Source: an uncultured virus (IMG/VR IMGVR_UViG_3300021387_000062)
Lineage: Duplodnaviria; Heunggongvirae; Uroviricota; Caudoviricetes
DNA: 58,302 nucleotides
Virus record (IMG/VR): IMGVR_UViG_3300021387_000062
Reading direction: 5' to 3' (one strand)
Part shown: piece by piece, positions 1 to 58,302 of the stretch
Layout of the letters: each line of letters begins with the position of its first letter
Numbering within the stretch: position 1 is the first letter of the stretch
Made by a program: the position numbers and the translations under genes
Notes under the pieces: model-generated
The model's database searches: none
Told to the model about the DNA's origin: nothing
What the model saw: the letters and a program-made list of their open reading frames with translations, nothing else

Positions 1-71
1 CCAAGGCCGAGGCCAAGGTCGGCAAGGCGCGCAAGGTGGTTTACTCCCTCGCTCAGTGACCACTAATGACA

Positions 72-98
72 GAACGGTAACAGAAATGTTACCGTTTT
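72..98 (+). terminator. intrinsic terminator (similar hairpins near 961-987 and 3720-3751)
   Basis: AACGGTAACA-GAAA-TGTTACCGTT followed by T-rich run. Confidence 0.75.
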
Positions 99-201
99 GT
101 TTTTATTTCGTTTTTAGACGTACAACGTCTAAAATGGATACTTGCAAAATAAAAAAATTTGTGGTAATATATAGACACAATAAGAAAGGGGATAAAAAAC
201 A

Positions 202-402
202 ATGAAAATTGTAAAAACCGTTCATGTTTATGTAACTAAGCAAGAGGCCGAAATCATTGGTAATTTCTGTGCGCTTCTGGATGAAATGGATCCTGAAACA
301 TGGAGCGCACTTGATGATGCAATGCTTGGTGATCTTGGCATGCTTGCTGAAAAGGCCGATGACCTCAATGATTTGGTTGAATATGAAGAAGAATAGCAAT
401 AA
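202..402 (+). CDS. small acidic hypothetical protein (TAG read as Gln extends it to TAA at 400-402)
   Basis: RBS AAGGGG, own promoter, ends GAA TAG CAA TAA. Confidence 0.75.
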
Positions 403-520
403 AGATTTTCGGAGAATATTTTTCTCCGAAAATCCAATTTAGACGTTATACGTCTAAATCCAACTCTTGCAATTTTCCGCAAAATGTGGTATCATATAGA
501 CACTGAAGGAGGTAATAAAA

Positions 521-952
521 ATGAAAAAATCAATCAATTTTGATATGGACGGAACAATTGCTGATCTTTACGGCGTGGAAGGTTGGCTTGAGGACTTACT
601 GCACGAAGATGTGCGCCCATACGCTGAAGCCCGCCCGCTCGTGAATCTTCAGAGGTTGGCGCGCCTGTTGAATAAGCTTATTCGCGAGGGATATAGCGTC
701 AACGTGATTTCCTGGACAAGCCGCAACGGTTCGGCTGAATATAACAGAGCCGTTGCAAAGGTCAAAATCCAGTGGCTTGAAACTCACCTCCACTCGGTCA
801 AGTTCTCAAAGATTGAGATTCTTCCCTATGGGACGCCGAAGGAGCTTTTCGGTGAGGGAATCCTCTTCGATGACGAGGAACACAACAGAGAATCCTGGGG
901 CGAGGGAGCATACACCGAAAAAGAAATTTTTGAGGTTTTGAAAAATCTCTAA
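521..952 (+). CDS. HAD-superfamily 5'(3')-nucleotidase-like phosphatase
   Basis: FDMDGT HAD motif I, ILFDD motif IV, RBS GGAGG. Confidence 0.75.
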   Translation: MKKSINFDMDGTIADLYGVEGWLEDLLHEDVRPYAEARPLVNLQRLARLLNKLIREGYSVNVISWTSRNGSAEYNRAVAKVKIQWLETHLHSVKFSKIEILPYGTPKELFGEGILFDDEEHNRESWGEGAYTEKEIFEVLKNL

Positions 953-1119
953 AAAAACGAAAGTGTTACAGAAATGTAACACTTTTTCCGTAAATTCCTT
1001 TTAGACGTTATACGTCTAAATATGTGTATTGACTTTTACCTAAAATGTGATATAATTCATAATGTCAGGAGGGAAAAGAAGTTACACCCACTGAACACTA
1101 TATGAAAGAGGTACTATTC

Positions 1120-1869
1120 ATGAAAATCTGTGTATTCGACACTGAAACCACTTCCCTGGACAAGCCGTTCTGCTATAATATTGGTTATGTTGTGATTAAT
1201 ACCGAGGACTGGTCTACCCTCTGCCGCCGTTCCTATGTCGTGGAACAAGTTTGGCACAATCTGCCTCTGTTCTCTTCCGCCTACTATGCGGACAAGCGTC
1301 CTCTGTACGTCGCGGCAATGCGGGCGCGCACCACCACAATGGACAAGTTCGGATATATCTGCCAGCAGATGATCAGGGACTTTCGTAACTATCAGGTTGA
1401 GGTTGCTTTCGCTTATAACTCTTCTTTCGATGAGAAAGTTTTTGCTTTTAATTGTGATTGGTACAAGTGTAACAATCCTTTTGACACTATCCCCGTGAAA
1501 GATATTCGCGGTTATGTTCATCAGTTCCTCATCAATGACGAATACAAGCAGTTTTGTGATAAACACGGTTATTACACCGAAACAGGCAATTATTCTTCCA
1601 CCGCAGAAACCGTTTACAGGTTCATCTTCAACGATACAGAGTTTCTTGAAGCACACACCGCGTTGAACGATTCTGAAATCGAGGCCGAAATTCTGAGACA
1701 GTGCATTTTGTCCGGTGCAAAACTCGAAGGCGAATACAAAACACTTCGTTCAATCGAAAAAATTCAGGAAAAAACACTTCACATCAGAACACCGGAACAA
1801 ATTGATTATTACTTTGATTATTCCAAAATCAGAATTAACAAAGAAAAGACAGAAATTACACTTCGGTAA
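1120..1869 (+). CDS. DEDDh 3'-5' exonuclease
   Basis: FDTETT, AYNSSFD and HTALNDS motifs; GAGG before ATG 1120. Confidence 0.85.
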   Translation: MKICVFDTETTSLDKPFCYNIGYVVINTEDWSTLCRRSYVVEQVWHNLPLFSSAYYADKRPLYVAAMRARTTTMDKFGYICQQMIRDFRNYQVEVAFAYNSSFDEKVFAFNCDWYKCNNPFDTIPVKDIRGYVHQFLINDEYKQFCDKHGYYTETGNYSSTAETVYRFIFNDTEFLEAHTALNDSEIEAEILRQCILSGAKLEGEYKTLRSIEKIQEKTLHIRTPEQIDYYFDYSKIRINKEKTEITLR

Positions 1870-2002
1870 CAAAAGGGAAAGATTACATTTTGTAATCTTT
1901 CCCAAAAATATGGTTTAGACGTCATACGTCTAAATTAGAGTCTTGCAATTTTCCAAAATTTATGATAATATATAGACACAATAAGAAAGGAGATAAAAAT
2001 AA

Positions 2003-2200
2003 ATGACTGTAAAAGAACTGAAGAACATTTTAGATAAATATAATGATGATGCTTTTGTGCGAGTCACTGGCGGCGAATGTGAATCCGGTGACTGGGCGCA
2101 ACTTGAAGTTGGTCAATATACACAATACTCATATATTGACTATAAAGGCAATCAGCAGTTTTATCAAGATTTTGACGGTGACGTGGTTCTTGATGGATAA
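2003..2200 (+). CDS. hypothetical protein
   Basis: RBS AAGGAG, own promoter, downstream hairpin. Confidence 0.7.
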   Translation: MTVKELKNILDKYNDDAFVRVTGGECESGDWAQLEVGQYTQYSYIDYKGNQQFYQDFDGDVVLDG

Positions 2201-2334
2201 TCGGAGATTTTCTCCGAGAATCCAATTTAGACGTATAACGTCTAAACAAGGGTATTGCGTTTTTCTGAATTTTGTGGTAATATATAGACACTGAAGGGAA
2301 CGAAAGAGTCCCAAATAAGAAAGGGGTACAAACC

Positions 2335-2676
2335 ATGAAACTTGCACTTGCTAACTCTGTCCGTGAACTCACCATCAATCGTCTGTATGCTTTCCTCGAG
2401 GAAGCTGGCGAGGACGTCGGCATGGTCAATTCTAACACGCTGAATTTTCCCACCGTCTATGAGGGCGAGGAGTGCTTCGTGGAGGTTGTGGCCAAGGTGG
2501 TCAAGAAGGATTCTGATGAGTGCTATCAGGAGCGCGAGGACTACAAGGCCAAGCTGATCGAGAAGGCCGAGAAGAAGGCCGAACGTGAGAAGGTCGCCGC
2601 CGAAAAGAAGGCGGCCAGGGAGGCGAAAGAGGCCGAAAAGGCCGCCGCAAAAGCCGCCAAGGAGGCCGGGGAGTAA
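2335..2676 (+). CDS. hypothetical protein with Lys/Ala/Glu-rich tail; paralog of 5137-5466
   Basis: RBS; shares TLxxPTV...DYxxKxxEK pattern with 5137-5466. Confidence 0.75.
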   Translation: MKLALANSVRELTINRLYAFLEEAGEDVGMVNSNTLNFPTVYEGEECFVEVVAKVVKKDSDECYQEREDYKAKLIEKAEKKAEREKVAAEKKAAREAKEAEKAAAKAAKEAGE

Positions 2677-2770
2677 TCCCCGGTTTTCTCAAAAATAAAA
2701 CTTAGACGTAGAACGTCTAAATTAAGGTCTTGCAATTTCCCTAAAAATGTGGTATATTATAATCACAAAA

Positions 2771-2926
2771 GAGAGTTGGTGCAAGCGTTATTAAAAAGAA
2801 TTAACGGTGTGCAACGTTAATAAACTATTTAATAACGGTATTCTTAAATAGTTGCAAATATTTAAGTAATATGTAAGCACGTTTGCTATGGGAGCAAAAA
2901 ATACGGTAGAAATCCGTACTCTCACC
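2771..2926 (+). ncRNA. putative structured ncRNA occupying one promoter cassette
   Basis: No RBS or ORF after the promoter; GAGAG/CTCTC closing stem, TGCAA-loop hairpins, T-arm-like TACGG-TAGAAAT-CCGTA. Confidence 0.55.
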
Positions 2927-3046
2927 CTTTTAGACGTTGTACGTCTAAATCCACTGATTGACAAAATCCCTTTTCTGTGATATCATATACACGTAATCAA
3001 GAAGGGACGCCGAACTTGATTAACACTATGAAATGAGGTATCTACT

Positions 3047-3712
3047 ATGACCATCGACAAGCGCAAGAACTATTATCTGACCATTGACACGGAGACCGCC
3101 AACGGTCTTGACGATCCCATGATGTACGACCTGGGCGGCTGTATCCATGACCGTCAGGGCAACGTATACGAAACTTTCAGCTTCGTTATCTATGACGTGT
3201 TCTGTGCTGACCGTCAGCTCTTCAATACGGCGTACTATGCCGAGAAGCGCCCCATGTACGAGGCCCAGATCGCCGCAGGCCAGCGCAAGATTGTCTCCAT
3301 CTACACCGCCAAGCGCCACGTTGCTGACCTGTGCAAGAAATACAACGTCAAGGCGATTATTGCCCACAACGCCCGCTTCGACTATCGCTCTACCAACTAC
3401 ACCCTGCGCTATGTCACCAAGTCCAAGAGCCGCTATTTTCTCCCCTACGGCATTCCCCTGTGGGACACACTGAAGATGGCGCAGGACACCATCTGCAAGC
3501 AAAAAACCTACATCAAGTTCTGCCAGGACAATGATTACATGGTACGCGGACGCGTCCGGGCCACCGCCGAGATCCTCTACCGCTATATCAAGAGCGATAA
3601 CGATTTCGTTGAAGATCACACCGGCCTCGAGGATGTGCTGATTGAAAAAGAGATCTTTGCTAAGTGCATGGCACAACACAAAAAAATGCGGAAGGATGTG
3701 TGGAGCAAGTAA
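3047..3712 (+). CDS. DEDDh 3'-5' exonuclease (paralog of 1120-1869)
   Basis: IDTETA, AHNARFD, HTGLEDV; shared AYYAxKRPxY and TAExxYR segments. Confidence 0.85.
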   Translation: MTIDKRKNYYLTIDTETANGLDDPMMYDLGGCIHDRQGNVYETFSFVIYDVFCADRQLFNTAYYAEKRPMYEAQIAAGQRKIVSIYTAKRHVADLCKKYNVKAIIAHNARFDYRSTNYTLRYVTKSKSRYFLPYGIPLWDTLKMAQDTICKQKTYIKFCQDNDYMVRGRVRATAEILYRYIKSDNDFVEDHTGLEDVLIEKEIFAKCMAQHKKMRKDVWSK

Positions 3713-3849
3713 ACAGAATGTAACGGAGTGTAACCACTCCGTTACTTTTTTCTTAAAATATAATTTAGACGTTATACGTCTAAGTAATAGAATTGACTTT
3801 TTACTGAAAATATGATAAGATATAAACACTTAAGAAAGGAGATAACATC

Positions 3850-4050
3850 ATGAGAAATAATCTGTATGACTTCCTGTTTGAACTGACTGAAGAATCTGAA
3901 AATGAAGGTGAACAGATTCTTGTCGAAGAATCTTGCCTTGAGAGTGCTTATGAATCTCTTGCCTATAATGGATTTAGAGAAGAAGAAGTGCGATATATTC
4001 GTCGCATGTCTGTCTTGGAAGGCGACATGCTTGGACTGGATACTTATTAA
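3850..4050 (+). CDS. acidic hypothetical protein
   Basis: RBS AAGGAG, own promoter. Confidence 0.7.
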   Translation: MRNNLYDFLFELTEESENEGEQILVEESCLESAYESLAYNGFREEEVRYIRRMSVLEGDMLGLDTY

Positions 4051-4151
4051 GTACCCAGCTTAATTTAGACGTATTACGTCTAAGAATAACTATTGCTTTT
4101 TCTTTAAAGATATGATATCATATAATCACAAAGAAAAAGGAGTTATAAAAA

Positions 4152-4406
4152 ATGAGTAAAGAATTTGAAAAACTTTTTCGTGTCCTCGCCGCGATGTTTC
4201 TTATCCGTGAACGTAATGCCCAAAATAGGAAAGATCATAGCGCGGCAGTTGCATATGCCAATGCTTATGATTGGCTTTGCTATGCAGTTGAAAAAAATAA
4301 AGAGTGCTTGCTACAATTTGATGATATTGGGGAAGCAATTGATTTTGCATATAATCATCAAAATATTCCTATTTGGGAATTTGAAAATTTTTTCAAAAAT
4401 AACTAA
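4152..4406 (+). CDS. hypothetical protein
   Basis: RBS AAGGAG, own promoter. Confidence 0.7.
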   Translation: MSKEFEKLFRVLAAMFLIRERNAQNRKDHSAAVAYANAYDWLCYAVEKNKECLLQFDDIGEAIDFAYNHQNIPIWEFENFFKNN

Positions 4407-4521
4407 TGGAGAATTTTAATTCTCCAATTTTAGGTTAGACGTATTACGTCTAATTTTAATTCTTGCAATTCTTTCTAAAATATGATATCATATAATCACC
4501 AAGAGAAAAGGAGTTATAAAA

Positions 4522-4713
4522 ATGAAAGTTTATGTTGTTGAAGAATATTTAAATGACTATTCTGAAAATGGTGGCGGTTTTCAGGGCATCGCCGCTGTCT
4601 TCACAGACAAAGCAAAAGCAATTGAATTTTGCAAGCCGTCTTGTCTTTTTGAAGATTATGAATCCATAGACGGTGAAACTTATTATGAATATGTAGAGTG
4701 TGAAGTTGAATAA
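4522..4713 (+). CDS. acidic hypothetical protein
   Basis: RBS AAGGAG, own promoter. Confidence 0.7.
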   Translation: MKVYVVEEYLNDYSENGGGFQGIAAVFTDKAKAIEFCKPSCLFEDYESIDGETYYEYVECEVE

Positions 4714-5136
4714 ACTTCACATTTTTATTTTTAGACGTTTTACGTCTAACTTCTCCCAAAACTTAGACGTTGCACGTCTAAATCCCAAATTTCAAGTTTT
4801 TTCTTTAAATAATTTATGAACAAATTGTGAATTTTCCATGAATAGTTAGTCTTATCTAACTCCGCAGAGTTTGCGCGTGCATTCACTCCCGCAATCTGGC
4901 CGCCCATATGCAGCAACTCCGTTGTCAAATTTTGTGTGCAGCTGCGAATGAGCTGCGTCTGGAGCTGGAAAATTCTATGAGCTGCAGCTGCGCCCGGCTG
5001 CAATTTAGAAAAAATTCCAATAAAAATCAAAATTTGACATAAAATTTTATGAATTTTGCCATCCTAAAAACTATTGACAAAATTAAATTTTTATGATATA
5101 ATATTTATAGAAAATAAAATTAAAGGAGAAAAATTT

Positions 5137-5466
5137 ATGACTCAAAAAAACATTACTGACCAGCTGCGTGCCAACTTTACTACGGATCTCGCGATTTTCC
5201 TCGCACAGAAATACGATGTGGATGTATGCCAGACCGCGGCTGGCACTCTCATGATTCCCACTGTTGACGCGGCCGGCGAAGATCGCTGGGTAAAGTTCAG
5301 CATCATCATTCCGAAGGAAGCGTCCGAAGAAGAAGGCAACGACGGCTATTCTCTGGCGCGCGATTATCAACTGAAAATCGCAGAAAAGTCTGCAAAACGT
5401 GCAGAAAAAGAGAAAATTTCCCGAGAAAAAGCCGAAAAATCCAAGAAATCCAAAGAAAAAATTTGA
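5137..5466 (+). CDS. hypothetical protein, paralog of 2335-2676
   Basis: RBS AAGGAG before ATG 5137. Confidence 0.75.
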   Translation: MTQKNITDQLRANFTTDLAIFLAQKYDVDVCQTAAGTLMIPTVDAAGEDRWVKFSIIIPKEASEEEGNDGYSLARDYQLKIAEKSAKRAEKEKISREKAEKSKKSKEKI

Positions 5467-5589
5467 AAAATACTAAAATCTATAGTATAATATATATAGA
5501 AAGTGAGAGAGAAAGAAAAAATAAACTCTCTCCCTAATAAAAAATTTAATTTAACGGGTCGTGACCTACCACGAGAAAGAGGTAAATCT

Positions 5590-5961
5590 ATGAAGACTCG
5601 CGAATTCTATGAAGCAATTATCAACGGTACTGAGATCAACGACGAGCTGCGCGCGTTCGCTACCGAAGCTCTTGAGAAGATGGATGCGCAGGGTGTCGCC
5701 CGCCGCGCCAAGCAGGCTGAGAAAGCCGCTGAGAAGCAGGCTGCTAAGGCCCCGCTCCGTGACGCTCTGTTCGAAGTCATGGGCGATGTGAATGAGCCGA
5801 AGACCGCTTCGATGCTCATTGAGGAAGCTGGACTGACCGAGACTGTGAAGCCGGCCAGTGTTCCGTCTCTGCTGCGCCCGCTCGTTGAGTGCGGCATGGT
5901 CCTGAAGGTTGACGTGAAGATCCCCAGCAAGGGAACCCAGCGCGGCTACATCAAGGCCTAA
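5590..5961 (+). CDS. hypothetical protein, possible C-terminal winged-helix DNA-binding domain
   Basis: RBS GAGG; C-terminus resembles the truncated gene end at 1-59 (KVGKARKVVY). Confidence 0.65.
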   Translation: MKTREFYEAIINGTEINDELRAFATEALEKMDAQGVARRAKQAEKAAEKQAAKAPLRDALFEVMGDVNEPKTASMLIEEAGLTETVKPASVPSLLRPLVECGMVLKVDVKIPSKGTQRGYIKA

Positions 5962-5980
5962 ACAAAACGGGTTTCAGCCC

Positions 5981-6775
5981 TATGTATACGTACTACTTAT
6001 ACGTAGTACGTATATTTTTTTATATACATATACTTATAAGTATATATAAAAGTGAAAATTCGTAAGTGAAAATTTGACAAGGTATATGTAGATATGGTAT
6101 AATATATATAGAAGGTAAGTTTAAGATATATTTATAGAAAATATATATAAGCTATACGTTTTTGCAAAATTTCTGGAAAATATATTATATATAAAATTAT
6201 ATATAAAATAAAAATTTGAAAATATACTAAATTTGTGCGCTGGCACATAAAATAAACACAAAATAAACATAGAACTATATACTATATATATAAATCGCTT
6301 CGCCCTATGTCGGACCTTGTCCCGAACAAAATGCCCCATTATTCCATTTATACTTTCTACGTATACGTTTTTACGTATACGATTTTTTATACGTATACTT
6401 ATAGGTATACTTATACGTATTTATATATATGTCTACTGATGCGCCCTATACTTATAAGTATACTTATATGTATTTATGTTTACGTTTTTCTGGGCGCCCC
6501 TATATTTATACGTATTACGTATAAGTTATACTTATATGTATTTACGTATATATTTTTCCGCTGTCCCCTTTATATATAAGTATACTTATACGTTTTTCTT
6601 TTTTGGAAAATTATAGGGATATATTATATATATTACTTATACGTTTTATATATATCCTATATATACATATACTTATACGTATTACTTATACGTTTATATA
6701 TAATATAATACTTATAAGTATAAATTATAGAAATACTTATAAGTATATTTTAATTTCCTATCTTTTTGTTTTTAT
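5981..6775. repeat. AT-rich low-complexity region with many ATACTTATA(A/C)GTAT and TATACGTA units; candidate origin or genome-end region
   Basis: Dispersed short palindromic repeats; lies where the + and - strand gene blocks converge. Confidence 0.6.
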
Positions 6776-7051
6776 GTAGACAATCTAGGGATGTCTCTCT
6801 AAATTTTTGAAGAATTTTATCTCTGAAAATTTCCAAAAAATGTTAAAGGCGGCCGAGTCATGAATTTGACTGGTCGCCATTAATTCCCGCTATTATACAG
6901 ACACTTGTATATGTACCGTTTTCAATTCGAACATGTTCAACTGGCTTTTGGATATAGACTTGATCTGCTAACTAAATCTCTACATATACCTAAGCCGCAT
7001 CACAGCCATTATCACTATGAAGAGCCAATATATCTTTGAGTTCTTTTACTG

Positions 7052-7384
7052 TCATGACTCAATTCCAGATCTAACTTCAGCTACAATCCGCTTAGCTTCT
7101 TTATGAGCTTCATAAGAATCCCGCAGATAATCAGCCATCTTATGCGCCCGAGTCTGAAAATCTTTCAACTCTTCACACATCTCAAGATACTTTTTCTGCG
7201 CCCGAGCATACCGCTTAGCTGCAATCTTTTCATTACACCGAGCTGCCGCAAGTGCCTTACCAGTTTCTTCGTTAAAAGTATCACCAGGATGACACTTCGC
7301 AATTCCACGAACGGTGCGGCCGCCGTATGAAGACAGCGCAATAACCTTATTCGGCGTAACTACATACTTATAATTTGTAAACAT
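7052..7384 (-). CDS. hypothetical phage protein
   Basis: RBS AGGAG before MFTNYK; GIAKCHPGDTFNEETGKALA motif. Confidence 0.7.
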   Translation of the reverse strand: MFTNYKYVVTPNKVIALSSYGGRTVRGIAKCHPGDTFNEETGKALAAARCNEKIAAKRYARAQKKYLEMCEELKDFQTRAHKMADYLRDSYEAHKEAKRIVAEVRSGIES

Positions 7385-7386
7385 TT

Positions 7387-7665
7387 TTATTCTCCTTCTG
7401 TATTTTCTAAAAAATCTTCTTCTGTACAATATTCCCAGCCACAATAAGCTAGGGCATCTTCATAATATTCTTCACATTCATCTTCAGATTCCCAATCTGA
7501 ATCATATCCACGAACAACCCATTCATAAGTTTCAGCATTTTCATAACCTATCTCACTAGAATATTCGTCAATTTCTTCTTCAGTTACTTCATCTTCAAAC
7601 TTTTCATATTCTTCATAATCACAGCCGCAATATCCATTACCGCCGTAAAACCGCACATATTTCAT
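7387..7665 (-). CDS. acidic hypothetical protein
   Basis: ORF (start uncertain, probably MKYVRF). Confidence 0.6.
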   Translation of the reverse strand: MKYVRFYGGNGYCGCDYEEYEKFEDEVTEEEIDEYSSEIGYENAETYEWVVRGYDSDWESEDECEEYYEDALAYCGWEYCTEEDFLENTEGE

Positions 7666-7729
7666 ACCACTATTTTCCTTTTCATCATCATCCGTAGTCA
7701 GATTTTTCATATTATATTATACTAATTTA

Positions 7730-8005
7730 TTACTGCTTAAAAGAATTATTTGAACCGCATCTCGGACAATAGTTATCATAATCAAATAACAAAATTTTAG
7801 CATTACAACTAGAACATCTCATAGTATGAATTATATAGAGATTACTGTCTTTATCAAGAGCGTCAATACAATCTAATTCAAACCAGCTTCCTATCTTTTG
7901 AACACTTTCTGTACTAGGAATAGCATTAATTGCAGCTTTAGTTTTTGACCAACTAGAACTCGAATCAATTATAGAACAAACTAACTTTTTCTCTGCATCA
8001 GTCAT
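7730..8005 (-). CDS. Zn-ribbon hypothetical protein
   Basis: CSSC...CPRCG; RBS AGGAG. Confidence 0.65.
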   Translation of the reverse strand: MTDAEKKLVCSIIDSSSSWSKTKAAINAIPSTESVQKIGSWFELDCIDALDKDSNLYIIHTMRCSSCNAKILLFDYDNYCPRCGSNNSFKQ

Positions 8006-8021
8006 AATATTATAACTCCTT

Positions 8022-8096
8022 TGGCAGGGGCGCTGAGAATCGAACTCAGACCTACGATTTTAGAGACCGTAGTGCTTACCTTTACACAACACCCCA
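8022..8096 (-). tRNA. amber suppressor tRNA, anticodon CUA (Gln-like body)
   Basis: Cloverleaf TGGGGTG...ACGGT-CTCTAAA-ATCGT...CTGAG-TTCGATT-CTCAG-CGCCCCT-G-CCA; G73, unpaired 1:72. Confidence 0.93.
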
Positions 8097-8104
8097 GTAT
8101 TCAT

Positions 8105-8326
8105 TTAACTATTCATAAATTCTAGAATATCTATCCACTCACATTTTTCTACAATCGCTGCATCTTCATCAATTCCCATTTCTTCAGCTTCCATATAAAT
8201 TAATTCAATAGCTCGCGGCCAACCACTATAAAGATCAATTACAACTTCACGATATGCAATTCCTTTACTCCAAGTACCATCACGTAAATACTGAACTTCG
8301 GTTGGCCCCGGATAAAAATATCTTTT
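8105..8326 (-). CDS. hypothetical protein
   Basis: ORF with RBS AGGAG. Confidence 0.6.
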   Translation of the reverse strand, partial: KRYFYPGPTEVQYLRDGTWSKGIAYREVVIDLYSGWPRAIELIYMEAEEMGIDEDAAIVEKCEWIDILEFMNS

Positions 8327-8985
8327 CATTACTTCTCCTATCATTTTATATATTAATTATACCATAAGATTAGACAAAAATCAAATTTTTACTACTTCCC
8401 TTCGAGGTGATAAATATGAGCATGGCCGAAGTTATTGATTATATATTACATACACCAGAAAATTCAAATCCAAACGTTTTAAGAGATATGATTGACGTTA
8501 TGCTTACTTCCTTAGCTGGATTAAGAGATGTTAATATTTTAGATCCATAGCCAAATCAATTTCTCTTTTTTGATGAAACTTTAGGTAAATGGGTAAACGT
8601 AAATATATATGATAAAATTATCATTGAGTAATAGATTTTCTATTACTCTTATTTTTATATTATTCGGTAAATTCTCCTTCTTGAATTAGCTCATTCCACT
8701 CTTCAATCAACTTTATTTTATTGCTACTCCATTTACGTAGAGCGCGGCCGGCCCATCCACAATTACACATTATTTTATAACCTTCATCTTCTGCTTTATC
8801 GAATTTTACTTGTGATACTAAAATTACTACCGAATTACAGAATGGACAAGGCCGCGCACTGGAATCAGAAATCTATTTAACAATATACATTAGTGCCGCC
8901 ACCTATTGTTACTTGTGGCGTACACATATGCTATTACAACCATAAATAAAACAATTACAGCAATATTTGAATCCATAATTTCTCC

Positions 8986-9609
8986 TTAATCACCATATTT
9001 CCAATAATATCCGCCAGCTTTTGTGCCCTTAATACAACTCCGAGAAATATTATTAATACCAGTCATTTCAGTTGCCTATTTAATAGATTCAAAAGTATTA
9101 ATTAAATTTCCATCCGCATCAAACTAATTTACAGAATGACATTTTGATTTTCCTGACGTTTTTGCACCACGAGCACGGCCTTCTTCTGAAGAATAATTTT
9201 CATATGTTAATAATCTCTATCTAACCCACTATCTAGTAAGACCAACTTGTTCAGCAATCTATTCAGTACTCAATCCTTGATCCCATAATTCTTCTAATAA
9301 AGACTAATCAATTTCTTTATTAGTTCCTTTACCTCCGCTGGTTAAATTATAACCAACATTAACAGTATCAAGCTCTTTTATCCAATAAATTTCTCTTTCA
9401 TCTAATAATTCTTGTGGACAAGATTCAATTACTTCTATATTAAAATTATCTTCTCCATATTTTCTAATGGCGGCATGTAAATGAGCGCATTTCGCTTCAG
9501 CATAAGCTTCATTTACGTGCTACTTCCATCTATTTTTAATACTCTATACAGTCTAACCTACATAGATCTTTCCATTTATAATATTAGTAATCTTATAAAT
9601 ATAAGCCAT
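8986..9609 (-). CDS. GIY-YIG homing endonuclease (TAG = Gln)
   Basis: MAYIYKITNIINGKIYVG*T...REIYWIKELDTVNVGYNLT; continuous if TAG is read through. Confidence 0.85.
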
Positions 9610-9679
9610 CTTTCTCACCTCTAATATTAAGTGACTTTTTTAAAGGAAAGATCTATAAAAATGATTACCTTTACAAAAA

Positions 9680-10375
9680 TCAATCACTGAAACCGCTTAA
9701 GTCTAAGATAACCGGATCGCCATTAAAGCGATAGCCATAATTAGCCGTATGCATATCTTCCATCATCTGCGGCAACTCATCATTAGCCCAGTCACAAAAC
9801 TCAACAAAAGCATCGGCGCCATAAATATCAATTGCTCTCGCGGCCCACTCAAGATCAAAATACTTATTGCAATTTCTTGCCTTCTCAAGAGAAGCATCAG
9901 TTGCTTCATAAGTATTTCTATTCTCACATCTCGGCAGCACCTTTTCTTGAACATACACATTGTATCCATCAATGTTGCAAAGATACATCATATCAGGAAC
10001 AAACATTTCATATCCTTCGTTCTGGATTTCAATAGTATATTCAAGCTCAGTCTCACAGTAATCCCATCTAGATCTGCCGCCCGCGCGATAGAACGGACAC
10101 CAAGTACCATCATCACAATGATTCTCATCAATCCACAGGTATTCGCGCTGACCATTAAACGGGATCTTAATTACAAAAGGAAGATCATTAACATCAATAA
10201 CGAGCTTAGTTACACCGCTGGTAACAAAGAAATCTCCACCCACAACGTCTTCAATCTGAGACTCAATAGGATAAGTATCGAAATCACCATCGTCACATCC
10301 AAACTCTTCCGGAAGTTCCAACACAGAAACAATTTTACGAGCCTTTTCGAGATCTTCAGCCTTGAACTCAAACAT
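9680..10375 (-). CDS. protein-kinase-like fold protein
   Basis: VIKIP, DMHTANYG catalytic loop, ILDLS. Confidence 0.65.
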   Translation of the reverse strand: MFEFKAEDLEKARKIVSVLELPEEFGCDDGDFDTYPIESQIEDVVGGDFFVTSGVTKLVIDVNDLPFVIKIPFNGQREYLWIDENHCDDGTWCPFYRAGGRSRWDYCETELEYTIEIQNEGYEMFVPDMMYLCNIDGYNVYVQEKVLPRCENRNTYEATDASLEKARNCNKYFDLEWAARAIDIYGADAFVEFCDWANDELPQMMEDMHTANYGYRFNGDPVILDLSGFSD

Positions 10376-10391
10376 TTTAATCTTCCCTTCT

Positions 10392-10436
10392 CTCATTTTC
10401 TATATATATTATATCACTATTTTTAAAAAATTGCAA
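10392..10436 (-). promoter_or_regulatory. example of a recurrent strong promoter TTGHNW-17-TATAAT-ATATATAGAAAATRAGAAAGG (similar near 11.6, 14.2, 19.1, 20.65, 23.3, 24.7, 27.55, 29.7, 33.65 kb)
   Basis: TTGCAA, 17 bp, TATAAT, then conserved leader and RBS. Confidence 0.8.
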
Positions 10437-10479
10437 ATTTAAAAGAGAAAAAGTAATATACTTTTTCTCTTTAATCCTA

Positions 10480-10707
10480 TTAATATTCGTTTTCTTTAAG
10501 TACAGCTTTCACGCAACCAGACGGAATTTCAATAATTGGATCGCCATTTACTCCTCCAATCTCTATCATCTTAATGGAGTTAATCCATTCGAAACGACCC
10601 GTAATCTTCTGAGTTGCATCATTCCAATCTTCAGCAACAACAATTAAATGAGTAATTATGTCTTCATCTTTCAGCTCGTTATACCAATTAACAGTTACAT
10701 AAAACAT
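10480..10707 (-). CDS. hypothetical protein
   Basis: ORF, translationally coupled to upstream gene. Confidence 0.6.
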   Translation of the reverse strand: MFYVTVNWYNELKDEDIITHLIVVAEDWNDATQKITGRFEWINSIKMIEIGGVNGDPIIEIPSGCVKAVLKENEY

Positions 10708-10928
10708 TAATCGTTCTCTCCTTCCTCTTCAATATTATGACGTTCCCAAACATAATCCATAATCTTTGACGGCGCGCCTTCGATGGGAAGATGCCAAGGA
10801 GTAGCAATACCGCTTACATACAACTCAATCGAATCTGATTTCTTAGAACTTACTGTCGCCACAATATTATCCGCGCGCACTCTAAGTTTTGCGTTACCAG
10901 GCAGTTTAAAAGACTTATAATTAATCAT
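10707..10928 (-). CDS. hypothetical protein
   Basis: ORF with RBS AAGGAG. Confidence 0.6.
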   Translation of the reverse strand: MINYKSFKLPGNAKLRVRADNIVATVSSKKSDSIELYVSGIATPWHLPIEGAPSKIMDYVWERHNIEEEGEND

Positions 10929-11318
10929 CTTTATTCTCCTTTAATTAATAATTCAAATCTTCTTAGCAGGCAAACAATCTAGCATTATCTATATAGTTTC
11001 TATCTGCTTGCCAATCTCTTTATACTACTCAGATTCTTCTACATACTACCGTTGAAAAAGTTCAAGATCACAAATATATTTTCTTATTAGATCACATGAA
11101 ATAACAGTTCTTACCATTGTTTTTCCTTTCTTAAATATCCCAAGTACCTGGAGCACCATATGGACTTACATCATTCCAATGAGTATCTACGAGAACGTCG
11201 CAGATCTTTTCAAAAGGACAATCGTCACAATCTTTCTTCGTGGAATCTTCATTACATGCTTCTTGAATAAGTTTTATACCTTGCCGCATTTTCTCTTTCC
11301 AATCCATTTTTATTCTCC

Positions 11319-11540
11319 TTAATCTTCAAAACTACAGACTTGGACAGATCCAAAATCTTCAATCTGATAAAATTCATTCATCTCTTTAAAAGCTTCCTGA
11401 ATATATTCATCAGAAGCATCACTACGACAATTCAGGAACTTTTGCCAGAAAAAGGAAAAAGCCTTATCTTTATCTTTAAAATACCAAAGACCACCATATC
11501 CATTATCATATTCAACAGCATAAAATTCATTACTCTGCAT
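11319..11540 (-). CDS. hypothetical protein
   Basis: ORF behind promoter and RBS. Confidence 0.6.
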   Translation of the reverse strand: MQSNEFYAVEYDNGYGGLWYFKDKDKAFSFFWQKFLNCRSDASDEYIQEAFKEMNEFYQIEDFGSVQVCSFED

Positions 11541-11655
11541 TGATTTGCCCCTTTCTCATTTTCTATATATATTATACTATAAATTTTTTAAAAAGTCAAA
11601 TATAAAAATAGAGAAGATATATTACATATCTTCTCTATTTCCTATTATTCAGATC

Positions 11656-13194
11656 TTACTTAATGCAAGCATATCGCTCACTATTAAGCTTATCCATCAT
11701 CAGATCATATCCAGTTTTACCTTTCATGATCATCTCAAAGATAACCGGACTGAATCCACTCACAAGAGTAACTCCATCCTTTACTGTCATTGGAACATTA
11801 TCATGACGAGCATTAACATTCCAATACACAAGGTGAGGCATCTCATATCCATGAGCTTCCCACTTATCTCTAATGTTTTCCATCAGAGTATTATCTCTGC
11901 GGCCATAATACCCGCGCTGACTATCAAACTCCATATCAGAGATGATAACAAGAGACTTAGGAAGATCAGCCTGAGAGCAACGATTTTTAATTGCTGTATT
12001 AAGCAGCATATCAAAAGTCGCTTCAATATTGGTGTTTTCGCAAAGATTTGTCTGATAGATTCTCCAAACCTTATCAACAAAATCCACACCAACTGTCTCA
12101 ATCAACTGAGGATGAGAGCTAAAGCTCACATAGTGACCAGCAAAAGGACCACGTGCACGCTCTGCGGCATACAGACCAAGAGAAATTGCTACATTAATGG
12201 GCGCGCTCGCTTCGGTTCCCCACATAGAACCAGAAGTATCCACAACGCAAAGAGCATCGAGAGAACATCCATTAAAGTAATCCTTCAGATTGTCCCAATA
12301 CTTGTTAATCGCGGCCCGCTCAGTAGAATCTACCCCAGTAAGTTCTGAAATATTCGTACGATTCCAGCCCCACCCGCGGTGAACATTACGAGTAAGATTA
12401 TAAGCCTTTGCTACCACTTCGTAAGGATAAAGATCCTTGGCGTTAACCGTAGTCTTTTCATCCTTTACGAAATTCTCATAAGATACCACGTTCTTCTCGC
12501 TCTTCATGCGCTCAATATCATGCCGCGCGAACGCATTACGATAGATAAAACCAGCCTTAGAAGGAATCTTATCAAACTCGATCTCATCCCACTTGCCGGC
12601 GCTCATAAGACACTCAACTACATTGATGCGCGCCCGCAGAGCAGACAACATCTTACGATACTGGCGATGATTCAGGCCAAAAGCAGCACGAGTTTTATTG
12701 GCGAGCATACGAGACTCTTCACTAGAAGTATTCTCAGACTTCAGCCACTTTGCCAGCAGAGAAGGAGTCTTACAAGTAATGTCGAGCTTCATCTGCTCTT
12801 CCATCATCTTGAAAGCATCTCGCTCAAGCTTGGTGCCGACGAACACATACAAATCGTCCCAGCGCCCAAACTCAGGCACATACTGAAGATTGCGCCGCAT
12901 TGCTTCAGTTTCATGCGCGGCCAGCCACTTGGTCACAACGCGGAAGAATCTGCGCTCACCCTGCCCGCCACGAATATCACGCAGATAAAACAGACACTTC
13001 AGCGCATAAGTAGGATCTTCGGCAAATGCCTTCTGAAACAACACAATGCAGTCATTGTCACTACGAGAGCGATAAGCCGCGCCAAGTCCAAACAGATCGA
13101 GCAGTCCAGACATTGAAGACTTATGTGTCAGCGCGCCATTTTCAGTATAGGTATAATTAGTTGCAGACTTCATTCCATTAAGAAAATTATTCAT
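11656..13194 (-). CDS. DUF2828-family protein (TROVE/Ro60-like helical domain + vWA)
   Basis: TENGA, YLRDIRGGQGERRFF, EFGRWDDL, LLAKWL; vWA MIDAS DTSGSM and ISDMEFD. Confidence 0.85.
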   Translation of the reverse strand: MNNFLNGMKSATNYTYTENGALTHKSSMSGLLDLFGLGAAYRSRSDNDCIVLFQKAFAEDPTYALKCLFYLRDIRGGQGERRFFRVVTKWLAAHETEAMRRNLQYVPEFGRWDDLYVFVGTKLERDAFKMMEEQMKLDITCKTPSLLAKWLKSENTSSEESRMLANKTRAAFGLNHRQYRKMLSALRARINVVECLMSAGKWDEIEFDKIPSKAGFIYRNAFARHDIERMKSEKNVVSYENFVKDEKTTVNAKDLYPYEVVAKAYNLTRNVHRGWGWNRTNISELTGVDSTERAAINKYWDNLKDYFNGCSLDALCVVDTSGSMWGTEASAPINVAISLGLYAAERARGPFAGHYVSFSSHPQLIETVGVDFVDKVWRIYQTNLCENTNIEATFDMLLNTAIKNRCSQADLPKSLVIISDMEFDSQRGYYGRRDNTLMENIRDKWEAHGYEMPHLVYWNVNARHDNVPMTVKDGVTLVSGFSPVIFEMIMKGKTGYDLMMDKLNSERYACIK

Positions 13195-13807
13195 ATTCCT
13201 TTATCTCCTTTATATCTTGGCCTTTAACAAGGCTGTAGTTATTTCCTTTTAATTCCTAAAAATGTCCTAATAAGTTCTTACTTTCTAAGCTCCGCTTGCG
13301 CTACTTAGACCTATTTCCCTCAGTTTGTATCCAACCCTCAGAACTCATTAGTAAGATTGATATAGTTTCCTGTCATTCTCCAGCTCTAGTTCTGCTGTAA
13401 TCGCACCCCTATCACAATCATCTGGGCGGAACAATCTCTTTTGGTATAACTACTTATAATCTATCTTCATTATACCGTCATTAATAATTAATAACCCAAT
13501 TCTCATTATCCTAGCATTTTGAGAATCTTCGTCGTGGTTTTGTTAACTTTGTCCACGAAAGACCGAGACTTAACTCGTAATATCACCGGCCATTTCCAAG
13601 AGAAATAGTAACTGAATTGATACACATTACTTCATAATACAGAATTTTGCGCTTAAATACAATCTTCCACCAAGGTTTTATTTCATAATACGTTTTTATT
13701 AAGAGGAAACAATCTGTTTGAAGAACTCTATCAAGATCTTCTTTTGTGTTGATGCGATAAGTACATCCAGCTATGCAATGTGTATCTTTCATTATTATTT
13801 CTCCTTT

Positions 13808-13881
13808 TGGCAGCGCTGGCAGGGCTCGAACCTACAACAATGGAGTCAAAGTCCAGTGTGTTACCGTTACACTACAGCGCT
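13808..13881 (-). tRNA. tRNA-Gln(UUG)
   Basis: Cloverleaf, anticodon loop CTTTGAC, encoded CCA. Confidence 0.93.
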
Positions 13882-13888
13882 ATAAAAA

Positions 13889-14003
13889 CTAGACACATTT
13901 AAAATTCTTACGCTCTACCTACTAAGCTACTTGCCAAAACGGCGAGACGGGAGTTGAACCCGCGACATTAAGATCCCTCTTAATATTTGCTGTATGTGTC
14001 TTT
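13889..14003 (-). ncRNA. Y-RNA-like ncRNA A with permuted tRNA-like domain (T arm, closed acceptor hairpin, D arm)
   Basis: AGACACA-TACAGCAAA...GGGTTCAACTCCC...TAGCTTAGTAGGTAGAGC...TGTGTCT. Confidence 0.75.
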
Positions 14004-14004
14004 A

Positions 14005-14080
14005 TGGTCCGAGTAGCTGGTCCTGCCCCAGCGGCCTCGCGGTCCCAGGCCGCGCGCTCTGCTAACTGAGCTATACCCGG
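14005..14080 (-). tRNA. tRNA-Pro(UGG), atypical T-loop
   Basis: Anticodon loop CCTGGGA; T-loop GGCAGGA; CCA. Confidence 0.88.
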
Positions 14081-14086
14081 ATAAAA

Positions 14087-14158
14087 CGAGACACTTAACA
14101 TATTTTTCAGAATTAAAGGTTCAGATAAGATGTTAAAATATTTGCTGTTTGTGTCTCT
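14087..14158 (-). ncRNA. ACAGCAA-family ncRNA B (short hairpin form)
   Basis: GAGACAC-AAACAGCAAA...GTGTCTC directly after a promoter. Confidence 0.65.
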
Positions 14159-14205
14159 CAACTTTCTATATATATTATACTATAAATTTACAAAAAAATC
14201 AAATT

Positions 14206-14472
14206 TTACGTATCAACTATTTCATAAGTTTCTTTGAATATATCTTCCTTACAAGGATAAAACTCACCATGAACTCCTTTAATAATATAGTCCCCAATAG
14301 TAGCCTTATGATCACCTTCAAGAGTGTGGATTGTTAAAGTGTAATATGAACCCATATCATAAATATCATGAGCCGTGTCAGCACAAAAAGTCATCATTTC
14401 TTCGGGATTATGTCCAGTCCATTGGCATACTTCAACTATTACTGGCTTCTTTTGCGCTTTTAATACCATGTA
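14206..14472 (-). CDS. conserved hypothetical phage protein
   Basis: TLEG...GDYIIKGVHGEFYPCKEDIF motif. Confidence 0.75.
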   Translation of the reverse strand, partial: YMVLKAQKKPVIVEVCQWTGHNPEEMMTFCADTAHDIYDMGSYYTLTIHTLEGDHKATIGDYIIKGVHGEFYPCKEDIFKETYEIVDT

Positions 14473-14479
14473 ATTCTCC

Positions 14480-14818
14480 TTAATCAATTTTCTTCACATA
14501 TGCTAAATCTTTATCCTTCATCGGAATAGCAATAAATTGAATATTTGTCTCTAAACTTCTATTAACGGGAAAACTCATTAACTTATTACTACGGGTAGAT
14601 GTTGCATAAACTGTATCTTCATTCATTTCAAATGCCGCAGTTTGTGGCAAAACCTTTTGAGTAATTATTGTCCCATGTTGTTTAATTGAAAGAAATAATG
14701 GAGTTTGATTATCAAAATCAATCATTGAAAGATCAAGATATAAAGTGTCGCAATAAGGACACTTATATTCATTTATATCATACGGTGCACCGCAGTTAGG
14801 ACAATTACGACTTTTCAT
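14480..14818 (-). CDS. Zn-ribbon hypothetical protein
   Basis: CPNCGA...CPYC. Confidence 0.65.
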   Translation of the reverse strand: MKSRNCPNCGAPYDINEYKCPYCDTLYLDLSMIDFDNQTPLFLSIKQHGTIITQKVLPQTAAFEMNEDTVYATSTRSNKLMSFPVNRSLETNIQFIAIPMKDKDLAYVKKID

Positions 14819-14819
14819 T

Positions 14820-15134
14820 TTATCCAATTGCAAATGATGCATAATGCTTTACTTCTTCTGGTTCTCGACCCATTGGAAAATATGAATCCATTGTTTGATT
14901 ATAAATAAAAAATTGTCTACCCTCTTCAAAATCATACCCCGAAATACCCTCATGATATGCTTCAAGAACAGCATAATCGTAACAATGTTCCCAAAGATCT
15001 GTACGATTTTCTATTAAAGTTTTAAGAGCATCCTCTTTGTTAGAATAAAATCCCCAAGTACGAGAGCCTTTAATCCCATATCTAGAATCAAAATCCTCAA
15101 AAACTGTAATAAACCAATAAACTTTATCTTCCAT
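14820..15134 (-). CDS. hypothetical protein
   Basis: RBS AGGAG before MEDKVY. Confidence 0.6.
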   Translation of the reverse strand: MEDKVYWFITVFEDFDSRYGIKGSRTWGFYSNKEDALKTLIENRTDLWEHCYDYAVLEAYHEGISGYDFEEGRQFFIYNQTMDSYFPMGREPEEVKHYASFAIG

Positions 15135-15295
15135 AATAACTCCTAATATTAAAGCTGGCTTATGCACCATGATCTGTGGCATCGGAACCAGTACCATTAC
15201 ATTTGTGCAGGCACAAACTTTTCTGGAAAGGCTAATCCTTTTACGCATAATTTAACTAGTAATAATTATAGTTAATTATTTATTCCTCACTTACT

Positions 15296-15369
15296 TGGAG
15301 CGCCAAGAGGTAATCGAAACCTCACCAACAGATTGGAAGTCTGTGATACTACCTTTATACTACTGGCGC
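15296..15369 (-). tRNA. tRNA-Gly(UCC)
   Basis: Loop CTTCCAA, U73, CCA. Confidence 0.92.
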
Positions 15370-15535
15370 ATATTTATTATACTCTGGTTAAGAGTGCCAG
15401 ATTTCTACTGCTCTACCCCAATCCACATAGGGCGTGCTTACATACAGTCAGACTTTCGCGCGATAATCCTCAATACTGATATACTGGTAAAGATTCGCGA
15501 CTTCTTTTTTCATATATCATTTACACTAACTCTTA

Positions 15536-15611
15536 TGGCACGACCGTTAGGACTCGAACCTAAATCTAATAGTTTTGGAGACTATTGTGTTACCAATTAC
15601 ACCACGTCCGC
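15536..15611 (-). tRNA. tRNA-Trp(CCA)
   Basis: Loop CTCCAAA, G73, CCA. Confidence 0.92.
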
Positions 15612-15614
15612 ATA

Positions 15615-15698
15615 TGGAGCCGGAAGTGAGATTCGAACTCACGAAGCTTGCGCGACGGCTTACAAAACCGTTCCAATTGGCCACTATGGGATTCCGGC
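15615..15698 (-). tRNA. tRNA with Thr anticodon (UGU) and enlarged variable arm
   Basis: ACGGT-TTTGTAA-GCCGT; 12-nt variable region CGCGCAAGCTTC. Confidence 0.85.
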
Positions 15699-15707
15699 TT
15701 ATTTAAA

Positions 15708-15795
15708 TGGCGCCGCCGCGAGGATTCGAACCCCGATAGACTTTCACCTACTCATGGCTTTCAAGGCCAGGCCCTTACCATTAGGGTACGACGGC
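15708..15795 (-). tRNA. tRNA-Ser(UGA)
   Basis: Loop CTTGAAA, long V arm, G73. Confidence 0.9.
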
Positions 15796-15800
15796 AAATA

Positions 15801-15870
15801 AAAGAGTTCCGTGCTTACCATTACACTAATTCAACCGGTATTACTGGTACTGACCCAGTCTTGAACTCTG
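15801..15870 (-). ncRNA. minimal permuted tRNA-like RNA
   Basis: AGAGTTC/GAACTCT closing stem, ACTGG-7nt-CCAGT arm, then D-arm TAGTGTAATGGTAAGCAC. Confidence 0.5.
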
Positions 15871-15962
15871 TGGCGCCCGCGGTGTGTGCCGACCACACTC
15901 AAGCATTACTGCTCCTAACTCCTTAGCAGAGAGTCCCCTTTGCCAACATTGGGTACACGGGC
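15871..15962 (-). tRNA. tRNA-Ser(GCU), atypical T-loop
   Basis: Loop CTGCTAA, long V arm, T-loop GTCGGCA. Confidence 0.88.
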
Positions 15963-16048
15963 ATAAAGTGAGGACTATTATCTTGCCCGTCCTCTTGTTG
16001 GGTGAGTAGACTTTGGCAGCCGAACCGCCCGGTTATCTACAGCCTCGC

Positions 16049-16201
16049 TGGTGCGCCATCGCGGATTTGAACCGCGGACACCCGCATTAATGGTGCCGAA
16101 CGTGAGATTCGAACTCACAATCTTAGCTTTTTGAGAGCTATCCGTCTACCAATTGCAGCACTTCGGCAAGTGCGGTGCTCTGCCTACTGAGCTAATGGCG
16201 C
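16049..16201 (-). tRNA. split tRNA-Lys(UUU): 5' part 16168-16201 (34 nt), 3' part 16049-16090 (42 nt)
   Basis: Joined halves give a fully paired 76-nt cloverleaf with CCGCA-CTT|TTAA-TGCGG. Confidence 0.9.
16091..16167 (-). tRNA. tRNA-Leu(CAA) with short variable loop, nested inside tRNA-Lys
   Basis: GCCGAAG...TAGCT-CTCAAAA-AGCTA...GTGAG-TTCGAAT-CTCAC-GTTCGGC-A-CCA. Confidence 0.9.
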
Positions 16202-16396
16202 TTATTCAACTCTTTTATCAATCAAGCTCTTAAAACATGTGCCACAAATTTCATAAGTACCTTGATATTTCAGTAAATCATAAACATTTGTCGCTGGATT
16301 AGTAGAATCTATTTTAACAGTAATACTAAACCATACGCCAACTTCTTTTCCACATAAATCGCATCTATGAATCGTCATTTTACTCTCCTTTTATTT

Positions 16397-16483
16397 TGGT
16401 GCACGAGAAGGGTCACGATCCCTCAATCCTTTACAGGCGACAGATTTTAAGTCTGTTGCGTATACCAGTTCCGCCACTCGTGC
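16397..16483 (-). tRNA. tRNA-Leu(UAA)
   Basis: Loop CTTAAAA, long V arm, T-loop ATCGTGA. Confidence 0.9.
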
Positions 16484-16490
16484 ATATTAA

Positions 16491-16618
16491 CAAGACGTAA
16501 TAAGATTTATTCACAGTTTATCAGACTGTTGCCTTACCGTTTGGCTAAATTGGAACACTCCAATTATGGGAATCGAACCCATATCCTTCTTAAAGAAGAG
16601 TTTGCTGTATACGTCTTT
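16491..16618 (-). ncRNA. ACAGCAA-family ncRNA C containing a circularly permuted cloverleaf (GAU loop)
   Basis: AAGACGTA/TACGTCTT stem; T arm, AATTGGA/TCCAATT hairpin, D arm, ACAGT-CTGATAA-ACTGT. Confidence 0.75.
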
Positions 16619-16619
16619 A

Positions 16620-16705
16620 TGGTAGCTCGGGTTGGACTCGCACCAACGATGTTTCTATGTTACGCGTTTACAGCGCGCTGCCCTCGCTACTAGGCATACC
16701 GAGCT
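16620..16705 (-). tRNA. tRNA-Tyr(GUA)
   Basis: Loop CTGTAAA, long V arm, CCA. Confidence 0.9.
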
Positions 16706-16712
16706 ATATAAA

Positions 16713-16797
16713 CAAGACACTAAATCCAGTACAAGCTATTCATGGCGCTTATCGAGGGAATTGAACCCGCGTAAAAGATTGCTGTTAGAGTGTCTTT
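16713..16797 (-). ncRNA. ACAGCAA-family ncRNA D
   Basis: AAGACACT-CTAACAGCAA...GGGTTCAATTCCC...AGTGTCTT. Confidence 0.65.
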
Positions 16798-16921
16798 ATT
16801 TTTATTTAAAATATAGGCTAGGTTTATCACACCATTTACTACAGCTCCTGCTCCTCTACACCTGAGTACTTTAATGTACAATCGGGCTTCGTAGCACCTA
16901 TTTTTATTCTTTTAATCAATA

Positions 16922-17015
16922 CGAGATACAGAAAATTTAAAGGACTTGAACCTTTTCGATAACGTTTTAGCAGAACATTTCTTTAACCATTTTATATTTT
17001 GCTGTATGTATCTCT
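16922..17015 (-). ncRNA. ACAGCAA-family ncRNA E (D-like, anticodon-like GCU and T arms; family stem replaces the acceptor stem)
   Basis: GAGATACA/TGTATCTC stem; AATGTT-CTGCTAA-AACGTT; AAAGG-TTCAAGT-CCTTT. Confidence 0.7.
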
Positions 17016-17016
17016 A

Positions 17017-17092
17017 TGGTGGACCTAGGGAGGTTCGAACTCCCAACTTCCTGCGTGCAAAGCAGACTGTCTCCCAATTGGCATATAGGCCC
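17017..17092 (-). tRNA. tRNA-Ala(UGC)
   Basis: Loop TTTGCAC, G3:U70, CCA. Confidence 0.92.
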
Positions 17093-17289
17093 AAACGTCT
17101 AGCAGTTTTTATATACATAAAATCTGCCAATCTATCAAACAGTTTGTCGTAACTCCGTTGGTACTGTTAAACCTGTCCCACAGCGTTCGTCCCTGACGAA
17201 ACCTTATGTAGCCATATAGACCGCATAAGTCTAGCCCATTAGAAGCTCATACGTCATATCCTGTTAATCAGGCTTTACGTGGGGTTGAA

Positions 17290-17366
17290 TGGCGACTACG
17301 GCGGGCATTGCTCCCGCGACCTCCTGAGTGACAGTCAGGTATTCTTCGTTGCTGAACTACGTAGCC
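17290..17366 (-). tRNA. tRNA-Asp(GUC), atypical T-loop
   Basis: Loop CTGTCAC, T-loop AGCAATG, G73. Confidence 0.88.
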
Positions 17367-17763
17367 ATATGAATCCAGGGTATTTAAACCCGCCCTGGTT
17401 TCGGTATTAAAACATTGTTGAGGTATTAGATCAGGATTACTCCAACGGCCGCCCCAACTACACGACCTCGACTGTTTCTACACTTGGCAGATCAGATAAA
17501 AATGAAGGATAGAACACTACTCCTATTTCTATAACTGTCCTTCTCAGCTATAATAAGTTATTTAGAAGCGATTACTTATACCCCGCTGGCTTTTTCGATG
17601 GGCCATAACGATTGCTTTCACAGTCGTGAACTGCCTTTCAATTTATAGTTCAGCGCAATCATCATTCTGAACTCGGTTCCCCATTTCGGTTTTGCTCCCG
17701 CCTAAGCCAAGACACTTTTAGCGTTCTTGTTGCATAATAGTTTCACCATCCCACTATTAAGGC

Positions 17764-17841
17764 TGGCGGCCCAAGAAGGACTCGAACCTTCGCTGACATA
17801 GATTAACAGTCTATCGTTCTAACCAACTGGACTATTGGGCC
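17764..17841 (-). tRNA. tRNA-Asn(GUU)
   Basis: Loop CTGTTAA, G73, CCA. Confidence 0.92.
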
Positions 17842-17847
17842 AAAACA

Positions 17848-18005
17848 CAAGACAGCTAATTCCTTTTGATTACCTAGCTTTCGCCTTAGTGGTGGCTTAC
17901 AAATTAGAATCACTATAAAATAAGCGTTTTCTCATGGCAGTGGATTATTATTCCACTCTTGTTATATTTTCATTCAAGAAAATATTTTGCAGTTCAGCTG
18001 TCTTT
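17848..18005 (-). ncRNA. ACAGCAA-family ncRNA F (variant ACTGCAA)
   Basis: AAGACAGCT/AGCTGTCTT terminal stem just after a promoter. Confidence 0.6.
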
Positions 18006-18065
18006 CTTAACTTTATGTATATATTATATCATTAAATTACACTTTTTTCAAGTTTTTAATCTTAA

Positions 18066-18216
18066 TGGTACTCTAGGTTGGATTCGAACCAACGATCACC
18101 GGATTATTGGCCGAGATAGAGAGTACCGCCCTCTCTTTCAGTGATACTAGACCACCTGCGAAACTATCCGCACCTATCCCGAAGTCCGGCGCTCAAACCA
18201 ACTGAGCTGCTAGAGT
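18066..18216 (-). tRNA. split tRNA-Ile(UAU): 5' part 18182-18216, 3' part 18066-18107 (42 nt)
   Basis: Joined halves: ACTCTAG...CCGGA-CTT|ATAA-TCCGG...GTTGG-TTCGAAT-CCAAC-CTAGAGT-A-CCA. Confidence 0.88.
18108..18181 (-). tRNA. degenerate tRNA-like unit nested inside tRNA-Ile
   Basis: 7-bp acceptor CGGGATA/TATCTCG + G + CCA; D arm TGCG/CGCA; T arm GAGAG-7nt-CTCTC; non-canonical loops. Confidence 0.8.
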
Positions 18217-18223
18217 ATATAAA

Positions 18224-19095
18224 TGGCGGGCATGCAGTCATGATTCAGTCTGCACCAAGCAATCATTCAATCACGCGCATCTTATCGGGGTCGCACAGAT
18301 GTTATTGTACATCTACTCGCGCTTCATAACGTAGACGTTCGGGAGTTCTCTCTCCTCGTGTCCCCTTCCTAAGCATTATTTTCTTCACGGCTTTTTATAC
18401 TTGCCTACAGCCATTTTACATTGGATTCTTCTCATTTCAACTTGGACCTGTGAGAACTTTAGAGATCGGCCAGGGCCAACTCCCCTACTGTTAAACAAAC
18501 CACCTATCCTTTATGGACACTTAATAGAGTGTTGTTGCTTCTATTAAGCCGCTTACGCTTGTTTTACTATACATAATCCAGTTTACTCGATCAAGCCATA
18601 TTTCCCCTATTAGGCGGATTTATTTTTGGCTCATCCCATAAGTCTTTATCATGACCTCAACCTATGGCGACTGACGAAGGGACAGGCTACCACTGCCCGA
18701 GCTGGATTTTTTCTTTCTAATTTAAAGTGAAACTATATAATAGAATCTTTACTTATATTCCTCTTTAATCCCTCGGAAAGGTCAATTTCATCCGCACGAG
18801 AGGTTCGTTTAATGCGTTCGTACATCGATCATTTCTATTATATACCCTAATTCCTCCGCAGAGAAGACCTGGGCGCAAGTCTCGCTAGCTAACTTGGAGG
18901 TTTTACCATCTTTATCGTAGATTATACCTGCCTTGAACGATACGAACATAGCTCATCTTTAGTTTTCACTTTGAAACTACTGAGGTATATGCTATACCAT
19001 TTGAAAAGTCAACTCTATGTTTTGATACCGAGAACCATTAGCGTTTCGACTCGGAGAAAAAAGAGAGATACTTAATGCATCTTTTCTCTCTCACT
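18224..19095 (-). ncRNA. large (about 870 nt) putative structured ncRNA, GOLLD/ROOL-class candidate
   Basis: No long ORF, many hairpins, starts at a strong promoter, ends beside the tRNA cluster; family not confirmed. Confidence 0.5.
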
Positions 19096-19141
19096 TTCTA
19101 TATATATTATACTATAAAATTATGTGAAAATCAAATTTTTT

Positions 19142-19345
19142 TTATTTAAATGTCTCTTTTAAGTCGTCTTCATTCATACAGACTATAGTTTCGTAAAGTT
19201 CAATTCCAATAACACTATCAGAACCATATAAATTTACTATACAATCCGCGGCCCAACCGTAAGAAAGCGCCGCAACTATACCAGAATCAGTTACTGGTTT
19301 GTCCAAATCATTATCAAAATAATTAATTGTGTACTTAAACAACAT
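19142..19345 (-). CDS. hypothetical protein
   Basis: ORF in operon (start uncertain). Confidence 0.5.
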   Translation of the reverse strand: MLFKYTINYFDNDLDKPVTDSGIVAALSYGWAADCIVNLYGSDSVIGIELYETIVCMNEDDLKETFK

Positions 19346-19355
19346 CGGTGCTTTT

Positions 19356-19745
19356 TCAGTAGCTATCATAAAAAATTACCTCCGCATCTGGATGTAGTTT
19401 CATCCAAATTCTAAGCCAGAAAAGGTTTCGCTTCTGTTCTTTAAGGGATGATTTGATCTCGTCAAAATCCCAAATTGAGTCATCCCAATCTTTGGGGTTC
19501 TCCAAATAGTGAATAATAATACGCCAAAGATAAGTAATCTCTTTCATTCCACATTTAAATTCCCACTTATCCGCTGGCCTATTAGGAAAAGCAGTCCGCA
19601 AAAACCAGTTACGGAGTCCCCAGCACTTCCGCCAATAGCATACTTCTACACCATCATTATAATCCTTCTCAAAAGGATATTTGATGAACCGCGGCAAGTC
19701 TTTACGTTTTACACCGCGCACAATCACACCATTGTCCAGGCCCAA
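19356..19745 (-). CDS. hypothetical phage protein
   Basis: MGLD...EVCYWRK...FYDSY pattern; RBS GGAGG. Confidence 0.7.
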   Translation of the reverse strand: MGLDNGVIVRGVKRKDLPRFIKYPFEKDYNDGVEVCYWRKCWGLRNWFLRTAFPNRPADKWEFKCGMKEITYLWRIIIHYLENPKDWDDSIWDFDEIKSSLKEQKRNLFWLRIWMKLHPDAEVIFYDSY

Positions 19746-19748
19746 TTA

Positions 19749-20114
19749 TTACACCTCCTCTGGTTTTCTACCGGCCGACCGCGCTTGTTCATTTGGATTC
19801 GGCTTTTCATCCCATACCTTCCAATACTCAGTAATACATTTATTCATCCATTCACCGAGATGCCAATCAAGATCATAGTTATTAAAATTCTTAATCTCTG
19901 TCGCGCCCGTCTTGGTATCAGTAAATTCCAACCAAACACTAAATTCTGCACCACTCTTATCTTCAAAGGGCCAAAAATATGCCGCATACTGACGAAGTAC
20001 AAACCGGCCATCCCAAAGCCAATCATTCTTGACAAACTGGTTCCATTTTCTTACAACTCTATTTACTTCTCTTTGATACTTCTTACGACTTATAACACTA
20101 TTCTTATCTCGCAG
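19749..20114 (-). CDS. hypothetical protein
   Basis: ORF in operon. Confidence 0.6.
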   Translation of the reverse strand: MRDKNSVISRKKYQREVNRVVRKWNQFVKNDWLWDGRFVLRQYAAYFWPFEDKSGAEFSVWLEFTDTKTGATEIKNFNNYDLDWHLGEWMNKCITEYWKVWDEKPNPNEQARSAGRKPEEV

Positions 20115-20129
20115 CATTAATTTCACCCC

Positions 20130-20606
20130 TCACATCATCTGATACTTCAGAAATATATTGACCAGTCGCTCTACTTCTGAAATATTGTTGTTAATAAAAT
20201 TTACTGCCCATACATTAGCCGCAAATTCATCCGGCATTTCCCAATACTTAAACATTTCTTCCATGGTTGTATCTTCATCAGAGAAAATCCAAAACTTATT
20301 ATAATACATTGCCAGACGTTCAGAGTTACTAAAACTATAAACAGTATTATAATGCCCCAGCTCATGAATAAAAGGAAGAACTCGCCCCAGATCCATCCAT
20401 TCAAGTCCATATTCATACAGAAATTGCTCAAACCACTTATCAATTTCATCAAAACGATCTACACCAATATTAATTACACATTCATCGACATAATTAAAAT
20501 CAATATCTTCACCAGTTGAATAATAAAAATCACTATTCAATTCAACATCAAGACTTGAAAATCCATTGTCACACAGCCACTATACAACTTCAGACTTAAA
20601 GGACAT
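20130..20606 (-). CDS. HEXXH-containing protein (upstream TAG read through)
   Basis: IHELGH...DEFAANVWA; RBS AAGGAG before ATG near 20606. Confidence 0.55.
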
Positions 20607-20662
20607 TTGATTTTCTCCTTTCTCATTTTCTATATATATTATACTATAAAATTAAAAGAAAA

Positions 20663-21205
20663 TCAAATATTAAGTTTCTTTCGTATATCACTTTCAATCT
20701 GATCTATACTTACAGGATATCCATTATGTGCATCTACTTCAATATGATAAATAAGCCCATTATCCCAATGAAGGAATGGATCTTTAGTATGCGAATGGCC
20801 GCAAAGACTTATGACCTTATGACGGTCTTGATAATTTTCTGTAATCTGTGGATAATGTGAAAGTAGATACGTCCAACCATTATAATGTAGGCGGCCGCCG
20901 TAATCAACAGATACAAAGATACCACTATCTTGGTATTTTTGTATGCGTGAAATACTATCATGATTGCCAACAATAATATATTTAAATCCATTGAGTCGCC
21001 GCAGACATTTCAGTCCAAATTCATCATTATTCAGCATACAATCACCAAGAATATAGACTGTATCTTCCCATGTTACAACACTATTAAATTTCTGAATTAG
21101 ATCTTCTGCTTCTTCGTATATATTGCTATATCCACGTGGGCCATAAATAAACTCACGATCATGTCCAAATTGTTAGTGAAAATCTGAAGTAAACCAGATT
21201 CCCAT
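20663..21205 (-). CDS. calcineurin-like metallophosphoesterase with in-frame TAA at codon 11
   Basis: TSDFH*QFGH...LGD...GNHD...SHYP...GHSH. Confidence 0.7.
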
Positions 21206-21211
21206 TATACA

Positions 21212-22141
21212 TCACCTCTTTTTAGGCATAGTAATTGCCTATATTATATCCATACCGTTTTCAATACGTTTATATACTGACTATCTACTAATATTAAAAT
21301 AACGGCACCATTCTGTTACTGTTTTTCGTTCACCATTAATTAATGGATGAGTTTTATTATATGTCTATTTTAGTTCATCTATATCATAATTATTATTAAT
21401 AATATTACCTTGAAAATCTATTTCACGCCAAATATACCCGTTAACATTAGTATAACGACTATCACCTTTAATACATTTTCCAATTGATTGTCGCGAAATA
21501 TTTAATAAATTACTTGCTTCTAAAATAGAATTAAAATATATTTCTTCTTTTTCATCATCTAAGGGAATACCAACTATATATTTAGAACTTTTATATCTTT
21601 TAAACGGTTTAGAAATAATACAATTATTTTCATCAATATCACGAAAATACATATCATTACACGAAGATCTAAATCCTTTACATACCCCTCTTATATCACT
21701 AGCACGCCCGTCAAGATTATTTTTTCGTGCAGCATCATTATATGACGTATATATTTCAATAATATTTTCATTTAAATCAACTTTCGCACACTTTTGTGAT
21801 ATTTTTTCTAATACCATTGCTTTTAATTTTTCATCTAGTAAAGAACAATGAGTATTAAGTGTTTGATTATATCCATTATTTAAAGAATCATATTGAATAA
21901 TCATCTATTTTTCATATTCTTCCATATCATATGCATTATTAAATAATGAAGATAATATTTCAAATTTAAAATTATCAATACCATATTTTCTAAAAGCACG
22001 CTATAATGGATAATTATAACTTGGCGCATTCGGATTCTAAGCAGCATTAATATGCTCTTCCCATCTTTTAATGTAACGAATACTAGAACCAATATATGCT
22101 TTATTATTTATCTAATTAGTAATTTTATATACAACAAACAT
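21212..22141 (-). CDS. GIY-YIG homing endonuclease with NUMOD-like repeats (TAG = Gln)
   Basis: MFVVYKITN*INNKAYIGSS...GYNQT; FNSILEAS...GYIWR. Confidence 0.85.
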
Positions 22142-22230
22142 AAATATCCCTCCTATCGTTATTAATAAGTGGTAAATTTATATCTGATGTACATTTTTTT
22201 AATTAAAATGAAAATCAGATGTAAAATATA

Positions 22231-22737
22231 TCATGAATTATCCACCTTCATAATTGCTGTATATTTATACGGATCACGATAAGGATCACTTAAAGCTTTA
22301 AACATCTTCCTAAGTGCATCTTCTGGTACACAAGCGCGCCCGCTACGTTCTTCGTTACGTGCTACTATAGTTTCATAATCACTGTATACCACAACTGGAA
22401 TAATATTAATTTCCTCTTCTTTCCAACGAAAGCCCATATAATACTTAATAGCATTAAGAAGTTTCTTCCGAGAACCCCAACTCAAATGAGTTGCATCCGC
22501 GACAATATTATATACTCCTTCTTCATAAAAACCGCGTACAATTTTACTAATAAACAAATCAAATACTTCATCTTCTCTACTAAAATAATCGTCTTCATCT
22601 TTTAAGAGAGAAAAACGTACTTCATCTCGTGAAACATAATACCACCCCGGCCCATTACATAATTTATGTTTTGCAAACCAAGTTTTCCCCGAGCCGGGTG
22701 CTCCACACATAATCCAAAGAGTTTTGTTATCCATCAA
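22231..22737 (-). CDS. P-loop polynucleotide-kinase-like (AAA_33) protein
   Basis: GAPGSGKT, SRDEVR, DATH, RNEER. Confidence 0.8.
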   Translation of the reverse strand: MMDNKTLWIMCGAPGSGKTWFAKHKLCNGPGWYYVSRDEVRFSLLKDEDDYFSREDEVFDLFISKIVRGFYEEGVYNIVADATHLSWGSRKKLLNAIKYYMGFRWKEEEINIIPVVVYSDYETIVARNEERSGRACVPEDALRKMFKALSDPYRDPYKYTAIMKVDNS

Positions 22738-22909
22738 ATCTTAAATCCTTTCCTTGACATTCAAAACAAGCTTCACTATATGCAACATCACAATAACCAC
22801 ATTCAAAAGGGCAAAATGGCTCTTTTTCTTCATTAGGAATTGATTTAAGCCATTTATTAAATTCTTCATATGTCATAACTTCTATCAATAATCCTTTCAA
22901 GTTCTCCCT

Positions 22910-23230
22910 TCAATCAACGCATGAAAGTACATAATTGTGAGGCATATAAGACTTTTGATTAGGAAAGAAAGATTTATATTCATCAATCATCTTCATCAAC
23001 TCTCCATGAGGATAAGGCGTCACAGGTCGTACCATGAAATATTCACTAGGATCTGCGTGCCAAATTATAAGACCAAAGAAATAAGTAGAGTTATCAGGGT
23101 CCCACCCATCAATCGCAAACGCATAATCAGATTCCTGAAACCGTTTGAATTTCTCTTCTGGAAATTCACGATATTCCTGACGCTGAACAATGAAGCCATA
23201 ACCCAACCTGGAACTATAATGAACAGACAT
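22910..23230 (-). CDS. hypothetical protein
   Basis: ORF behind promoter and RBS. Confidence 0.6.
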   Translation of the reverse strand: MSVHYSSRLGYGFIVQRQEYREFPEEKFKRFQESDYAFAIDGWDPDNSTYFFGLIIWHADPSEYFMVRPVTPYPHGELMKMIDEYKSFFPNQKSYMPHNYVLSCVD

Positions 23231-23370
23231 CAATTAATACTCCCTTTCTTTATTTTCTATATATATTATAATATAAAAATAGAGAAAAGTCAAATTACTT
23301 TTCTCTATCCTTATATACAATTGCCATTAAAACTATTCCGATCCAAAAGCAATCACAGAATATCTAATAA

Positions 23371-24624
23371 TTACCCATGATATTTCAGCAGAAAGCTATT
23401 GCTAACAGCTTTGAAAGATCGAGTTCCATCAACGCTTCTCAGCACAAGGCCTTCACGAGGCAGATCATCAATCATCGACTTGCCTTCTGCAAGAGTAAGA
23501 ATCTTATCCAGACGAGTCTCTCCATTCAGCTGATCAAGCTGATTAAAAGAGAATGAAGATTCAACTACTGGTACGCAAGGAACATTAAATCCATTTTCCA
23601 GAAGATTCTTCATCGCATTACTATTCCATCTGCCTTTATCAGAAGTAATAAGATTAAATGCGGCAAAGTCATGCCCAGTAAGACTATAATCTCTTTTCTG
23701 CACACCAGCGCCATAAGTTTCCCCTTGAATAGTAACCCAATTAGCGTTAGGCATCCGTTCAAGAAGCTCATTCAACACTTTAAACATGTCATACTTCTGC
23801 GCCATTTCCCAATAAATATTGGTGTCATAGTAACAAGGTTTATCAACGCTATCAAAGCATACATTACGAGAGCATACATAAAACTCATTTTTACGGCGGC
23901 CGCGCTTCATAGTGAAAGTGGTAGAACTACCATCAATTTTTTCAGTGATAATCCATTCCCCTTCATCTTCCAGAATCCAAGGCATATTCTGAACACGCTC
24001 TTCATCGGTCTTTACGACCCACTCAGGCCAGCCATTCTTTTTGTCTTTCTTCTTGCCGAAGAATACAAACATGAGTTTACGGCCCCACTCGCGCTTCATC
24101 AGCCAGCGCGCCCAAGACTTCTTAAAGATATTAGGATGCCGCTGAGCCATTTTCTTATACTTATCCACAGAAGGAGCCTTGCGCTGATTATCCTCTGCGT
24201 CTGCATAGGTTACACCAAGCTCTTTGGTAAGAAAACGAGACTCACCATTAGCATAATGACACTCTCCCTTATTGTCCTTAATATAAGGAATATTTCCAGA
24301 AGAATCATTAGTATCATATCCAATACTCCATCCGAAATCTTCTGCGTGCATAAGAAGACCCTGAGAAATTACCTTACACATACGAAGTGTTTTTACCTTA
24401 TAGTTTCGCTTTGCAAGAAACGCAAAACATTCCTTATCATACGAAACCTGGGAGTCAATCTCAAAATAAATCGCAGGATCGCCAACGTTAAACTGGCCCT
24501 TCTGAACAATCACCCACCAGCCACCAACACGGGCATGCTCAACACGATCATAATTAGGAATAGGACGAATTTCATCAATAGTCACTACATAACAGAGTTC
24601 CCTCTGATTTTCCTTATTAAGCAT
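23371..24624 (-). CDS. ATP-dependent RNA ligase (DRB0094/Rnl-like)
   Basis: KTDEERVQN, EKIDGSS (motif I), QGETYG, EGLV, FKAVS. Confidence 0.88.
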   Translation of the reverse strand: MLNKENQRELCYVVTIDEIRPIPNYDRVEHARVGGWWVIVQKGQFNVGDPAIYFEIDSQVSYDKECFAFLAKRNYKVKTLRMCKVISQGLLMHAEDFGWSIGYDTNDSSGNIPYIKDNKGECHYANGESRFLTKELGVTYADAEDNQRKAPSVDKYKKMAQRHPNIFKKSWARWLMKREWGRKLMFVFFGKKKDKKNGWPEWVVKTDEERVQNMPWILEDEGEWIITEKIDGSSTTFTMKRGRRKNEFYVCSRNVCFDSVDKPCYYDTNIYWEMAQKYDMFKVLNELLERMPNANWVTIQGETYGAGVQKRDYSLTGHDFAAFNLITSDKGRWNSNAMKNLLENGFNVPCVPVVESSFSFNQLDQLNGETRLDKILTLAEGKSMIDDLPREGLVLRSVDGTRSFKAVSNSFLLKYHG

Positions 24625-24673
24625 TTACTATTCTCCTTTCTTATTTTCTATATCTATTATACTATAAAATTAC

Positions 24674-25444
24674 TTATTTATCAAATTTTTCAATGGACTT
24701 CCACATCACTTGCATTACAATTTGTTCTACTTTATACTGCGTCCATTTATCTTCTTTATTATTCATAGAGATAAAACTATCATTATGATTACGACATTTT
24801 TGAATACAATTATATGCAATCATTTCTAAAGTTTCTTTTGAAAATTCATTATTTTTAATTGCAAGTAAAAAATCTCGGTTATCTGTAACAAGGCATTCTT
24901 CAAAACTTTTATCTTTACGATATTTATCCATGCATTCTTCAATGCGCGCAAGTTGATAAACCCATTTACTAAAATGGTTTTCTTCGCTACGATTTACAGT
25001 AAGTTTATAATTGCGATCAGCCATACCAAGGAGCGCACGCATCGTATTATTAGGATTACAACGTGCAATATCTTCGCGCATACGCATTAGAATATGGATT
25101 TCTTCTCCATAATATCCAGTATTTAAATCTCCCCAATTAGAAAAAAGAGTTTCAAGAAACTGAGGATTTCCTTTAACAAGACTTTTCATATAATTACGAA
25201 TATCACAGCAATCAATATGCTCCTCATTAGGGAGAAGATGAGTATATGCTTCACATTTATTTTCAACAATATTGCGAAGAGTAGGGATAAAAATGGCTTT
25301 AGTATCTATATCACTATATTCATCAGCACAATTATAATTCCAACTACCAACTGGTACAAGCATAAATTGCTGAAAAGGTTGAAATGTCATATTATAAAAA
25401 AGATAATGTTCTCTAATATTTGGATACATTTTATTTACTGACAT
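24674..25444 (-). CDS. Pol-beta-like nucleotidyltransferase
   Basis: GSWNY...SDIDTK; GNPQFLETL. Confidence 0.75.
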   Translation of the reverse strand: MSVNKMYPNIREHYLFYNMTFQPFQQFMLVPVGSWNYNCADEYSDIDTKAIFIPTLRNIVENKCEAYTHLLPNEEHIDCCDIRNYMKSLVKGNPQFLETLFSNWGDLNTGYYGEEIHILMRMREDIARCNPNNTMRALLGMADRNYKLTVNRSEENHFSKWVYQLARIEECMDKYRKDKSFEECLVTDNRDFLLAIKNNEFSKETLEMIAYNCIQKCRNHNDSFISMNNKEDKWTQYKVEQIVMQVMWKSIEKFDK

Positions 25445-25997
25445 TTCTTTTCTCCTTTCTTTCTGTTGCTTTATCAATCGTAGAACGGTGCAATGGTATA
25501 ACCTCTTTGAGCCGGCCGCTCTTTATAAACTGATTAAAGTTTACAGGCATATAATGAATTACATCACTACATACACAAAGATGGCCAGAGCGATCAAAGG
25601 TACTTATATGAGTGTGCCCATGAATATTAAAAGCCCAACTAATAGCTAGCGGTTCATGAGACAAAATAATACGTTCTCCAATCATGAGCGGGCCGCCATA
25701 TACTTCTTCAAATACGTCTTCATAATTAGAAAGACCGCTATCATGATTTCCTTTAATAAGAATCTTATGTCCTCTAAGTCTTCGCGCGCACTCAATATCT
25801 CCAACATCTCCAAGAAGAATTAGATGATCCTTGCGGCCGACCTTAGAGTTAATTAGTTTGATTTGTTCTTCGGCAGAAGGGCGGTTTGGAAATGGCACAC
25901 GAAGATCTTTATCTTCATTAAAATGGGTGTCACTGTAAAGCCAAACCGTACCCTCTCTATGCCAATGTTCAAAACATTTATAAAGTCCTTCAATCAT
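25431..25997 (-). CDS. calcineurin-like metallophosphoesterase
   Basis: SDTHF, LGDVG, GNHD, SHEP, HGHTH. Confidence 0.85.
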   Translation of the reverse strand: MIEGLYKCFEHWHREGTVWLYSDTHFNEDKDLRVPFPNRPSAEEQIKLINSKVGRKDHLILLGDVGDIECARRLRGHKILIKGNHDSGLSNYEDVFEEVYGGPLMIGERIILSHEPLAISWAFNIHGHTHISTFDRSGHLCVCSDVIHYMPVNFNQFIKSGRLKEVIPLHRSTIDKATERKEKRNVSK

Positions 25998-26366
25998 TTA
26001 CTTTCTCCTATACCACTTAGCCCAATACTGTTCCATATCTTCTCTTGTTTCATAATCATCCCAAGTATGCCACCATTTATCTCCATATTCCCAATATCGC
26101 CAATGTGGATGCTCCCATTCATGAATTGCTTCTGCTTTAGTCCAACGACTAATATAGTCATGTATATCATAAGAGCAAAAAAATTTCTTGTATGACATAC
26201 CGTCAAGAGTTAGAATGTCTCTATATCTAGAATCACGAGTTAAATATCCAAGAGTTATCCGTTTATTGCAGCGGCGCACACAACGATTAGCAATTTGTTT
26301 TGTTTCCTTTGTAGTGCGGCGATGGCCATCGGTACAATATGGATTCTTTTTATATGAACGAGACAC
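25998..26366 (-). CDS. hypothetical protein
   Basis: RBS AAGGAGG, GTG start. Confidence 0.65.
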   Translation of the reverse strand: MSRSYKKNPYCTDGHRRTTKETKQIANRCVRRCNKRITLGYLTRDSRYRDILTLDGMSYKKFFCSYDIHDYISRWTKAEAIHEWEHPHWRYWEYGDKWWHTWDDYETREDMEQYWAKWYRRK

Positions 26367-26806
26367 ACCGCAGCCTCCTTAAAATTTAATTTATTTTTTA
26401 TCCTCTTGTTTCAACCAATCAAGCCAGCACTTTTTACATCCATTATCTTTACACTCTACTTTATTGTCAAAAATATGCACACACGTAGATAGATAAAGTC
26501 TTTGTGCCAGTTCCTCATCCGTCATCACTCTGATGCGGTCTGCGTTGGTGATAGGCTTGGCCTTAAACAATGAGCAAATAATTTCTTCCGGGCTAGCCCG
26601 ATGACAAATGACCAACCGCTCACAATTATGACAGTTCGCCATCATTTATCCCTCCGTTATAAGACAAATAGCCACGGCAATGATAATAGCAAAAAGAAAA
26701 CCCAGCGCCCAAGTAATTAGTGCTGTTTTAACACCGTAGGCCACACAACTTGCTCCAATTAAAAGCGCATACGCAAGAATGAGAATGATGATTCCAATAA
26801 TCCTCT

Positions 26807-27115
26807 TCATGCGCTGACCTCCGCACTTGCTGGAATAACAGTAGGTGCGTCTTTTACTCCTGATAGCATTGCCCTAATATAAATTTTCTCATTTCTTAAG
26901 AAGCCGTGTTCATGTGTTAAGTACCACTCATTAAGATGATCATACAGCTCGTCAAGATCGCCAAGCCGCCCATGCGGCTCAGGGACGGGGATAACGGTTC
27001 CAAGTGGTTTCGGATTCCCGTATCCAGAAAATTGAAAAACCCGACCATCCGCAAAGATCATAATATTTTTCATATCGTCTGTCGGCATCTCCATGCCTTC
27101 AATTAAGATACTCAT
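26807..27115 (-). CDS. hypothetical phage protein (PHGRLxD type)
   Basis: MSILIEGMEMP...PHGRLGD...APTVIPA. Confidence 0.6.
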   Translation of the reverse strand: MSILIEGMEMPTDDMKNIMIFADGRVFQFSGYGNPKPLGTVIPVPEPHGRLGDLDELYDHLNEWYLTHEHGFLRNEKIYIRAMLSGVKDAPTVIPASAEVSA

Positions 27116-27319
27116 ACTCATTCCTCCTTCGGCTCTCTGAGCTTTCTTCCGCATATCGGGCAGAAGTTGATTGGTACATCCTTGTGCCACCCGCAAGCTT
27201 TTAAAGCTAGTGAATAGCCACCTACCCCAAAGAAGATAAACGCATGCCCGTTCTTCTCAATTGGCATCACGAACCCGTCCCTATCTTCATGGCAGTATGT
27301 ACAGTTCATGTTTCCTCCT

Positions 27320-27514
27320 TTAATCAATTACACTCTCACAAACTGGACAATAAAATGTGCCATAATACGGATGTCCCATAAAATAGTCTTCTTCTTGCCA
27401 ATCGCACTTGTAGATCGGCTCACCACACTCGGGACACTCAAAGAACTCTTCATCCCAGTCAACATGACCACCATAATTTACTTCAATCAGATGCGCCATT
27501 TTCTCCCAAGCCAT
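27320..27514 (-). CDS. Zn-ribbon hypothetical protein
   Basis: CPECG...CPVC; promoter and RBS. Confidence 0.65.
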   Translation of the reverse strand: MAWEKMAHLIEVNYGGHVDWDEEFFECPECGEPIYKCDWQEEDYFMGHPYYGTFYCPVCESVID

Positions 27515-27596
27515 TTTATTGTCCCCTTTCTTATTTTCTATATATATTATACCAAAAAATTTTTAAAAAGTCAAATATAAAATAAAAAGAGAACGC

Positions 27597-28322
27597 TTAA
27601 GCGTTCTCTCTATTGCGTTCTCTCTGAAGTCGTGTCCAACGAATAACACCAACAATTGCCATAATCAGATAAATACTCTTCTTCGTTAGATATACTGCAT
27701 CAAAATGCATAATATACATAGCAACAGCAATTACGTCTTGTACAATCCACAGCCAGTACTGCTCTCTATATCTTAGCATCTCAAGACCAGTTGCAATAAT
27801 ACCAATCGACACAGTAAATGCATCAAGCCAAGGAACCGTACCACCAACTCGTACAAGAATTGCATGATACACACAAGCGGCCACAATTACAATCGCGCCG
27901 GCGCCAACATCTTGAAGCCAAGTAAGCTTCTTTGCCATAGTCTTCTCAGACTCAACTTGATCTCGATGCTTCGCCCAAATAATCCAACCAACAATATTAA
28001 AAGGAAGATAAATCAGTAGTTCAAGACAAAATGTACCATAGATCTTATGATACCACAAAAATACCATATATACAAACGTATTTACAAGACCAAAAGCAAA
28101 ATTACTAATATTTGCACTTGCACAGAAAAAGATACAAAATACGCCACAAATTGCACTTACAAAATTAATTACAGTCAGCCAAGGTGGATTACTACCGCCA
28201 CCAGACCCACCAGTAAAAGCACTAACCATTGCCCAACCAGCAATAGCAATCATTATAATTGCCATTAGCCATTCATACCACTTCATCTGTTTAAAAGATT
28301 TCTTGAGATTTTCAATATTCAT
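27597..28322 (-). CDS. pnuC: PnuC-family nicotinamide riboside transporter
   Basis: Multiple TM helices, PWLDAFT, REQYWLWIVQD. Confidence 0.85.
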   Translation of the reverse strand: MNIENLKKSFKQMKWYEWLMAIIMIAIAGWAMVSAFTGGSGGGSNPPWLTVINFVSAICGVFCIFFCASANISNFAFGLVNTFVYMVFLWYHKIYGTFCLELLIYLPFNIVGWIIWAKHRDQVESEKTMAKKLTWLQDVGAGAIVIVAACVYHAILVRVGGTVPWLDAFTVSIGIIATGLEMLRYREQYWLWIVQDVIAVAMYIMHFDAVYLTKKSIYLIMAIVGVIRWTRLQRERNRENA

Positions 28323-28324
28323 AA

Positions 28325-28822
28325 TCACACCATCCATTTCTTTCTTTCTTCTTTAGTCATATTTCTTACCATAGTGGCACTAATATTAAGTTCTTTTCTT
28401 TCTGGATCAAGACACCGATAAACAGCATCAGGATAAGCTCGCTTGAAGTAAGGTGCATAACTTGGTTCACTCCCATATACTGCGTCCAAATGTCCACAAC
28501 GTGCAAGCACAAGAGGGGTTTCAGCATCCCAATCTTCTGAGCCATCAGCAAGCTTACAATTGCTTACGTCAATAACTTCTACAAGTACATTATCATATAG
28601 GGCGGCCGCGCGACAGCATTGAGTAAGACGATTCTCAATATCTAAATCTTCATCACCTGACATATCACGAGCGATTTGCTCTTCTTGGTCGCCGCCGATA
28701 AACATTATAAGATATACTAATTCACATTCACACGCGGCCGTGTCAAGACATTTTAGATGCCCCTTATGCATTGGCATAAACTTGCCACCATACATTCCAA
28801 CTTTATATTTCTTTTCACTCAT
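28325..28822 (-). CDS. NadR-like NMN adenylyltransferase (cytidylyltransferase family)
   Basis: GGKFMPMHKGH, SEPSY, NISATMVR; adjacent to pnuC. Confidence 0.8.
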   Translation of the reverse strand: MSEKKYKVGMYGGKFMPMHKGHLKCLDTAACECELVYLIMFIGGDQEEQIARDMSGDEDLDIENRLTQCCRAAALYDNVLVEVIDVSNCKLADGSEDWDAETPLVLARCGHLDAVYGSEPSYAPYFKRAYPDAVYRCLDPERKELNISATMVRNMTKEERKKWMV

Positions 28823-29358
28823 TCAATTACATCCTTTATATCACTTGGGAACTCGCCATAAATCATTCCTTTATGTCTAAAATGATTATGAATATTTTCA
28901 ACCCAAGAAATACTTTTCCACATAGACCGTCGGTGAGTACCCACATATTCAAAAGATAGCGGTGCTTCAAAAAGCATAAATAACTTTATCATCTGTTCTT
29001 TTGGAATCACTCTACTTCTTTTTTTATTGTTCTCTAAGCAAAGTTTTGGAAGAGCATCTACCCAAATTAAATGATGCTCAAAACCAGAAAACCAATTAAG
29101 AAACTCTGCTCTATCACAATATGTGGGTGCATTAGTATCAACAACTACGTCTTGCCCAGCTATTTCTGCTGCATGAATCTGTCGGAAGAAAGTCATCCAT
29201 ACATCAAATTTATTATCATGAGAAGTGGGATCACCATTAAAAGTAGCATACATATCATCAATAGAAAGATACCTAAATCCATTCTTTCGCGCAAGTTCAC
29301 GTGCATATGTAGACTTGCCACTACCAGGATGACCGCACATCAAAAACATTTTTGCCAT
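28819..29358 (-). CDS. P-loop (AAA_33) kinase
   Basis: GHPGSGKST, SIDD, VVDTN. Confidence 0.8.
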   Translation of the reverse strand: MAKMFLMCGHPGSGKSTYARELARKNGFRYLSIDDMYATFNGDPTSHDNKFDVWMTFFRQIHAAEIAGQDVVVDTNAPTYCDRAEFLNWFSGFEHHLIWVDALPKLCLENNKKRSRVIPKEQMIKLFMLFEAPLSFEYVGTHRRSMWKSISWVENIHNHFRHKGMIYGEFPSDIKDVIE

Positions 29359-29670
29359 TTAGATTTCCCTCCATCCATTATGTTTAATAATACGACACAT
29401 ATTTTCAATTCCAACTGAATTTTGACTATGAATATGAAAGAAATACCCAGTATCAACAATGCCTTCACGCTCAAGCCAATTCAGAATCTCAATATGGTCG
29501 CCACCGTCTTTAGCGTAATCACCAGCATCATGATCGAGATCAATTATAATAGTATCATCTCGCATATTACTTTCATAAGTACGAATTGCTGATTTAGCTC
29601 CATTAACAGTCCGACACCAGAGCCAACTCGTATCGGGCGGCCGACGTGTGTCATCAATCCAGAGCTTCAT
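29359..29670 (-). CDS. cyclic-phosphate-processing receiver-domain-like protein
   Basis: MKLWIDDTRRPP...DLDHD...IHSQNSVG. Confidence 0.7.
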   Translation of the reverse strand: MKLWIDDTRRPPDTSWLWCRTVNGAKSAIRTYESNMRDDTIIIDLDHDAGDYAKDGGDHIEILNWLEREGIVDTGYFFHIHSQNSVGIENMCRIIKHNGWREI

Positions 29671-29892
29671 TTTTATTCTCCCTTCTCTCATTTTCTGTAT
29701 ATATTATAACATAAAAATCTAAAAAAGTCAAAATAAAAAGAAGAACTATACCCTTCAATAGTTCTTCTTCTGAATGGTGCATAGTACAACCTATGCTTAC
29801 AGAGTTCTTCCCTGGAGTTCCCATGCTTTTTAACCGTTCGATACATGGTGGTGGACCTCGGAGTTCAGAAGCCATCATTAATTACTTAAAAA

Positions 29893-29999
29893 CAAGGCAC
29901 TAAATAAAAAGGATTTTCACGGATTAACCGTAATTATAATAACAAGTTATAATTTTATCTATAAAATCATTAAATCAATAAATTGCTGTATGTGCCTTT
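29893..29999 (-). ncRNA. ACAGCAA-family ncRNA G
   Basis: AAGGCAC-ATACAGCAA...GTGCCTT. Confidence 0.65.
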
Positions 30000-30125
30000 A
30001 ATTATATATAAATATCCTACTTTCCCCTCGGTGCGCTACTATTAACGCATTTCCCCGGTGTCTAGAACGGTGAGAACATTACATCTCGTTTCCTCCCCTC
30101 GAGGTCGGCTTTCACTTGGATATTT

Positions 30126-30530
30126 TTACCAACTATCAATATCTGTTATATCTTCTGACTGGCCACAGATGGGGCAAGTTATCTTTATACAAGTACCTAA
30201 ACCAGTACCAGTAAGCTCATAAATATATGTATTACCAGCACTTTTACTATTCAGTGGTAGCGCGCATTTTTCGTAGTGTCTACTCCGAAAATCACGTTCC
30301 GCTTTTGCTTCTTTATCAGACATAAGCAATAAACTGCGAGAATAAAGCTCGTCAACTTTATCTTTATATTTTTGAATCTCTGAGTCTTTATTATATTCTT
30401 CTAACTTTTTCTTATAATATTCAACTTGACCTTCTAATACTTCATATGTATCTCTAAGATTCTTACAGATAGTATCTATATCTTTTACTTCAACAAGTTT
30501 CCCATCTTTATTTGATGCAAAGTAACTCAT
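30126..30530 (-). CDS. hypothetical protein
   Basis: RBS GGAG before MSYFAS; TGLG...CPICG. Confidence 0.65.
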   Translation of the reverse strand: MSYFASNKDGKLVEVKDIDTICKNLRDTYEVLEGQVEYYKKKLEEYNKDSEIQKYKDKVDELYSRSLLLMSDKEAKAERDFRSRHYEKCALPLNSKSAGNTYIYELTGTGLGTCIKITCPICGQSEDITDIDSW

Positions 30531-30672
30531 AATTATCTCCAAAATTATATTAAGGGTAGCGTATATCCTCATAGCTATTTCCGCCGCCGTTACCTTTTAG
30601 TCAGTAACAGTGAAATAGTTCCCCATAATGAGTCTTATTTATAAGAAAGGAGGTACTAAAAATGAACAGTAG

Positions 30673-30746
30673 TGGTTGCGGTCGGATGATTCGAACATCG
30701 TCTTAAGTTTATGAGACTTATGAGCTACCATTGCTCCACCACCGCA
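30673..30746 (-). tRNA. tRNA with CAU anticodon (Met type)
   Basis: TAAGT-CTCATAA-ACTTA; CCA. Confidence 0.82.
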
Positions 30747-30918
30747 ATATATAGAGTAGTTTAAGCTCTTACTCAGGAGCTATAATAGCCAATTGGGCTA
30801 TCCTTACTAGAAGGTTTCATATGCTTGTTTTTCATAATCTGTTATCCTCCTATTTTAATTTTTAGTGGTTTAAAGTTCCACCAGAACTACCAAGATATTT
30901 ATCGTCGCTTGGACGACC

Positions 30919-30995
30919 TGGGCGGAGGTTGGATTTGAACCAACGATTTCCTATTTGACGCCATAGGCGAGGACAACCAAACTCCTCTACTCCGT
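30919..30995 (-). tRNA. tRNA-like gene of undetermined identity (8-nt loop GGCGTCAA), possibly pseudo
   Basis: Good D and T arms; irregular anticodon loop and acceptor end. Confidence 0.55.
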
Positions 30996-31072
30996 TGGTG
31001 ATCCCCGCGGGATTCGAACCCAGCATTACAGCCTTGAAAGGGCTGTGACCTGACCTGTTAGTCGAGGAGACC
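30996..31072 (-). tRNA. tRNA-Glu(UUC)
   Basis: Loop CTTTCAA, CCA. Confidence 0.92.
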
Positions 31073-31075
31073 ATA

Positions 31076-31690
31076 AGCTGATTGATTTATATACCGCGCT
31101 CCCAGCTCTCGCGGTAGAATACAAGCCCTAATTTCTATACCGTTTGCTTGCTGGTCACTAAAACGGTCGGTATGCGATACTTTTCCACGGCTCCCATCTC
31201 TCTCATAGCCGAAATTACGCTAGCCATTTGGTACTGTTGTATCTGACTTCAATCGTCAGGCTGGGGACATCCAGCAAGTATCTATGTAGTTGAGCAGTAG
31301 ATAGAATCTCTTCTACCATACCTAGGAGCTTTCGCAAGTAAATTTCTATCTCACTTTTACCTGACACGGGCCGCCGCGAGAAGGCACTCCATTTGTGACC
31401 CGCATATGGTGTCCCATGAATGACGCTCAACTCATTCATTATACCCTTTTGAGACAATCTCCAGGCGCCGGCGAACGTTTTTCCGGACTTATGGGACGAT
31501 TTAAATTTTACTCACATTTACCATTCCATATGCCCTTATGTTCTGGTGATTGGGAATTAGTGACTATTACCCAATTCTTCGCTCCTCCACGGGCGAGCTG
31601 TCCGGCGCTCTCATTAACGTAGTTGCTCACGTTTTGGATGTACAGTTCCTCACGACTTCTCTGCACAGAAGTCGATGGCGCTATAATGGT
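31076..31690 (-). ncRNA. large (about 600 nt) putative structured ncRNA, ROOL-like candidate
   Basis: No credible ORF, many hairpins, directly upstream of tRNA-Glu; size and context fit ROOL, unverified. Confidence 0.5.
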
Positions 31691-31879
31691 AATAGATTAA
31701 GTCTATTAATCTTCTTCTTGATAAGCACCGCCATATACCCAACGGCACCAATCATCATATTCATCGGGAATAATCTCTTCAACTTGCTGCATTGTATCAA
31801 AATCATCAAACATTTTATTTATCCCCTTTCTTTATCTTACATATATATTATATACTAAATTTTGAAAAAAATCAAATTT

Positions 31880-32347
31880 TTACTTTACGCCGTTCAAAAA
31901 AGAAATTGCTTCATTCACGTCTTCATCAGTGAGACCAATACCACCATTTATTTGAATAAGATGATCTCTATATATACTCATATCATACCAATCATCTAGA
32001 ATTACAAAAGACTCTATATCTAAATCTTTATGTAATTCAAACCATTCATTAATAGCAGCACCACGACTCGGCCGCATAGGCATTGGAAGAGCATCCCAAA
32101 TTTCCATACCATATTCTTTAAGTTTATCTCTAAGTTGGTTAAAGAATGGTTCATTCTTAGACTCGTCTTCTCTATTCCAACCATCCCGCCATGTAGAACT
32201 TAATACGATCTTGGCGCCCGTGGCATCAATTATTCGTTTCAGACGTTCAACTAGATAATCATCAACAAAGCACCATCCATCAAATGTTATGGTACGTGTC
32301 AAATTATTATTTAGTACACCGTCAACGTCAAGAAATAGTAACTTCAT
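31880..32347 (-). CDS. HAD phosphatase (RNA-repair-associated type)
   Basis: FLDVDGVLN, LSSTWR, VILDD. Confidence 0.8.
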   Translation of the reverse strand: MKLLFLDVDGVLNNNLTRTITFDGWCFVDDYLVERLKRIIDATGAKIVLSSTWRDGWNREDESKNEPFFNQLRDKLKEYGMEIWDALPMPMRPSRGAAINEWFELHKDLDIESFVILDDWYDMSIYRDHLIQINGGIGLTDEDVNEAISFLNGVK

Positions 32348-32691
32348 TTCTTATATTCCTTTACTTTCTCATTCCATCTATTAATTGCCTTTTGCATAGC
32401 TTTTTCATCACTATACATACTAGTCATAACAATTGGATAAAAGAAAGGACAACCAAGATTAGCACAGCTTACAACACAGAGATGCATAAATCCACTACGT
32501 TCAAACTTAACAGTGGGTAACTGATTACATCTCGGGCATAATTCTACTGATGGCATCCTATTCTCCCTTCTTAAACTTTGACCTATCGTAAGATCCTTTA
32601 CCTTTTTTATTTTTGAGATAATATCCCTTTTTTCTAAACTCTAAAAACTGCTGAAGCTCTTCTCCAGTTTTCTTAAAGACTTGCTTATCCA

Positions 32692-33000
32692 TTACAAATT
32701 CAACTCCTTAAAATTAATAATCTTCGCAAGTTCATTAGCTCTTTGATTCAATTTATTTAAGAAATCTTTATTGGGTTCTTTCCAAACAGCAGATACATAT
32801 TTATGGCCTTTCCCATAAAGAGAAGCCCCATTCTGCCTACAATATCTTAACCATTGCGGCCAGCTTAACCCACTAATTCTACAAGCCAAAAGATTAAAAC
32901 TACCCGTAATAGGTTTACCTTCTGTCCAAAATTCATCCCAAACTGGGCAAATAGTCCACCCATTATTACTGGATTCTCTATATACAAAGTAAGACTTCAT
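32692..33000 (-). CDS. hypothetical protein
   Basis: ORF in operon. Confidence 0.6.
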   Translation of the reverse strand: MKSYFVYRESSNNGWTICPVWDEFWTEGKPITGSFNLLACRISGLSWPQWLRYCRQNGASLYGKGHKYVSAVWKEPNKDFLNKLNQRANELAKIINFKELNL

Positions 33001-33278
33001 ATAAGCATTTCCTTCCACAGTTGTTTAATCTCTTTCTCTTCTTCTGGCGTCAAACAAGTAATATCATACCAAGACGGCAATTTTTCTGCTATCTCTTCAA
33101 TAGGTGGCAGTTCAATATCTACCGCTTCAACTTTCTGCTCACTTTTATAATCAGAAATTACATACTTCCTTACAGTGGAAGCAGACCAACCAGTTACCGC
33201 GGCCGCTCCACTGTAAGTCCCACAAGCTAGATATGCTTCATTAATTTTTATAATATCGTCAGGTCCAACCCGCTTCAT
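32997..33278 (-). CDS. HTH-containing protein
   Basis: TYSGAAAVTGWSASTVRKYV. Confidence 0.6.
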   Translation of the reverse strand: MKRVGPDDIIKINEAYLACGTYSGAAAVTGWSASTVRKYVISDYKSEQKVEAVDIELPPIEEIAEKLPSWYDITCLTPEEEKEIKQLWKEMLI

Positions 33279-33407
33279 TCTACATCATTCCAATCTTCAG
33301 CATTGGTATATTTCTGAACTCGCTGATTTTTACGCTCTTTATCTCTCTGCTTCTTGGAGTCTTCTTCATCTCGCCAGTCATCTTCCCAATCATCATAAGA
33401 ACGATTT

Positions 33408-33623
33408 TTATCTCGCTTCGCCATCTTTAAGCTCCTTCATAAGATTTGAATAAATTTCATGATACATTTTATCAATCAGATCTTGGTCTTCGATATAGAA
33501 TAAAGTAGTTTCATTACGGCCAACCGCGTTTAGAAGTAGCTGGCCAAGACGAATATCTGGAGTCAATTCCCAAATTCTCTTTAAATCATTTAAAATCTGC
33601 GGAATACGATTCACGTCTCTCAT
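33408..33623 (-). CDS. conserved hypothetical protein (MRDxNRI...PDxRLGQL)
   Basis: Motif; promoter and RBS. Confidence 0.65.
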   Translation of the reverse strand: MRDVNRIPQILNDLKRIWELTPDIRLGQLLLNAVGRNETTLFYIEDQDLIDKMYHEIYSNLMKELKDGEAR

Positions 33624-33670
33624 ATCTTTCCCCTATCTCATTTTCTGTATATATTATACTATAAAATTAT

Positions 33671-34498
33671 TTAATTGTCAAAATTAGGACTCTTTATGAT
33701 CCACCAATCGAGATTTCCAGTCGCATCATATCTGCGCCATCTATCATAGATAACTTCAAGTTCTTCAATATCATGATAATACATTTCAACGTGCGGTCGC
33801 TCCGCTCTATCAGCATGGTAGTGACCAAATAACCAAACATACCATTCACACTGATCTTTTAATTCATCCAGCCAAAGTTCCATAGAATTATCAACAGTAG
33901 ACTGATCTACTAGTGGCAAAAACATATCAACCGGCCGCCATGAATATGGGCAAGTATGAGACATAATAAAATCTATTTTCTTTCCAGAAAAAAGTCTTGA
34001 AGCATCTTCCATTTCTTTACTACTAAGTTGTTCATTATAAAACCAACCAGTTTTCTTGGCATTGGTATAATCTGGATCAAGTTTATCTTGAATTTCAAAA
34101 CAACCTAATCTATACCATTTATCAACGGAATAAGCCCCACCAATTACACCAACAGTATATCCATCAATATTATAAATTCCATAATCTTTAAAGTAACGAA
34201 TATGTGGGTATTCATTTTGAAGATATACATATCCATTTACTTCTGGATCAAAAACTTCGAGCATTCCAAGTAAATCTTGCGGCCGAGCTTCATGATTACC
34301 ACGCACACAATAAATAGTATAACCGCGTTCATTAACTTCTTTTTTCTTTCGTTCATCCGACTTATTTAAATAAAAGTTAAATCCAGCGTCTCCAAGAATT
34401 ATAATTGCTGTATCTTTTGGATCATAATTGTCGAGACAACCATTACACATCCAATTAAAATTACCGTGAGTATCTCCTCGCACCAAGTAATTCTTCAA
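33671..34498 (-). CDS. metallophosphoesterase
   Basis: GDTHG, LGDAG, GNHE, SHTCP, FGHYH. Confidence 0.85.
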   Translation of the reverse strand: MKNYLVRGDTHGNFNWMCNGCLDNYDPKDTAIIILGDAGFNFYLNKSDERKKKEVNERGYTIYCVRGNHEARPQDLLGMLEVFDPEVNGYVYLQNEYPHIRYFKDYGIYNIDGYTVGVIGGAYSVDKWYRLGCFEIQDKLDPDYTNAKKTGWFYNEQLSSKEMEDASRLFSGKKIDFIMSHTCPYSWRPVDMFLPLVDQSTVDNSMELWLDELKDQCEWYVWLFGHYHADRAERPHVEMYYHDIEELEVIYDRWRRYDATGNLDWWIIKSPNFDN

Positions 34499-34618
34499 AG
34501 TTAATCTCTCCTTCCCTTTTTGATAAAATATATAATACTTCATCCCAAGTACAATATATTACCTTTCCATTCTCCCATACTCTATATAGATCTAAATCTT
34601 TAAAATACTGTACAGTTG

Positions 34619-35194
34619 TCATTTTACTCTTTCCTTATAAACATTTTTACTCATACTTGCTATAGTATATCTACCATTATATGAAGCTCCATCATATAAC
34701 GCTGCAATTAATAACCCAGCATAATACGGATCTGTTTCTTCTTCTAGCTATTCCCAAAGATCATGATAATGTTGTAATTCCCAAATTATAAAATCACACT
34801 AAACTTCAATATTATCATATTCACACTCATAAATTCGACAATAATCATAAAAATCATATAAATAATAAATTGAATACCATTGACCTAAACCATACCCACC
34901 GACATTTTGTATAGTCTATATAAATTCATCACGATTTAATTCATATAAATTTTCCGTAAAAGGCTAACATATATCATCTTTCCTTAATGTCCACCCTGGA
35001 ATTGCATCAACTTTATAATTACTTTCTCTTTCAAAATAGCCCATAATACCAGCAGATATTACTGGATTCTAAGTTTTATCTATTAAATAATTCCAAATTT
35101 GATCCGCAGCTTGTCGATCGTACTCTGCGGCCGCCTAATAAGTCGGAAGTATTAGACAAATCAAAATACATATTATTAATATTTTTCTTGACAT
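34619..35194 (-). CDS. phage tail-lysozyme-like protein with N-terminal hydrophobic segment (TAG = Gln)
   Basis: AGIMGYFERES...GYGLGQW; continuous only with TAG readthrough. Confidence 0.7.
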
Positions 35195-35249
35195 CTAACC
35201 ACTCCTAATTCTATATTTATTATATTATAAATTTAAATAAAAATCAAAT

Positions 35250-37061
35250 TTAATTTGTAAATATTGTTCGTAGTCCAAATAATAATTCATCTAATTGCTT
35301 CTAATTAAAATCAATTGACATAGTACCATTTTTCATAGTATAATCCTTGACTATGTCCCATTCTCGTTTTAATTCTTCTTGCTGTTCATCTTTAGACATA
35401 GCCGCGAATTTACTTATAGGGACTTCACCACGCAATGATATATAATCACTATCTGGATATGGACTAGCTGGATTAATTTTTACATTTACAAATTTATTTG
35501 GATCAGTATCTCCTTCTAAATTTTCTAATGTCTGCTAAAGAATCTATGATGCCGTAAAATACGCTCCACCACTATTGAATAAATGGACGCGATTTATACG
35601 TGAACTTGCAGGAGTATCACTAATATTAAATATTTCTTCATAATCATCCCACATCCAAGCTACTGCAACCGCGGCTAAGTAATCTGCTATTTCAGAAATA
35701 CGTCCATCAGCTATACAACCTTTTGTTGTATTATTTAACATAAAAATTAATTTACTAGTCATATTTCCGCCAAGATCTATTTTTTTAAGATTAGACATAC
35801 GATTATAAAAATTACCTTCTCCTTCAATCTATAAATTGTAATTTGAAGTATAACCTTTAATATTTTCTGTTAATTCAAACATTTCACCGACACTAGTAGT
35901 TTCTAAAGCTTCATTCACTCGTTTTTCAATCGCACTTAATAAGTTTTCACCATTTTTTGATACATTTTGTGCATAAATTTCATCTACTATACTATCTATA
36001 TCTATATCTGCATTAAAAACTTCAAAACCTATAGCATCTGCTTTTTGCTATACATTATAAACTTCGCCAGTAAATTCATTTTTAATTTCTTTAGTTAATT
36101 CTCCAGTTGCTAATCCTTTCGCACCTATTTTCTATAAACTACCTATAGCATATACTTCAGTACTAAGACCTCTACCTATACTAGCATATATTGCATCAGC
36201 AATATTTTTTGCTATAGCACTAGGTTTTCTAAATTTACCCTTTTTAGTTATAAAATGGCTCATATTAAGTTTTGAATTAGTAATATCTGTAACATTCATA
36301 CTATTATCTTTTAAAGCAATATCAAAATTTAAGGTAGAAAAATTTTCAAAAGCTTTTTTTAAACCATCTACAAATTGTTTTTTTATAAAATTTAAAGAAT
36401 TATTTTTAACATCTGGACTATCTAATATTTTTGTTAAAAATTCATCTACTAAACTACTAAAATCAGTATCAAAATCTAAATGAAGTACATTTGACCCAGC
36501 CTAAGCTTCAATCTATTGCTAAAGTTTATTTTGAATAAATTTAGAAAACTAACTACTCCAAAATTCATTCGTTTTCTAAAAACTTTTAAATCTATTTGAT
36601 GCCGCTTCTTGTTTAAATTTTTCAAGATCTTTGTCTCGCCTAAGTAATAAAGTGTATGCTGTATTATAATCTTTTCCTTCTACTGCCGCGGCAATCTAAT
36701 CTAAATAAGATGGATCAATGATATTCATTTTTCTTAATTGCTCTAATTTTAATCGAAGATAACGTTCTTCTATTCCAGACTAAGCCGCAATAATTTTTCT
36801 TAAATAATCTAAAAACTATCCATAAGAAGCACGTATGTTTGTAGATTTTATATTAAACATACGATCTTCATAAGTAAGACCTTGCTATACCGCGGTTGGG
36901 TTTGGTTCATATCCACCTAAACCACGACGATATATAGAATAGCCATTACTCATAAAAGAAGTGGCACCAGTAAACCACCATGTGGTAGATTCTGTTAACC
37001 CATGATAACGTGTAGTCTTACCTTTATAATAATTCTATGATAAATTTTTATAGTTTGCCAT
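35250..37061 (-). CDS. hypothetical 603-aa protein (many in-frame TAG)
   Basis: RBS AGGAG; ATG 37061 and TAA 35250 in frame with track fragment 35544-35798. Confidence 0.7.
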
Positions 37062-37103
37062 ATTTTTCTCCTATAAAAATAGAGGGACATATTGCCCCTC
37101 TAC

Positions 37104-38994
37104 TTAATCATCCAATAGAGTAGCTAAATTTGCTACTTCACCACGTTCCGTTTTTGGTAAATAAACATATCCAAACAATTTATTACCACTTAATCTATCA
37201 ATCATCTTTATAATGCCATTATCTTTTTCATATACTTTATTATCAACTTGATGTGTATCTGAATTAAGCCACAACTCAGAATTTTCACCAACACGACTAA
37301 TAATCAGCTTTGCAATTTCTGTAGTTATATTCTATGCTTCACAAACATAAATTAAACAATTTTCAAAACTACGGCCGCGTATATGAAGTAATGGAACCAT
37401 TTCAAGCTATCCTTGATTAATAAGCATCTCAGCGCCATCACGACCACCGACTTTATCATATATTGGAGCTAAAGTCCAATCAAGTTTTTCTTCTGCGCTA
37501 CCTTTTAAATAACCTATTTCTGGTACATTAGCAACAGTTACATTCGGTCGGATATAAATAATTTTATCAAACTGACCGCACTCAATATAATCCAGAGCTT
37601 GATTAAGCATTAAAAAATCTTTCATTTACTACCCTCGGTTTCCCGAAATTTATTAAGGGGATTAGACTATATCTTCAACTCTTTTATCCTCTTGGGCGGC
37701 CATTGCCTTAGCACGCTTACGAGTTAATGCAATATGATCATTATTATATAAAAGTTCACATAATTTTATTGCATCTTGGCCATTCCAGACGGCCTTATAC
37801 ACATTATTATAATTTGTAATTTTATTATGTAAATTTTTATTAATTAATAAATCAATTTTTTCTTGAAACTATTTTATAATTGATTCAGTATGTCCAGTAA
37901 TATTTATATGCCAACTATTATTGCTATAAAAGATTGATCCATCTCCATCAATATATCCGCGTAAAAAATCAATTAAATAGTTATCCGGAAAAACAATATT
38001 TGTTACTATATAAGTTTTATTTGGAACGATATTAAATTTTGCTAAATCATCAGCTAACTACTAACTTCTAACTGAAAAACTATATGTACCGTGCGGCCGC
38101 TCACTACGTTTATCATATCTTAAAGAAGCATTACTATTTAATTCTTTTTGAAATAATATTAAAATTTCTTGATCCTCTTCTGATAGTTCTATCCTAATAG
38201 CCGGCGAACGTTTATTCTCTGGATCTAAAGCAATATTACCATCAGCAAATATTAAACCTAAAAAATATGCTTTTGTAGGAGAATCTATTATAGAAAAATA
38301 ATCTTGTTTTAATAAACGATTCTTAGTCTTTGCTTTCTTAATTTCTATACCCCAAGATTTTAAATATTTACTAATAGTATCTGGCTTTGCTCCAAATTTA
38401 CGAGCAATCTCTGTACAAGTAAGACCATCAATAGTATAACTTTTTATGATATAATCTTTTTGTTCTTGTGTCCACTGTCTCTACATTTATTCACCTCCTT
38501 CTAAAATAATATTGGCAATTATGAGTTGTCTCGCACTTCGGGTTAATACCCTACTCCCAATTGGGATAGTCGTTGAACCTTCCGTATAACGGCTTGGCTG
38601 CTGATTACCATATCTTATTGACTTAGGCTTCCAGCAATTCACGAGATATTTTATCATTTAAATCACTTTAAACGGTGGCAAAGAATTTACCACTTCCGTA
38701 TACGCCACGAATTAATTTAACTTTTGTTTTTCGATCTTGAAGCATATCTAATGCTAAAGTCTGTTGATCATTACGTGGTTTTATTGGTTTTGTATATTTA
38801 TTACTAATAATTGGAAATTTTACTTTTCTGAAGTCTCCATTTTGAAAACAATATTTATCAACTACTTTCCCATCTAAATCACTAATTAATAAATACTCAT
38901 TTTCTATAAATTGTGGGGCTAACTATTCTGGATGAGTATAAAACTCAGCCATAGAATCATCAGAGTAAACAAACTCTTTATAGCCAGTATACAT
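37104..38994 (-). CDS. phoH: PhoH-like ATPase, exons 38689-38994 and 37104-37622 (TAG = Gln)
   Basis: Splicing restores GVYGSG|KDF; IGYLKG, IRGRSF, EA*N motifs. Confidence 0.88.
37623..38688 (-). mobile_element. group I intron in phoH
   Basis: P1 GTGGT/GCCAC with U:G; P AATTGCTGGAA, Q AATCAGCAG, R TTCAACGACTA, S AAGATATAGTC; terminal G. Confidence 0.92.
37662..38486 (-). CDS. intron-encoded LAGLIDADG homing endonuclease (TAG = Gln)
   Basis: YFLGLIFADG and FLRGYIDGDG; RBS AAGGAGG. Confidence 0.88.
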
Positions 38995-39003
38995 TAAATC
39001 ACC

Positions 39004-39627
39004 TTATAATAAAACATTAATATCAGTTATAATTTCATCGACAACGCCTTTTTCTAATGCTTCTGGCGCTCGAATATACCAATCTTTATTAATATGTTCT
39101 TCAACTTCAGTGCGAGTATATTTACTTCTTTCAATAATAAAATTGATAAGTTTATCAATCTCTTTCTTATAATCATCAATAGAACTCATAATATTATCAA
39201 AATCACCATTTAATTGCGCGCTGCCTTTGTGAAGAATAAAATAGCTTGATTTAAGAGCCATACGAGCATGGCATGATAAATAAATATAAGACGCGGCGCT
39301 TGCAACCATACCAATAGCAATACCAATAACTGGTGTTTTTGATAATTCAATTACACTACATATTGCGGCCTAAGCATCAAGCTCGCCACCTGGGCTATCA
39401 AATAAAAGTCGAATAGGCTTTCTATCTTCTTCTGGAATATCTTTATCTTCTCTATTCCATTTAGTAATATAGTGTATTAATTCATGAGTCAGATCTCCAG
39501 TAATTTCTTCATTAATCCAAATAGTACGATTAGCAAGATCTTGATAATATTTTACTTGATAAGCGTTGGGAAGCTTTGTATCAAATAAATCTTCAGGGAG
39601 ATCTATATAAAATTCGGTATCATTCAT
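39004..39627 (-). CDS. clpP: ClpP-like protease (one in-frame TAG)
   Basis: DSPGG, VASAAS, ILH, DWY...EALEKGVVD; two track fragments join across TAG 39370-39372. Confidence 0.8.
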
Positions 39628-39785
39628 ACAAATGTACCTCCTATTTAATTATTTATCAGACTAATCCTAATCTGATATTTGAAAGTAACAAAAAATCATC
39701 TAAAATTCATAATATTAATGTTTACATACGTTCTTTGTATATTTCTAAAAACTTATCCTACTTTAAAATAAGGAGGATGATTTCA

Positions 39786-40064
39786 ATGACTAAGAAAACA
39801 ATGGATATAATTTTAGTTATTGTAGGTGTCTCTATCGTAATATTTACTATCATAATGGTTTGGATATATTTAGTTACTGGCGGTATTCCAGACACATTAT
39901 GCACATGCTTCTTTGTAGCCTGCACAGGAGAATGTGGTTTTATGGGCTGGATAAAAACAGCCAAAGTCCGCCAGCAAGATCATGAATGGGAATTAGACCA
40001 AGAAAAAAGACAAAAAGATGAAATTACTTAGATCAAAGAAGAACTAAGTAAAATGGAGGAATAA
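39786..40064 (+). CDS. two-TM holin-like protein (TAG read through)
   Basis: Two hydrophobic helices; readthrough stop lies 2 nt before the next ATG. Confidence 0.6.
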
Positions 40065-40066
40065 TA

Positions 40067-40396
40067 ATGGAACAATTTAATTTTTGGATTCAAGCAATTA
40101 TTTCTATTCTGAGCGGTGTAGCCATTTTAGTGCCATTAATTGTTAAGTTAGTGCAATATGTCCAAGCTAACGCAAAAGAAAAGAACTGGAGTTCATTAAT
40201 GGTTCTTGTTATGAATCTTATGGCCCAAGCAGAACAAATGTTCGATAAGGGCGCTGATAAGAAAGAATGGGTTATCAATGAACTCAAAGCTGTTGCTAGC
40301 ACTTTAAATTATGAAATTGATTGGAATGTTGTTAGTGAAATGATCGACAAGATCTGCGACGTTTCTAAAGAAATTAATGTGGAAGTGGCACAGTGA
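40067..40396 (+). CDS. phage holin (LL-H-like)
   Basis: N-terminal TM, AEQ...GADKKEWV; directly before endolysin. Confidence 0.7.
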   Translation: MEQFNFWIQAIISILSGVAILVPLIVKLVQYVQANAKEKNWSSLMVLVMNLMAQAEQMFDKGADKKEWVINELKAVASTLNYEIDWNVVSEMIDKICDVSKEINVEVAQ

Positions 40397-41388
40397 CTAT
40401 TATTGAAGCAAGAGAAAAATTACTATCAGTAGCACGTCAAGAAATAGGATATCATGAAGGTGCCAACAACTATATAAAATATGCTGTTGGCACTTGGGAT
40501 AATATATTCTATGGATGGGATCTCCAAAATCAACCTTGGTGCGATGTCTTTGTTGATTGGTGTTTCTGTACCGCTTTTGGAATACAAAAAGGCGCAGAAA
40601 TGACTTATTAGACACTTGGTAGTGGCTCTGCTTTATGTAGTACAAGTGCTTCATTCTATAAAGCGCACAATGCCTTCTTTAATTATCCAGAAGTTGGAGA
40701 TTAGGTTTTCTTCTATGTAAGCGGTGGTATTAACCATACTGGTATAGTTGAAAAAGTATCTGGTTCTGGAAGTAATTGGACTAGTATTACAACTATTGAA
40801 GGCAATTCAAGTGATTCAGTTGCACGCCGCACTTATAGCAAAGGAAATAAAACCGTTGCTGGGTTCGGCCGTCCAAAATGGAGCGTAGTAAGCAATACAA
40901 GTAAAGATGAAACTCCAATAGAGCCGGTCACACCATCTCAACCATCTACAACTATTTTAAGAAAAGGTTCTAAAGGAATTGAAGTTCGTCAGCTTCAAGA
41001 AAAACTTATATAGTTAGGTTATGATTGCGGCCCAGATGGCGCAGATGGAGATTTTGGAAATAATACTTATGAAGCAGTAAAAAAATTCCAAACTGACTAT
41101 AAAGTATATCCAATTGATGGCGAAGTTGGTTAGCTTACCACGGCCGCCCTAAACAAAGCTATCTCAAAAACAGAAGCAATAAAGAAAAATGATATTGTTA
41201 TGTTTAAAGGAGATGTTTGTTACAATACTGCAATAGCAACTACTGGAGTTCCCGCTAAGCCTGGTAAGGCTCGTGTTACTTTAATTAGTAATAATGCAAA
41301 TACAAAGCATCCATACCACATTATTCATATAGATAATACTTCAAATGTATACGGATGGGTTGATAAAGATACGATTGAGAAAGAGTAA
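40393..41388 (+). CDS. endolysin: CHAP + peptidoglycan-binding domain (four in-frame TAG)
   Basis: PWCDVFV, GD*VFF, HTGIV, TIEGNS; LQEKLI*LGY, ADGDFG. Confidence 0.92.
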
Positions 41389-41391
41389 GTG

Positions 41392-42450
41392 TTAAAACCA
41401 CTTACTCTTTTGTTTTACTGGCCTTTTCTTTTTATGTGATTCTTTCATCCAAAGAAGAATATCTTTTGCTCGTGTAGCTCCAACATAATTTACACGACAA
41501 GTTTCATCGCCACCCCAATTCTTTGGTTTCCATGCGGCGACATTAGGAAATTCAAGTCCTTTTGCACTCCAATATGTCAGTACTTTTACACAATTGGAAT
41601 TCATCATTTCTTCAAGTTGATCTTTTGTTACTTCGCCTTGCCTAAAAGAAACAGATGGAATATCAAATGCTTCTAGTTTTTCTCTAATTTCTGCAATTAT
41701 ATCATTTGTTGTACAAAGAACTGCCCAATCTTTAAACTCACCTTGCCGCTGAATCCAGTTCTTCAAATTTTCAATTGTTGCTTCTCCTTCCCAAACAGTA
41801 CCACCCGGCCGCATAGCAATAGATTTATCAAAAGCATAAGACTCAGACAAAATCTTTTTAGCAAAATTAAGTATATTATTACCATTTCGATAATTTTCAT
41901 TCAAATTATAAACAGTTACATCTGGTCGCTCCATAAGTTGATTAAATAACTCTGGATCGCATCCTTTAAAACTATAAATACTTTGATTATAGTCACCAGC
42001 GACAAAAAAAGTAACTGGATTTATCATATCAAAAATAAACTCATATTCTTCTGGTGAAGTATCTTGTGCTTCGTCTAATAGAATATGTCTTATATGCTTA
42101 ATACACTGTGGATTCTTTTTTACTGCGGCAAATAGTAAATCAAATTTATCATTATCCAGATATGCTTTTGTTTCAATTCCATGAGACAGAAGCATATAAT
42201 TTGCAAGAGAATGAATTGTACCAATATAAATGCCATCTTTATAATCTCCCGCAAGTCTTTCCTTAAGTTCTTGCGCGGCAAGATTAGTAAAAGTAATAAC
42301 AGCTATATCTCTTGGGTCTGTTCCATCTCGTAACATTTTACGAACACGTTCTGTCAATACTCTTGTCTTGCCAGCCGCAGCGCTTGCAACGACTACAATA
42401 TATGGCTCAGTTGCATTTACTATTTCTTTTTGCAATTTACTAAGTTCCAT
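41392..42450 (-). CDS. UvrD/Rep-like SF1 helicase
   Basis: AAAGKT, TFTNLAA, DEAQD, GDYNQSIY, AKGLEF, YVGATRAK. Confidence 0.92.
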   Translation of the reverse strand: MELSKLQKEIVNATEPYIVVVASAAAGKTRVLTERVRKMLRDGTDPRDIAVITFTNLAAQELKERLAGDYKDGIYIGTIHSLANYMLLSHGIETKAYLDNDKFDLLFAAVKKNPQCIKHIRHILLDEAQDTSPEEYEFIFDMINPVTFFVAGDYNQSIYSFKGCDPELFNQLMERPDVTVYNLNENYRNGNNILNFAKKILSESYAFDKSIAMRPGGTVWEGEATIENLKNWIQRQGEFKDWAVLCTTNDIIAEIREKLEAFDIPSVSFRQGEVTKDQLEEMMNSNCVKVLTYWSAKGLEFPNVAAWKPKNWGGDETCRVNYVGATRAKDILLWMKESHKKKRPVKQKSKWF

Positions 42451-42695
42451 TTTTAACCTTCCTTATAATTCCTTTCAATCTTTCCTTAATATTCTAAATC
42501 TATCCTTTAATTGGTTCTTTTAATAACATATCATCATAAAAACGAAAATATATATTATCTCCAGATTGATAAATATAAAATGGATAATCTATCATAAATT
42601 TATGCGGCTAAATAAAAACTAACGCATTATCCGGATATTTATCTAATTGTTCTATTACTTTCTTTACATTTAACCATCGTGGATGTTCATACATA

Positions 42696-43688
42696 TTATT
42701 TACTTCCTTCTTTCATATTTAACTATTGCTTTGTTCCGTAAAGATCAATATAAAATGCTTCACGTGAGGATAAATTATCTTTGTCCACTTCTTCGAGGAT
42801 TTCGAAGGTGTAATTCCAAAGACCATCTTGACCCAAGCGATTATGTAAAGTTGCCCGCGCCGCCCCTTCAAGCCCAATAGCGGTTTTACAATGGTTCTAC
42901 CAGCGAGTGGCAAAGTCAGTTGTTTTTCCAATGTATGCTTCTCCTGTTTCTTTATAAGTAATTTTATAAATACCACCAACTTTCCGGCCACCCGTTACTC
43001 GTTTAATCATTTCTTGACATGGCCGCCGTATATATAATTCCCAAATTAGTTTGGGTATAACATCTCTATTATGTAATTTTAAGTCCATTGACTATAAAAC
43101 TTTTATATCTTCTTGGTCGTTTTCTGAGACTTGAATAGAATAGAAATCTTCTTTTTCTTTTAGTTCTTTCTCACGAAGAATTGCTTCATTTACAGAATCT
43201 TGGCGAGCTTTAAAGTCATCTAACTAAGACTATAACTACGCTATTTTTGCCGATAATTCTTCTTTCTTTTTATTATAAGCTATTTCTTCTAACTCTTTTA
43301 CTCTGGCAAAATGAGCGTCTAAATATCGCTACCGTTTTTCTCTTTCCTATTCAAATTCAATTTCACTAAGTTCTTTTTTACGTTCAAGCTCTGCGGCCAG
43401 TCGCCCTTGCTCAGACGCAAGCACCTTATCTGTCGCAGCCTACGCTTCAGCTGCCCTCTCAATAAAGACCTTTCGTTTTTCTTCAAGCTGCTCTAAATTT
43501 TCTCCTAAAGATTTTCTAGAATTACAGTACAATTCATAAGTCTATTTTTCTTTTAAAGTTAATTCTTCTATATATTTCTTATGCTTTTCTGCTGCTTCTT
43601 CAACTGTTAATTTTTCTTTTTTAATACCAACTATAAATAAAATTAAACCAATAATAAATATTCCAATACTTACATATAAATACCACAT
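42696..43688 (-). CDS. membrane-anchored coiled-coil protein with C-terminal GIY-YIG domain (TAG = Gln)
   Basis: N-terminal TM; GGIYKIT...YIGKT...RW*NH. Confidence 0.75.
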
Positions 43689-43757
43689 ACTCCTTTCACT
43701 CCAAAAAAAAAATATACATAGATTTTTCCATCTATGTATATTATATCATAATTCTAT

Positions 43758-44267
43758 TTAATTGTCAATTTTTAATTCATTTTCATCTTCAACAATTTCC
43801 CACTACATTACTTCATTATATAAACTATCAATCCAAGTATTACCACCCATATCATGATAATCATTATACAATTTCATAAAAGCTTTTTTATCGCAATCTA
43901 AAATCTTCTTAAACGGACGATATTTATAATAAAGACGATTCATATTATACCGCATTAAATCCATCTAAGAAGTATTTAATAAATCAACAGACTTCTAAAT
44001 CTTATCAAAGTTGTGTTGCTAATCAAGAACTAAACCTTTTATTTCTTCCAAAGAGTCAATTATATCTTCTTGATTTGTCTTAACTATTTCTGGTACTTTT
44101 TTACTTACAATTTCTTCTACCCGACGCTATTCCGCAGATTGCGCGCGGCCATGGAAATCATCTACTGGCTTTTTTAAAAAACCATAAATGTTTTTTAATG
44201 CTAATATAAATGCACTTACAAGTATAATAACATTGCAGATCTCCTATAAATTTAAACTACTGAACAT
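43758..44267 (-). CDS. phage membrane protein (LYxxYHxxGGN type; TAG = Gln)
   Basis: N-terminal TM, LYNDYHDMGGN. Confidence 0.7.
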
Positions 44268-44287
44268 TTTTAATCCCTCACATAAAA

Positions 44288-44683
44288 TTAGGGCTTGGCG
44301 CCCTTTAAATATTCTCGATATATTATATCATTATGCCACTTCGATTGTACCAAATGATGTGGCTATAAAATATCTGATAGAGTATTTGTGTTTGGAAAAT
44401 CCCATTCAGGAACCCGATATAGTTTTATTTTATGTGAAAGAGCAAAACTGTTTTTGAGTCTATCATTTTGTTGCGCATGAGTAAAATCAGTTTTACTTTT
44501 ATGAAATTTAGGTATTGGTTTGAAATGAAGCATTGAATCAACTTCAACAAGAATGCCTAAATCTGGTAAATAAAAATCGTATCTTAAAATTCCACCTTTT
44601 AATTCGGGAAAAGTCTTTTCTCTAACATATCTAACTCCAGCAGATATAAAGATCCTTTCAAATTTATCTTCTATCTTACTCAT
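44288..44683 (-). CDS. PD-(D/E)XK (DUF559/Vsr-like) endonuclease
   Basis: LRYDFYL, VEVD..LHF, NDRLKN; one TAG read through. Confidence 0.75.
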
Positions 44684-44719
44684 ATATTAAAGTAAAGTTT
44701 AAGATACGATATTACAGTT

Positions 44720-45835
44720 TTAGAGAGATCTGAGTTGTTCGATACTACATTCACGCCAAGGTTTATCTGGCCGCCAGCCCAACATTTTTCCATGACGAAG
44801 CGCGCCATCTGGTGTTAACTGCATTGCACCAACTTCAATTACACGATGGATATAATCTTTATAATTTGCTTTTACTTCATCAGTTAACCCGCTTAAATAA
44901 CCAATACCAACTTCTTTATCTCCATCCATCACACCAATTTCCAGACTGCCGGCCCAGCCATTATAATATGGTTTTGTAACTGCGGTATAGGTTTTATTTT
45001 CATGAACAACATCAAAGTAATGGCTACCAACTGGAATACGTTCATCTGTATATGTATCAACCCAATATGGCCAATTTTCAATTTCTTTGCCATTATACAA
45101 CTTTGTTGGTGCCATAGTTCGGCCTGTAAAAAAGCAATCAATTGACTCTTTTAGCTCTTTCTTAATCTTGAGGCTTACGCGCGCGGGCGTCCGTTTGAAG
45201 TATACTGGAGCATCTTTACGCATAATTACAATGCCTTCACGACCAGATGCAAGATAATCTTGAAGTTTATTCCAAAGTTCTTCGCCTTCATAATAAGTTG
45301 CCCATTCAACATATTCATTTATAGAATAACTATATTGAATATCACTGAGAAAATTTACTCTCTGCTCAAAAGGATTTTTAGTAAAATCTTCTCCATCCCA
45401 AGCCATCACATCAAAAATATAGAAATGAAGTTTCTGGCCCTTCTCTTGTCGCGCAATACATTTCTCCTTCAAACACCCAAGCAAACTCGTAATCTTTTGA
45501 CTACCTTCATTACCGGGCAGATAACATTCAGACAATAGAACAGTACCATTAGGTAGTTCATTCATAAACTCTTGAAGCTGCGGCACCCATTCAAGCTTAT
45601 TAACTGCTTCACCTTTTACATTTTTACTGCGCGCGACCATAAAGCAGTTACCATCTTCATCTTTAATAAGACGTTCGTAATAACCGTCTACTTTCATAGC
45701 TCCAATATAATCGCCAGAAAAAATCATATTATGAGCTTCTTGCCGACGCTTTTCCGCTGGAGTTGCTGCGGTAAAACTCCAATATTTCATAGCCTCCGCG
45801 TTAACCCAATCAATTTTTCCTACGTACCCCTTCAT
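44720..45835 (-). CDS. ATP-dependent DNA ligase
   Basis: KVDG, FYIFD, EGIV, LKIK, OB-fold LRH...RPDK. Confidence 0.85.
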   Translation of the reverse strand: MKGYVGKIDWVNAEAMKYWSFTAATPAEKRRQEAHNMIFSGDYIGAMKVDGYYERLIKDEDGNCFMVARSKNVKGEAVNKLEWVPQLQEFMNELPNGTVLLSECYLPGNEGSQKITSLLGCLKEKCIARQEKGQKLHFYIFDVMAWDGEDFTKNPFEQRVNFLSDIQYSYSINEYVEWATYYEGEELWNKLQDYLASGREGIVIMRKDAPVYFKRTPARVSLKIKKELKESIDCFFTGRTMAPTKLYNGKEIENWPYWVDTYTDERIPVGSHYFDVVHENKTYTAVTKPYYNGWAGSLEIGVMDGDKEVGIGYLSGLTDEVKANYKDYIHRVIEVGAMQLTPDGALRHGKMLGWRPDKPWRECSIEQLRSL

Positions 45836-45998
45836 TTAACTTCTCCATTTCTTCTTTAATTCTTTCAAGTTCATCGGCAATATCTCTTAAATACGTTAAA
45901 CTAAAATATGGCCAAAACATAAAACAAACAAAAATTAAAGCAAATAAACCAACTACAATATAATCAAAAGTATTCATTATATATATTATACTCCAAAA

Positions 45999-46541
45999 TT
46001 AACTAAAAAGCGAATTTACAAAACGCTTAGCTTCTTCATATAACTCAGTTAAATCACCATCATTATTAACAGTCCAATCATATTCATAATTAAATACATT
46101 TTCATCTGCATGATTTGAAGTTTCTACTTCTTCATCGCCCGGCCGCCGAATAAGTAAAGTAGTAGCGTTTAACTTATTCTTTAGCTTCTCAATATGTTCT
46201 GGCTCTCTATCATCAACAAACAAAATATGTGGGTGATCTCCAACATTATAATAAGCCAAATCATCTTCCCAACCTTTCAAATAAAGAAGAATATCATTCA
46301 TTGGCATATTATTATACTCAGTAAATATGTCTTTCAAATCACTAAGTAATTTGCGGCCAGCCGCATCTTTAACTCCATCCCAGCCGCCTTCCTTTGCGAT
46401 TTCTTTTATTCTATCAACAGTAGAACGTTTATTACAATATGCATTACCGACAACTCTACCACACATATTTTCAAAAGTTGTCTTACCGACTTCAGGCTTC
46501 CCGTTAACAATTACAACTCTTAATCCACTTCCAAAACTCAT
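45999..46541 (-). CDS. deoxynucleotide monophosphate kinase-like protein
   Basis: GKPEVGKTT, DxREP, YDWTVNND. Confidence 0.7.
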   Translation of the reverse strand: MSFGSGLRVVIVNGKPEVGKTTFENMCGRVVGNAYCNKRSTVDRIKEIAKEGGWDGVKDAAGRKLLSDLKDIFTEYNNMPMNDILLYLKGWEDDLAYYNVGDHPHILFVDDREPEHIEKLKNKLNATTLLIRRPGDEEVETSNHADENVFNYEYDWTVNNDGDLTELYEEAKRFVNSLFS

Positions 46542-46557
46542 TTTTCCTATACTCCTT

Positions 46558-47514
46558 TTACCTTTTTAAAAGACGTAAGGCCCATTTATTAAAAGGTTCA
46601 TCAAAGAAAATAATATTTTCTTCATCTATCTACAATCCACCCTTAATATTTTCAATTACATCTATCCAGTTAGTCCCATCATTTAACCAAAGTTGCATCC
46701 AATCTTCATTTTTAAGAGTAGAAATGTCATTATCCATTTCTTCTATATCACATTTATAAAACTTTGCTTTTACATAGTAATAATATATATTAATAAGTGT
46801 ATTGGTAATCAGAATATTTTGTACAGTATCATTAATTTCAAATAAATATTTTAATGCTTCAACTTGACCATGTATATAACTCGTATGAGTATCAATAAAA
46901 TATTGTTTCTGGTTAAACTTACGAGTTATAGAACTTCGATTATCACGCCAAATATATGTTGGTTCACTCATGATCCCAAGTTTTGTAGTTGAATTCCATG
47001 CAACAGCATTAAAATAAGCATCTTCATCAACTCGCAACCCAGGTAAAAAATTAATATGTTTATCTCTTAAATATTGTACTTTATAAATCTTTCCATGGAG
47101 CCAAGTTATTAAATTATCATCTGCTGACATAAAACGATCTTCAGTATTTTTATTTTCTCGAATAAAACTTGATCGTAATATATCATAATCTCGCGCTTTA
47201 GCATATTCATATAAAATTCCGACAGCGCGTGGCATAAGCATGTCATCAGCATCTAAATACATTAAATGACTTGCTTGAGTTGTATCCAAAACTTTTTGAC
47301 GCGCCGCCCCTGGACCACCATTAGTTTTACTATTAATCACGCGAATTTTAAGACCACGCGCCCTATATGTATTAATTATATCAGTATAATCTTCTCCATC
47401 GCCATCAATAGACAAACAAACAAAAAACTTTTTATAAGTCTATGATACAAGTGAATCTAAAGCATTGGGCAAAGTTTCTTTTGCTTTATATACTGGAATT
47501 CCTACTTCAACTAT
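46558..47514 (-). CDS. family 2 glycosyltransferase (TAG = Gln; start codon uncertain)
   Basis: VGIPVYK, GPGAARQ, YLDADD, ED. Confidence 0.8.
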
Positions 47515-47516
47515 TT

Positions 47517-47897
47517 TTAATCACCCCAATATTCATCATAAATATCTTCAACGATTTTTTCTTCTTTTACAAATTGACGACAAACTTCTTTTGCAAACAG
47601 CTTCGGTTCAATTAAAAAAGCATCAACTTTTCCATTCATCTTCTTTGCATGATTTATTTTCATTACATATTTTACGTAAAGAAAATCAATCCAAGAACAA
47701 TCCAAATAAAAATCTTCATATCCAGCCGCAACACTAAAAGCATTCATAATTCGTAAAAGCCAAAGATGTGTTTTATCTTTTCTACTAAACTCTCTAATTC
47801 CAAGTGGTTGCTTACGCTCTTTAGAATTCCATATAAGCCATCGCGCGGCAGTTGTATTAATCTAATCAAACAAATTTAAATTTATATCTACTGGCAT
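47517..47897 (-). CDS. hypothetical protein (one TAG)
   Basis: RBS AGGAGG; extends track ORF 47517-47747. Confidence 0.6.
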
Positions 47898-48016
47898 AAT
47901 GCGCCTCCTATCTATTTCTATCTTTTATTATATTATACCATATTTCTCAAAAGAAATCAAATTTTTGAATATAGAATAATATATTACCTACTTCATACAG
48001 AAGAGGTGATAAAAAA

Positions 48017-48391
48017 ATGAGTCGTAGAAATAATCGTCAAAAAGTGGAGGAAAAACCAGTGGACTACTTAGATGATTTAGTTAATACATCTATTACACAA
48101 TCAATTAAAGAAGAAAAAACTTCAATTAATGAAGAGCCAATAGTCATCGAAGAAACTGGTCCACGTGGACCAGCTGGAGTAAATGGACTTACAAATGAAA
48201 AATTTGAATATAAAGTAAAAGTAATCCATCCATCTTTACGTATACGGCGCGCGCCCAATACTCAAGCTGAAGTTGTTGGATTAATTACAGATCAAGGCAT
48301 CTATACAATACTTGATGAAGTAAATGGCTGGGGCATGATCGGAGAAAATAAATGGATCATGTTAAGTTATACACAAATTACAACTAAATAA
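48017..48391 (+). CDS. SH3b-domain protein
   Basis: LRIRRAPNT...YTILDEVNGWG...WI. Confidence 0.7.
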   Translation: MSRRNNRQKVEEKPVDYLDDLVNTSITQSIKEEKTSINEEPIVIEETGPRGPAGVNGLTNEKFEYKVKVIHPSLRIRRAPNTQAEVVGLITDQGIYTILDEVNGWGMIGENKWIMLSYTQITTK

Positions 48392-48420
48392 TAAAGCCCA
48401 GGACTTAGTCCTGGGTTAAA

Positions 48421-48732
48421 TTATTTTTCCATATACATTTGCTGCATCATTTTGACTTCTTTCGCATCTTCAATAAACTTTTCATGAAGATAGTCGTAAA
48501 CTGCTAACATCGCGGCTGGTGGTTCACCTTTCTCTTTGCGATAATTCTCAATGAGTTTAACGACTTGATTGTGTAACATTTGCATATGCTTCATTTCTTC
48601 TGAAGAAAGCATATTTAAAACTTCGGCTACTTCAGGATATTCTTCCCTAATAGCCAAGGCTTTCTTTATATACTTATTTCCGTCATGGATTTCTTCATTA
48701 ATGAAATCACTTAAACACTTAATTATTTTCAA
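48421..48732 (-). CDS. small ferritin-like helical protein
   Basis: EEIHD...EEMKH. Confidence 0.6.
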   Translation of the reverse strand: MKIIKCLSDFINEEIHDGNKYIKKALAIREEYPEVAEVLNMLSSEEMKHMQMLHNQVVKLIENYRKEKGEPPAAMLAVYDYLHEKFIEDAKEVKMMQQMYMEK

Positions 48733-48838
48733 TTTTTAAAGCCTCCATAATTTTATTTATCTTTTCATCTTGGCTTAAAAGTTATCTTATAATAAAAAGA
48801 GCGGGTAATTACTTACCCGCTTTGAATCTCTACTTAGA

Positions 48839-49369
48839 TTAACCTTGAGTAGCGATTGTAGCTGCGGCCGGTGGATATGCCACGAAGCGGCCAAGCGCAT
48901 TAAGAATATACTGGCTCTGTGCTGCATTAGACAGATCATTCTGAGCGGTACGATAAGCATTTTCAAGAGCTTCATACTTATCTTGGAGCATCTGAGTCTT
49001 AATAGAGCAGCAGCAAGAATCCATCTGATAACCGAGTTGAGCGATAGCTTGCTGGATAGCATTGAAACCTTGCACAACATTAATTTGATTGGCGTAATTC
49101 TGTTGCTGAAGGGTATTTGTCTGACCATTAATAAGCTGAGCAGTCTCATAATTGTTATTTGCGGAACTGAGCAGGATATCACGCAGACCGGTCTGAGTGG
49201 ACTGGTTATTCACGACACTCTGAACATATTCGGGAGTTGCCCAATTTTCTGGACCATAGCCGCCACGACCAAAGCCAAAGCCACCGAAACCACCGAAGAG
49301 AACAGCAATGATAAGGAAGGCACCGAGCCAATCAGAGCCAAAGAAAGAACTTGTAGAATTACCATTCAT
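48839..49369 (-). CDS. conserved Firmicute-phage hypothetical protein
   Basis: Gly-rich TM N-terminus, QMDSCCC. Confidence 0.7.
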   Translation of the reverse strand: MNGNSTSSFFGSDWLGAFLIIAVLFGGFGGFGFGRGGYGPENWATPEYVQSVVNNQSTQTGLRDILLSSANNNYETAQLINGQTNTLQQQNYANQINVVQGFNAIQQAIAQLGYQMDSCCCSIKTQMLQDKYEALENAYRTAQNDLSNAAQSQYILNALGRFVAYPPAAATIATQG

Positions 49370-49457
49370 TTCAAGTTTCCTCCATATTATATAAAAATTT
49401 CAACATAAACTAGAACTTATACAATCACCCGCCATGATAATTGTATAAGCTCTCAGT

Positions 49458-49793
49458 TTATGGTGATTGTGAAGTTATAGAGGAAGTAATATTATCTATC
49501 TGGTTAATTGCCGATTGCATATCAACACCATTTTGTTGACATACTTGCTGCGCCGCTTGTGAAAGATTTGACAGATCATATTGCTTCAATTGTGGATGCT
49601 GGGCCGCAAGATTTTGCATAAAAGTATGAGGATCTTCACCACGAAGAGCCGCGCCCATGGCTTGCATAAGAATATTTGGCATTTGTGGTTGAGCCGCGGC
49701 GGTAGAAGCTGCTTGGGCCACTTTTGGTGCGGCCATCTGACCGCGCGCCATATTCATAAACATATTACCAAATCCACCGAATAAACTATTCAT
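49458..49793 (-). CDS. Gln-rich hypothetical protein
   Basis: RBS AAGGAGG. Confidence 0.65.
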   Translation of the reverse strand: MNSLFGGFGNMFMNMARGQMAAPKVAQAASTAAAQPQMPNILMQAMGAALRGEDPHTFMQNLAAQHPQLKQYDLSNLSQAAQQVCQQNGVDMQSAINQIDNITSSITSQSP

Positions 49794-49807
49794 AGTTTAC
49801 CTCCTTT

Positions 49808-50278
49808 TTACTCCTTTTTCGCACCAGAACTTAATGTTATTTGTTTCTGTGATTGCGCTGGTTGAGAACTAGCAAACATACGACGGATTTCTTCTTTGAA
49901 GTCATCAAAGTCTTTACGTGTTAAAAATGCTGGTTCTTCTTCTTGAATCTCTTCAATTTCAAAACGACAACGAGTTATATGACGTGATGGAGTTCCATTT
50001 GCATCCTTTGATACCATATAGAAGATATTCTCATCTTTGTCCATGATAATTTCGGAACTGTTAGATGGAAGATTATCTTGGTAGAGTTTTGCTCCCGCTA
50101 TGCCTTCAACGTATTGAACTTGTCGCGAAGGAACCGGGATTGGAACTTGAACCGGTTGCGGCATTGGGACTTGTTGTGGAACAACCATATTTGGAGAAGT
50201 CATATTTTGATATTGTTGTTGTAAATTTTGAATTTGTTGTTGAAGCGAATTTAAATTTCCATTATTAAATCCAGCCAT
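49808..50278 (-). CDS. Gln/Pro-rich hypothetical protein
   Basis: RBS; VEGIAGAK...IFYMVSKDANG. Confidence 0.65.
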   Translation of the reverse strand: MAGFNNGNLNSLQQQIQNLQQQYQNMTSPNMVVPQQVPMPQPVQVPIPVPSRQVQYVEGIAGAKLYQDNLPSNSSEIIMDKDENIFYMVSKDANGTPSRHITRCRFEIEEIQEEEPAFLTRKDFDDFKEEIRRMFASSQPAQSQKQITLSSGAKKE

Positions 50279-50582
50279 TTCGCCTTTATCTCCTTAGAAT
50301 AGTTTTTTTTGCTATTTAATTTCCTTACGATTTGAAGTGGAGAAAGATTAATAGTGATATAAATTTTGAGTGATTTATATTTTATTAGATTTTATTTCTC
50401 TCTTCTCATTTGATATTAAGTAGAATTATTAAAATGAGATTATAAAAATTTGAAGAAATTTGAAAGAAAAATTTTCAAAATATAAATATATACCTTAGAT
50501 ACTAATCTAAGGTATATATTTAAAACATTTAAATAGGCCTTTAAGTGACATTAGGATTGAATTTAAGTCATGACTCAAAGTG

Positions 50583-53528
50583 TTATATAAGCAATGTCAT
50601 AATTATGTTAATAATATTCTCTGCGGCACGTGTTTCCACTTCAGCAGTTCCCCGAACATAATGAGTAGGATCGTAAATTCCATTTATATAACTGCACGTT
50701 TCACAAGATTCAATAATCACGCCAGCCGTTCCATACTGCGCTGCTGCTCGATAAGGTAATCCAACATAGCCTGTACCAGGCCGCATATTTTCATGGGGTA
50801 TGGTAACATATCCATATAGAAAATCATCCATGGGGAACGTGTTCTGATATTGATTTTTGAACAATGCAGTCATTGATTTAACGTGGTTGCATCCAACCGA
50901 GTAAAGTTCATCGCCATATCCAGGAGCAAGAGGTGGATTAACCCAGCATAACGAACGCCCTGCCGCGTTATAAAAATTGTGACTATCGACAAAAATATCA
51001 TATTTATTATTTGCAAATAAATATGAAACTATTTGTGAATTAATCTCTGACAATGGAGCATTGCCAGTGAACCCCTTCGTTCCTGCCGTCCCCATCTTCT
51101 CCCAGTCGTTTGTCCGTGAATTACGCTCAAAGTCAACTCCGTTTTCATTTACAGATTGTCCATTTGCTAATCCATAAGGGTTAATAACCGGGATTACATC
51201 TATCTCAGTACAATATCTAAGTGAGCTTACAAGATTATCGGCATTCCCATGTTCGCAAATATATTTCAATACAAGATAAAGGCCATAAACTCCAGTAAGT
51301 TCAGAGTGCGCACCAGAAACAAGTAAAGCTTTTTTCATCTTTTCATTTGTTTCATCTAAAGTGTCTGATGTTGTAACAGATGGCGGAATGAATGTATACA
51401 TATAAATCGGGTATTCACTTTGGGCGCCGATACCAGTTTCAACATTAAGATTTACTTTTGAAATATAATTTGGATATCTTTCCATGAGCGAATCATAAAG
51501 ATCAAAAATGTAATTTGGTACGTTTGACTGGTCATAAGATGCACTTGTTCCAAGCAATTCGTCCGGTAAGGCGGTTTGTAATGGTAATGTATATGCGTGA
51601 TAAGTATATTGAGGTTTAAGACGTTTTGGCCCAAAATTATTTTCCCTTCTTGTGGCCAAACAATCTACAATCCCCGTTTTATTTGTCTCTTTGCATACTC
51701 TAATATATGCAGAAACAGGCGGTACAGTTAGACGCACATCAGTATTATCATAAGATGCCCCTGAAATACTACTAAGAGGATAATAGTTTTTATCATAAAA
51801 AACCACCAAGGCAGTCGATGCATCACTCCCGCGCCCCTTTACTGTGATTAATTCGCCAGGAATTACAGGGATATAATCTGTTGTAATAAGTTCAGAATTA
51901 TCAACTATAAAGCCACCCAGAATTATAGACTCTCCACCCGTTTTTACGAGCTGTCCAGGAACGACAAACAGTTTATCAGTATCTTGATAAAATGAATCAA
52001 TTTGTTCATACAGCATATTATCTTTATTTTTTAATTGCTGTATCATTTCTGATTGACTTTGTGTAAATCTGGTAATATCTGACGGCGTAATAGTGAGTGA
52101 GTCGTTAGATTTTGAAAAAACAATTTTCGAAACACATCCAGCCTTATATATACTGACAAGTTGTGTTGTTGGTTCAACAAAAGAATCAAAAGAAAAAGTT
52201 TGATCATTATAATAAAATACACGGAAGGCCTTAAACCCATCTGGAATGAGTAAGTTAAAACGTCCTTTCAAATAACATGCAGTTCTAATTCTTCTGTCAT
52301 TGTCTGCTACATACCCGGCAATGTCAATTCCACCAGATTCTAATGGCACAGTGTCAAAAAACATCTGCATCTGTTCTGATAGCAGCTTCTCAGTATAAAG
52401 ATTTAGTTTAACATCAGATACCATTATATCTGCATTATCTGCCCGCCTAAAAACTATCCTTGCACATTCACCATCATTACAAGCTACACGGTATACATTT
52501 AATCCAATGTCGTATGATCTTAAAACTTCGCCTGAAAATTTATTGATATATATGCAACGAGAAACAAGTATATCCGCATTGCATGATATTGTGAATATTC
52601 CGTATACATACCCAACAGTTCTAATATGTTTTGAACTATCTACATTTCCACCCATTATATTTATTGAACCCTGTTCCATTGGGATATACTCGATAGGCTG
52701 TAAGACGCTCTTTAACTCAGGAATCTGGTTTTCTTCGATGTCACTTACATCATTCGCTAATTTAACTTGTGTCCAATCATTTGGATCAAACGCTGGAGTG
52801 CTTGTACTACTATTATCGACAGCTCTTATACATCTATAAAGATTATCATTATAAACACAATAATCTCCAACAGCATAAGTAGATTTCGCGCCAAACAGAT
52901 CTCCAATCATATCCGTATCGGCTTCACTTTCTCTTATCTTTTGTAATTCAACTTCAAGAGTAGTAGCAGTAAAGTGTGCTGCATTCCAAGCCGCAGCATT
53001 ATGATCAGTAGTACATCTATATAAAGTTCTCCTAGTTATTCCATTGTCAGTAACACTATTAAATACCAAGTCCCCAACTCGATAATCAACACTTGCACTA
53101 AAGTCACCAGTAATAACTCCATGCTCCATCTTACGGCTATCAAGAGAATTTAAAGCTGCCTTAGTGCCGCCGCTTTGTACAGCATTGGTACTATTCAATG
53201 TAGGAGAAGCATCCACATTATAAATAGGACTGTTCTCGTCATTATCAATCCATAAATCTCCAACTCGTGGATTTGCTGGAGCGCTTGCTTGACTTACAGG
53301 AATATCTAATTTCCTATCAAATTCAGCATCAATATCAGTTGCTGTAAAATGCGCGGCATTCCATGCGCCGGCCGCGTGAGCAGTTATGCATCTATATAAT
53401 TTTCCTTGATATGTGCAATAGTCTTTCACCTTATAGGCGACCGAAGTGGAAAATTCGGCCGCCGTCAGTGGGACTCTTGCAGTATCTTGACCTGGTAAAG
53501 TTATACTATGAAAAGTTTTCTCTGCCAT
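50583..53528 (-). CDS. virion protein: three CBM-like repeats + C-terminal M14 carboxypeptidase-like domain
   Basis: Y.VGD....LYRC...W repeats; GAHSE, INPYG, NGVDFERN, DSH. Confidence 0.75.
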   Translation of the reverse strand: MAEKTFHSITLPGQDTARVPLTAAEFSTSVAYKVKDYCTYQGKLYRCITAHAAGAWNAAHFTATDIDAEFDRKLDIPVSQASAPANPRVGDLWIDNDENSPIYNVDASPTLNSTNAVQSGGTKAALNSLDSRKMEHGVITGDFSASVDYRVGDLVFNSVTDNGITRRTLYRCTTDHNAAAWNAAHFTATTLEVELQKIRESEADTDMIGDLFGAKSTYAVGDYCVYNDNLYRCIRAVDNSSTSTPAFDPNDWTQVKLANDVSDIEENQIPELKSVLQPIEYIPMEQGSINIMGGNVDSSKHIRTVGYVYGIFTISCNADILVSRCIYINKFSGEVLRSYDIGLNVYRVACNDGECARIVFRRADNADIMVSDVKLNLYTEKLLSEQMQMFFDTVPLESGGIDIAGYVADNDRRIRTACYLKGRFNLLIPDGFKAFRVFYYNDQTFSFDSFVEPTTQLVSIYKAGCVSKIVFSKSNDSLTITPSDITRFTQSQSEMIQQLKNKDNMLYEQIDSFYQDTDKLFVVPGQLVKTGGESIILGGFIVDNSELITTDYIPVIPGELITVKGRGSDASTALVVFYDKNYYPLSSISGASYDNTDVRLTVPPVSAYIRVCKETNKTGIVDCLATRRENNFGPKRLKPQYTYHAYTLPLQTALPDELLGTSASYDQSNVPNYIFDLYDSLMERYPNYISKVNLNVETGIGAQSEYPIYMYTFIPPSVTTSDTLDETNEKMKKALLVSGAHSELTGVYGLYLVLKYICEHGNADNLVSSLRYCTEIDVIPVINPYGLANGQSVNENGVDFERNSRTNDWEKMGTAGTKGFTGNAPLSEINSQIVSYLFANNKYDIFVDSHNFYNAAGRSLCWVNPPLAPGYGDELYSVGCNHVKSMTALFKNQYQNTFPMDDFLYGYVTIPHENMRPGTGYVGLPYRAAAQYGTAGVIIESCETCSYINGIYDPTHYVRGTAEVETRAAENIINIIMTLLI

Positions 53529-53542
53529 TTAAAAAGTCCTCC

Positions 53543-56023
<2,481 letters not shown>

Positions 56024-56458
56024 GGCTCGCCTCAAAATGAATAATATAGTTCTTTCGATGATAAGTTGGACATGTAGCGGAAATTCATAAAAAGTTAGTG
56101 ATTTAAATAACACTTTAAGCCGTGACTTGAATTCAATCATAACGTCATTTAAAGAGAAATTTAAATCCCTTAAATATACCAAAACACGCTCCGAGCGCAG
56201 TAACTCGGAGCGTGTTTTCTCTATATTTAGTTGTATATGGCGGGAATTTTGAGTTTTTCATGGCGGGTTTTTACTATGATTTTAAGTAGAGAAGTTGTAT
56301 GGGGAATATAGATTTTTAGTAAGTGAAGTAATTTAAATTCTCCTTTAGTTATTTATAAAGCGCTCTTTAACTTCCCAACTAATCCACTTTTTATATTCTC
56401 CCTAAATTTTTTCCTACTTAATACTGAATAAAATAACTCTGAAAGGAGGTAACTGCAA

Positions 56459-58144
56459 ATGGCAGTATTTAAACGATGGAATGGAACGAGTTGGGAAATT
56501 ATTGGCCCAACCATTTCTAATAGTAAAATAAATGCAGTAGAAAAATTAATAGCTCCAGAATATGATTCAAATTCAGCATATTCTGTTGGAGATTTTGTTG
56601 TTTATAGTGATACATTATATAAATGTAATACAGCAATTGGTAGTGGTGGCGAGTTATGGAATCGCGCGCATTGGACTGAGACCAAAATCAGCGAAGGTCT
56701 TACAGACTTAAGTCGCCAATTAAGTGACGTAGAGGGCGCTATTAATTTCAACCAATATAGTGGACTAATCGAAAACTATAGGGTTGTCCAGTTTGATACA
56801 GAATCAGCAACAATACAAACAGGAAAACGCCTAACAAAAAGCGGCATAATAGCAACAGATTCTGCCTATAATGTTGCAACTTATACTGCACTACCAGATA
56901 AAAAGTATTTAATACAATTACTCCCCGGCGCAACATATACTGATCTTAGATTAATCGAACTGCTGAAAAATAACGTTGTTGTCGCTTATCAAGCACCAGA
57001 ACGCAATGCAGTAACAACAATTTATGTACATGACTTTTCTGGAACTATCCGTGTAAGTTACCGTGCTGTTGATACAACAAGTTTTAGCCTAAGAATTATT
57101 GAAACAAACGATGAATATAATGTAGAACGATTATCTAGCTCTGTTTACAAATTGTTAAATACAACAATCCCGACAATTCAGACAGGAAAATATATAACAC
57201 CAACAGGTGACCTTGCTGATTCAAATGGTTGGGAATATGTTGATTTTATCGAAGTATCAAAAAACGACGAAATAACTTTTAAAGCATTTGGAAATAATTC
57301 CGCACTACCTGTTGCTTGCCTATATGATGCAAATGGAACACTTCTAAGCAAAATTAGAATGTCAGATCAACCTTATGAATATGTAACATATATTGTGCCG
57401 GAATCCGGTAAAATGCGATTCTGTTCTTACAAAAATCTTGGTTATTCTTTATCCGTATATATTTCAAAAAGCGATGTGAGAAGCATACTTTTTGGAAAGC
57501 GTATAACTGTCATTGGTGATTCCATAACAGCTCATAACTACACAGCAAAAAAGAACTGGACAACCTATATGGCAGAATGGGCAGGATGTACGGTTCAAAA
57601 TCTTGGAATAAGTGGGACTGGGTTCGCGAAACTAAGCCCGTATATAAACAGAATCAGCAGTATCACAAGCCCGGACATAATTGGTGTTGCAATTTCATTT
57701 AATGATCTTTCGGCAGGAATCCCCGTAGGCGAAAAAACCGATACAGGCAACACAACACTAGCAGGATATGCAAATTCCTTCTGGGATGCTTTAATAGCCG
57801 CATATCCCACAACACCGATTATTTGCTATTGTCAAAGCCCTTGGGGCTTGTTACATCCAGATGGGGATAGAACAGATGATGATAACTATGTGAAAGTAAT
57901 GGGCGAAATATGCGCGGCTAAAGGTATCCCATATTATCCAGAAGCATATTATGGATGCGTACTTAAACCTTGGATAGACAGCAACAAAACATATTTTTAC
58001 ACGCACGATGATGAAACATCTGAACAGTACGGAACGGCAGATAATGTACACCCGAACAGTATAGGACATAAAGTGATATTTAGATATTTGTATCCACACT
58101 TTGCGACAAACTGTATAGATGACGGATTAAACTATATCGCTTAA
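56459..58144 (+). CDS. virion protein: CBM-like N-terminus + SGNH/GDSL hydrolase
   Basis: IGDSIT, NLGISGTG, FND, DNVHP. Confidence 0.85.
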   Translation: MAVFKRWNGTSWEIIGPTISNSKINAVEKLIAPEYDSNSAYSVGDFVVYSDTLYKCNTAIGSGGELWNRAHWTETKISEGLTDLSRQLSDVEGAINFNQYSGLIENYRVVQFDTESATIQTGKRLTKSGIIATDSAYNVATYTALPDKKYLIQLLPGATYTDLRLIELLKNNVVVAYQAPERNAVTTIYVHDFSGTIRVSYRAVDTTSFSLRIIETNDEYNVERLSSSVYKLLNTTIPTIQTGKYITPTGDLADSNGWEYVDFIEVSKNDEITFKAFGNNSALPVACLYDANGTLLSKIRMSDQPYEYVTYIVPESGKMRFCSYKNLGYSLSVYISKSDVRSILFGKRITVIGDSITAHNYTAKKNWTTYMAEWAGCTVQNLGISGTGFAKLSPYINRISSITSPDIIGVAISFNDLSAGIPVGEKTDTGNTTLAGYANSFWDALIAAYPTTPIICYCQSPWGLLHPDGDRTDDDNYVKVMGEICAAKGIPYYPEAYYGCVLKPWIDSNKTYFYTHDDETSEQYGTADNVHPNSIGHKVIFRYLYPHFATNCIDDGLNYIA

Positions 58145-58302
58145 AGGCCTACTTAAGTCAGAACCGTCTCGCAGCACCGAAGGCTTGTGATCCTCGCGGG
58201 CGGCTGATGTAGGTGCTGCCGGACGATTCCGGCAGGTGAATAATAATTAGACTGACAGTGCATATGAGAGGAGGCGGGATCATGCTTCTGATCAGGGTTA
58301 TG

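Follow-up and report, generated by a model that had tools for sequence, protein, structure and literature searches.

Textbooks, to our knowledge, describe the tRNA introns of bacteria and phages as self-splicing ribozymes and assign the protein-spliced ones to archaea and eukaryotes. Group I introns occur in bacterial tRNA anticodon loops, for example at positions 34/35 of tRNA-Leu(UAA), and some archaeal introns carry a functional small RNA, such as the C/D box RNA in a tRNA-Trp intron. Among phages, 'enigmatic' tRNA introns have been reported for Lak megaphages (Devoto et al., 2019, Nat Microbiol, PMC6784885); of one the authors write that it 'itself may encode a tRNA'. This intron lies in a Thr-TGT gene, and the presence of such introns varies between related genomes (PMC6784885, Table S6). 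The first-pass annotation of the DNA studied here knew of no described case in which a tRNA serves as an intron, a statement that the Lak report contradicts. The passages of the Lak report considered here propose neither a mechanism nor a link to a ligase (PMC6784885), and our literature search found no paper that proposes a mechanism for tRNA-shaped introns.

The window, by which we mean the whole stretch of 58,302 nucleotides from an uncultured gut phage of the Caudoviricetes (IMG/VR IMGVR_UViG_3300021387_000062) that was analysed, contains a tRNA-Lys(UUU) gene interrupted in its anticodon loop by a second tRNA with the anticodon CAA (Table 1). The first-pass annotation had reported this nest, and its coordinates agree with ours; by ARAGORN the inner element is a tRNA-Leu(caa), and it reaches 47.9 bits with the Rfam tRNA model (gathering score 29). 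Deletion of the inner element in silico, likewise announced in that annotation, indeed yields a 76-nt tRNA-Lys(ttt) that ARAGORN recognises, with all four stems paired, a restored 7-nt loop reading CTT|TTAA and the split site between positions 34 and 35. With its intron option, ARAGORN shifts the 77-nt insert by one base in the 3' direction, so that the outer gene reads as Thr(tgt); the comparison with uninterrupted relatives decides for Lys. In blastn against the related phage contig L003, window positions 16394-16168 correspond to L003 3985-4211 and window positions 16090-15708 to L003 4212-4592, and L003 4211 and 4212 are adjacent bases inside an uninterrupted tRNA-Lys(ttt). Two related phage contigs carry the Lys gene uninterrupted, which shows the inner tRNA to be a clean insertion of 77 bp. 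In the comparison with L003 this insertion equals the tRNA exactly, with no base lost, duplicated or extra and no flanking repeats, and neither inverted repeats, a hairpin stalk nor extra DNA bound it. At its 3' boundary, ACCA|TTAA, the NCCA tail abuts exon 2 directly, and in folds of the locus the inner acceptor stem (7 bp) borders with its base directly on the 5' junction, and the 4-nt ACCA tail comes just before the 3' junction.

Table 1. Nested tRNA genes and RNA-repair genes of the window (positions in the window), with inserts of related phage contigs (L numbers) listed by their site in the outer tRNA.
Feature	Position	Strand	Remarks
Lys/Leu nest	16049-16201	-	tRNA(CAA) in tRNA-Lys(UUU)
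tRNA-Lys(UUU) exon 1	16168-16201	-	34 nt; acceptor 5' strand, D arm, anticodon-stem 5' strand, loop C32 U33 U34; alignment to the uninterrupted L003 tRNA-Lys runs to base 4211
Inner tRNA(CAA), intervening sequence	16091-16167	-	77 nt, G1 through CCA (tail ACCA)
tRNA-Lys(UUU) exon 2	16049-16090	-	42 nt; U35 U36 A37 A38, anticodon-stem 3' strand, variable loop, T arm, acceptor 3' strand, ACCA
Split tRNA-Ile(UAU), whole gene	18066-18216	-	insert at same 34/35 site as Lys
tRNA-Ile(UAU) exon 1	18182-18216	-	ends CTT at position 34
tRNA-Ile(UAU) insert	18108-18181	-	74 nt, cloverleaf-shaped, ends GCCA
tRNA-Ile(UAU) exon 2	18066-18107	-	starts ATAA
AAA_33 kinase-like, candidate polynucleotide 5'-kinase	22231-22737	-	PF13671 54.4 bits
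ATP-dependent RNA ligase	23371-24624	-	N-terminal OB and RNA_ligase domains; PF09414 76.2 bits, PF21189 68.1 bits
RlaP-family nucleotidyltransferase	24674-25477	-	adjoins ligase; PF10127 23.1 bits (cut-off 23)
Calcineurin-like phosphoesterase, candidate 3'-end healing enzyme	25431-25997	-	PF12850 24.8 bits, below cut-off 27
Second AAA_33 kinase-like protein	28819-29358	-	PF13671 67.3 bits
cREC_REC, cyclic-phosphate-processing receiver domain protein	29359-29691	-	PF20274 63.2 bits
HAD_SAK_2, HAD phosphatase domain of 'Swiss Army Knife' RNA-repair proteins	31880-32347	-	PF18143 94.4 bits
Insert in Ile(UAU) of L010			at 36/37; tail-blind scan
Insert in suppressor(CUA) of L010			at 35/36; tail-blind scan
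Insert in Leu(UAA) of L034			at 34/35; tail-blind scan
Insert in Lys(UUU) of L043			at 35/36; tail-blind scan

That the inner element is a complete tRNA-Leu(CAA), as the first-pass annotation put it, holds for its 77-nt extent from G1 through CCA. The structure is less regular: a G7-G66 mismatch leaves 6 of 7 acceptor pairs, the D stem has 3 bp and the long variable arm is missing, its place being taken by a 10-nt gap in an alignment to a phage tRNA-Leu(CAA). Judging from this alignment, the inner tRNA is derived from a tRNA-Leu(CAA) that has lost this arm. Its anticodon, CAA, differs from the UUU of the outer tRNA.

The nest was seen in no other contig in our scans of viral and metagenome sequences. 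Among viral contigs a 28-mer from exon 1 matched only L001, which has a different insert, and a 38-mer from the inner tRNA had no match; metagenome contigs yielded no match for a 22-mer of the inner anticodon arm or for the CCA/exon-2 junction pattern, and cultured phages none for the inner tRNA. The 3.1-kb tRNA array matched cultured phages only via generic tRNA-Leu similarity. The only exact match of exon 2 in reference genomes, over 40 nt, lies within an uninterrupted tRNA-Lys of a Clostridiales MAG, on a contig of 13.6 kb; this contig may itself be phage DNA, and the match does not identify the host. The hosts of this phage group are probably Gram-positive. Assembled contigs of three RNA runs (X15, X17 and X18) include none over 16049-16201. 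The only joint that skips the 77 nt was rejected as spliced RNA: it lies on a DNA contig with a depth of ~1325 and different flanks and represents the uninterrupted tRNA-Lys of another organism.

A second nest lies in the tRNA-Ile(UAU) gene of the window, whose exons adjoin at 2582|2583 in the uninterrupted tRNA-Ile of the relative L004. Its insert has an acceptor-like stem with 7 of 7 pairs and a T-like arm with the loop GGCGGTA, and when folded alone (MFE) it forms a cloverleaf with a 4-nt tail at -23.7 kcal/mol. Neither ARAGORN nor Rfam calls this insert a tRNA.

The first-pass annotation had suggested looking for similar nesting in related phages, and such a search did find inserts of unrelated sequence at 34/35 (L034) and also at 35/36 and 36/37. 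We searched 50 sources for inserts of 45-95 nt that have acceptor-like ends and that, once removed, leave a tRNA recognised by ARAGORN; the 3' end was left free (hence tail-blind). By design this finds only inserts whose removal restores a good tRNA and would miss imprecise, dead insertions. The nested arrangement exceeds chance, because six of the seven distinct inserts found, the Lys locus among them, end in CCA, as against an expectation of 1 in 64. Besides the two in the window, four further cases are independent (two in L010 and one each in L034 and L043), and additional insert-bearing suppressor tRNAs occur in L070, L069 and L062. A relaxed scan that allowed outer loops of 3-11 nt gave 224 raw matches, mostly noise. 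Related phage contigs also hold a doubtful mini-insert at 32/33.

Whatever their position in the loop, the inserts start with a 7-bp acceptor-like stem and end with NCCA against exon 2. In the other five inserts of the scan this stem has 6-7 of 7 pairs. Four of six inner elements score above the Rfam tRNA gathering threshold (47.9, 45.6, 41.0 and 31.4 bits), and the remaining two are cloverleaves devoid of tRNA loop motifs. The shortest inserts (49-50 nt) consist of just the acceptor stem of 7 bp, a T-like arm (5 bp, loop of 7 nt) and NCCA. Orthologous 75-nt inserts in L010 and L070 differ by compensatory changes, from T-A to C-G in the acceptor-like stem and from C-G to G-C in the T-like stem, and both keep NCCA. 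The base before the insertion is U at 6 of the 7 distinct sites, which lends weaker support; bacterial RNase P prefers U at -1. On these shared ends and stems, the Lys locus is to be placed in a recurrent class of CCA-tailed, acceptor-stem-bearing anticodon-loop inserts of TAG-recoded gut phages.

In two recoded genomes the interrupted gene would be the only detectable source of a TAG-reading tRNA. The complete 124-kb genome G001 is TAG-recoded (one frame of 2510 codons contains 76 TAG), its sole CUA tRNA is interrupted by an insert, and this anticodon results only if the insert is excised at the CCA boundary. G006 likewise has no candidate TAG-reading tRNA besides its insert-bearing gene, so that in both of these complete genomes, which use TAG as an amino acid codon, no TAG-reading tRNA is detectable except the interrupted one. 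G007 has a second suppressor tRNA, which is uninterrupted. The window, too, has an uninterrupted suppressor tRNA gene. The recoding call in G001, G006 and G007 rests on frame lengths and TAG counts, since a search of the relatives for structural-protein homologues that would bear on recoding found nothing and five of six long TAG-rich ORFs of G001 have no Pfam family.

If such inserts are removed from the RNA, nucleases alone cannot supply the joining, and a ligation step is required. The ligase of the window, whose closest solved relative is the nick-sealing RNA ligase of Naegleria gruberi (5cot, E 1.5e-34), is proposed to be of the nick-sealing type and is a candidate sealing enzyme for tRNA halves. 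It is surrounded by putative healing functions (Table 1), and the function of RlaP as an RNA-repair accessory is taken from a preprint (10.64898/2025.12.29.696909). The window and all six related insert-bearing genomes checked encode an ATP-dependent RNA ligase, with PF09414 in G001, G003, G006 and G007 and in the window and a T4 Rnl1-type enzyme in G002, although its presence does not discriminate, since G004 and G005, relatives with an uninterrupted Lys gene, have the ligase too. A weak PF09414 match in G002 was rejected as an RNA ligase, being an NAD-dependent DNA ligase. RtcB (PF01139) was found in none of five related phage genomes, and neither RtcB nor an EndA-type endonuclease is among the 61 window ORFs scanned. 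Many ORFs of the window have no assigned family. An RNase Z-like metallo-beta-lactamase was likewise found in none of the five related phage genomes, so a host enzyme would be needed for such a cut.

From these features we infer an excision-ligation mechanism in which RNase P and a cut just after the CCA would remove the insert and the phage ligase would join the halves, a reading to which we assign a probability of about 0.5. Transcription of the array would give a long precursor RNA, and both cloverleaves would fold within it. RNase P would cut at the 5' end of the inner tRNA, leaving exon 1 with a 3'-OH, and a cut exactly after the inner CCA would free exon 2; the latter could be made by an RNase Z-type enzyme, leaving a 5'-phosphate, or by another nuclease whose ends could be healed by the phage kinase and phosphoesterases. 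The Lys halves, held together by the acceptor and anticodon stems, would then amount to a tRNA nicked at 34/35, a 34/42 split of the kind on which RNA-repair enzymes are studied, and the ATP-dependent RNA ligase of the phage would seal the nick. This would yield a mature tRNA-Lys together with a released inner tRNA of uncertain decoding ability. The first-pass annotation had already proposed that the usual tRNA-processing nucleases excise the inner tRNA like an intron, which fits all the comparative evidence gathered here but leaves out the ligation. The acceptor stem, the T-like arm and NCCA are the elements on which RNase P and tRNA 3'-end enzymes are known to act. In well-studied bacteria the standard route to the tRNA 3' end does not involve a precise endonucleolytic cut after an encoded CCA; a cut right after CCA is known for Thermotoga RNase Z. 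Counting against the proposed route are the G7-G66 mismatch of the inner tRNA, the lack of the Lys/Leu nest in any other contig scanned and the uninterrupted second suppressor tRNA of G007.

The main rival to splicing is that the outer Lys gene is dead, a tRNA inserted into the DNA of its anticodon loop having inactivated it, with at most the inner tRNA being made. The insert could have been captured where a homing endonuclease specific for anticodon loops had broken both DNA strands. Alternatively, a repair ligase could have joined a mature tRNA into a cleaved loop at the RNA level, and this RNA could then have been copied into DNA; however, no reverse transcriptase was found in five related genomes. 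Inserts that are each unique to their own contig and unrelated in sequence are what sporadic insertions should leave, the Lys/Leu nest has no orthologue, and our scans are biased towards intact outer genes. Moreover, relatives carry ORFs for PD-(D/E)XK endonucleases inserted at 36/37 of several tRNAs, and the DNA of the anticodon loop is therefore a hot spot for mobile DNA in this group. It is not evident from such a scenario why the insertion should be free of flanking repeats and extra bases, or why inner elements that are not decoders keep an acceptor stem and NCCA, with compensatory changes between orthologues. Nor does the insert carry a replacement tRNA-Lys, and no other tRNA-Lys gene was found in the window; if the suppressor genes were dead as well, two complete TAG-recoded genomes would be left with no detectable TAG-reading tRNA. 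We consider a dead gene rather unlikely.

A chimera assembled through tRNA-Lys exons shared with an abundant organism of the same sample is very improbable. In favour of it, DNA run X1 contains a contig of depth ~1325, against ~40 for the phage, with an uninterrupted tRNA-Lys that matches both exons within different flanks, and X1 contigs break at 16168. However, a chimera would not insert an entire tRNA with single-base precision at 34/35, and the same architecture is found a second time in the window as well as in independent contigs of other samples. It is also conceivable that splicing takes place independently of RNase P and RNase Z, through a dedicated phage or host endonuclease that recognises the tRNA-shaped insert or its junctions, after which the kinase, phosphoesterase, RlaP and ligase of the repair kit would heal and seal the ends. 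The healing and sealing set of the window would suit 2',3'-cyclic-phosphate and 5'-OH ends, the ORFs of the window that lack a family leave room for such an enzyme, and relatives have ORF-bearing inserts that show neither a ribozyme nor a tRNA shape and whose splice sites lie in a helix, so that another cutting activity may exist in this phage group. No candidate endonuclease was found, however, and the invariant parts of the inserts are those that RNase P and 3'-end enzymes are generally known to recognise, which makes a dedicated endonuclease quite improbable in our view. Excision by tRNA end-processing enzymes followed by sealing is thus the reading that we favour.

If it holds, a very simple and new route of RNA splicing would have been built from housekeeping enzymes. 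The only constant features of these ribozyme-less inserts are recognition elements of tRNA end-processing enzymes, and each phage brings an RNA ligase. It is tempting, if no more than tentative, to view the inserts as a fourth kind of tRNA intron, which would have neither a ribozyme nor a dedicated endonuclease, would owe its excision by end-trimming to tRNA mimicry and would depend on a phage repair ligase for rejoining. Phage RNA ligases would then gain a routine role beyond damage repair, and the 'enigmatic' introns of Lak phages would be explained. Since maturation would depend on its own ligase, the phage could bring the provision of key tRNAs under its own programme, and these could include the TAG-reading suppressor that unlocks recoded late genes; the scheme thus bears on how recoded phages control suppressor tRNAs. 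The inserts may go back to accidents of an arms race over tRNA cleavage, in which a repair ligase sealed an entire tRNA into an anticodon loop that a nuclease had opened and the resulting RNA was copied back into DNA. The release of two tRNAs from one gene would also be a compact design for RNA devices.

How does the locus compare with known systems? It shares the 34/35 site with group I introns, and relatives (L001, L022, L023, L025 and L046) do carry such introns, inserts of 711-742 nt, in tRNA-Leu(UAA). However, the insert of the window has 77 nt and no ribozyme core, whereas group I introns measure ~200 nt or more; the Rfam model Intron_gpI (RF00028) has no match within 16049-16201, whether with the gathering threshold or with E<=5, and matches elsewhere in the window, at 38481-38698 (66.7 bits). 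With the protein-spliced introns of archaea and eukaryotes (EndA/TSEN, RtcB) it would share a protein-dependent logic of cutting and ligating, as well as varied positions. Yet the bulge-helix-bulge (two 3-nt bulges and a 4-bp helix) is absent at the junctions in the folds, and the nucleases proposed here are tRNA end-processing enzymes. In mitochondrial tRNA punctuation, RNase P and RNase Z cut at the borders of tRNAs and so set where the adjoining RNAs start and end, but there the flanking pieces are not rejoined. The circularly permuted tRNA genes of Cyanidioschyzon merolae, in which ligation precedes end processing, resemble the proposed route in needing a ligation step and differ from it in relying on bulge-helix-bulge machinery.

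The last proposed reaction, the sealing of a broken tRNA-Lys anticodon loop, is that of tRNA repair in phage T4, where PrrC cuts tRNA-Lys, Pnkp heals the ends and Rnl1 seals them. RlaP-linked repair uses 34/42 tRNA halves according to the preprint that describes it (10.64898/2025.12.29.696909). In both of these the break is toxin damage, whereas here it would be the programmed processing of a gene-encoded insert. The introns of Lak phages are alike in being short, ribozyme-less anticodon-loop inserts in phage tRNA genes with a tRNA-like 3' part. By our own reading of the sequences in Table S6, however, the Lak inserts have a small hairpin and an A/T-rich linker 5' of that part and end 1-2 nt past the acceptor-like strand, lacking a CCA. 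Compared with these listed sequences, the insert of the window starts at G1, ends in ACCA and consists of a tRNA and nothing else.

The tRNA-Lys(UUU) gene of the window indeed contains a tRNA within its anticodon loop. The inner element is a tRNA-Leu(caa) by ARAGORN and scores 47.9 bits with the Rfam tRNA model, and scripted deletion of exactly 16091-16167 leaves a 76-nt tRNA-Lys(ttt) with all stems paired and the loop CTT/TTAA, as the first-pass annotation had described. An uninterrupted tRNA-Lys(ttt) occupies the corresponding place in two related phage loci, L003 and L004, retrieved via the 58-aa ORF directly upstream, and the flanks of the inner tRNA align (blastn) to neighbouring L003 bases, 4211 and 4212. 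Since the flanks match adjacent bases of an uninterrupted gene, the inner tRNA is, on this comparison, derived: 77 bp were cleanly inserted between positions 34 and 35 and, as the first-pass annotation stated, no bases were added or duplicated. ARAGORN in intron mode offers Thr(tgt) for the outer tRNA, with a boundary off by one base; the relatives decide for Lys. The description of the insert as a complete tRNA-Leu(CAA) is accurate for its extent, G1 to CCA, and for its ARAGORN identity, but the element has a G7-G66 mismatch and a D stem of 3 bp. When it is aligned to the tRNA-Leu(CAA) of a related phage genome (G007), acceptor, D arm, anticodon loop and T arm correspond, and a 10-nt gap stands in place of the long variable arm.

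The Rfam tRNA model also covers 148 nt at 18069-18216 of the window, a place at which tRNA-Ile(tat) is uninterrupted in L003 and L004. Here 74 additional bases (18108-18181) lie between bases contiguous in L004, and the split, CTT/ATAA, is again at 34/35. Neither ARAGORN nor Rfam calls a tRNA in this insert; folded alone (minimum energy), it takes a cloverleaf shape, in which the acceptor-like stem has 7 bp and the GCCA tail stays unpaired. T loops of RGCRRYA type (such as AGCAATG, AGCATTA and GGCAGTA) replace the usual TTCRANY in several phage tRNAs, including the window tRNA-Asp, the L004 tRNA-Lys (4178-4252) and the outer suppressors of the related loci L070 and L062. Because this loop type also occurs in the cloverleaf inserts (GGCGGTA in the tRNA-Ile insert), these probably derive from such phage tRNAs.

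Related phages contain further nests with other inner elements, at 34/35 (L034), 35/36 and 36/37. We fetched 45 related loci via the DUF2828 protein adjoining the tRNA array and scanned 50 sources for 45-95-nt inserts with acceptor-like end pairing (at most 1 mismatch, 4-nt tail) whose removal restores an ARAGORN tRNA. With the tail sequence left unconstrained, 19,501 raw candidates yielded 7 distinct matches, 6 of which end in CCA (see table); the seventh, with a GTA end and an odd loop, is doubtful. The inner elements of L034, L043 and the L010 tRNA-Ile score 45.6, 41.0 and 31.4 bits with Rfam. The inserts have no sequence kinship to one another, and each is restricted to one contig. A gapped pattern search for suppressor-tRNA inserts (22 loci, 20 matches parsed) gave three cases in which removal restores tRNA(cta), namely L066 (the L010 contig), L070 and L069; L062 (the L046 contig) falls into the same tRNA family by alignment and has no ARAGORN call, and the remaining 16 matches look like chance. 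Inserts of 49-50 nt, found in L069, L062 and at 32/33 in the tRNA-Leu(UAA) of L003 and L004, retain nothing but an acceptor stem, an arm of 5 bp with its 7-nt loop, and NCCA; the tRNA-Leu(UAA) case is doubtful because only 5/7 acceptor pairs form. The tRNA-Lys nest belongs to a recurrent, structurally constrained insert class.

Coordinates of the inserts and of other features in the window and related loci
Feature	Source	Position	Strand	Basis or remark
5' half of outer tRNA, 34 nt	window	16201-16168	-	sequence
Inner tRNA, 77 nt, G1 to CCA	window	16167-16091	-	sequence
3' half of outer tRNA, 42 nt	window	16090-16049	-	sequence
tRNA-Lys and tRNA-Ile inserts (n=2), end CCA	window	34/35, 34/35		tail-blind scan
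Ile(UAU) insert, ends CCA	L010	36/37		tail-blind scan
Suppressor(CUA) insert, ends CCA	L010	35/36		tail-blind scan
Leu(UAA) insert, ends CCA	L034	34/35		tail-blind scan
Lys(UUU) insert, ends CCA	L043	35/36		tail-blind scan
ORF-type insert	L001	2535-2966
ORF-type insert	L003	about 4823-5300
ORF-type inserts	L004	about 4484-4949; 2817-3292
ORF-type insert	L010	6031-6579
ORF-type insert	L019	7917-8449
Suppressor tRNA(CUA), uninterrupted	window	8022-8096		ARAGORN
RNA ligase	window	23371-24624		RNA-repair kit member
Permuted tRNA-like element	window	16486-16612	-	between tRNA-Tyr and tRNA-Leu(TAA)
tRNA-like element	window	16925-17016	-	after tRNA-Ala
Non-coding stretch, ~340 nt	window	17395-17732	-	between tRNA-Asn and tRNA-Asp
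82-nt stretch	window	15966-16048	-	directly after tRNA-Lys
tRNA-Thr(tgt), 84 nt	window	15615-15698	-
tRNA-Asp	window	17290-17366		RGCRRYA-type T loop
YrlA-like stretch	window	13882-13993	-	Rfam
DUF2828/DUF7788 protein, 512 aa	window	11656-13194	-
PhoH-like gene	window	37104-38994	-	interrupted
Group I intron	window	38481-38698		Rfam, 66.7 bits
LAGLIDADG endonuclease ORF	window	37662-38486		in group I intron
GIY-YIG homing-endonuclease-like genes	window	8986-9618; 21212-22141; 42696-43688	-

Inserts of another kind, 458-488 nt long and almost wholly one ORF, sit at 36/37 of tRNA-Lys, Thr, Asp and Met in relatives. The ORF of L001, the one scanned, matches PD-(D/E)XK endonuclease family PF11645 (E 2.8e-30). 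These inserts leave no space for a ribozyme. One helix, formed by the last bases of exon 1 and the first of the insert with the last bases of the insert and the first of exon 2, contains both junctions, 3 bp apart.

The window has other elements near its tRNA genes. One is a circularly permuted tRNA-like element, ordered as T arm and acceptor 3' strand, a short loop closing the acceptor stem, acceptor 5' strand, D arm and anticodon arm (GAT), and closed overall by a 7-bp helix, AAGACGT/ACGTCTT. Rearranged by script, it is called tRNA-Ile(gat) by ARAGORN, and it is kept in L001, L003, L004 and L006 (anticodon GTT in L006), its closing helix and anticodon stem varying by compensatory changes. 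It is either a permuted tRNA gene needing ligation or a Y-RNA-like scaffold. It has the motif ATACAGCAAA in common with the tRNA-like element after tRNA-Ala, which has a closing helix GAGATAC/GTATCTC, a canonical T arm, a possible anticodon loop CTGCTAA and extra inserts; a similar (T)ACAG starts the L001 insert and the Lak phage introns as printed in Table S6 of PMC6784885. The ~340-nt stretch, absent at this position from L001 and L003, has no Rfam match, is covered at 100% identity by a contig of the same-sample RNA library (X15), has related contigs in two other RNA runs, and may be a stable structured RNA. The 82-nt stretch is common to the window and L003; L001 and one contig from RNA run X18 have 9 different bases in its stead. 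The tRNA-Thr(tgt) has extra bases in the D and variable regions, its place in L001 being taken by an unrelated 76-nt tRNA-Thr(tgt). A weak YrlA (Y RNA-like) match (35.4 bits against a threshold of 69), present also in L010 and L043, adjoins a tRNA-model match at 14008-14080 and the DUF2828/DUF7788 protein; the two may represent a phage Ro-like protein with a Y-like RNA.

Signs that inserts are removed come from the suppressor genomes. The genome holding L010, G001, is complete (124 kb) and TAG-recoded, with frames of 2510 codons (76 TAG) and 1565 codons (31 TAG). ARAGORN finds 25 tRNAs in it and Rfam 21 matches, none extra; the only CUA tRNA detected is the insert-bearing one, and a separate anticodon-arm search for another gave four candidates, none cloverleaf-compatible. 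This tRNA reads CUA only if the insert is excised at the CCA boundary, the default ARAGORN boundary giving CUG, and its exons share their architecture with the uninterrupted suppressor of the window. G006 (123 kb, complete, recoded) presents the same picture, except that its outer tRNA has no ARAGORN call. The sole-suppressor argument does not extend to G007, because that genome has one additional, uninterrupted suppressor tRNA. L010 and L070 have orthologous inserts of 75 nt (identity ~70% by eye), which retain NCCA and differ by compensatory changes, T-A to C-G in the acceptor-like stem and C-G to G-C in the T-like stem. An ATP-dependent RNA ligase gene is present in the window and in 6/6 related insert-bearing genomes checked; since G004 and G005, with an intact Lys gene, also have it, this co-occurrence is consistency, not proof. 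Bacterial RNase P prefers U at -1, and the U that precedes the insertion site in 6 of 7 distinct sites weakly supports cutting by this enzyme.

Taken together, the insert class, the suppressors, the covariation, the ligase and the U at insertion sites lead us to propose that RNase P would cut at the 5' end of the inner tRNA, that a second cut would fall exactly after its CCA, and that the phage ligase would seal the nicked outer tRNA, with healing enzymes assisting where the termini call for them. An ATP-dependent ligase needs a 3'-OH and a 5'-phosphate, of which RNase P leaves the former and an RNase Z-type cut would produce the latter. The cut after CCA is the weakest step of the model: such a cut is usual for the RNase Z of Thermotoga but is not known as the normal route in the best-studied Firmicutes, and an RNase Z-like protein was found in 0/5 related phage genomes. 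No RNA-run contig covers the locus, and the only joint skipping the 77 nt was rejected as a high-depth DNA contig of another organism. No second copy of the nest was found in the viral contigs, metagenome contigs and cultured phages searched, and the scans see only inserts whose removal restores a tRNA, being blind to imprecise, dead insertions (a relaxed scan returned mostly noise). A dead tRNA-Lys gene is therefore a serious rival. The earlier suggestion that ordinary nucleases remove the inner tRNA as an intron fits the insert class and the suppressor genomes, but it needs a ligase as well; with that addition, it is the best available reading, albeit an unproven one.

The window comes from an uncultured tailed phage, whose long frames need TAG as sense (for instance 35250-37061, 16 TAG; 53543-56182, 10 TAG). 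The endolysin (CHAP and peptidoglycan-binding domains) and a BppU-type baseplate domain point towards a Gram-positive host; among public runs, the window's DNA is best represented in a gut metagenome, and no close relative was found among cultured phages. At 22-34 kb, the window encodes an RNA-repair kit comprising, besides the ligase, an RlaP nucleotidyltransferase, two AAA_33 kinases, calcineurin-like phosphoesterases, one cREC_REC protein and one HAD_SAK_2 protein. The nearest solved relative of the ligase is the Naegleria gruberi RNA ligase (E 1.5e-34), which seals 3'-OH/5'-phosphate nicks. According to a 2025 preprint (10.64898/2025.12.29.696909), RlaP extends damaged tRNA halves by one or two nucleotides at the 3'-OH ahead of ligation, with 34/42 tRNA halves as the model substrate. 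Elsewhere in the window, a PhoH-like gene is interrupted by a group I intron bearing a LAGLIDADG ORF, and there are three GIY-YIG homing-endonuclease-like genes, that at 42696-43688 with 10 in-frame TAG (12 in the G001 homologue). Rfam also matches a DUF3800-VIII RNA at 58163-58227 (+; 45.7 bits) and, in G001, a drum RNA adjoining the tRNA array (73.3 bits; L056 14612-14723).

The belief that no such case had been described does not hold. 'Enigmatic introns' were reported in tRNAs of Lak megaphages, among them a tRNA-Thr(TGT) intron that could code for a tRNA of its own (Devoto et al., 2019, PMC6784885), and the portions of that paper considered here propose no mechanism. We found nothing beyond it in the literature on tRNA-shaped tRNA inserts; the kind has been glimpsed before and is not wholly new. 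By our own reading of the Table S6 sequences (PMC6784885), the Lak inserts differ from ours in having an additional 5' hairpin and linker and no CCA end, and CCA-less ends fit hosts whose tRNA genes do not encode CCA.

What the first reader, a model, noticed from the sequence alone, without database searches (positions are those of the whole stretch)
16049..24624. Proposed mechanism: host tRNA end-processing plus the phage RNA ligase splice the nested tRNAs
Known: RNase P leaves a 3'-OH on the upstream piece; endonucleolytic 3' processing (RNase Z/E/Y type) leaves a 5'-phosphate on the downstream piece; ATP-dependent RNA ligases join 3'-OH to 5'-P. Seen: such a ligase is encoded at 23371-24624, 5-7 kb from both split tRNAs. 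Inference: Lys(UUU) and Ile(UAU) mature only when the ligase is present, giving a timing switch for AAA/AUA-rich genes or ligation-ready halves to restore tRNAs cut by anticodon nucleases (PrrC targets tRNA-Lys UUU). Weak point: a precise endonucleolytic cut right after an encoded CCA is needed, whereas many bacteria trim these ends exonucleolytically.
Basis: inference. Interest (0 to 1): 0.85.

Follow-up and report, generated by a model that had tools for sequence, protein, structure and literature searches.

The report
tRNA-shaped inserts splitting phage tRNAs
Two transfer-RNA genes of this rumen phage are each cut in the anticodon loop by a small tRNA-shaped insert, and the phage's single RNA-joining enzyme is the best candidate for re-sealing them, though no experiment or RNA data shows this yet.

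Summary
tRNA-Lys(UUU) (16049-16201, minus strand) and tRNA-Ile(UAU) (18066-18216) are each interrupted between nucleotides 34 and 35. The inserts are 77 and 74 nt, run exactly from a tRNA-like +1 to an encoded CCA, and show no group I core. Uninterrupted orthologues fix both junctions.

The Ile arrangement recurs in 13 of 20 metagenomic orthologues. All outer and inner helices stay paired (297 of 297 cells), and 15 of 33 pairs changed on both sides. In a complete, TAG-recoded relative the only amber-suppressor tRNA gene carries such an insert, so these genes must be matured.

The ligase (23371-24624) is a real, motif-intact Rnl5/DRB0094-type enzyme. It is the only RNA ligase detected in four complete relatives.

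Limits:
- The ligase sits in a well-described phage RNA-repair gene set.
- The family occurs in 331 cultured phages below 30% identity, which I did not scan for nested tRNAs.
- It is core to this clade whether or not tRNAs are nested.
- No RNA evidence of joining was obtained.

tRNA-within-tRNA "enigmatic introns" were already printed for Lak megaphages, and this scan met them before on other DNA.

The parts
16168..16201 (-). 5' exon of tRNA-Lys(UUU), positions 1-34, ending CUU
   Evidence: ARAGORN -i; letters; identical but for one D-loop base to uninterrupted Lys genes L113, L115, L147
16091..16167 (-). 77-nt insert: class-I-shaped tRNA with anticodon CAA, 7-bp acceptor, discriminator A, encoded CCA
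   Evidence: ARAGORN; Rfam tRNA 47.9 bits; exactly the 77 nt skipped by a DNA contig of an uninterrupted Lys gene; no other copy in the loci held
16049..16090 (-). 3' exon of tRNA-Lys(UUU), starting UUAA, ending ACCA
   Evidence: T stem differs from L082 and L083 by a paired G:C to A:U change
18182..18216 (-). 5' exon of tRNA-Ile(UAU), ending CUU
   Evidence: Rfam tRNA hit 18069-18216; ARAGORN -i; parsed
18108..18181 (-). 74-nt tRNA-like insert: 7-bp acceptor CGGGATA/TATCTCG, 5-bp T stem with odd loop GGCGGTA, discriminator G, CCA
   Evidence: nearly identical insert inside a different outer allele in L092 and L105; not called a tRNA by Rfam or ARAGORN on its own
18066..18107 (-). 3' exon of tRNA-Ile(UAU), starting AUAA, ending ACCA
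   Evidence: joined exons 96% identical to uninterrupted L107
23371..24624 (-). Rnl5 / DRB0094-type ATP-dependent RNA ligase, 417 aa, no in-frame TAG; K229 in KIDGSS at 23923-23940
   Evidence: Pfam PF09414 + PF21189; PDB 5cot 1.5e-34 with motif alignment; phrog_968 RNA ligase 6.2e-62; motif positions
24674..25477 (-). RlaP-family nucleotidyltransferase next to the ligase
   Evidence: PF10127 7e-05, 23.1 bits, just over cut-off; phrog_388
25431..25997 (-). metallophosphoesterase (candidate 3'-end healing enzyme)
   Evidence: Metallophos_2 2.4e-05, below Pfam cut-off; phrog_547 phosphoesterase 2.9e-25
22231..22737 (-). P-loop polynucleotide-kinase-like protein
   Evidence: AAA_33 2.2e-14; phrog_505 polynucleotide kinase 2.6e-18
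29359..29691 (-). cREC cyclic-phosphate-processing receiver domain protein (RNA-repair set)
   Evidence: PF20274 3.6e-17
31880..32347 (-). HAD phosphatase of the 'Swiss Army Knife' RNA-repair type
   Evidence: PF18143 1e-26
11656..13194 (-). Ro-like (DUF2828/DUF7788) RNA-binding protein
   Evidence: PF25043 1e-39, PF11443 2.9e-30; phrog_850 RNA-binding protein 1.2e-134
8022..8096 (-). uninterrupted amber-suppressor tRNA(CUA) of this phage; its orthologue in relative G003 carries a tRNA-like insert
   Evidence: ARAGORN; exon alignment to G003 117825-117974

Best explanation
The two inserts belong to a class of ribozyme-free, tRNA-mimicking introns in phage tRNA genes. Each precursor folds as two cloverleaf-like bodies.

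Proposed steps (all inferred):
1. Host RNase P cuts at the insert's +1, leaving a 3'-OH on outer nucleotide 34.
2. A host 3' endonuclease of the RNase Z type cuts right after the insert's CCA, or after the discriminator where no CCA is encoded. This leaves a 5'-phosphate on outer nucleotide 35.
3. The phage's only RNA ligase, an Rnl5/DRB0094-type ATP-dependent enzyme, seals the nick and restores a 7-nt anticodon loop.

Shown here:
- the anatomy and the exact insert boundaries;
- selection on both the outer and the inner helices;
- the need for maturation, from a relative whose sole amber suppressor is nested;
- the identity and uniqueness of the ligase.

The ligase also, and perhaps mainly, serves ordinary tRNA repair together with its kinase, phosphoesterase and RlaP neighbours.
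For: Boundaries:
- The Lys insert equals an independently called tRNA, 16091-16167.
- Removing +1..CCA restores the loops seen in uninterrupted orthologues: Lys CTTTTAA in 5 of 5 and Ile CTTATAA in 9 of 9.

Ile family (window plus 13 interrupted metagenome loci, 14 genes; the 13 are out of 20 true orthologues among 24 pattern hits, 4 of them unrelated):
- Outer acceptor 7/7 paired in 13 of 14; anticodon and T stems 5/5 in 14 of 14.
- Insert with 7-bp acceptor in 13 of 14, 5/7/5 T arm in 14 of 14, CCA in 12 of 14.

Covariation on 9 distinct 34/35-type genes:
- 297 of 297 cells paired.
- 15 of 33 pairs changed on both sides; 0 of 500 shuffles reach this, and slid controls give 1-2.
- Outer acceptor 4/7, outer anticodon stem 2/5, insert acceptor 5/7, insert T stem 3/5.

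Intron-like evolution: exons are 92% identical on average, inserts 66%. L088 and L098 have identical exons and 59%-identical inserts.

Complete relative G003 (124,253 bp, terminal repeats):
- Coding cover rises from 0.68 to 0.92 when TAG is read as sense; one ORF holds 76 TAGs.
- Its only CUA-anticodon gene is interrupted at 35/36 by a 75-nt CCA-ended tRNA-like insert.
- No other CUA anticodon arm or tRNA was found.

No ribozyme:
- No group I signal in the window's array at E<=1. Rfam does find group I introns in relatives' tRNAs at 40-46 bits, below its gathering score of 50 (E 1e-8 to 4e-7).

Ligase:
- Motifs intact.
- Exactly one PF09414 gene in 5 of 5 relatives; RtcB in 0 of 5, with the control ringing in 10 of 14 genomes.

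Literature:
- Cutting after an encoded CCA has precedent (PMC7479834, abstract and passages).
- The DRB0094 ligase is 140-fold enriched in phages with ribozyme-processed tRNAs (PMC10879173, passages).
Against: - No RNA data. Only contigs could be laid, and none of the three RNA-library runs covers a splice junction of either nested gene.
- The ligase is core to the clade. 123 related contigs encode it, including those whose Lys and Ile genes are uninterrupted. The family also occurs in 331 cultured phages, which I did not scan for nested tRNAs. Its presence therefore needs no nested tRNAs.
- It sits in a standard repair set.
- Characterised Rnl5 enzymes seal nicks in duplexes (recalled, not from a call). 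An anticodon-loop nick is not a duplex.
- Bacillus-type RNase Z is inhibited 1520-fold by CCA under Mg2+ (PMC7479834 abstract).
- L091's insert ends CTT, not CCA, in an otherwise intact gene.
- A second class of ~465-490-nt inserts carrying a PD-(D/E)XK endonuclease gene mostly lacks a T arm and CCA. RNase P and Z cannot explain those, which hints at another endonuclease.
- The window's Lys exons are identical to uninterrupted orthologues but for one D-loop base. That insertion is recent and could be a dead gene.
- The Rnl1 search had no working control.
Confidence: 0.45

Rival explanations
1. The ligase is only what its neighbours suggest: the sealing enzyme of a phage tRNA-repair set against host anticodon nucleases. 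The window's nested genes are not its substrates. They are recent casualties of a mobile tRNA-like element, or are matured in some way that needs no phage ligase.
For: - The repair set is complete: ligase, RlaP, two kinases, several phosphoesterases, cREC, HAD-SAK, Ro-like protein and a Y-RNA-like RNA. Such sets are described for jumbo phages (PMC7824862, passages).
- The ligase is present in relatives with uninterrupted Lys and Ile genes and in 331 cultured phages.
- The window's Lys exons equal uninterrupted orthologues, so that insertion is young.
- L104 looks decayed.
- In G005 the nested Asn is redundant with a plain Asn gene.
Against: - The nested Ile form is the majority form (13 of 20 orthologues) and keeps every helix through compensatory change.
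- G003's only amber suppressor is nested, although its structural genes are full of TAG.
- Re-joining needs some ligase, and the phages carry only this one.
Confidence: 0.25
2. The inserts are removed by a dedicated, still unrecognised endonuclease, phage or host. It leaves 2',3'-cyclic phosphate and 5'-OH ends. The phage kinase and phosphoesterases heal these ends and the same ligase seals them, as in the yeast and plant tRNA splicing pathway.
For: - The healing enzymes are encoded beside the ligase.
- One cutter would cover both the tRNA-like inserts and the PD-(D/E)XK-ORF inserts. In 5 of the 6 ORF inserts read, the last 3 nt are complementary to the anticodon: ACA for UGU, GAT for GUC, AAA for UUU, GTA for UAC. 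The sixth, in L044 Asp, instead has tRNA-like ends GTAAGAA...TTCTTAC-A-CCA, which links the two classes (read by eye).
- L091's CTT tail does not fit CCA-guided cutting.
Against: - No splicing-endonuclease family was found among the 58 window proteins scanned against Pfam (13, 45; one of the 45 is a locus protein). PHROGs on 25 window proteins added none.
- No bulge-helix-bulge fits the junctions (by eye).
- What the inserts conserve is exactly what RNase P and Z read: acceptor stem, T arm, NCCA.
Confidence: 0.15
3. The nested genes are not precursors of decoding tRNAs. They act as made, as double-cloverleaf tRNA mimics or decoys, or serve only as a scaffold to express and process the inner RNA.
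For: - The array holds other tRNA mimics: a YrlA-like hit at 13882-13993 and capped-acceptor units, beside a Ro-like protein.
- An earlier scan report read nested cloverleafs in another phage this way (e1-5706722; part of it later fell).
- The inner helices are under selection.
Against: - Exons are 96-100% identical to working-looking uninterrupted orthologues and restore perfect 7-nt loops.
- G003 would have no amber suppressor.
- The inserts evolve or swap far faster than the exons, which is the opposite of what a scaffold for the inner RNA predicts.
Confidence: 0.1

Closest known systems
'Enigmatic' tRNA introns of Lak megaphages (Devoto et al. 2019, PMC6784885; passages read)
   Same: Phage tRNA genes with inserts in the anticodon loop. 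One, in tRNA-Thr(UGU), 'itself may encode a tRNA'. Presence or absence varies between related genomes. The phages are TAG-recoded gut phages.
   Different: A different phage group: ~540-kb Prevotella phages, against the 100-240-kb rumen clade here. No mechanism, covariation or ligase link is offered in the passages I read. I did not check Lak genomes for the ligase.
Phage T4 tRNA repair: PrrC cuts tRNA-Lys, Pnkp heals, Rnl1 seals (recalled; general scheme in PMC7824862)
   Same: A phage ATP-dependent RNA ligase with kinase and phosphatase partners restores a broken anticodon loop. tRNA-Lys(UUU) is the classic substrate.
   Different: There the break is inflicted by a host nuclease at 33/34 and needs end healing. 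Here the break would come from removing an encoded insert at 34/35, with ends that need no healing. The ligase is Rnl5-type, not Rnl1.
Group I introns in bacterial and phage tRNA anticodon loops (for example tRNA-Leu(UAA) at 34/35; the I-Ssp6803I endonuclease family)
   Same: Same sites in the loop (34/35, 36/37), the same presence/absence polymorphism and the same homing-endonuclease family (PDDEXK_5, 2.6e-30). Relatives carry true group I introns in Leu(UAA) and suppressor tRNAs.
   Different: The 74-77-nt inserts have no room for a catalytic core and give no Rfam group I signal, so they cannot self-splice.
Enzymatic tRNA splicing of archaea and eukaryotes (EndA/Sen endonuclease plus RtcB or Trl1 ligase)
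   Same: A protein-dependent cut-and-ligate logic for tRNA anticodon-loop introns.
   Different: No bulge-helix-bulge, no EndA homologue, and a non-canonical position. The proposed cutters are the general tRNA end-processing enzymes, and the ends would be 3'-OH and 5'-P.
Theta (HDV-like) ribozymes next to gut-phage tRNAs, with enrichment of the DRB0094 RNA ligase (Kienbeck et al. 2024, PMC10879173; abstract and passages)
   Same: Recoded gut phages with unorthodox tRNA end processing, and the same ligase family statistically tied to it.
   Different: There a ribozyme trims the 3' end of a contiguous tRNA. No theta ribozyme was recognised here, and nothing there is re-joined.

Membership tests
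Rnl5 / DRB0094 (NgrRnl, DraRnl) ATP-dependent RNA ligases | N-terminal OB domain followed by a nucleotidyltransferase domain | tested here: met
   PF21189 residues 13-92 and PF09414 residues 223-407; both stretches align to NgrRnl 5cot
Rnl5 / DRB0094 (NgrRnl, DraRnl) ATP-dependent RNA ligases | Motif I lysine (KxDG) and motifs IV and V | tested here: met
   KIDGSS (K229) aligned with KLDGSS; EGLVLR and FKAVSN aligned with EGLVFK and FKAISN
Rnl5 / DRB0094 (NgrRnl, DraRnl) ATP-dependent RNA ligases | Seals 3'-OH/5'-PO4 RNA ends with ATP | not testable with these tools
   Needs enzyme assays
Phage/bacterial RNA-repair gene sets (ligase with RlaP, kinase, phosphoesterases, cREC, HAD-SAK, Ro/TROVE plus tRNA-like RNA) | Ligase adjacent to RlaP, with kinase and phosphoesterase nearby | tested here: met
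   RlaP 24674-25477, Metallophos_2 25431-25997, AAA_33 22231-22737; set described in PMC7824862
Phage/bacterial RNA-repair gene sets (ligase with RlaP, kinase, phosphoesterases, cREC, HAD-SAK, Ro/TROVE plus tRNA-like RNA) | Accessory cREC, HAD-SAK, Ro-like protein and Y-RNA-like partner | tested here: met
   PF20274, PF18143, PF25043/PF11443; YrlA 35.4 bits, E 4.7e-05, below the gathering score of 69
Group I tRNA introns | Catalytic core detectable; length roughly 200 nt or more | tested here: not met
   Inserts are 77 and 74 nt. No Intron_gpI hit at E<=1 in 13500-19200, while the same search finds group I in relatives' tRNAs at 40-46 bits, below the gathering score of 50
Archaeal/eukaryal endonuclease-spliced tRNA introns | Bulge-helix-bulge at the junctions, position 37/38, EndA-type endonuclease present | tested here: not met
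   Position is 34/35. The junction is a 3-nt by 8-nt internal loop between two helices (by eye). No tRNA_int_endo hit among the 58 window proteins scanned
tRNA-in-tRNA inserts of phages (Lak-type) | tRNA-shaped insert inside the anticodon loop of a phage tRNA, polymorphic among relatives | tested here: met
   description in PMC6784885
Canonical tRNA (for the inserts themselves) | Scores as tRNA; arm geometry fits its anticodon's class | tested here: inconclusive
   The Lys insert scores 47.9 bits, but a CAA (Leu) anticodon on a body without the long variable arm is atypical. The Ile insert is not called by ARAGORN or Rfam and has T loop GGCGGTA
RNase P / RNase Z substrates (for the inserts) | 7-bp acceptor stacked on a T arm, discriminator plus CCA, U at -1 | tested here: met
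   13 of 14 Ile-family inserts have a 7-bp acceptor, 14 of 14 a T arm, 12 of 14 CCA; -1 is U34 in the 34/35 type. Covariation. Actual cleavage is not testable here

The most novel reading that the evidence does not exclude
Rumen and gut phages have a third kind of tRNA intron, neither self-splicing nor endonuclease-spliced. It is a tRNA or minihelix mimic that borrows the host's own tRNA end-processing enzymes (RNase P and RNase Z) for excision and relies on the phage's Rnl5/DRB0094 ligase for exon joining. Some copies carry a PD-(D/E)XK homing endonuclease, which would explain their spread between tRNA genes. Where the insert sits in the only amber-suppressor gene, as in relative G003, ligase-dependent splicing would gate the switch to the TAG-recoded late genes.
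Probability: 0.35. Interest if true: 0.9.

Novelty: new variant of a known kind. Interest (0 to 1): 0.72.

Why it matters
Bacterial and phage tRNA introns are taught as self-splicing group I RNAs. Protein-dependent tRNA splicing is held to belong to archaea and eukaryotes.

If these tRNA-shaped inserts are cut out by RNase P and Z and the exons are sealed by a phage ligase, three things follow:
- It would be a new splicing route built from housekeeping enzymes.
- It would give the widespread but functionally obscure Rnl5/DRB0094 ligases a natural substrate.
- It would explain the "enigmatic introns" of Lak megaphages.

It could also be a control point for stop-codon recoding, because one complete relative has its sole amber suppressor in this form. 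The question is directly testable with a cloned gene, a ligase mutant and an amber reporter.

Tried and rejected
Public reads:
- Only contigs were available.
- Of the three RNA-library runs laid, X15 has no cover at either nested gene; X17 and X18 show only fragments, some from relatives. None covers a splice junction, so nothing can be said about splicing.

Co-occurrence test:
- All nested examples in viral contigs came from loci fetched through the ligase, so the sample is biased.
- Nested Ile contigs found independently are 1-9 kb, or are not held for whole-record search. In one search, 4 of 5 handles were not held.
- The one record searched (64% complete, uninterrupted Ile) had no ligase match, which shows nothing.

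Other dead ends:
- Whole genome of the window: none held.
- Close cultured relatives: none; one 61-nt tRNA match only.
- 'Permuted tRNA' reading of the units at about 16495-16617, 16715-16800 and 16912-17013: dropped in favour of Y-RNA-like tRNA mimics after the YrlA hit.
- Theta/HDV-like ribozyme in the 82 nt after the Lys gene: no Rfam hit, and no fit by eye.
- Origin by mis-ligation plus reverse transcription: RVT_1 in 0 of 5 relatives, so it would need a host enzyme. Kept only as a weak idea.
- T4 Rnl1-type ligase: 0 of 5, but the control rang nowhere, so this is uninformative.
- Host from the Lys tRNA: the one genome hit is a phage-like contig binned in a Clostridiales MAG. This is a hint only.
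- Other copies of the inserts: none in the loci held.
- Orthologues of G003's nested suppressor: the pattern scan found only G003 itself.

Literature searches for a printed mechanism found none. Devoto 2019 reports the observation only. I did not read its supplementary tables.

Full report
**What is there**

The window is part of a phage of roughly 36% G+C. Coding cover rises from 0.68 to 0.87 when TAG is read as sense, and the phage carries an amber-suppressor tRNA at 8022-8096.

A tRNA array lies on the minus strand between 13.8 and 18.2 kb. Two of its genes are interrupted.

With introns allowed, ARAGORN finds an outer tRNA at 16049-16201 with a 77-nt insert and another at 18066-18216 with a 74-nt insert. 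Rfam spans the second as one tRNA, 18069-18216, at 50.8 bits.

- The Lys insert (16091-16167) is itself called a tRNA with anticodon CAA. It scores 47.9 bits but lacks the long arm of a normal tRNA-Leu.
- The Ile insert (18108-18181) is tRNA-like only. It has a 7-bp acceptor, a 5-bp T stem with the odd loop GGCGGTA, discriminator G and CCA.
- Both inserts sit between outer nucleotides 34 and 35. Removing them from +1 to CCA leaves CUU|UUAA (Lys UUU) and CUU|AUAA (Ile UAU).
- ARAGORN's own labels (Thr, Arg) rest on another junction choice.

**The junctions are fixed by orthologues**

Next to the same 58-aa zinc-ribbon ORF, relatives L083 and L084 have an uninterrupted tRNA-Lys with loop CTTTTAA. 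So do L115, L113 and L147.

A DNA contig in run X1, at depth about 1325 against about 40 for the phage, joins 16090 to 16168. It skips exactly the 77 nt with no positional ambiguity. Its flanks match L113.

All 9 uninterrupted Ile orthologues read CTTATAA. The inserted DNA is thus one tRNA-shaped unit and nothing more.

The window's Lys exons are identical to L113, L115 and L147 apart from one D-loop base. That insertion is therefore young.

**The nested state is common and under selection**

A metagenome pattern scan for the Ile D arm gave 24 loci:
- 4 are unrelated.
- 7 are uninterrupted.
- 13 are interrupted. L102 is the same record as viral locus L029. L105 repeats L092, and L110 repeats L109.

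With the window that makes 14 interrupted genes.
- Outer acceptor 7/7 paired in 13 of 14; outer anticodon and T stems 5/5 in all 14.
- Insert with a 7-bp acceptor in 13 of 14, a 5/7/5 T arm in 14 of 14, and CCA in 12 of 14. L091 ends CTT.
- L104 looks decayed: 6/7 acceptor pairs, outer tail CTA and a 6-nt loop.

I aligned 9 distinct genes of the 34/35 type. I left out L102 and L106 (36/37 type), L104 (decayed), and the duplicates L105 and L110. On these 9 genes:
- 297 of 297 cells pair.
- 15 of 33 pairs changed on both sides. None of 500 shuffles reaches this, and slid controls give 1-2.
- The changes lie in the outer acceptor (4 of 7), outer anticodon stem (2 of 5), outer T stem (1 of 5), insert acceptor (5 of 7) and insert T stem (3 of 5).

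Exons are 92% identical on average and inserts 66%. L088 and L098 have identical exons but inserts only 59% alike. The inserts therefore drift or are swapped like introns, while the exons are held like a working tRNA.

Other relatives carry the same kind of insert:
- Thr(UGU) in L066, 117 nt, ending TCCA, at 34/35.
- Leu(UAA) in L001 and L044, a 49-nt minihelix ending ACCA, at 32/33.
- Asn(GUU) in L021, 68 nt, no CCA, ending at the discriminator.

**They must be matured**

Relative G003 is a complete 124,253-bp genome with terminal repeats.
- Its coding cover rises from 0.68 to 0.92 with TAG as sense. One ORF holds 76 TAGs and another 31.
- ARAGORN finds 22 plain tRNAs, none with anticodon CUA.
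- Rfam finds 21 tRNAs, none outside ARAGORN's list.
- A direct scan finds no other CUA anticodon arm in a tRNA context: 5 stem-loops, none in a cloverleaf.
- The only candidate is the gene at 117825-117974. Its exons align to the window's uninterrupted suppressor, with the gap exactly at CTCT|AAA. Its 75-nt insert runs GGGGTTA...AAACCCC-G-CCA.

A phage that writes TAG throughout its structural genes needs that tRNA. The insert must therefore come out precisely at +1..CCA, which yields CUA, whereas ARAGORN's junction would yield CUG. This step is inference, but a strong one.

Further points:
- G003's nested Ile(UAU) is its only tRNA labelled Ile, though a CAU tRNA could be an Ile2.
- G004's nested Thr is its only UGU.
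- G005's nested Asn is redundant with a plain Asn gene.

**Not self-splicing**

Rfam at E<=1 finds no group I signal in 13500-19200. The same search detects group I introns in relatives' Leu and suppressor tRNAs at 40-46 bits, below its gathering score of 50 (E 1e-8 to 4e-7). The inserts are too short for a catalytic core.

**The ligase**

The ORF at 23371-24624 is an Rnl5/DRB0094-type ligase. It has an OB domain plus a nucleotidyltransferase domain and matches 5cot at 1.5e-34. K229 of KIDGSS and motifs IV and V are aligned. It has no in-frame TAG.

It stands in a full RNA-repair set:
- RlaP;
- two P-loop kinases;
- three or more phosphoesterases;
- cREC and HAD-SAK;
- a Ro-like protein;
- a YrlA-like RNA.

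This kind of set has been described for jumbo phages (PMC7824862, passages). An RlaP preprint reports addition of 1-2 nucleotides to damaged RNA 3' ends (abstract only).

Distribution:
- 123 related viral contigs encode the ligase.
- 331 cultured phages encode distant members below 30% identity. I did not scan these for nested tRNAs.
- In five relatives, four of them complete, there is exactly one PF09414 gene each. None has RtcB, with the control ringing in 10 of 14 genomes. None has an Rnl1 match, but that control rang nowhere.

**Weighing the mechanism**

RNase P and RNase Z or E leave 3'-OH and 5'-P ends, the substrate of an ATP-dependent ligase and not of RtcB.

In favour:
- What the inserts conserve (acceptor stem, T arm, NCCA, U at -1) is what those enzymes read.
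- RNase Z needs only the acceptor stem and can cut just after an encoded CCA in several organisms (PMC7479834, abstract and passages).
- The same ligase family is 140-fold enriched in phages whose tRNAs are trimmed by theta ribozymes (PMC10879173, passages).

Against:
- No RNA evidence was obtained.
- The ligase is core to the clade whether or not tRNAs are nested.
- Characterised Rnl5 enzymes prefer duplex nicks (recalled, not from a call).
- Bacillus RNase Z is strongly inhibited by CCA.
- L091's insert ends CTT, not CCA.
- A second insert class cannot be RNase P/Z substrates (described next).

The second class consists of ~465-490-nt inserts that carry a PD-(D/E)XK endonuclease gene of the I-Ssp6803I family (2.6e-30). 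They lie mostly at 36/37. In five of the six read, the last three nucleotides are complementary to the anticodon (read by eye). One of them, in L044 Asp, does have a 7-bp stem plus ACCA at its ends, which links the two classes.

The timing-switch idea fits codon use. AAA is 56.6 against 38.6 per 1000 codons, and ATA 27.4 against 14.7, in TAG-bearing against TAG-free genes. This remains a correlation.

**What is known already**

Devoto et al. 2019 printed that Lak megaphage tRNAs have "enigmatic introns", one of which "itself may encode a tRNA" (PMC6784885, passages). This scan has also reported tRNA-like genes nested in phage tRNAs on other DNA (e1-5779119).

My searches found no printed mechanism. 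The RNase P/Z-plus-ligase model is new, coherent and testable, but unproven.

**Verdict**

- Observation confirmed.
- Interpretation partly supported.
- Confidence 0.45 that the inserts are excised by tRNA end-processing enzymes and the exons are sealed by this ligase.

Noticed in passing
L081 2489-3034; L001 17737-18300; L007 288-829; L029 17115-17663; L044 18034-18583 and about 16380-16930: A second class of tRNA insert in relatives: ~465-490 nt, almost entirely an I-Ssp6803I-family PD-(D/E)XK endonuclease ORF, with no group I core. Most lie at 36/37. In 5 of the 6 read, the last 3 nt are complementary to the anticodon of the tRNA they sit in (ACA/UGU, GAT/GUC, AAA/UUU, GTA/UAC). The sixth (L044 Asp) instead has tRNA-like ends, GTAAGAA...TTCTTAC-A-CCA. 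The same Lys gene that holds a tRNA in the window holds this ORF element in L081.
   Followed up: partly
G003 (record of L029) 117825-117974: The only amber-suppressor tRNA(CUA) gene of a complete, heavily TAG-recoded relative is interrupted at 35/36 by a 75-nt CCA-ended tRNA-like insert. In G006 the suppressor instead carries a small group I intron (40.7 bits, below the Rfam gathering score).
   Followed up: yes
window 13882-13993; about 16495-16617, 16715-16800, 16912-17013 (minus strand): Y-RNA-like tRNA mimics. One is a YrlA hit below the gathering score (35.4 bits, E 4.7e-05). Three further units have an 8-bp closing stem followed by GT, a shared ACAGCAA motif, and a T arm joined to a loop-capped acceptor stem. 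A Ro-like protein is encoded at 11656-13194.
   Followed up: partly
window 17367-17763 and 16646-16997: Long tRNA-flanked spacers with no ORF and no Rfam family. Exact or near-exact contigs of 17395-17732 appear in RNA-library runs of three studies, and 16646-16997 in one. These are possibly stable non-coding RNAs. DNA carry-over is not excluded.
   Followed up: no
window, whole: Stop-codon recoding. Coding cover is 0.68 under code 11 and 0.87 with TAG as sense. TAG-rich ORFs include 35250-37061 (16 TAGs), 42696-43688 (10), 53543-56182 (10) and the GIY-YIG endonuclease genes. The RNA-repair genes have none.
   Followed up: partly
window 37104-38994: The PhoH-like gene is split by a group I intron (Rfam 38481-38698, 66.7 bits) that carries a LAGLIDADG endonuclease ORF (37662-38486).
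   Followed up: no
window 20663-22737: A polynucleotide-kinase-like gene (22231-22737) and the C-terminal part of a phosphoesterase (20663-21037, phrog_547 positions 91-202 of 245) are separated by a TAG-rich GIY-YIG endonuclease gene (21212-22141). This may be a healing enzyme split by a mobile element.
   Followed up: no
window 15966-16047: An 82-nt structured element directly after the CCA of the Lys gene. It is present in L083, and replaced by about 10 nt in L082 and in an RNA-library contig of run X17. It was not recognised as an HDV-like or any other Rfam family.
   Followed up: partly
window 58163-58227; L021 1882-2465; L142 12917-13492 and 16091-16443; L029 1918-2029: Other known phage-associated RNAs in the clade: a DUF3800-VIII RNA in the window; ROOL RNA, a phage tmRNA and drum RNA in relatives, all beside tRNA arrays.
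   Followed up: no
L147 (Clostridiales MAG UBA4362 contig, 13.6 kb): A contig binned in a Clostridiales genome carries the same Leu(UAA)-spacer-Lys arrangement as phage locus L115. It looks like a related phage contig, so it is only a weak host hint.
   Followed up: no

Follow-up and report, generated by a model that had tools for sequence, protein, structure and literature searches.

A tRNA-shaped insert in a phage tRNA-Ile(UAU) gene may point to a little-known kind of tRNA splicing

The split tRNA-Ile(UAU) gene and its insert

The stretch of viral DNA analysed here (58,302 nt, referred to as the window) belongs to a large phage genome in which TAG is a sense codon in many late genes, both structural and lytic: ORFs such as 35250-37061 are open only with 16 TAG codons read through, and ARAGORN calls a suppressor tRNA(CUA) at 8022-8096 on the minus strand. 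All tRNA genes of the window lie on this strand. The tRNA array is flanked by free-standing GIY-YIG endonuclease genes at 8986-9618 and 21212-22141 (Pfam), and a gene for a Ro-like RNA-binding protein is situated downstream of it (Pfam, PHROGs). The array also holds several tRNA mimics, namely permuted units resembling Y RNA and an unusual tRNA-like gene.

One tRNA-Ile(UAU) gene on the minus strand is split into two exons. The 5′ exon (18182..18216, 35 nt) comprises the 5′ strand of the acceptor stem, the D arm, the 5′ strand CCGGA of the anticodon stem, and the loop bases C32, U33, and U34 (CTT). It is followed by a tRNA-shaped insert of 74 nt (18108..18181), a candidate intron whose base 1 is C and whose 3′ end is CCA. 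The 3′ exon (18066..18107, 42 nt) starts with ATAA-TCCGG and contributes A35, U36, A37, and A38, the 3′ strand of the anticodon stem, the variable loop, the T arm, the 3′ strand of the acceptor stem, A73, and an encoded CCA at 18068..18066. The insert interrupts the gene between U34 and A35, in the middle of the anticodon, and its terminal GCCA directly abuts A35. Once the insert is removed, a 7-nt anticodon loop with the anticodon UAU results, and all four stems of the outer tRNA are paired. The Rfam tRNA model (RF00005) matches 18069-18216(-) end to end (model positions 1-71, 50.8 bits, E 1.9e-10) with 77 nt inside the anticodon loop remaining unaligned; with the insert skipped, the outer gene exceeds the gathering score (29 bits). 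In intron mode, ARAGORN places a tRNA with a 74-nt intron at 18066-18216(-). The exon boundaries given in a preliminary description of this DNA, with a 5′ part ending in CCGGA-CTT and a 42-nt 3′ part starting with ATAA-TCCGG, are correct by Rfam and ARAGORN, and it is confirmed that the split of the gene by a tRNA-shaped insert is real and non-accidental.

ARAGORN calls no other tRNA-Ile in the 58-kb window. Because ATA makes up 159 of the 614 isoleucine codons in 24 window ORFs, there is a demand for tRNA-Ile(UAU); in the same ORFs, AAA makes up 364 of the 525 lysine codons. A blastn search of GenBank phages with 17950-18300 gave no match, and two exact-pattern searches of viral contigs, one using a 32-mer and the other a gapped junction pattern, gave 0 matches each.

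The insert adopts, as its minimum-free-energy fold, a cloverleaf of four arms whose GCCA tail is free. Its acceptor-like stem is formed by the 5′ strand CGGGATA (18175..18181) and the 3′ strand TATCTCG (18112..18118) with 7/7 pairs. Directly abutting this 3′ strand, in the register of a tRNA, is a T-like arm (18119..18135) with a fully paired 5-bp stem (5/5; GAGAG/CTCTC) and the 7-nt loop GGCGGTA, and the insert closes with a discriminator G and CCA (18108..18111), next to which A35 of the outer tRNA follows. The fold and a register scan bear out the 7-bp acceptor stem, the GCCA, the cloverleaf arms, and the non-canonical T-loop that had been described from the sequence. Fold energies are not unusual for the insert (z -1.33) or for the precursor (z -1.71); for this reason, the case rests on architecture and comparison rather than on thermodynamics. 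By our own arithmetic, a random insert would have a 7-bp terminal stem and CCA with a chance of about (6/16)^7 x 1/64, or ~2e-5, and this architecture is met again in independent inserts. When searched alone, the insert has no match to the Rfam tRNA model at E <= 10, ARAGORN calls no tRNA in it even with lowered thresholds, and it possesses neither a UAU loop nor an Ile anticodon. The insert falls outside the tRNA family as defined by RF00005; its architecture is nonetheless tRNA-like.

A sister case is found in the same array: A tRNA-Lys(UUU) gene (16049..16201, minus strand; outer gene called by ARAGORN in intron mode) is likewise split at 34/35, here by a 77-nt CCA-ended tRNA with the anticodon CAA (16091-16167, minus strand; ARAGORN and Rfam). 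This tRNA-Lys is uninterrupted in three relatives (L001, L010, and L029), and a DNA contig of run X1 skips 16091-16167, which documents no more than an uninterrupted tRNA-Lys as DNA in that sample. The earlier view of the Lys gene as a nested tRNA with the same 34/35 junction stands, with empty sites in relatives.

Uninterrupted relatives, the insert family, and the exons

For comparison, 80 related loci were collected via the neighbouring RNA ligase gene. One of them (L044) carries the same tRNA-Ile without the insert and has an upstream flank that is 87% identical; its BLAST alignment joins query positions 219 and 294, which corresponds to the exact loss of window positions 18181..18108. A second uninterrupted gene, that of L094, shares its contig with L035, a locus with an 87% identical ligase; the upstream flank and acceptor stem of L094 are as in the window gene. 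Both orthologues join CTT directly to ATAA, and by our reading of the alignment a shift of the insert by one base in either direction no longer reproduces the loop of the empty site. Since these uninterrupted orthologues join at this point, the boundaries of the insert are exact to the base and independent of any fold. These comparisons support a genuine insertion whose boundaries correspond to tRNA ends.

Further alleles of the gene were gathered by searching for a 24-mer taken from the 3′ exon and for a 21-mer taken from the 5′ exon, which yielded 3 and 5 matches in viral contigs as well as 10 matches in metagenome contigs; L086, L092, and L093 were dropped because they have the T arm of the common 24-mer but are other tRNAs. 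Together with L001 and L003, this gave 15 tRNA-Ile(UAU) alleles on distinct contigs, nine of which are interrupted (window, L029, L095, L084, L088, L090, L087, L091, and L003) and six of which are not (L044, L083, L085, L094, L096, and L001). The UAU anticodon had been called unusual; with 15 alleles in this phage group it is not. Moreover, phage-borne tRNA-Ile(UAU), for example that of T4, is well known.

The window insert belongs to a family. Three alleles (L084, L088, and L090) have an 83-nt insert at 34/35 whose end stem and tail equal those of the window at 17/18 positions, the single difference being a G-U pair in the window insert and an A-U pair in the L084 type. In L087, the insert at 34/35 measures 75 nt and its end stem differs. 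Significant similarity to the window insert was found for L087 (z 4.6) and the L084 type (z 5.5) and for none of the other seven inserts (z 0.2-2.3). The interiors of the window and L084 inserts have diverged, with 55 matches over 74 and 83 nt, and the L084 insert alone passes as a tRNA with 37.2 bits (Rfam). Because this homologue still scores as a tRNA, the window insert is a degenerate family member. An 82-nt unit of the same family, matching the L084 interior with 84% identity over 57 nt, interrupts a different tRNA-Ile(UAU) gene in L003 at 36/37; in L001, this gene is uninterrupted.

An alignment of six inserts (window, L084, L088, L090, L003, and L087) was used to examine covariation, as had been proposed for homologous inserts. 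Its acceptor and T stems are paired in 72/72 cells, and 6/12 pairs carry compensatory changes (3/7 in the acceptor-like stem and 3/5 in the T-like stem); this was reached by 0/500 shuffles, and registers slid along the alignment pair at 33-49%. The tails read GCCA in the window, L084, L088, and L087, ACCA in L003, and GCTA in L090 (NCCA in 5/6). The loops as well as the D and anticodon regions align poorly. At the level of compared sequences, these data show selection on the acceptor and T stems of the insert. They also agree with the expectation that the shape is kept and decoding lost: The stems covary within the family, the loops have drifted, and the window copy has no tRNA score.

To place the inserts among the tRNAs of this phage group, the 80 loci and the window were scanned with a strict scanner, which called 44 tRNAs as uninterrupted and 8 (7 distinct) as interrupted, and with ARAGORN in normal mode, which gave 126 tRNAs; in five whole records of relatives, the Rfam tRNA model has 79 matches, two of them with a long span. 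Rfam was used in place of a self-built tRNA covariance model, which was dropped as MAFFT misaligned the anticodon and T stems and classes of the same architecture were too small. Three intron-mode calls of ARAGORN (L074:35-235, L010:4808-4964, and L017:82-225) were rejected as adjacent genes or other RNAs. The inserts comprise 11 distinct types, eight of which restore a 7-nt loop and end with NCCA. Seven of these NCCA types have an end stem of 6-7/7 pairs: window-Ile, window-Lys, L029 (at 36/37), L066 (117 nt, in tRNA-Thr), the L084 type, L087, and L003. The end stem of the 49-nt insert at 32/33 of tRNA-Leu(UAA) in L001/L044 has only 5/7 pairs. Three of the 11 types deviate, with L021 ending in CCC, L074 lacking CCA, and L091 ending in GCCC; in L091 the outer tRNA-Ile is damaged too (C-A mismatch, ACTA instead of ACCA). 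A register scan of 10 types (all except L003) found an end stem of 6-7/7 pairs with an abutting 5-bp stem and a 7-nt loop in 9/10. The base preceding the insert is U in 7/8 CCA-ended types, and bacterial RNase P prefers U before its cleavage site.

The idea of 34/35 as one shared site did not hold, as related inserts are also present at 32/33, 35/36, and 36/37. By their pattern only, the inserts behave like movable DNA: Close relatives differ in whether they carry them, and one family occupies two loop positions in two genes. Neither a target-site duplication nor an ORF is present at the inserts, and a blastn search of 10 inserts against the collected loci for free-standing donor copies returned nested copies and the L003 unit only. 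A retro-transposition origin is weakened for a phage-encoded route only, as the records of five relatives (three of them complete) contain no reverse transcriptase (RVT_1, 0/5). In T4, SegB drives allele exchange, and by analogy the GIY-YIG endonucleases flanking the array could drive such exchange here.

The exons tell their own history. In an alignment of 11 alleles, 229/231 outer-stem cells are paired and 10/21 pairs covary; among the seven interrupted alleles of this alignment, an unpaired outer-stem cell occurs in L091 only. The exons of the window and the L084 type are identical at 65/73 positions, and the eight differences constitute four compensatory pairs, with 0 in unpaired columns; the 12 differences between the window and L029 likewise constitute six compensatory pairs. 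Every testable outer-stem pair is kept in 8/9 interrupted alleles, L003 contributing its anticodon stem only as the contig ends there, and the anticodon-loop bases of the exons are invariant among alleles. This comparison shows that the exons of the split tRNA-Ile are under selection. Since exon changes are compensatory only, while the interiors of the inserts are far more diverged, it further speaks for a working tRNA still being made from interrupted alleles. The argument falls short of proof because the inserts may have recently entered alleles that had already diverged.

A proposed cut-and-ligate route and its alternatives

We propose that the 74-nt insert is an intron that is cut out at its tRNA-like ends and whose exons are ligated, a reading to which we assign a probability of roughly one half. 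Both cuts, the cutting enzymes, and the ligation of the exons are steps that we infer as follows: The precursor would fold as a tRNA within a tRNA, and host RNase P would read the 12-bp acceptor/T-stem stack of the insert together with its GCCA tail, such a minimal acceptor/T-arm helix being known to serve this enzyme as a substrate. RNase P would cut before base 1 of the insert and leave U34 with a 3′-OH, and a 3′-end endonuclease would cut directly after the CCA of the insert and leave A35 with a 5′-phosphate; RNase P and RNase Z-type cuts generally leave 3′-OH and 5′-phosphate ends. The halves would stay together via the outer acceptor and anticodon stems until a phage ATP-dependent RNA ligase seals them to a 7-nt anticodon loop reading AUA.

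The candidate for this last step is encoded at 23371..24624 on the minus strand and combines PF09414 with an N-terminal PHA02142 OB domain (Pfam). Its closest solved structure is the RNA ligase of Naegleria gruberi (E 1.5e-34), which is a nick-sealing Rnl5 enzyme and not an anticodon-loop specialist of the Rnl1 type, a point against the route. Ligases of this kind join a 3′-OH to a 5′-phosphate without healing, and the phage enzyme fits the proposed route because the only RNA ligase found joins the ends left by RNase P and RNase Z-type cuts. Each of the five relatives has one copy of the ligase, a co-occurrence that is circular since all of them were fetched via the ligase gene. A T4 Rnl1-type ligase was detected in 0/5 relatives, but its control likewise matched nowhere.

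The cut after CCA is the weakest link of the route: The RNase Z of many bacteria is inhibited by CCA, cutting after it is known for some RNase Z/BN enzymes, and a phage-encoded RNase Z (Lactamase_B_2) is present in 0/5 records of relatives. Moreover, the three deviant types among the 11, the acceptor stem of L001 with its 5/7 pairs, and the CTA tail of L090 depart from the rule and speak against the route. Public sequencing runs covering 13500-19000, comprising three RNA-library runs and one DNA run available as assembled contigs only, contain no contig in which 18107 and 18182 are joined; a single RNA-library contig (X17, 18133-18287) crosses the 5′ junction in unspliced form and may represent DNA or precursor.

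The absence of the exon junction from the contigs of the three RNA-library runs would also be expected if selfish tRNA-shaped mobile DNA had killed the tRNA-Ile gene, which would remain unspliced and whose exons would survive merely as the insertion is recent. We consider this account unlikely, even though it would accommodate the differences between close relatives, with L094 sharing the acceptor stem and the upstream flank but not the insert, the presence of related units at different sites in different genes, and the joint decay of insert end and outer gene in L091. The strongly diverged interiors indicate that the insert lineage is old, yet eight of the nine interrupted alleles keep their testable outer pairs, and the exon differences between interrupted alleles are only compensatory. 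Nor is the window insert a replacement for a lost tRNA, having neither an Ile anticodon nor a tRNA score, and no other tRNA-Ile is called in the window although ATA is frequent; in the Lys case, the inner anticodon CAA likewise differs from the outer UUU. Finally, it is not evident why selfish DNA should have exact tRNA ends as its limits and restore a 7-nt loop in eight types. Splicing of the insert is the reading that we prefer over such a loss of the gene.

If the insert is spliced, its junctions could still be cut by enzymes other than RNase P and a 3′-end endonuclease. The ligase is embedded in a neighbourhood of RNA-repair genes on the minus strand (20663..34543; Pfam, PHROGs), within 16 kb upstream of the split tRNA-Ile, that encodes phosphoesterases (20663-21037, 25431-25997, and 33671-34543), P-loop kinases of the polynucleotide-kinase type (22231-22737 and 28819-29358), an RlaP nucleotidyltransferase (24674-25477), cREC_REC (29359-29691), and HAD_SAK_2 (31880-32347). 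Because 3′-OH and 5′-phosphate ends would not need healing, the two kinases, the several phosphoesterases, RlaP, cREC, and HAD_SAK_2 hint at a phage or host enzyme, such as an anticodon-loop nuclease or an uncharacterised protein of the phage, that cuts both junctions, after which kinase and phosphoesterase would heal the ends prior to ligation. The spread of inserts over 32/33, 34/35, 35/36, and 36/37 and the deviant inserts without CCA point in the same direction. We nevertheless judge such a route rather improbable: It leaves unexplained both the selection for acceptor stem, T stem, and NCCA and the coincidence of the boundaries with mature tRNA ends, and the archaeal-type splicing endonuclease (PF01974) and RtcB were each found in 0/5 records of relatives, with controls matching in archaea. 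This set of RNA-repair genes has been described for jumbo phages, where the healing genes have an ordinary role in tRNA repair against host nucleases (PMC7824862).

It is highly improbable that the locus serves to release a tRNA-like RNA and two never-joined halves, for instance as nuclease decoys or partners of a Ro-like protein, as neither halves nor decoys need invariant exon loop bases or an exactly restored 7-nt loop and the window insert is the most degenerate of its family, even if the same array holds several tRNA mimics and adjoins the Ro-like gene.

The intron reading can be extended from this gene to the phage group. We tentatively propose, with rather less assurance than for the window insert itself, that movable tRNA-shaped introns reside in phage anticodon loops (at 34/35 and 36/37, hopping between tRNA genes), would be removed by RNase P and a post-CCA endonuclease, and would be rejoined by a phage repair ligase, which would constitute a third route of tRNA splicing that depends on phage RNA-repair genes.

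Relation to known systems and significance

To our knowledge, bacteria and phages are thought to interrupt tRNA genes solely with self-splicing group I introns, and we know of no explanation offered since 2019 for the tRNA introns of Lak megaphages. Group I introns occur in the anticodon loops of bacterial and phage tRNAs, for example in cyanobacterial tRNA-Leu(UAA). Like the present inserts, they enter the anticodon loop of a bacterial-type tRNA gene and are patchy among relatives; unlike them, their core needs ~200 nt or more, for which a 74-nt insert is too short. RF00028 has no match at the split tRNA-Ile at E <= 10, while it finds a genuine group I intron elsewhere in the window (38481-38698, 66.7 bits). 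Archaeal and eukaryal bulge-helix-bulge introns, which are joined by RtcB or Trl1, resemble the proposed route in their protein-dependent cut-and-ligate chemistry and in the use of several loop positions. A bulge-helix-bulge at the junctions was rejected, as the precursor fold, judged by eye, gives a 7-bp helix with 3-nt and 8-nt strands and not the 3-4-3 arrangement. In the circularly permuted tRNA genes of Cyanidioschyzon merolae, in tRNA punctuation, and in engineered tRNA-guide RNA arrays, RNase P and RNase Z define the ends of RNAs adjacent to a tRNA shape. There, this shape serves to free adjoining RNAs or its own ends, whereas in the present case it would itself be discarded and the remainder ligated.

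In phage T4, Pnkp and Rnl1 repair tRNA-Lys after cleavage in the anticodon loop by PrrC (PMC7824862). That process is a repair of damage, whereas the break in the present case would be built into the gene, and the ligase is Rnl5-like and not Rnl1-like.

Our literature searches on phage tRNA introns that resemble tRNAs, conducted outside of subscription journals, returned only the work on Lak megaphages, in which tRNA introns are described as "enigmatic" (Devoto et al. 2019, Nat Microbiol, PMC6784885). There, the intron of a tRNA-Thr(TGT) is said to possibly code for a tRNA of its own, related genomes differ in the presence of introns, the true boundary is offset from the software call, and Table S6 lists lengths of mostly 79-141 nt with two shorter introns of 23 and 52 nt (PMC6784885). 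The present insert shares with these introns the location in the anticodon loop of a phage tRNA, a non-group-I nature, and a resemblance to tRNA, its 74 nt being just below most of them (PMC6784885). Compared by description, the phage groups differ, with contigs of 62-240 kb for the relatives studied here and ~540 kb for Lak (PMC6784885). One Lak intron that is printed in the report has extra bases 5′ of its tRNA-like part, and the builds may therefore differ (PMC6784885). The report is descriptive, and its main text mentions no mechanism, ligase, RNase P, RtcB, or RNA repair; relative to that text, the present case adds base-exact boundaries at tRNA ends, covariation within an insert family, exon changes that are only compensatory, movement between loop positions, and a neighbouring set of repair genes with an RNA ligase (PMC6784885).

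The tRNA-shaped insert is mechanistically suggestive and points to what may be a little-known kind of tRNA splicing. It provides a rule open to bench tests, in which base 1 of a tRNA-like shape marks the start of the insert, the CCA of that shape marks its end, and a 7-nt loop remains, and it comes with comparative evidence that the shape of the insert and the split tRNA are both under selection. If the proposed route is true, it would add a third way of splicing tRNAs to those of group I introns and of introns removed by the bulge-helix-bulge endonuclease, and it would provide a natural cut-and-ligate cassette for RNA engineering. It would account for the persistence of an insert with neither catalytic activity nor an ORF in a gene of an essential type, and phage RNA ligases would then serve in routine tRNA maturation and not in damage repair alone.

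Interrupted tRNA genes in the window and in related loci

The tRNA-Lys(UUU) gene of the window (16049-16201, minus strand) is interrupted at 34/35 and encloses a complete, CCA-ended inner tRNA of 77 nt with the anticodon CAA (16091-16167, minus strand), whose variable loop is short, unlike that of bacterial tRNA-Leu. Copies of tRNA-Lys that lack the insert are present in the related phage loci L001, L010 and L029, and a deep DNA contig from the public run X1 corresponds to the uninterrupted gene.

Further interrupted tRNA genes were found among the related loci: tRNA-Ile is interrupted at 36/37 in L003 (11224-11358), tRNA-Thr(UGU) carries a tRNA-like insert of 117 nt in L066 (303-492), and tRNA-Leu(UAA) carries a 49-nt mini-helix insert at 32/33 in L001 (16708-16843), which recurs in L044 (17434-17569). 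Imperfect cases are provided by an interrupted tRNA-Asn-like gene in L021 (1403-1546) and an interrupted tRNA-Pro-like gene in L074 (3243-3376).

tRNA-like units and gaps of the tRNA array

A CCA-ended tRNA-like gene at 14008-14080 (minus strand) is matched by Rfam with 43.9 bits and received no call from ARAGORN; its T-loop reads GGCAGGA and its anticodon loop CCTGGGA. Loops of the GGCRGNA type, akin to this T-loop, also occur in the tRNA-shaped insert of the window tRNA-Ile and in the mini-insert of L001. Permuted tRNA-like units lie on the minus strand at 13882-13993, about 16550-16617, about 16740-16796 and about 16950-17020. They are built in the order 3' half, small loop and 5' half with a long closing stem, and are preceded by a repeated leader motif, for which three exact pattern matches were obtained vs 0.03 expected. 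One unit shows a sub-threshold match to the Rfam model YrlA (Y RNA-like; 35.4 bits) with a fold z of -2.9. The window also encodes a Ro-like RNA-binding protein (11656-13194; DUF2828/DUF7788, phrog_850).

Upstream of tRNA-Ile, a stretch of about 1.1 kb (18217-19355) contains neither an ORF of at least 80 aa nor an Rfam match, and is well covered by RNA-library contigs, with a depth of 35-124 for the contig source X17 across 18284-19000. Further gaps of 200-400 nt within the tRNA array, for example 17367-17763, are structured in appearance.

Other RNA elements and TAG recoding

A group I intron (38481-38698, minus strand; 66.7 bits) precedes an ORF for a LAGLIDADG endonuclease (37662-38486, minus strand), and this pair is adjoined by a PhoH-like gene fragment (37104-37625). 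The CPEB3 (HDV-like) ribozyme model gives a sub-threshold match at 31324-31414 (minus strand; E 2.6e-4), scoring 29.9 bits where the gathering score is 35. A DUF3800-VIII RNA motif at 58163-58227 (plus strand) exceeds its gathering score with 45.7 bits. Situated amid the RNA-repair genes is a PnuC-like nicotinamide mononucleotide transporter together with a cytidylyltransferase-like (NMN adenylyltransferase-type) gene (27597-28822, minus strand).

In-frame TAG codons are numerous in structural and lysis genes, including 16 in the ORF at 35250-37061 and 10 in the ORF at 53543-56182. Together with a suppressor tRNA(CUA) gene (8022-8096, minus strand), they indicate that TAG is recoded.
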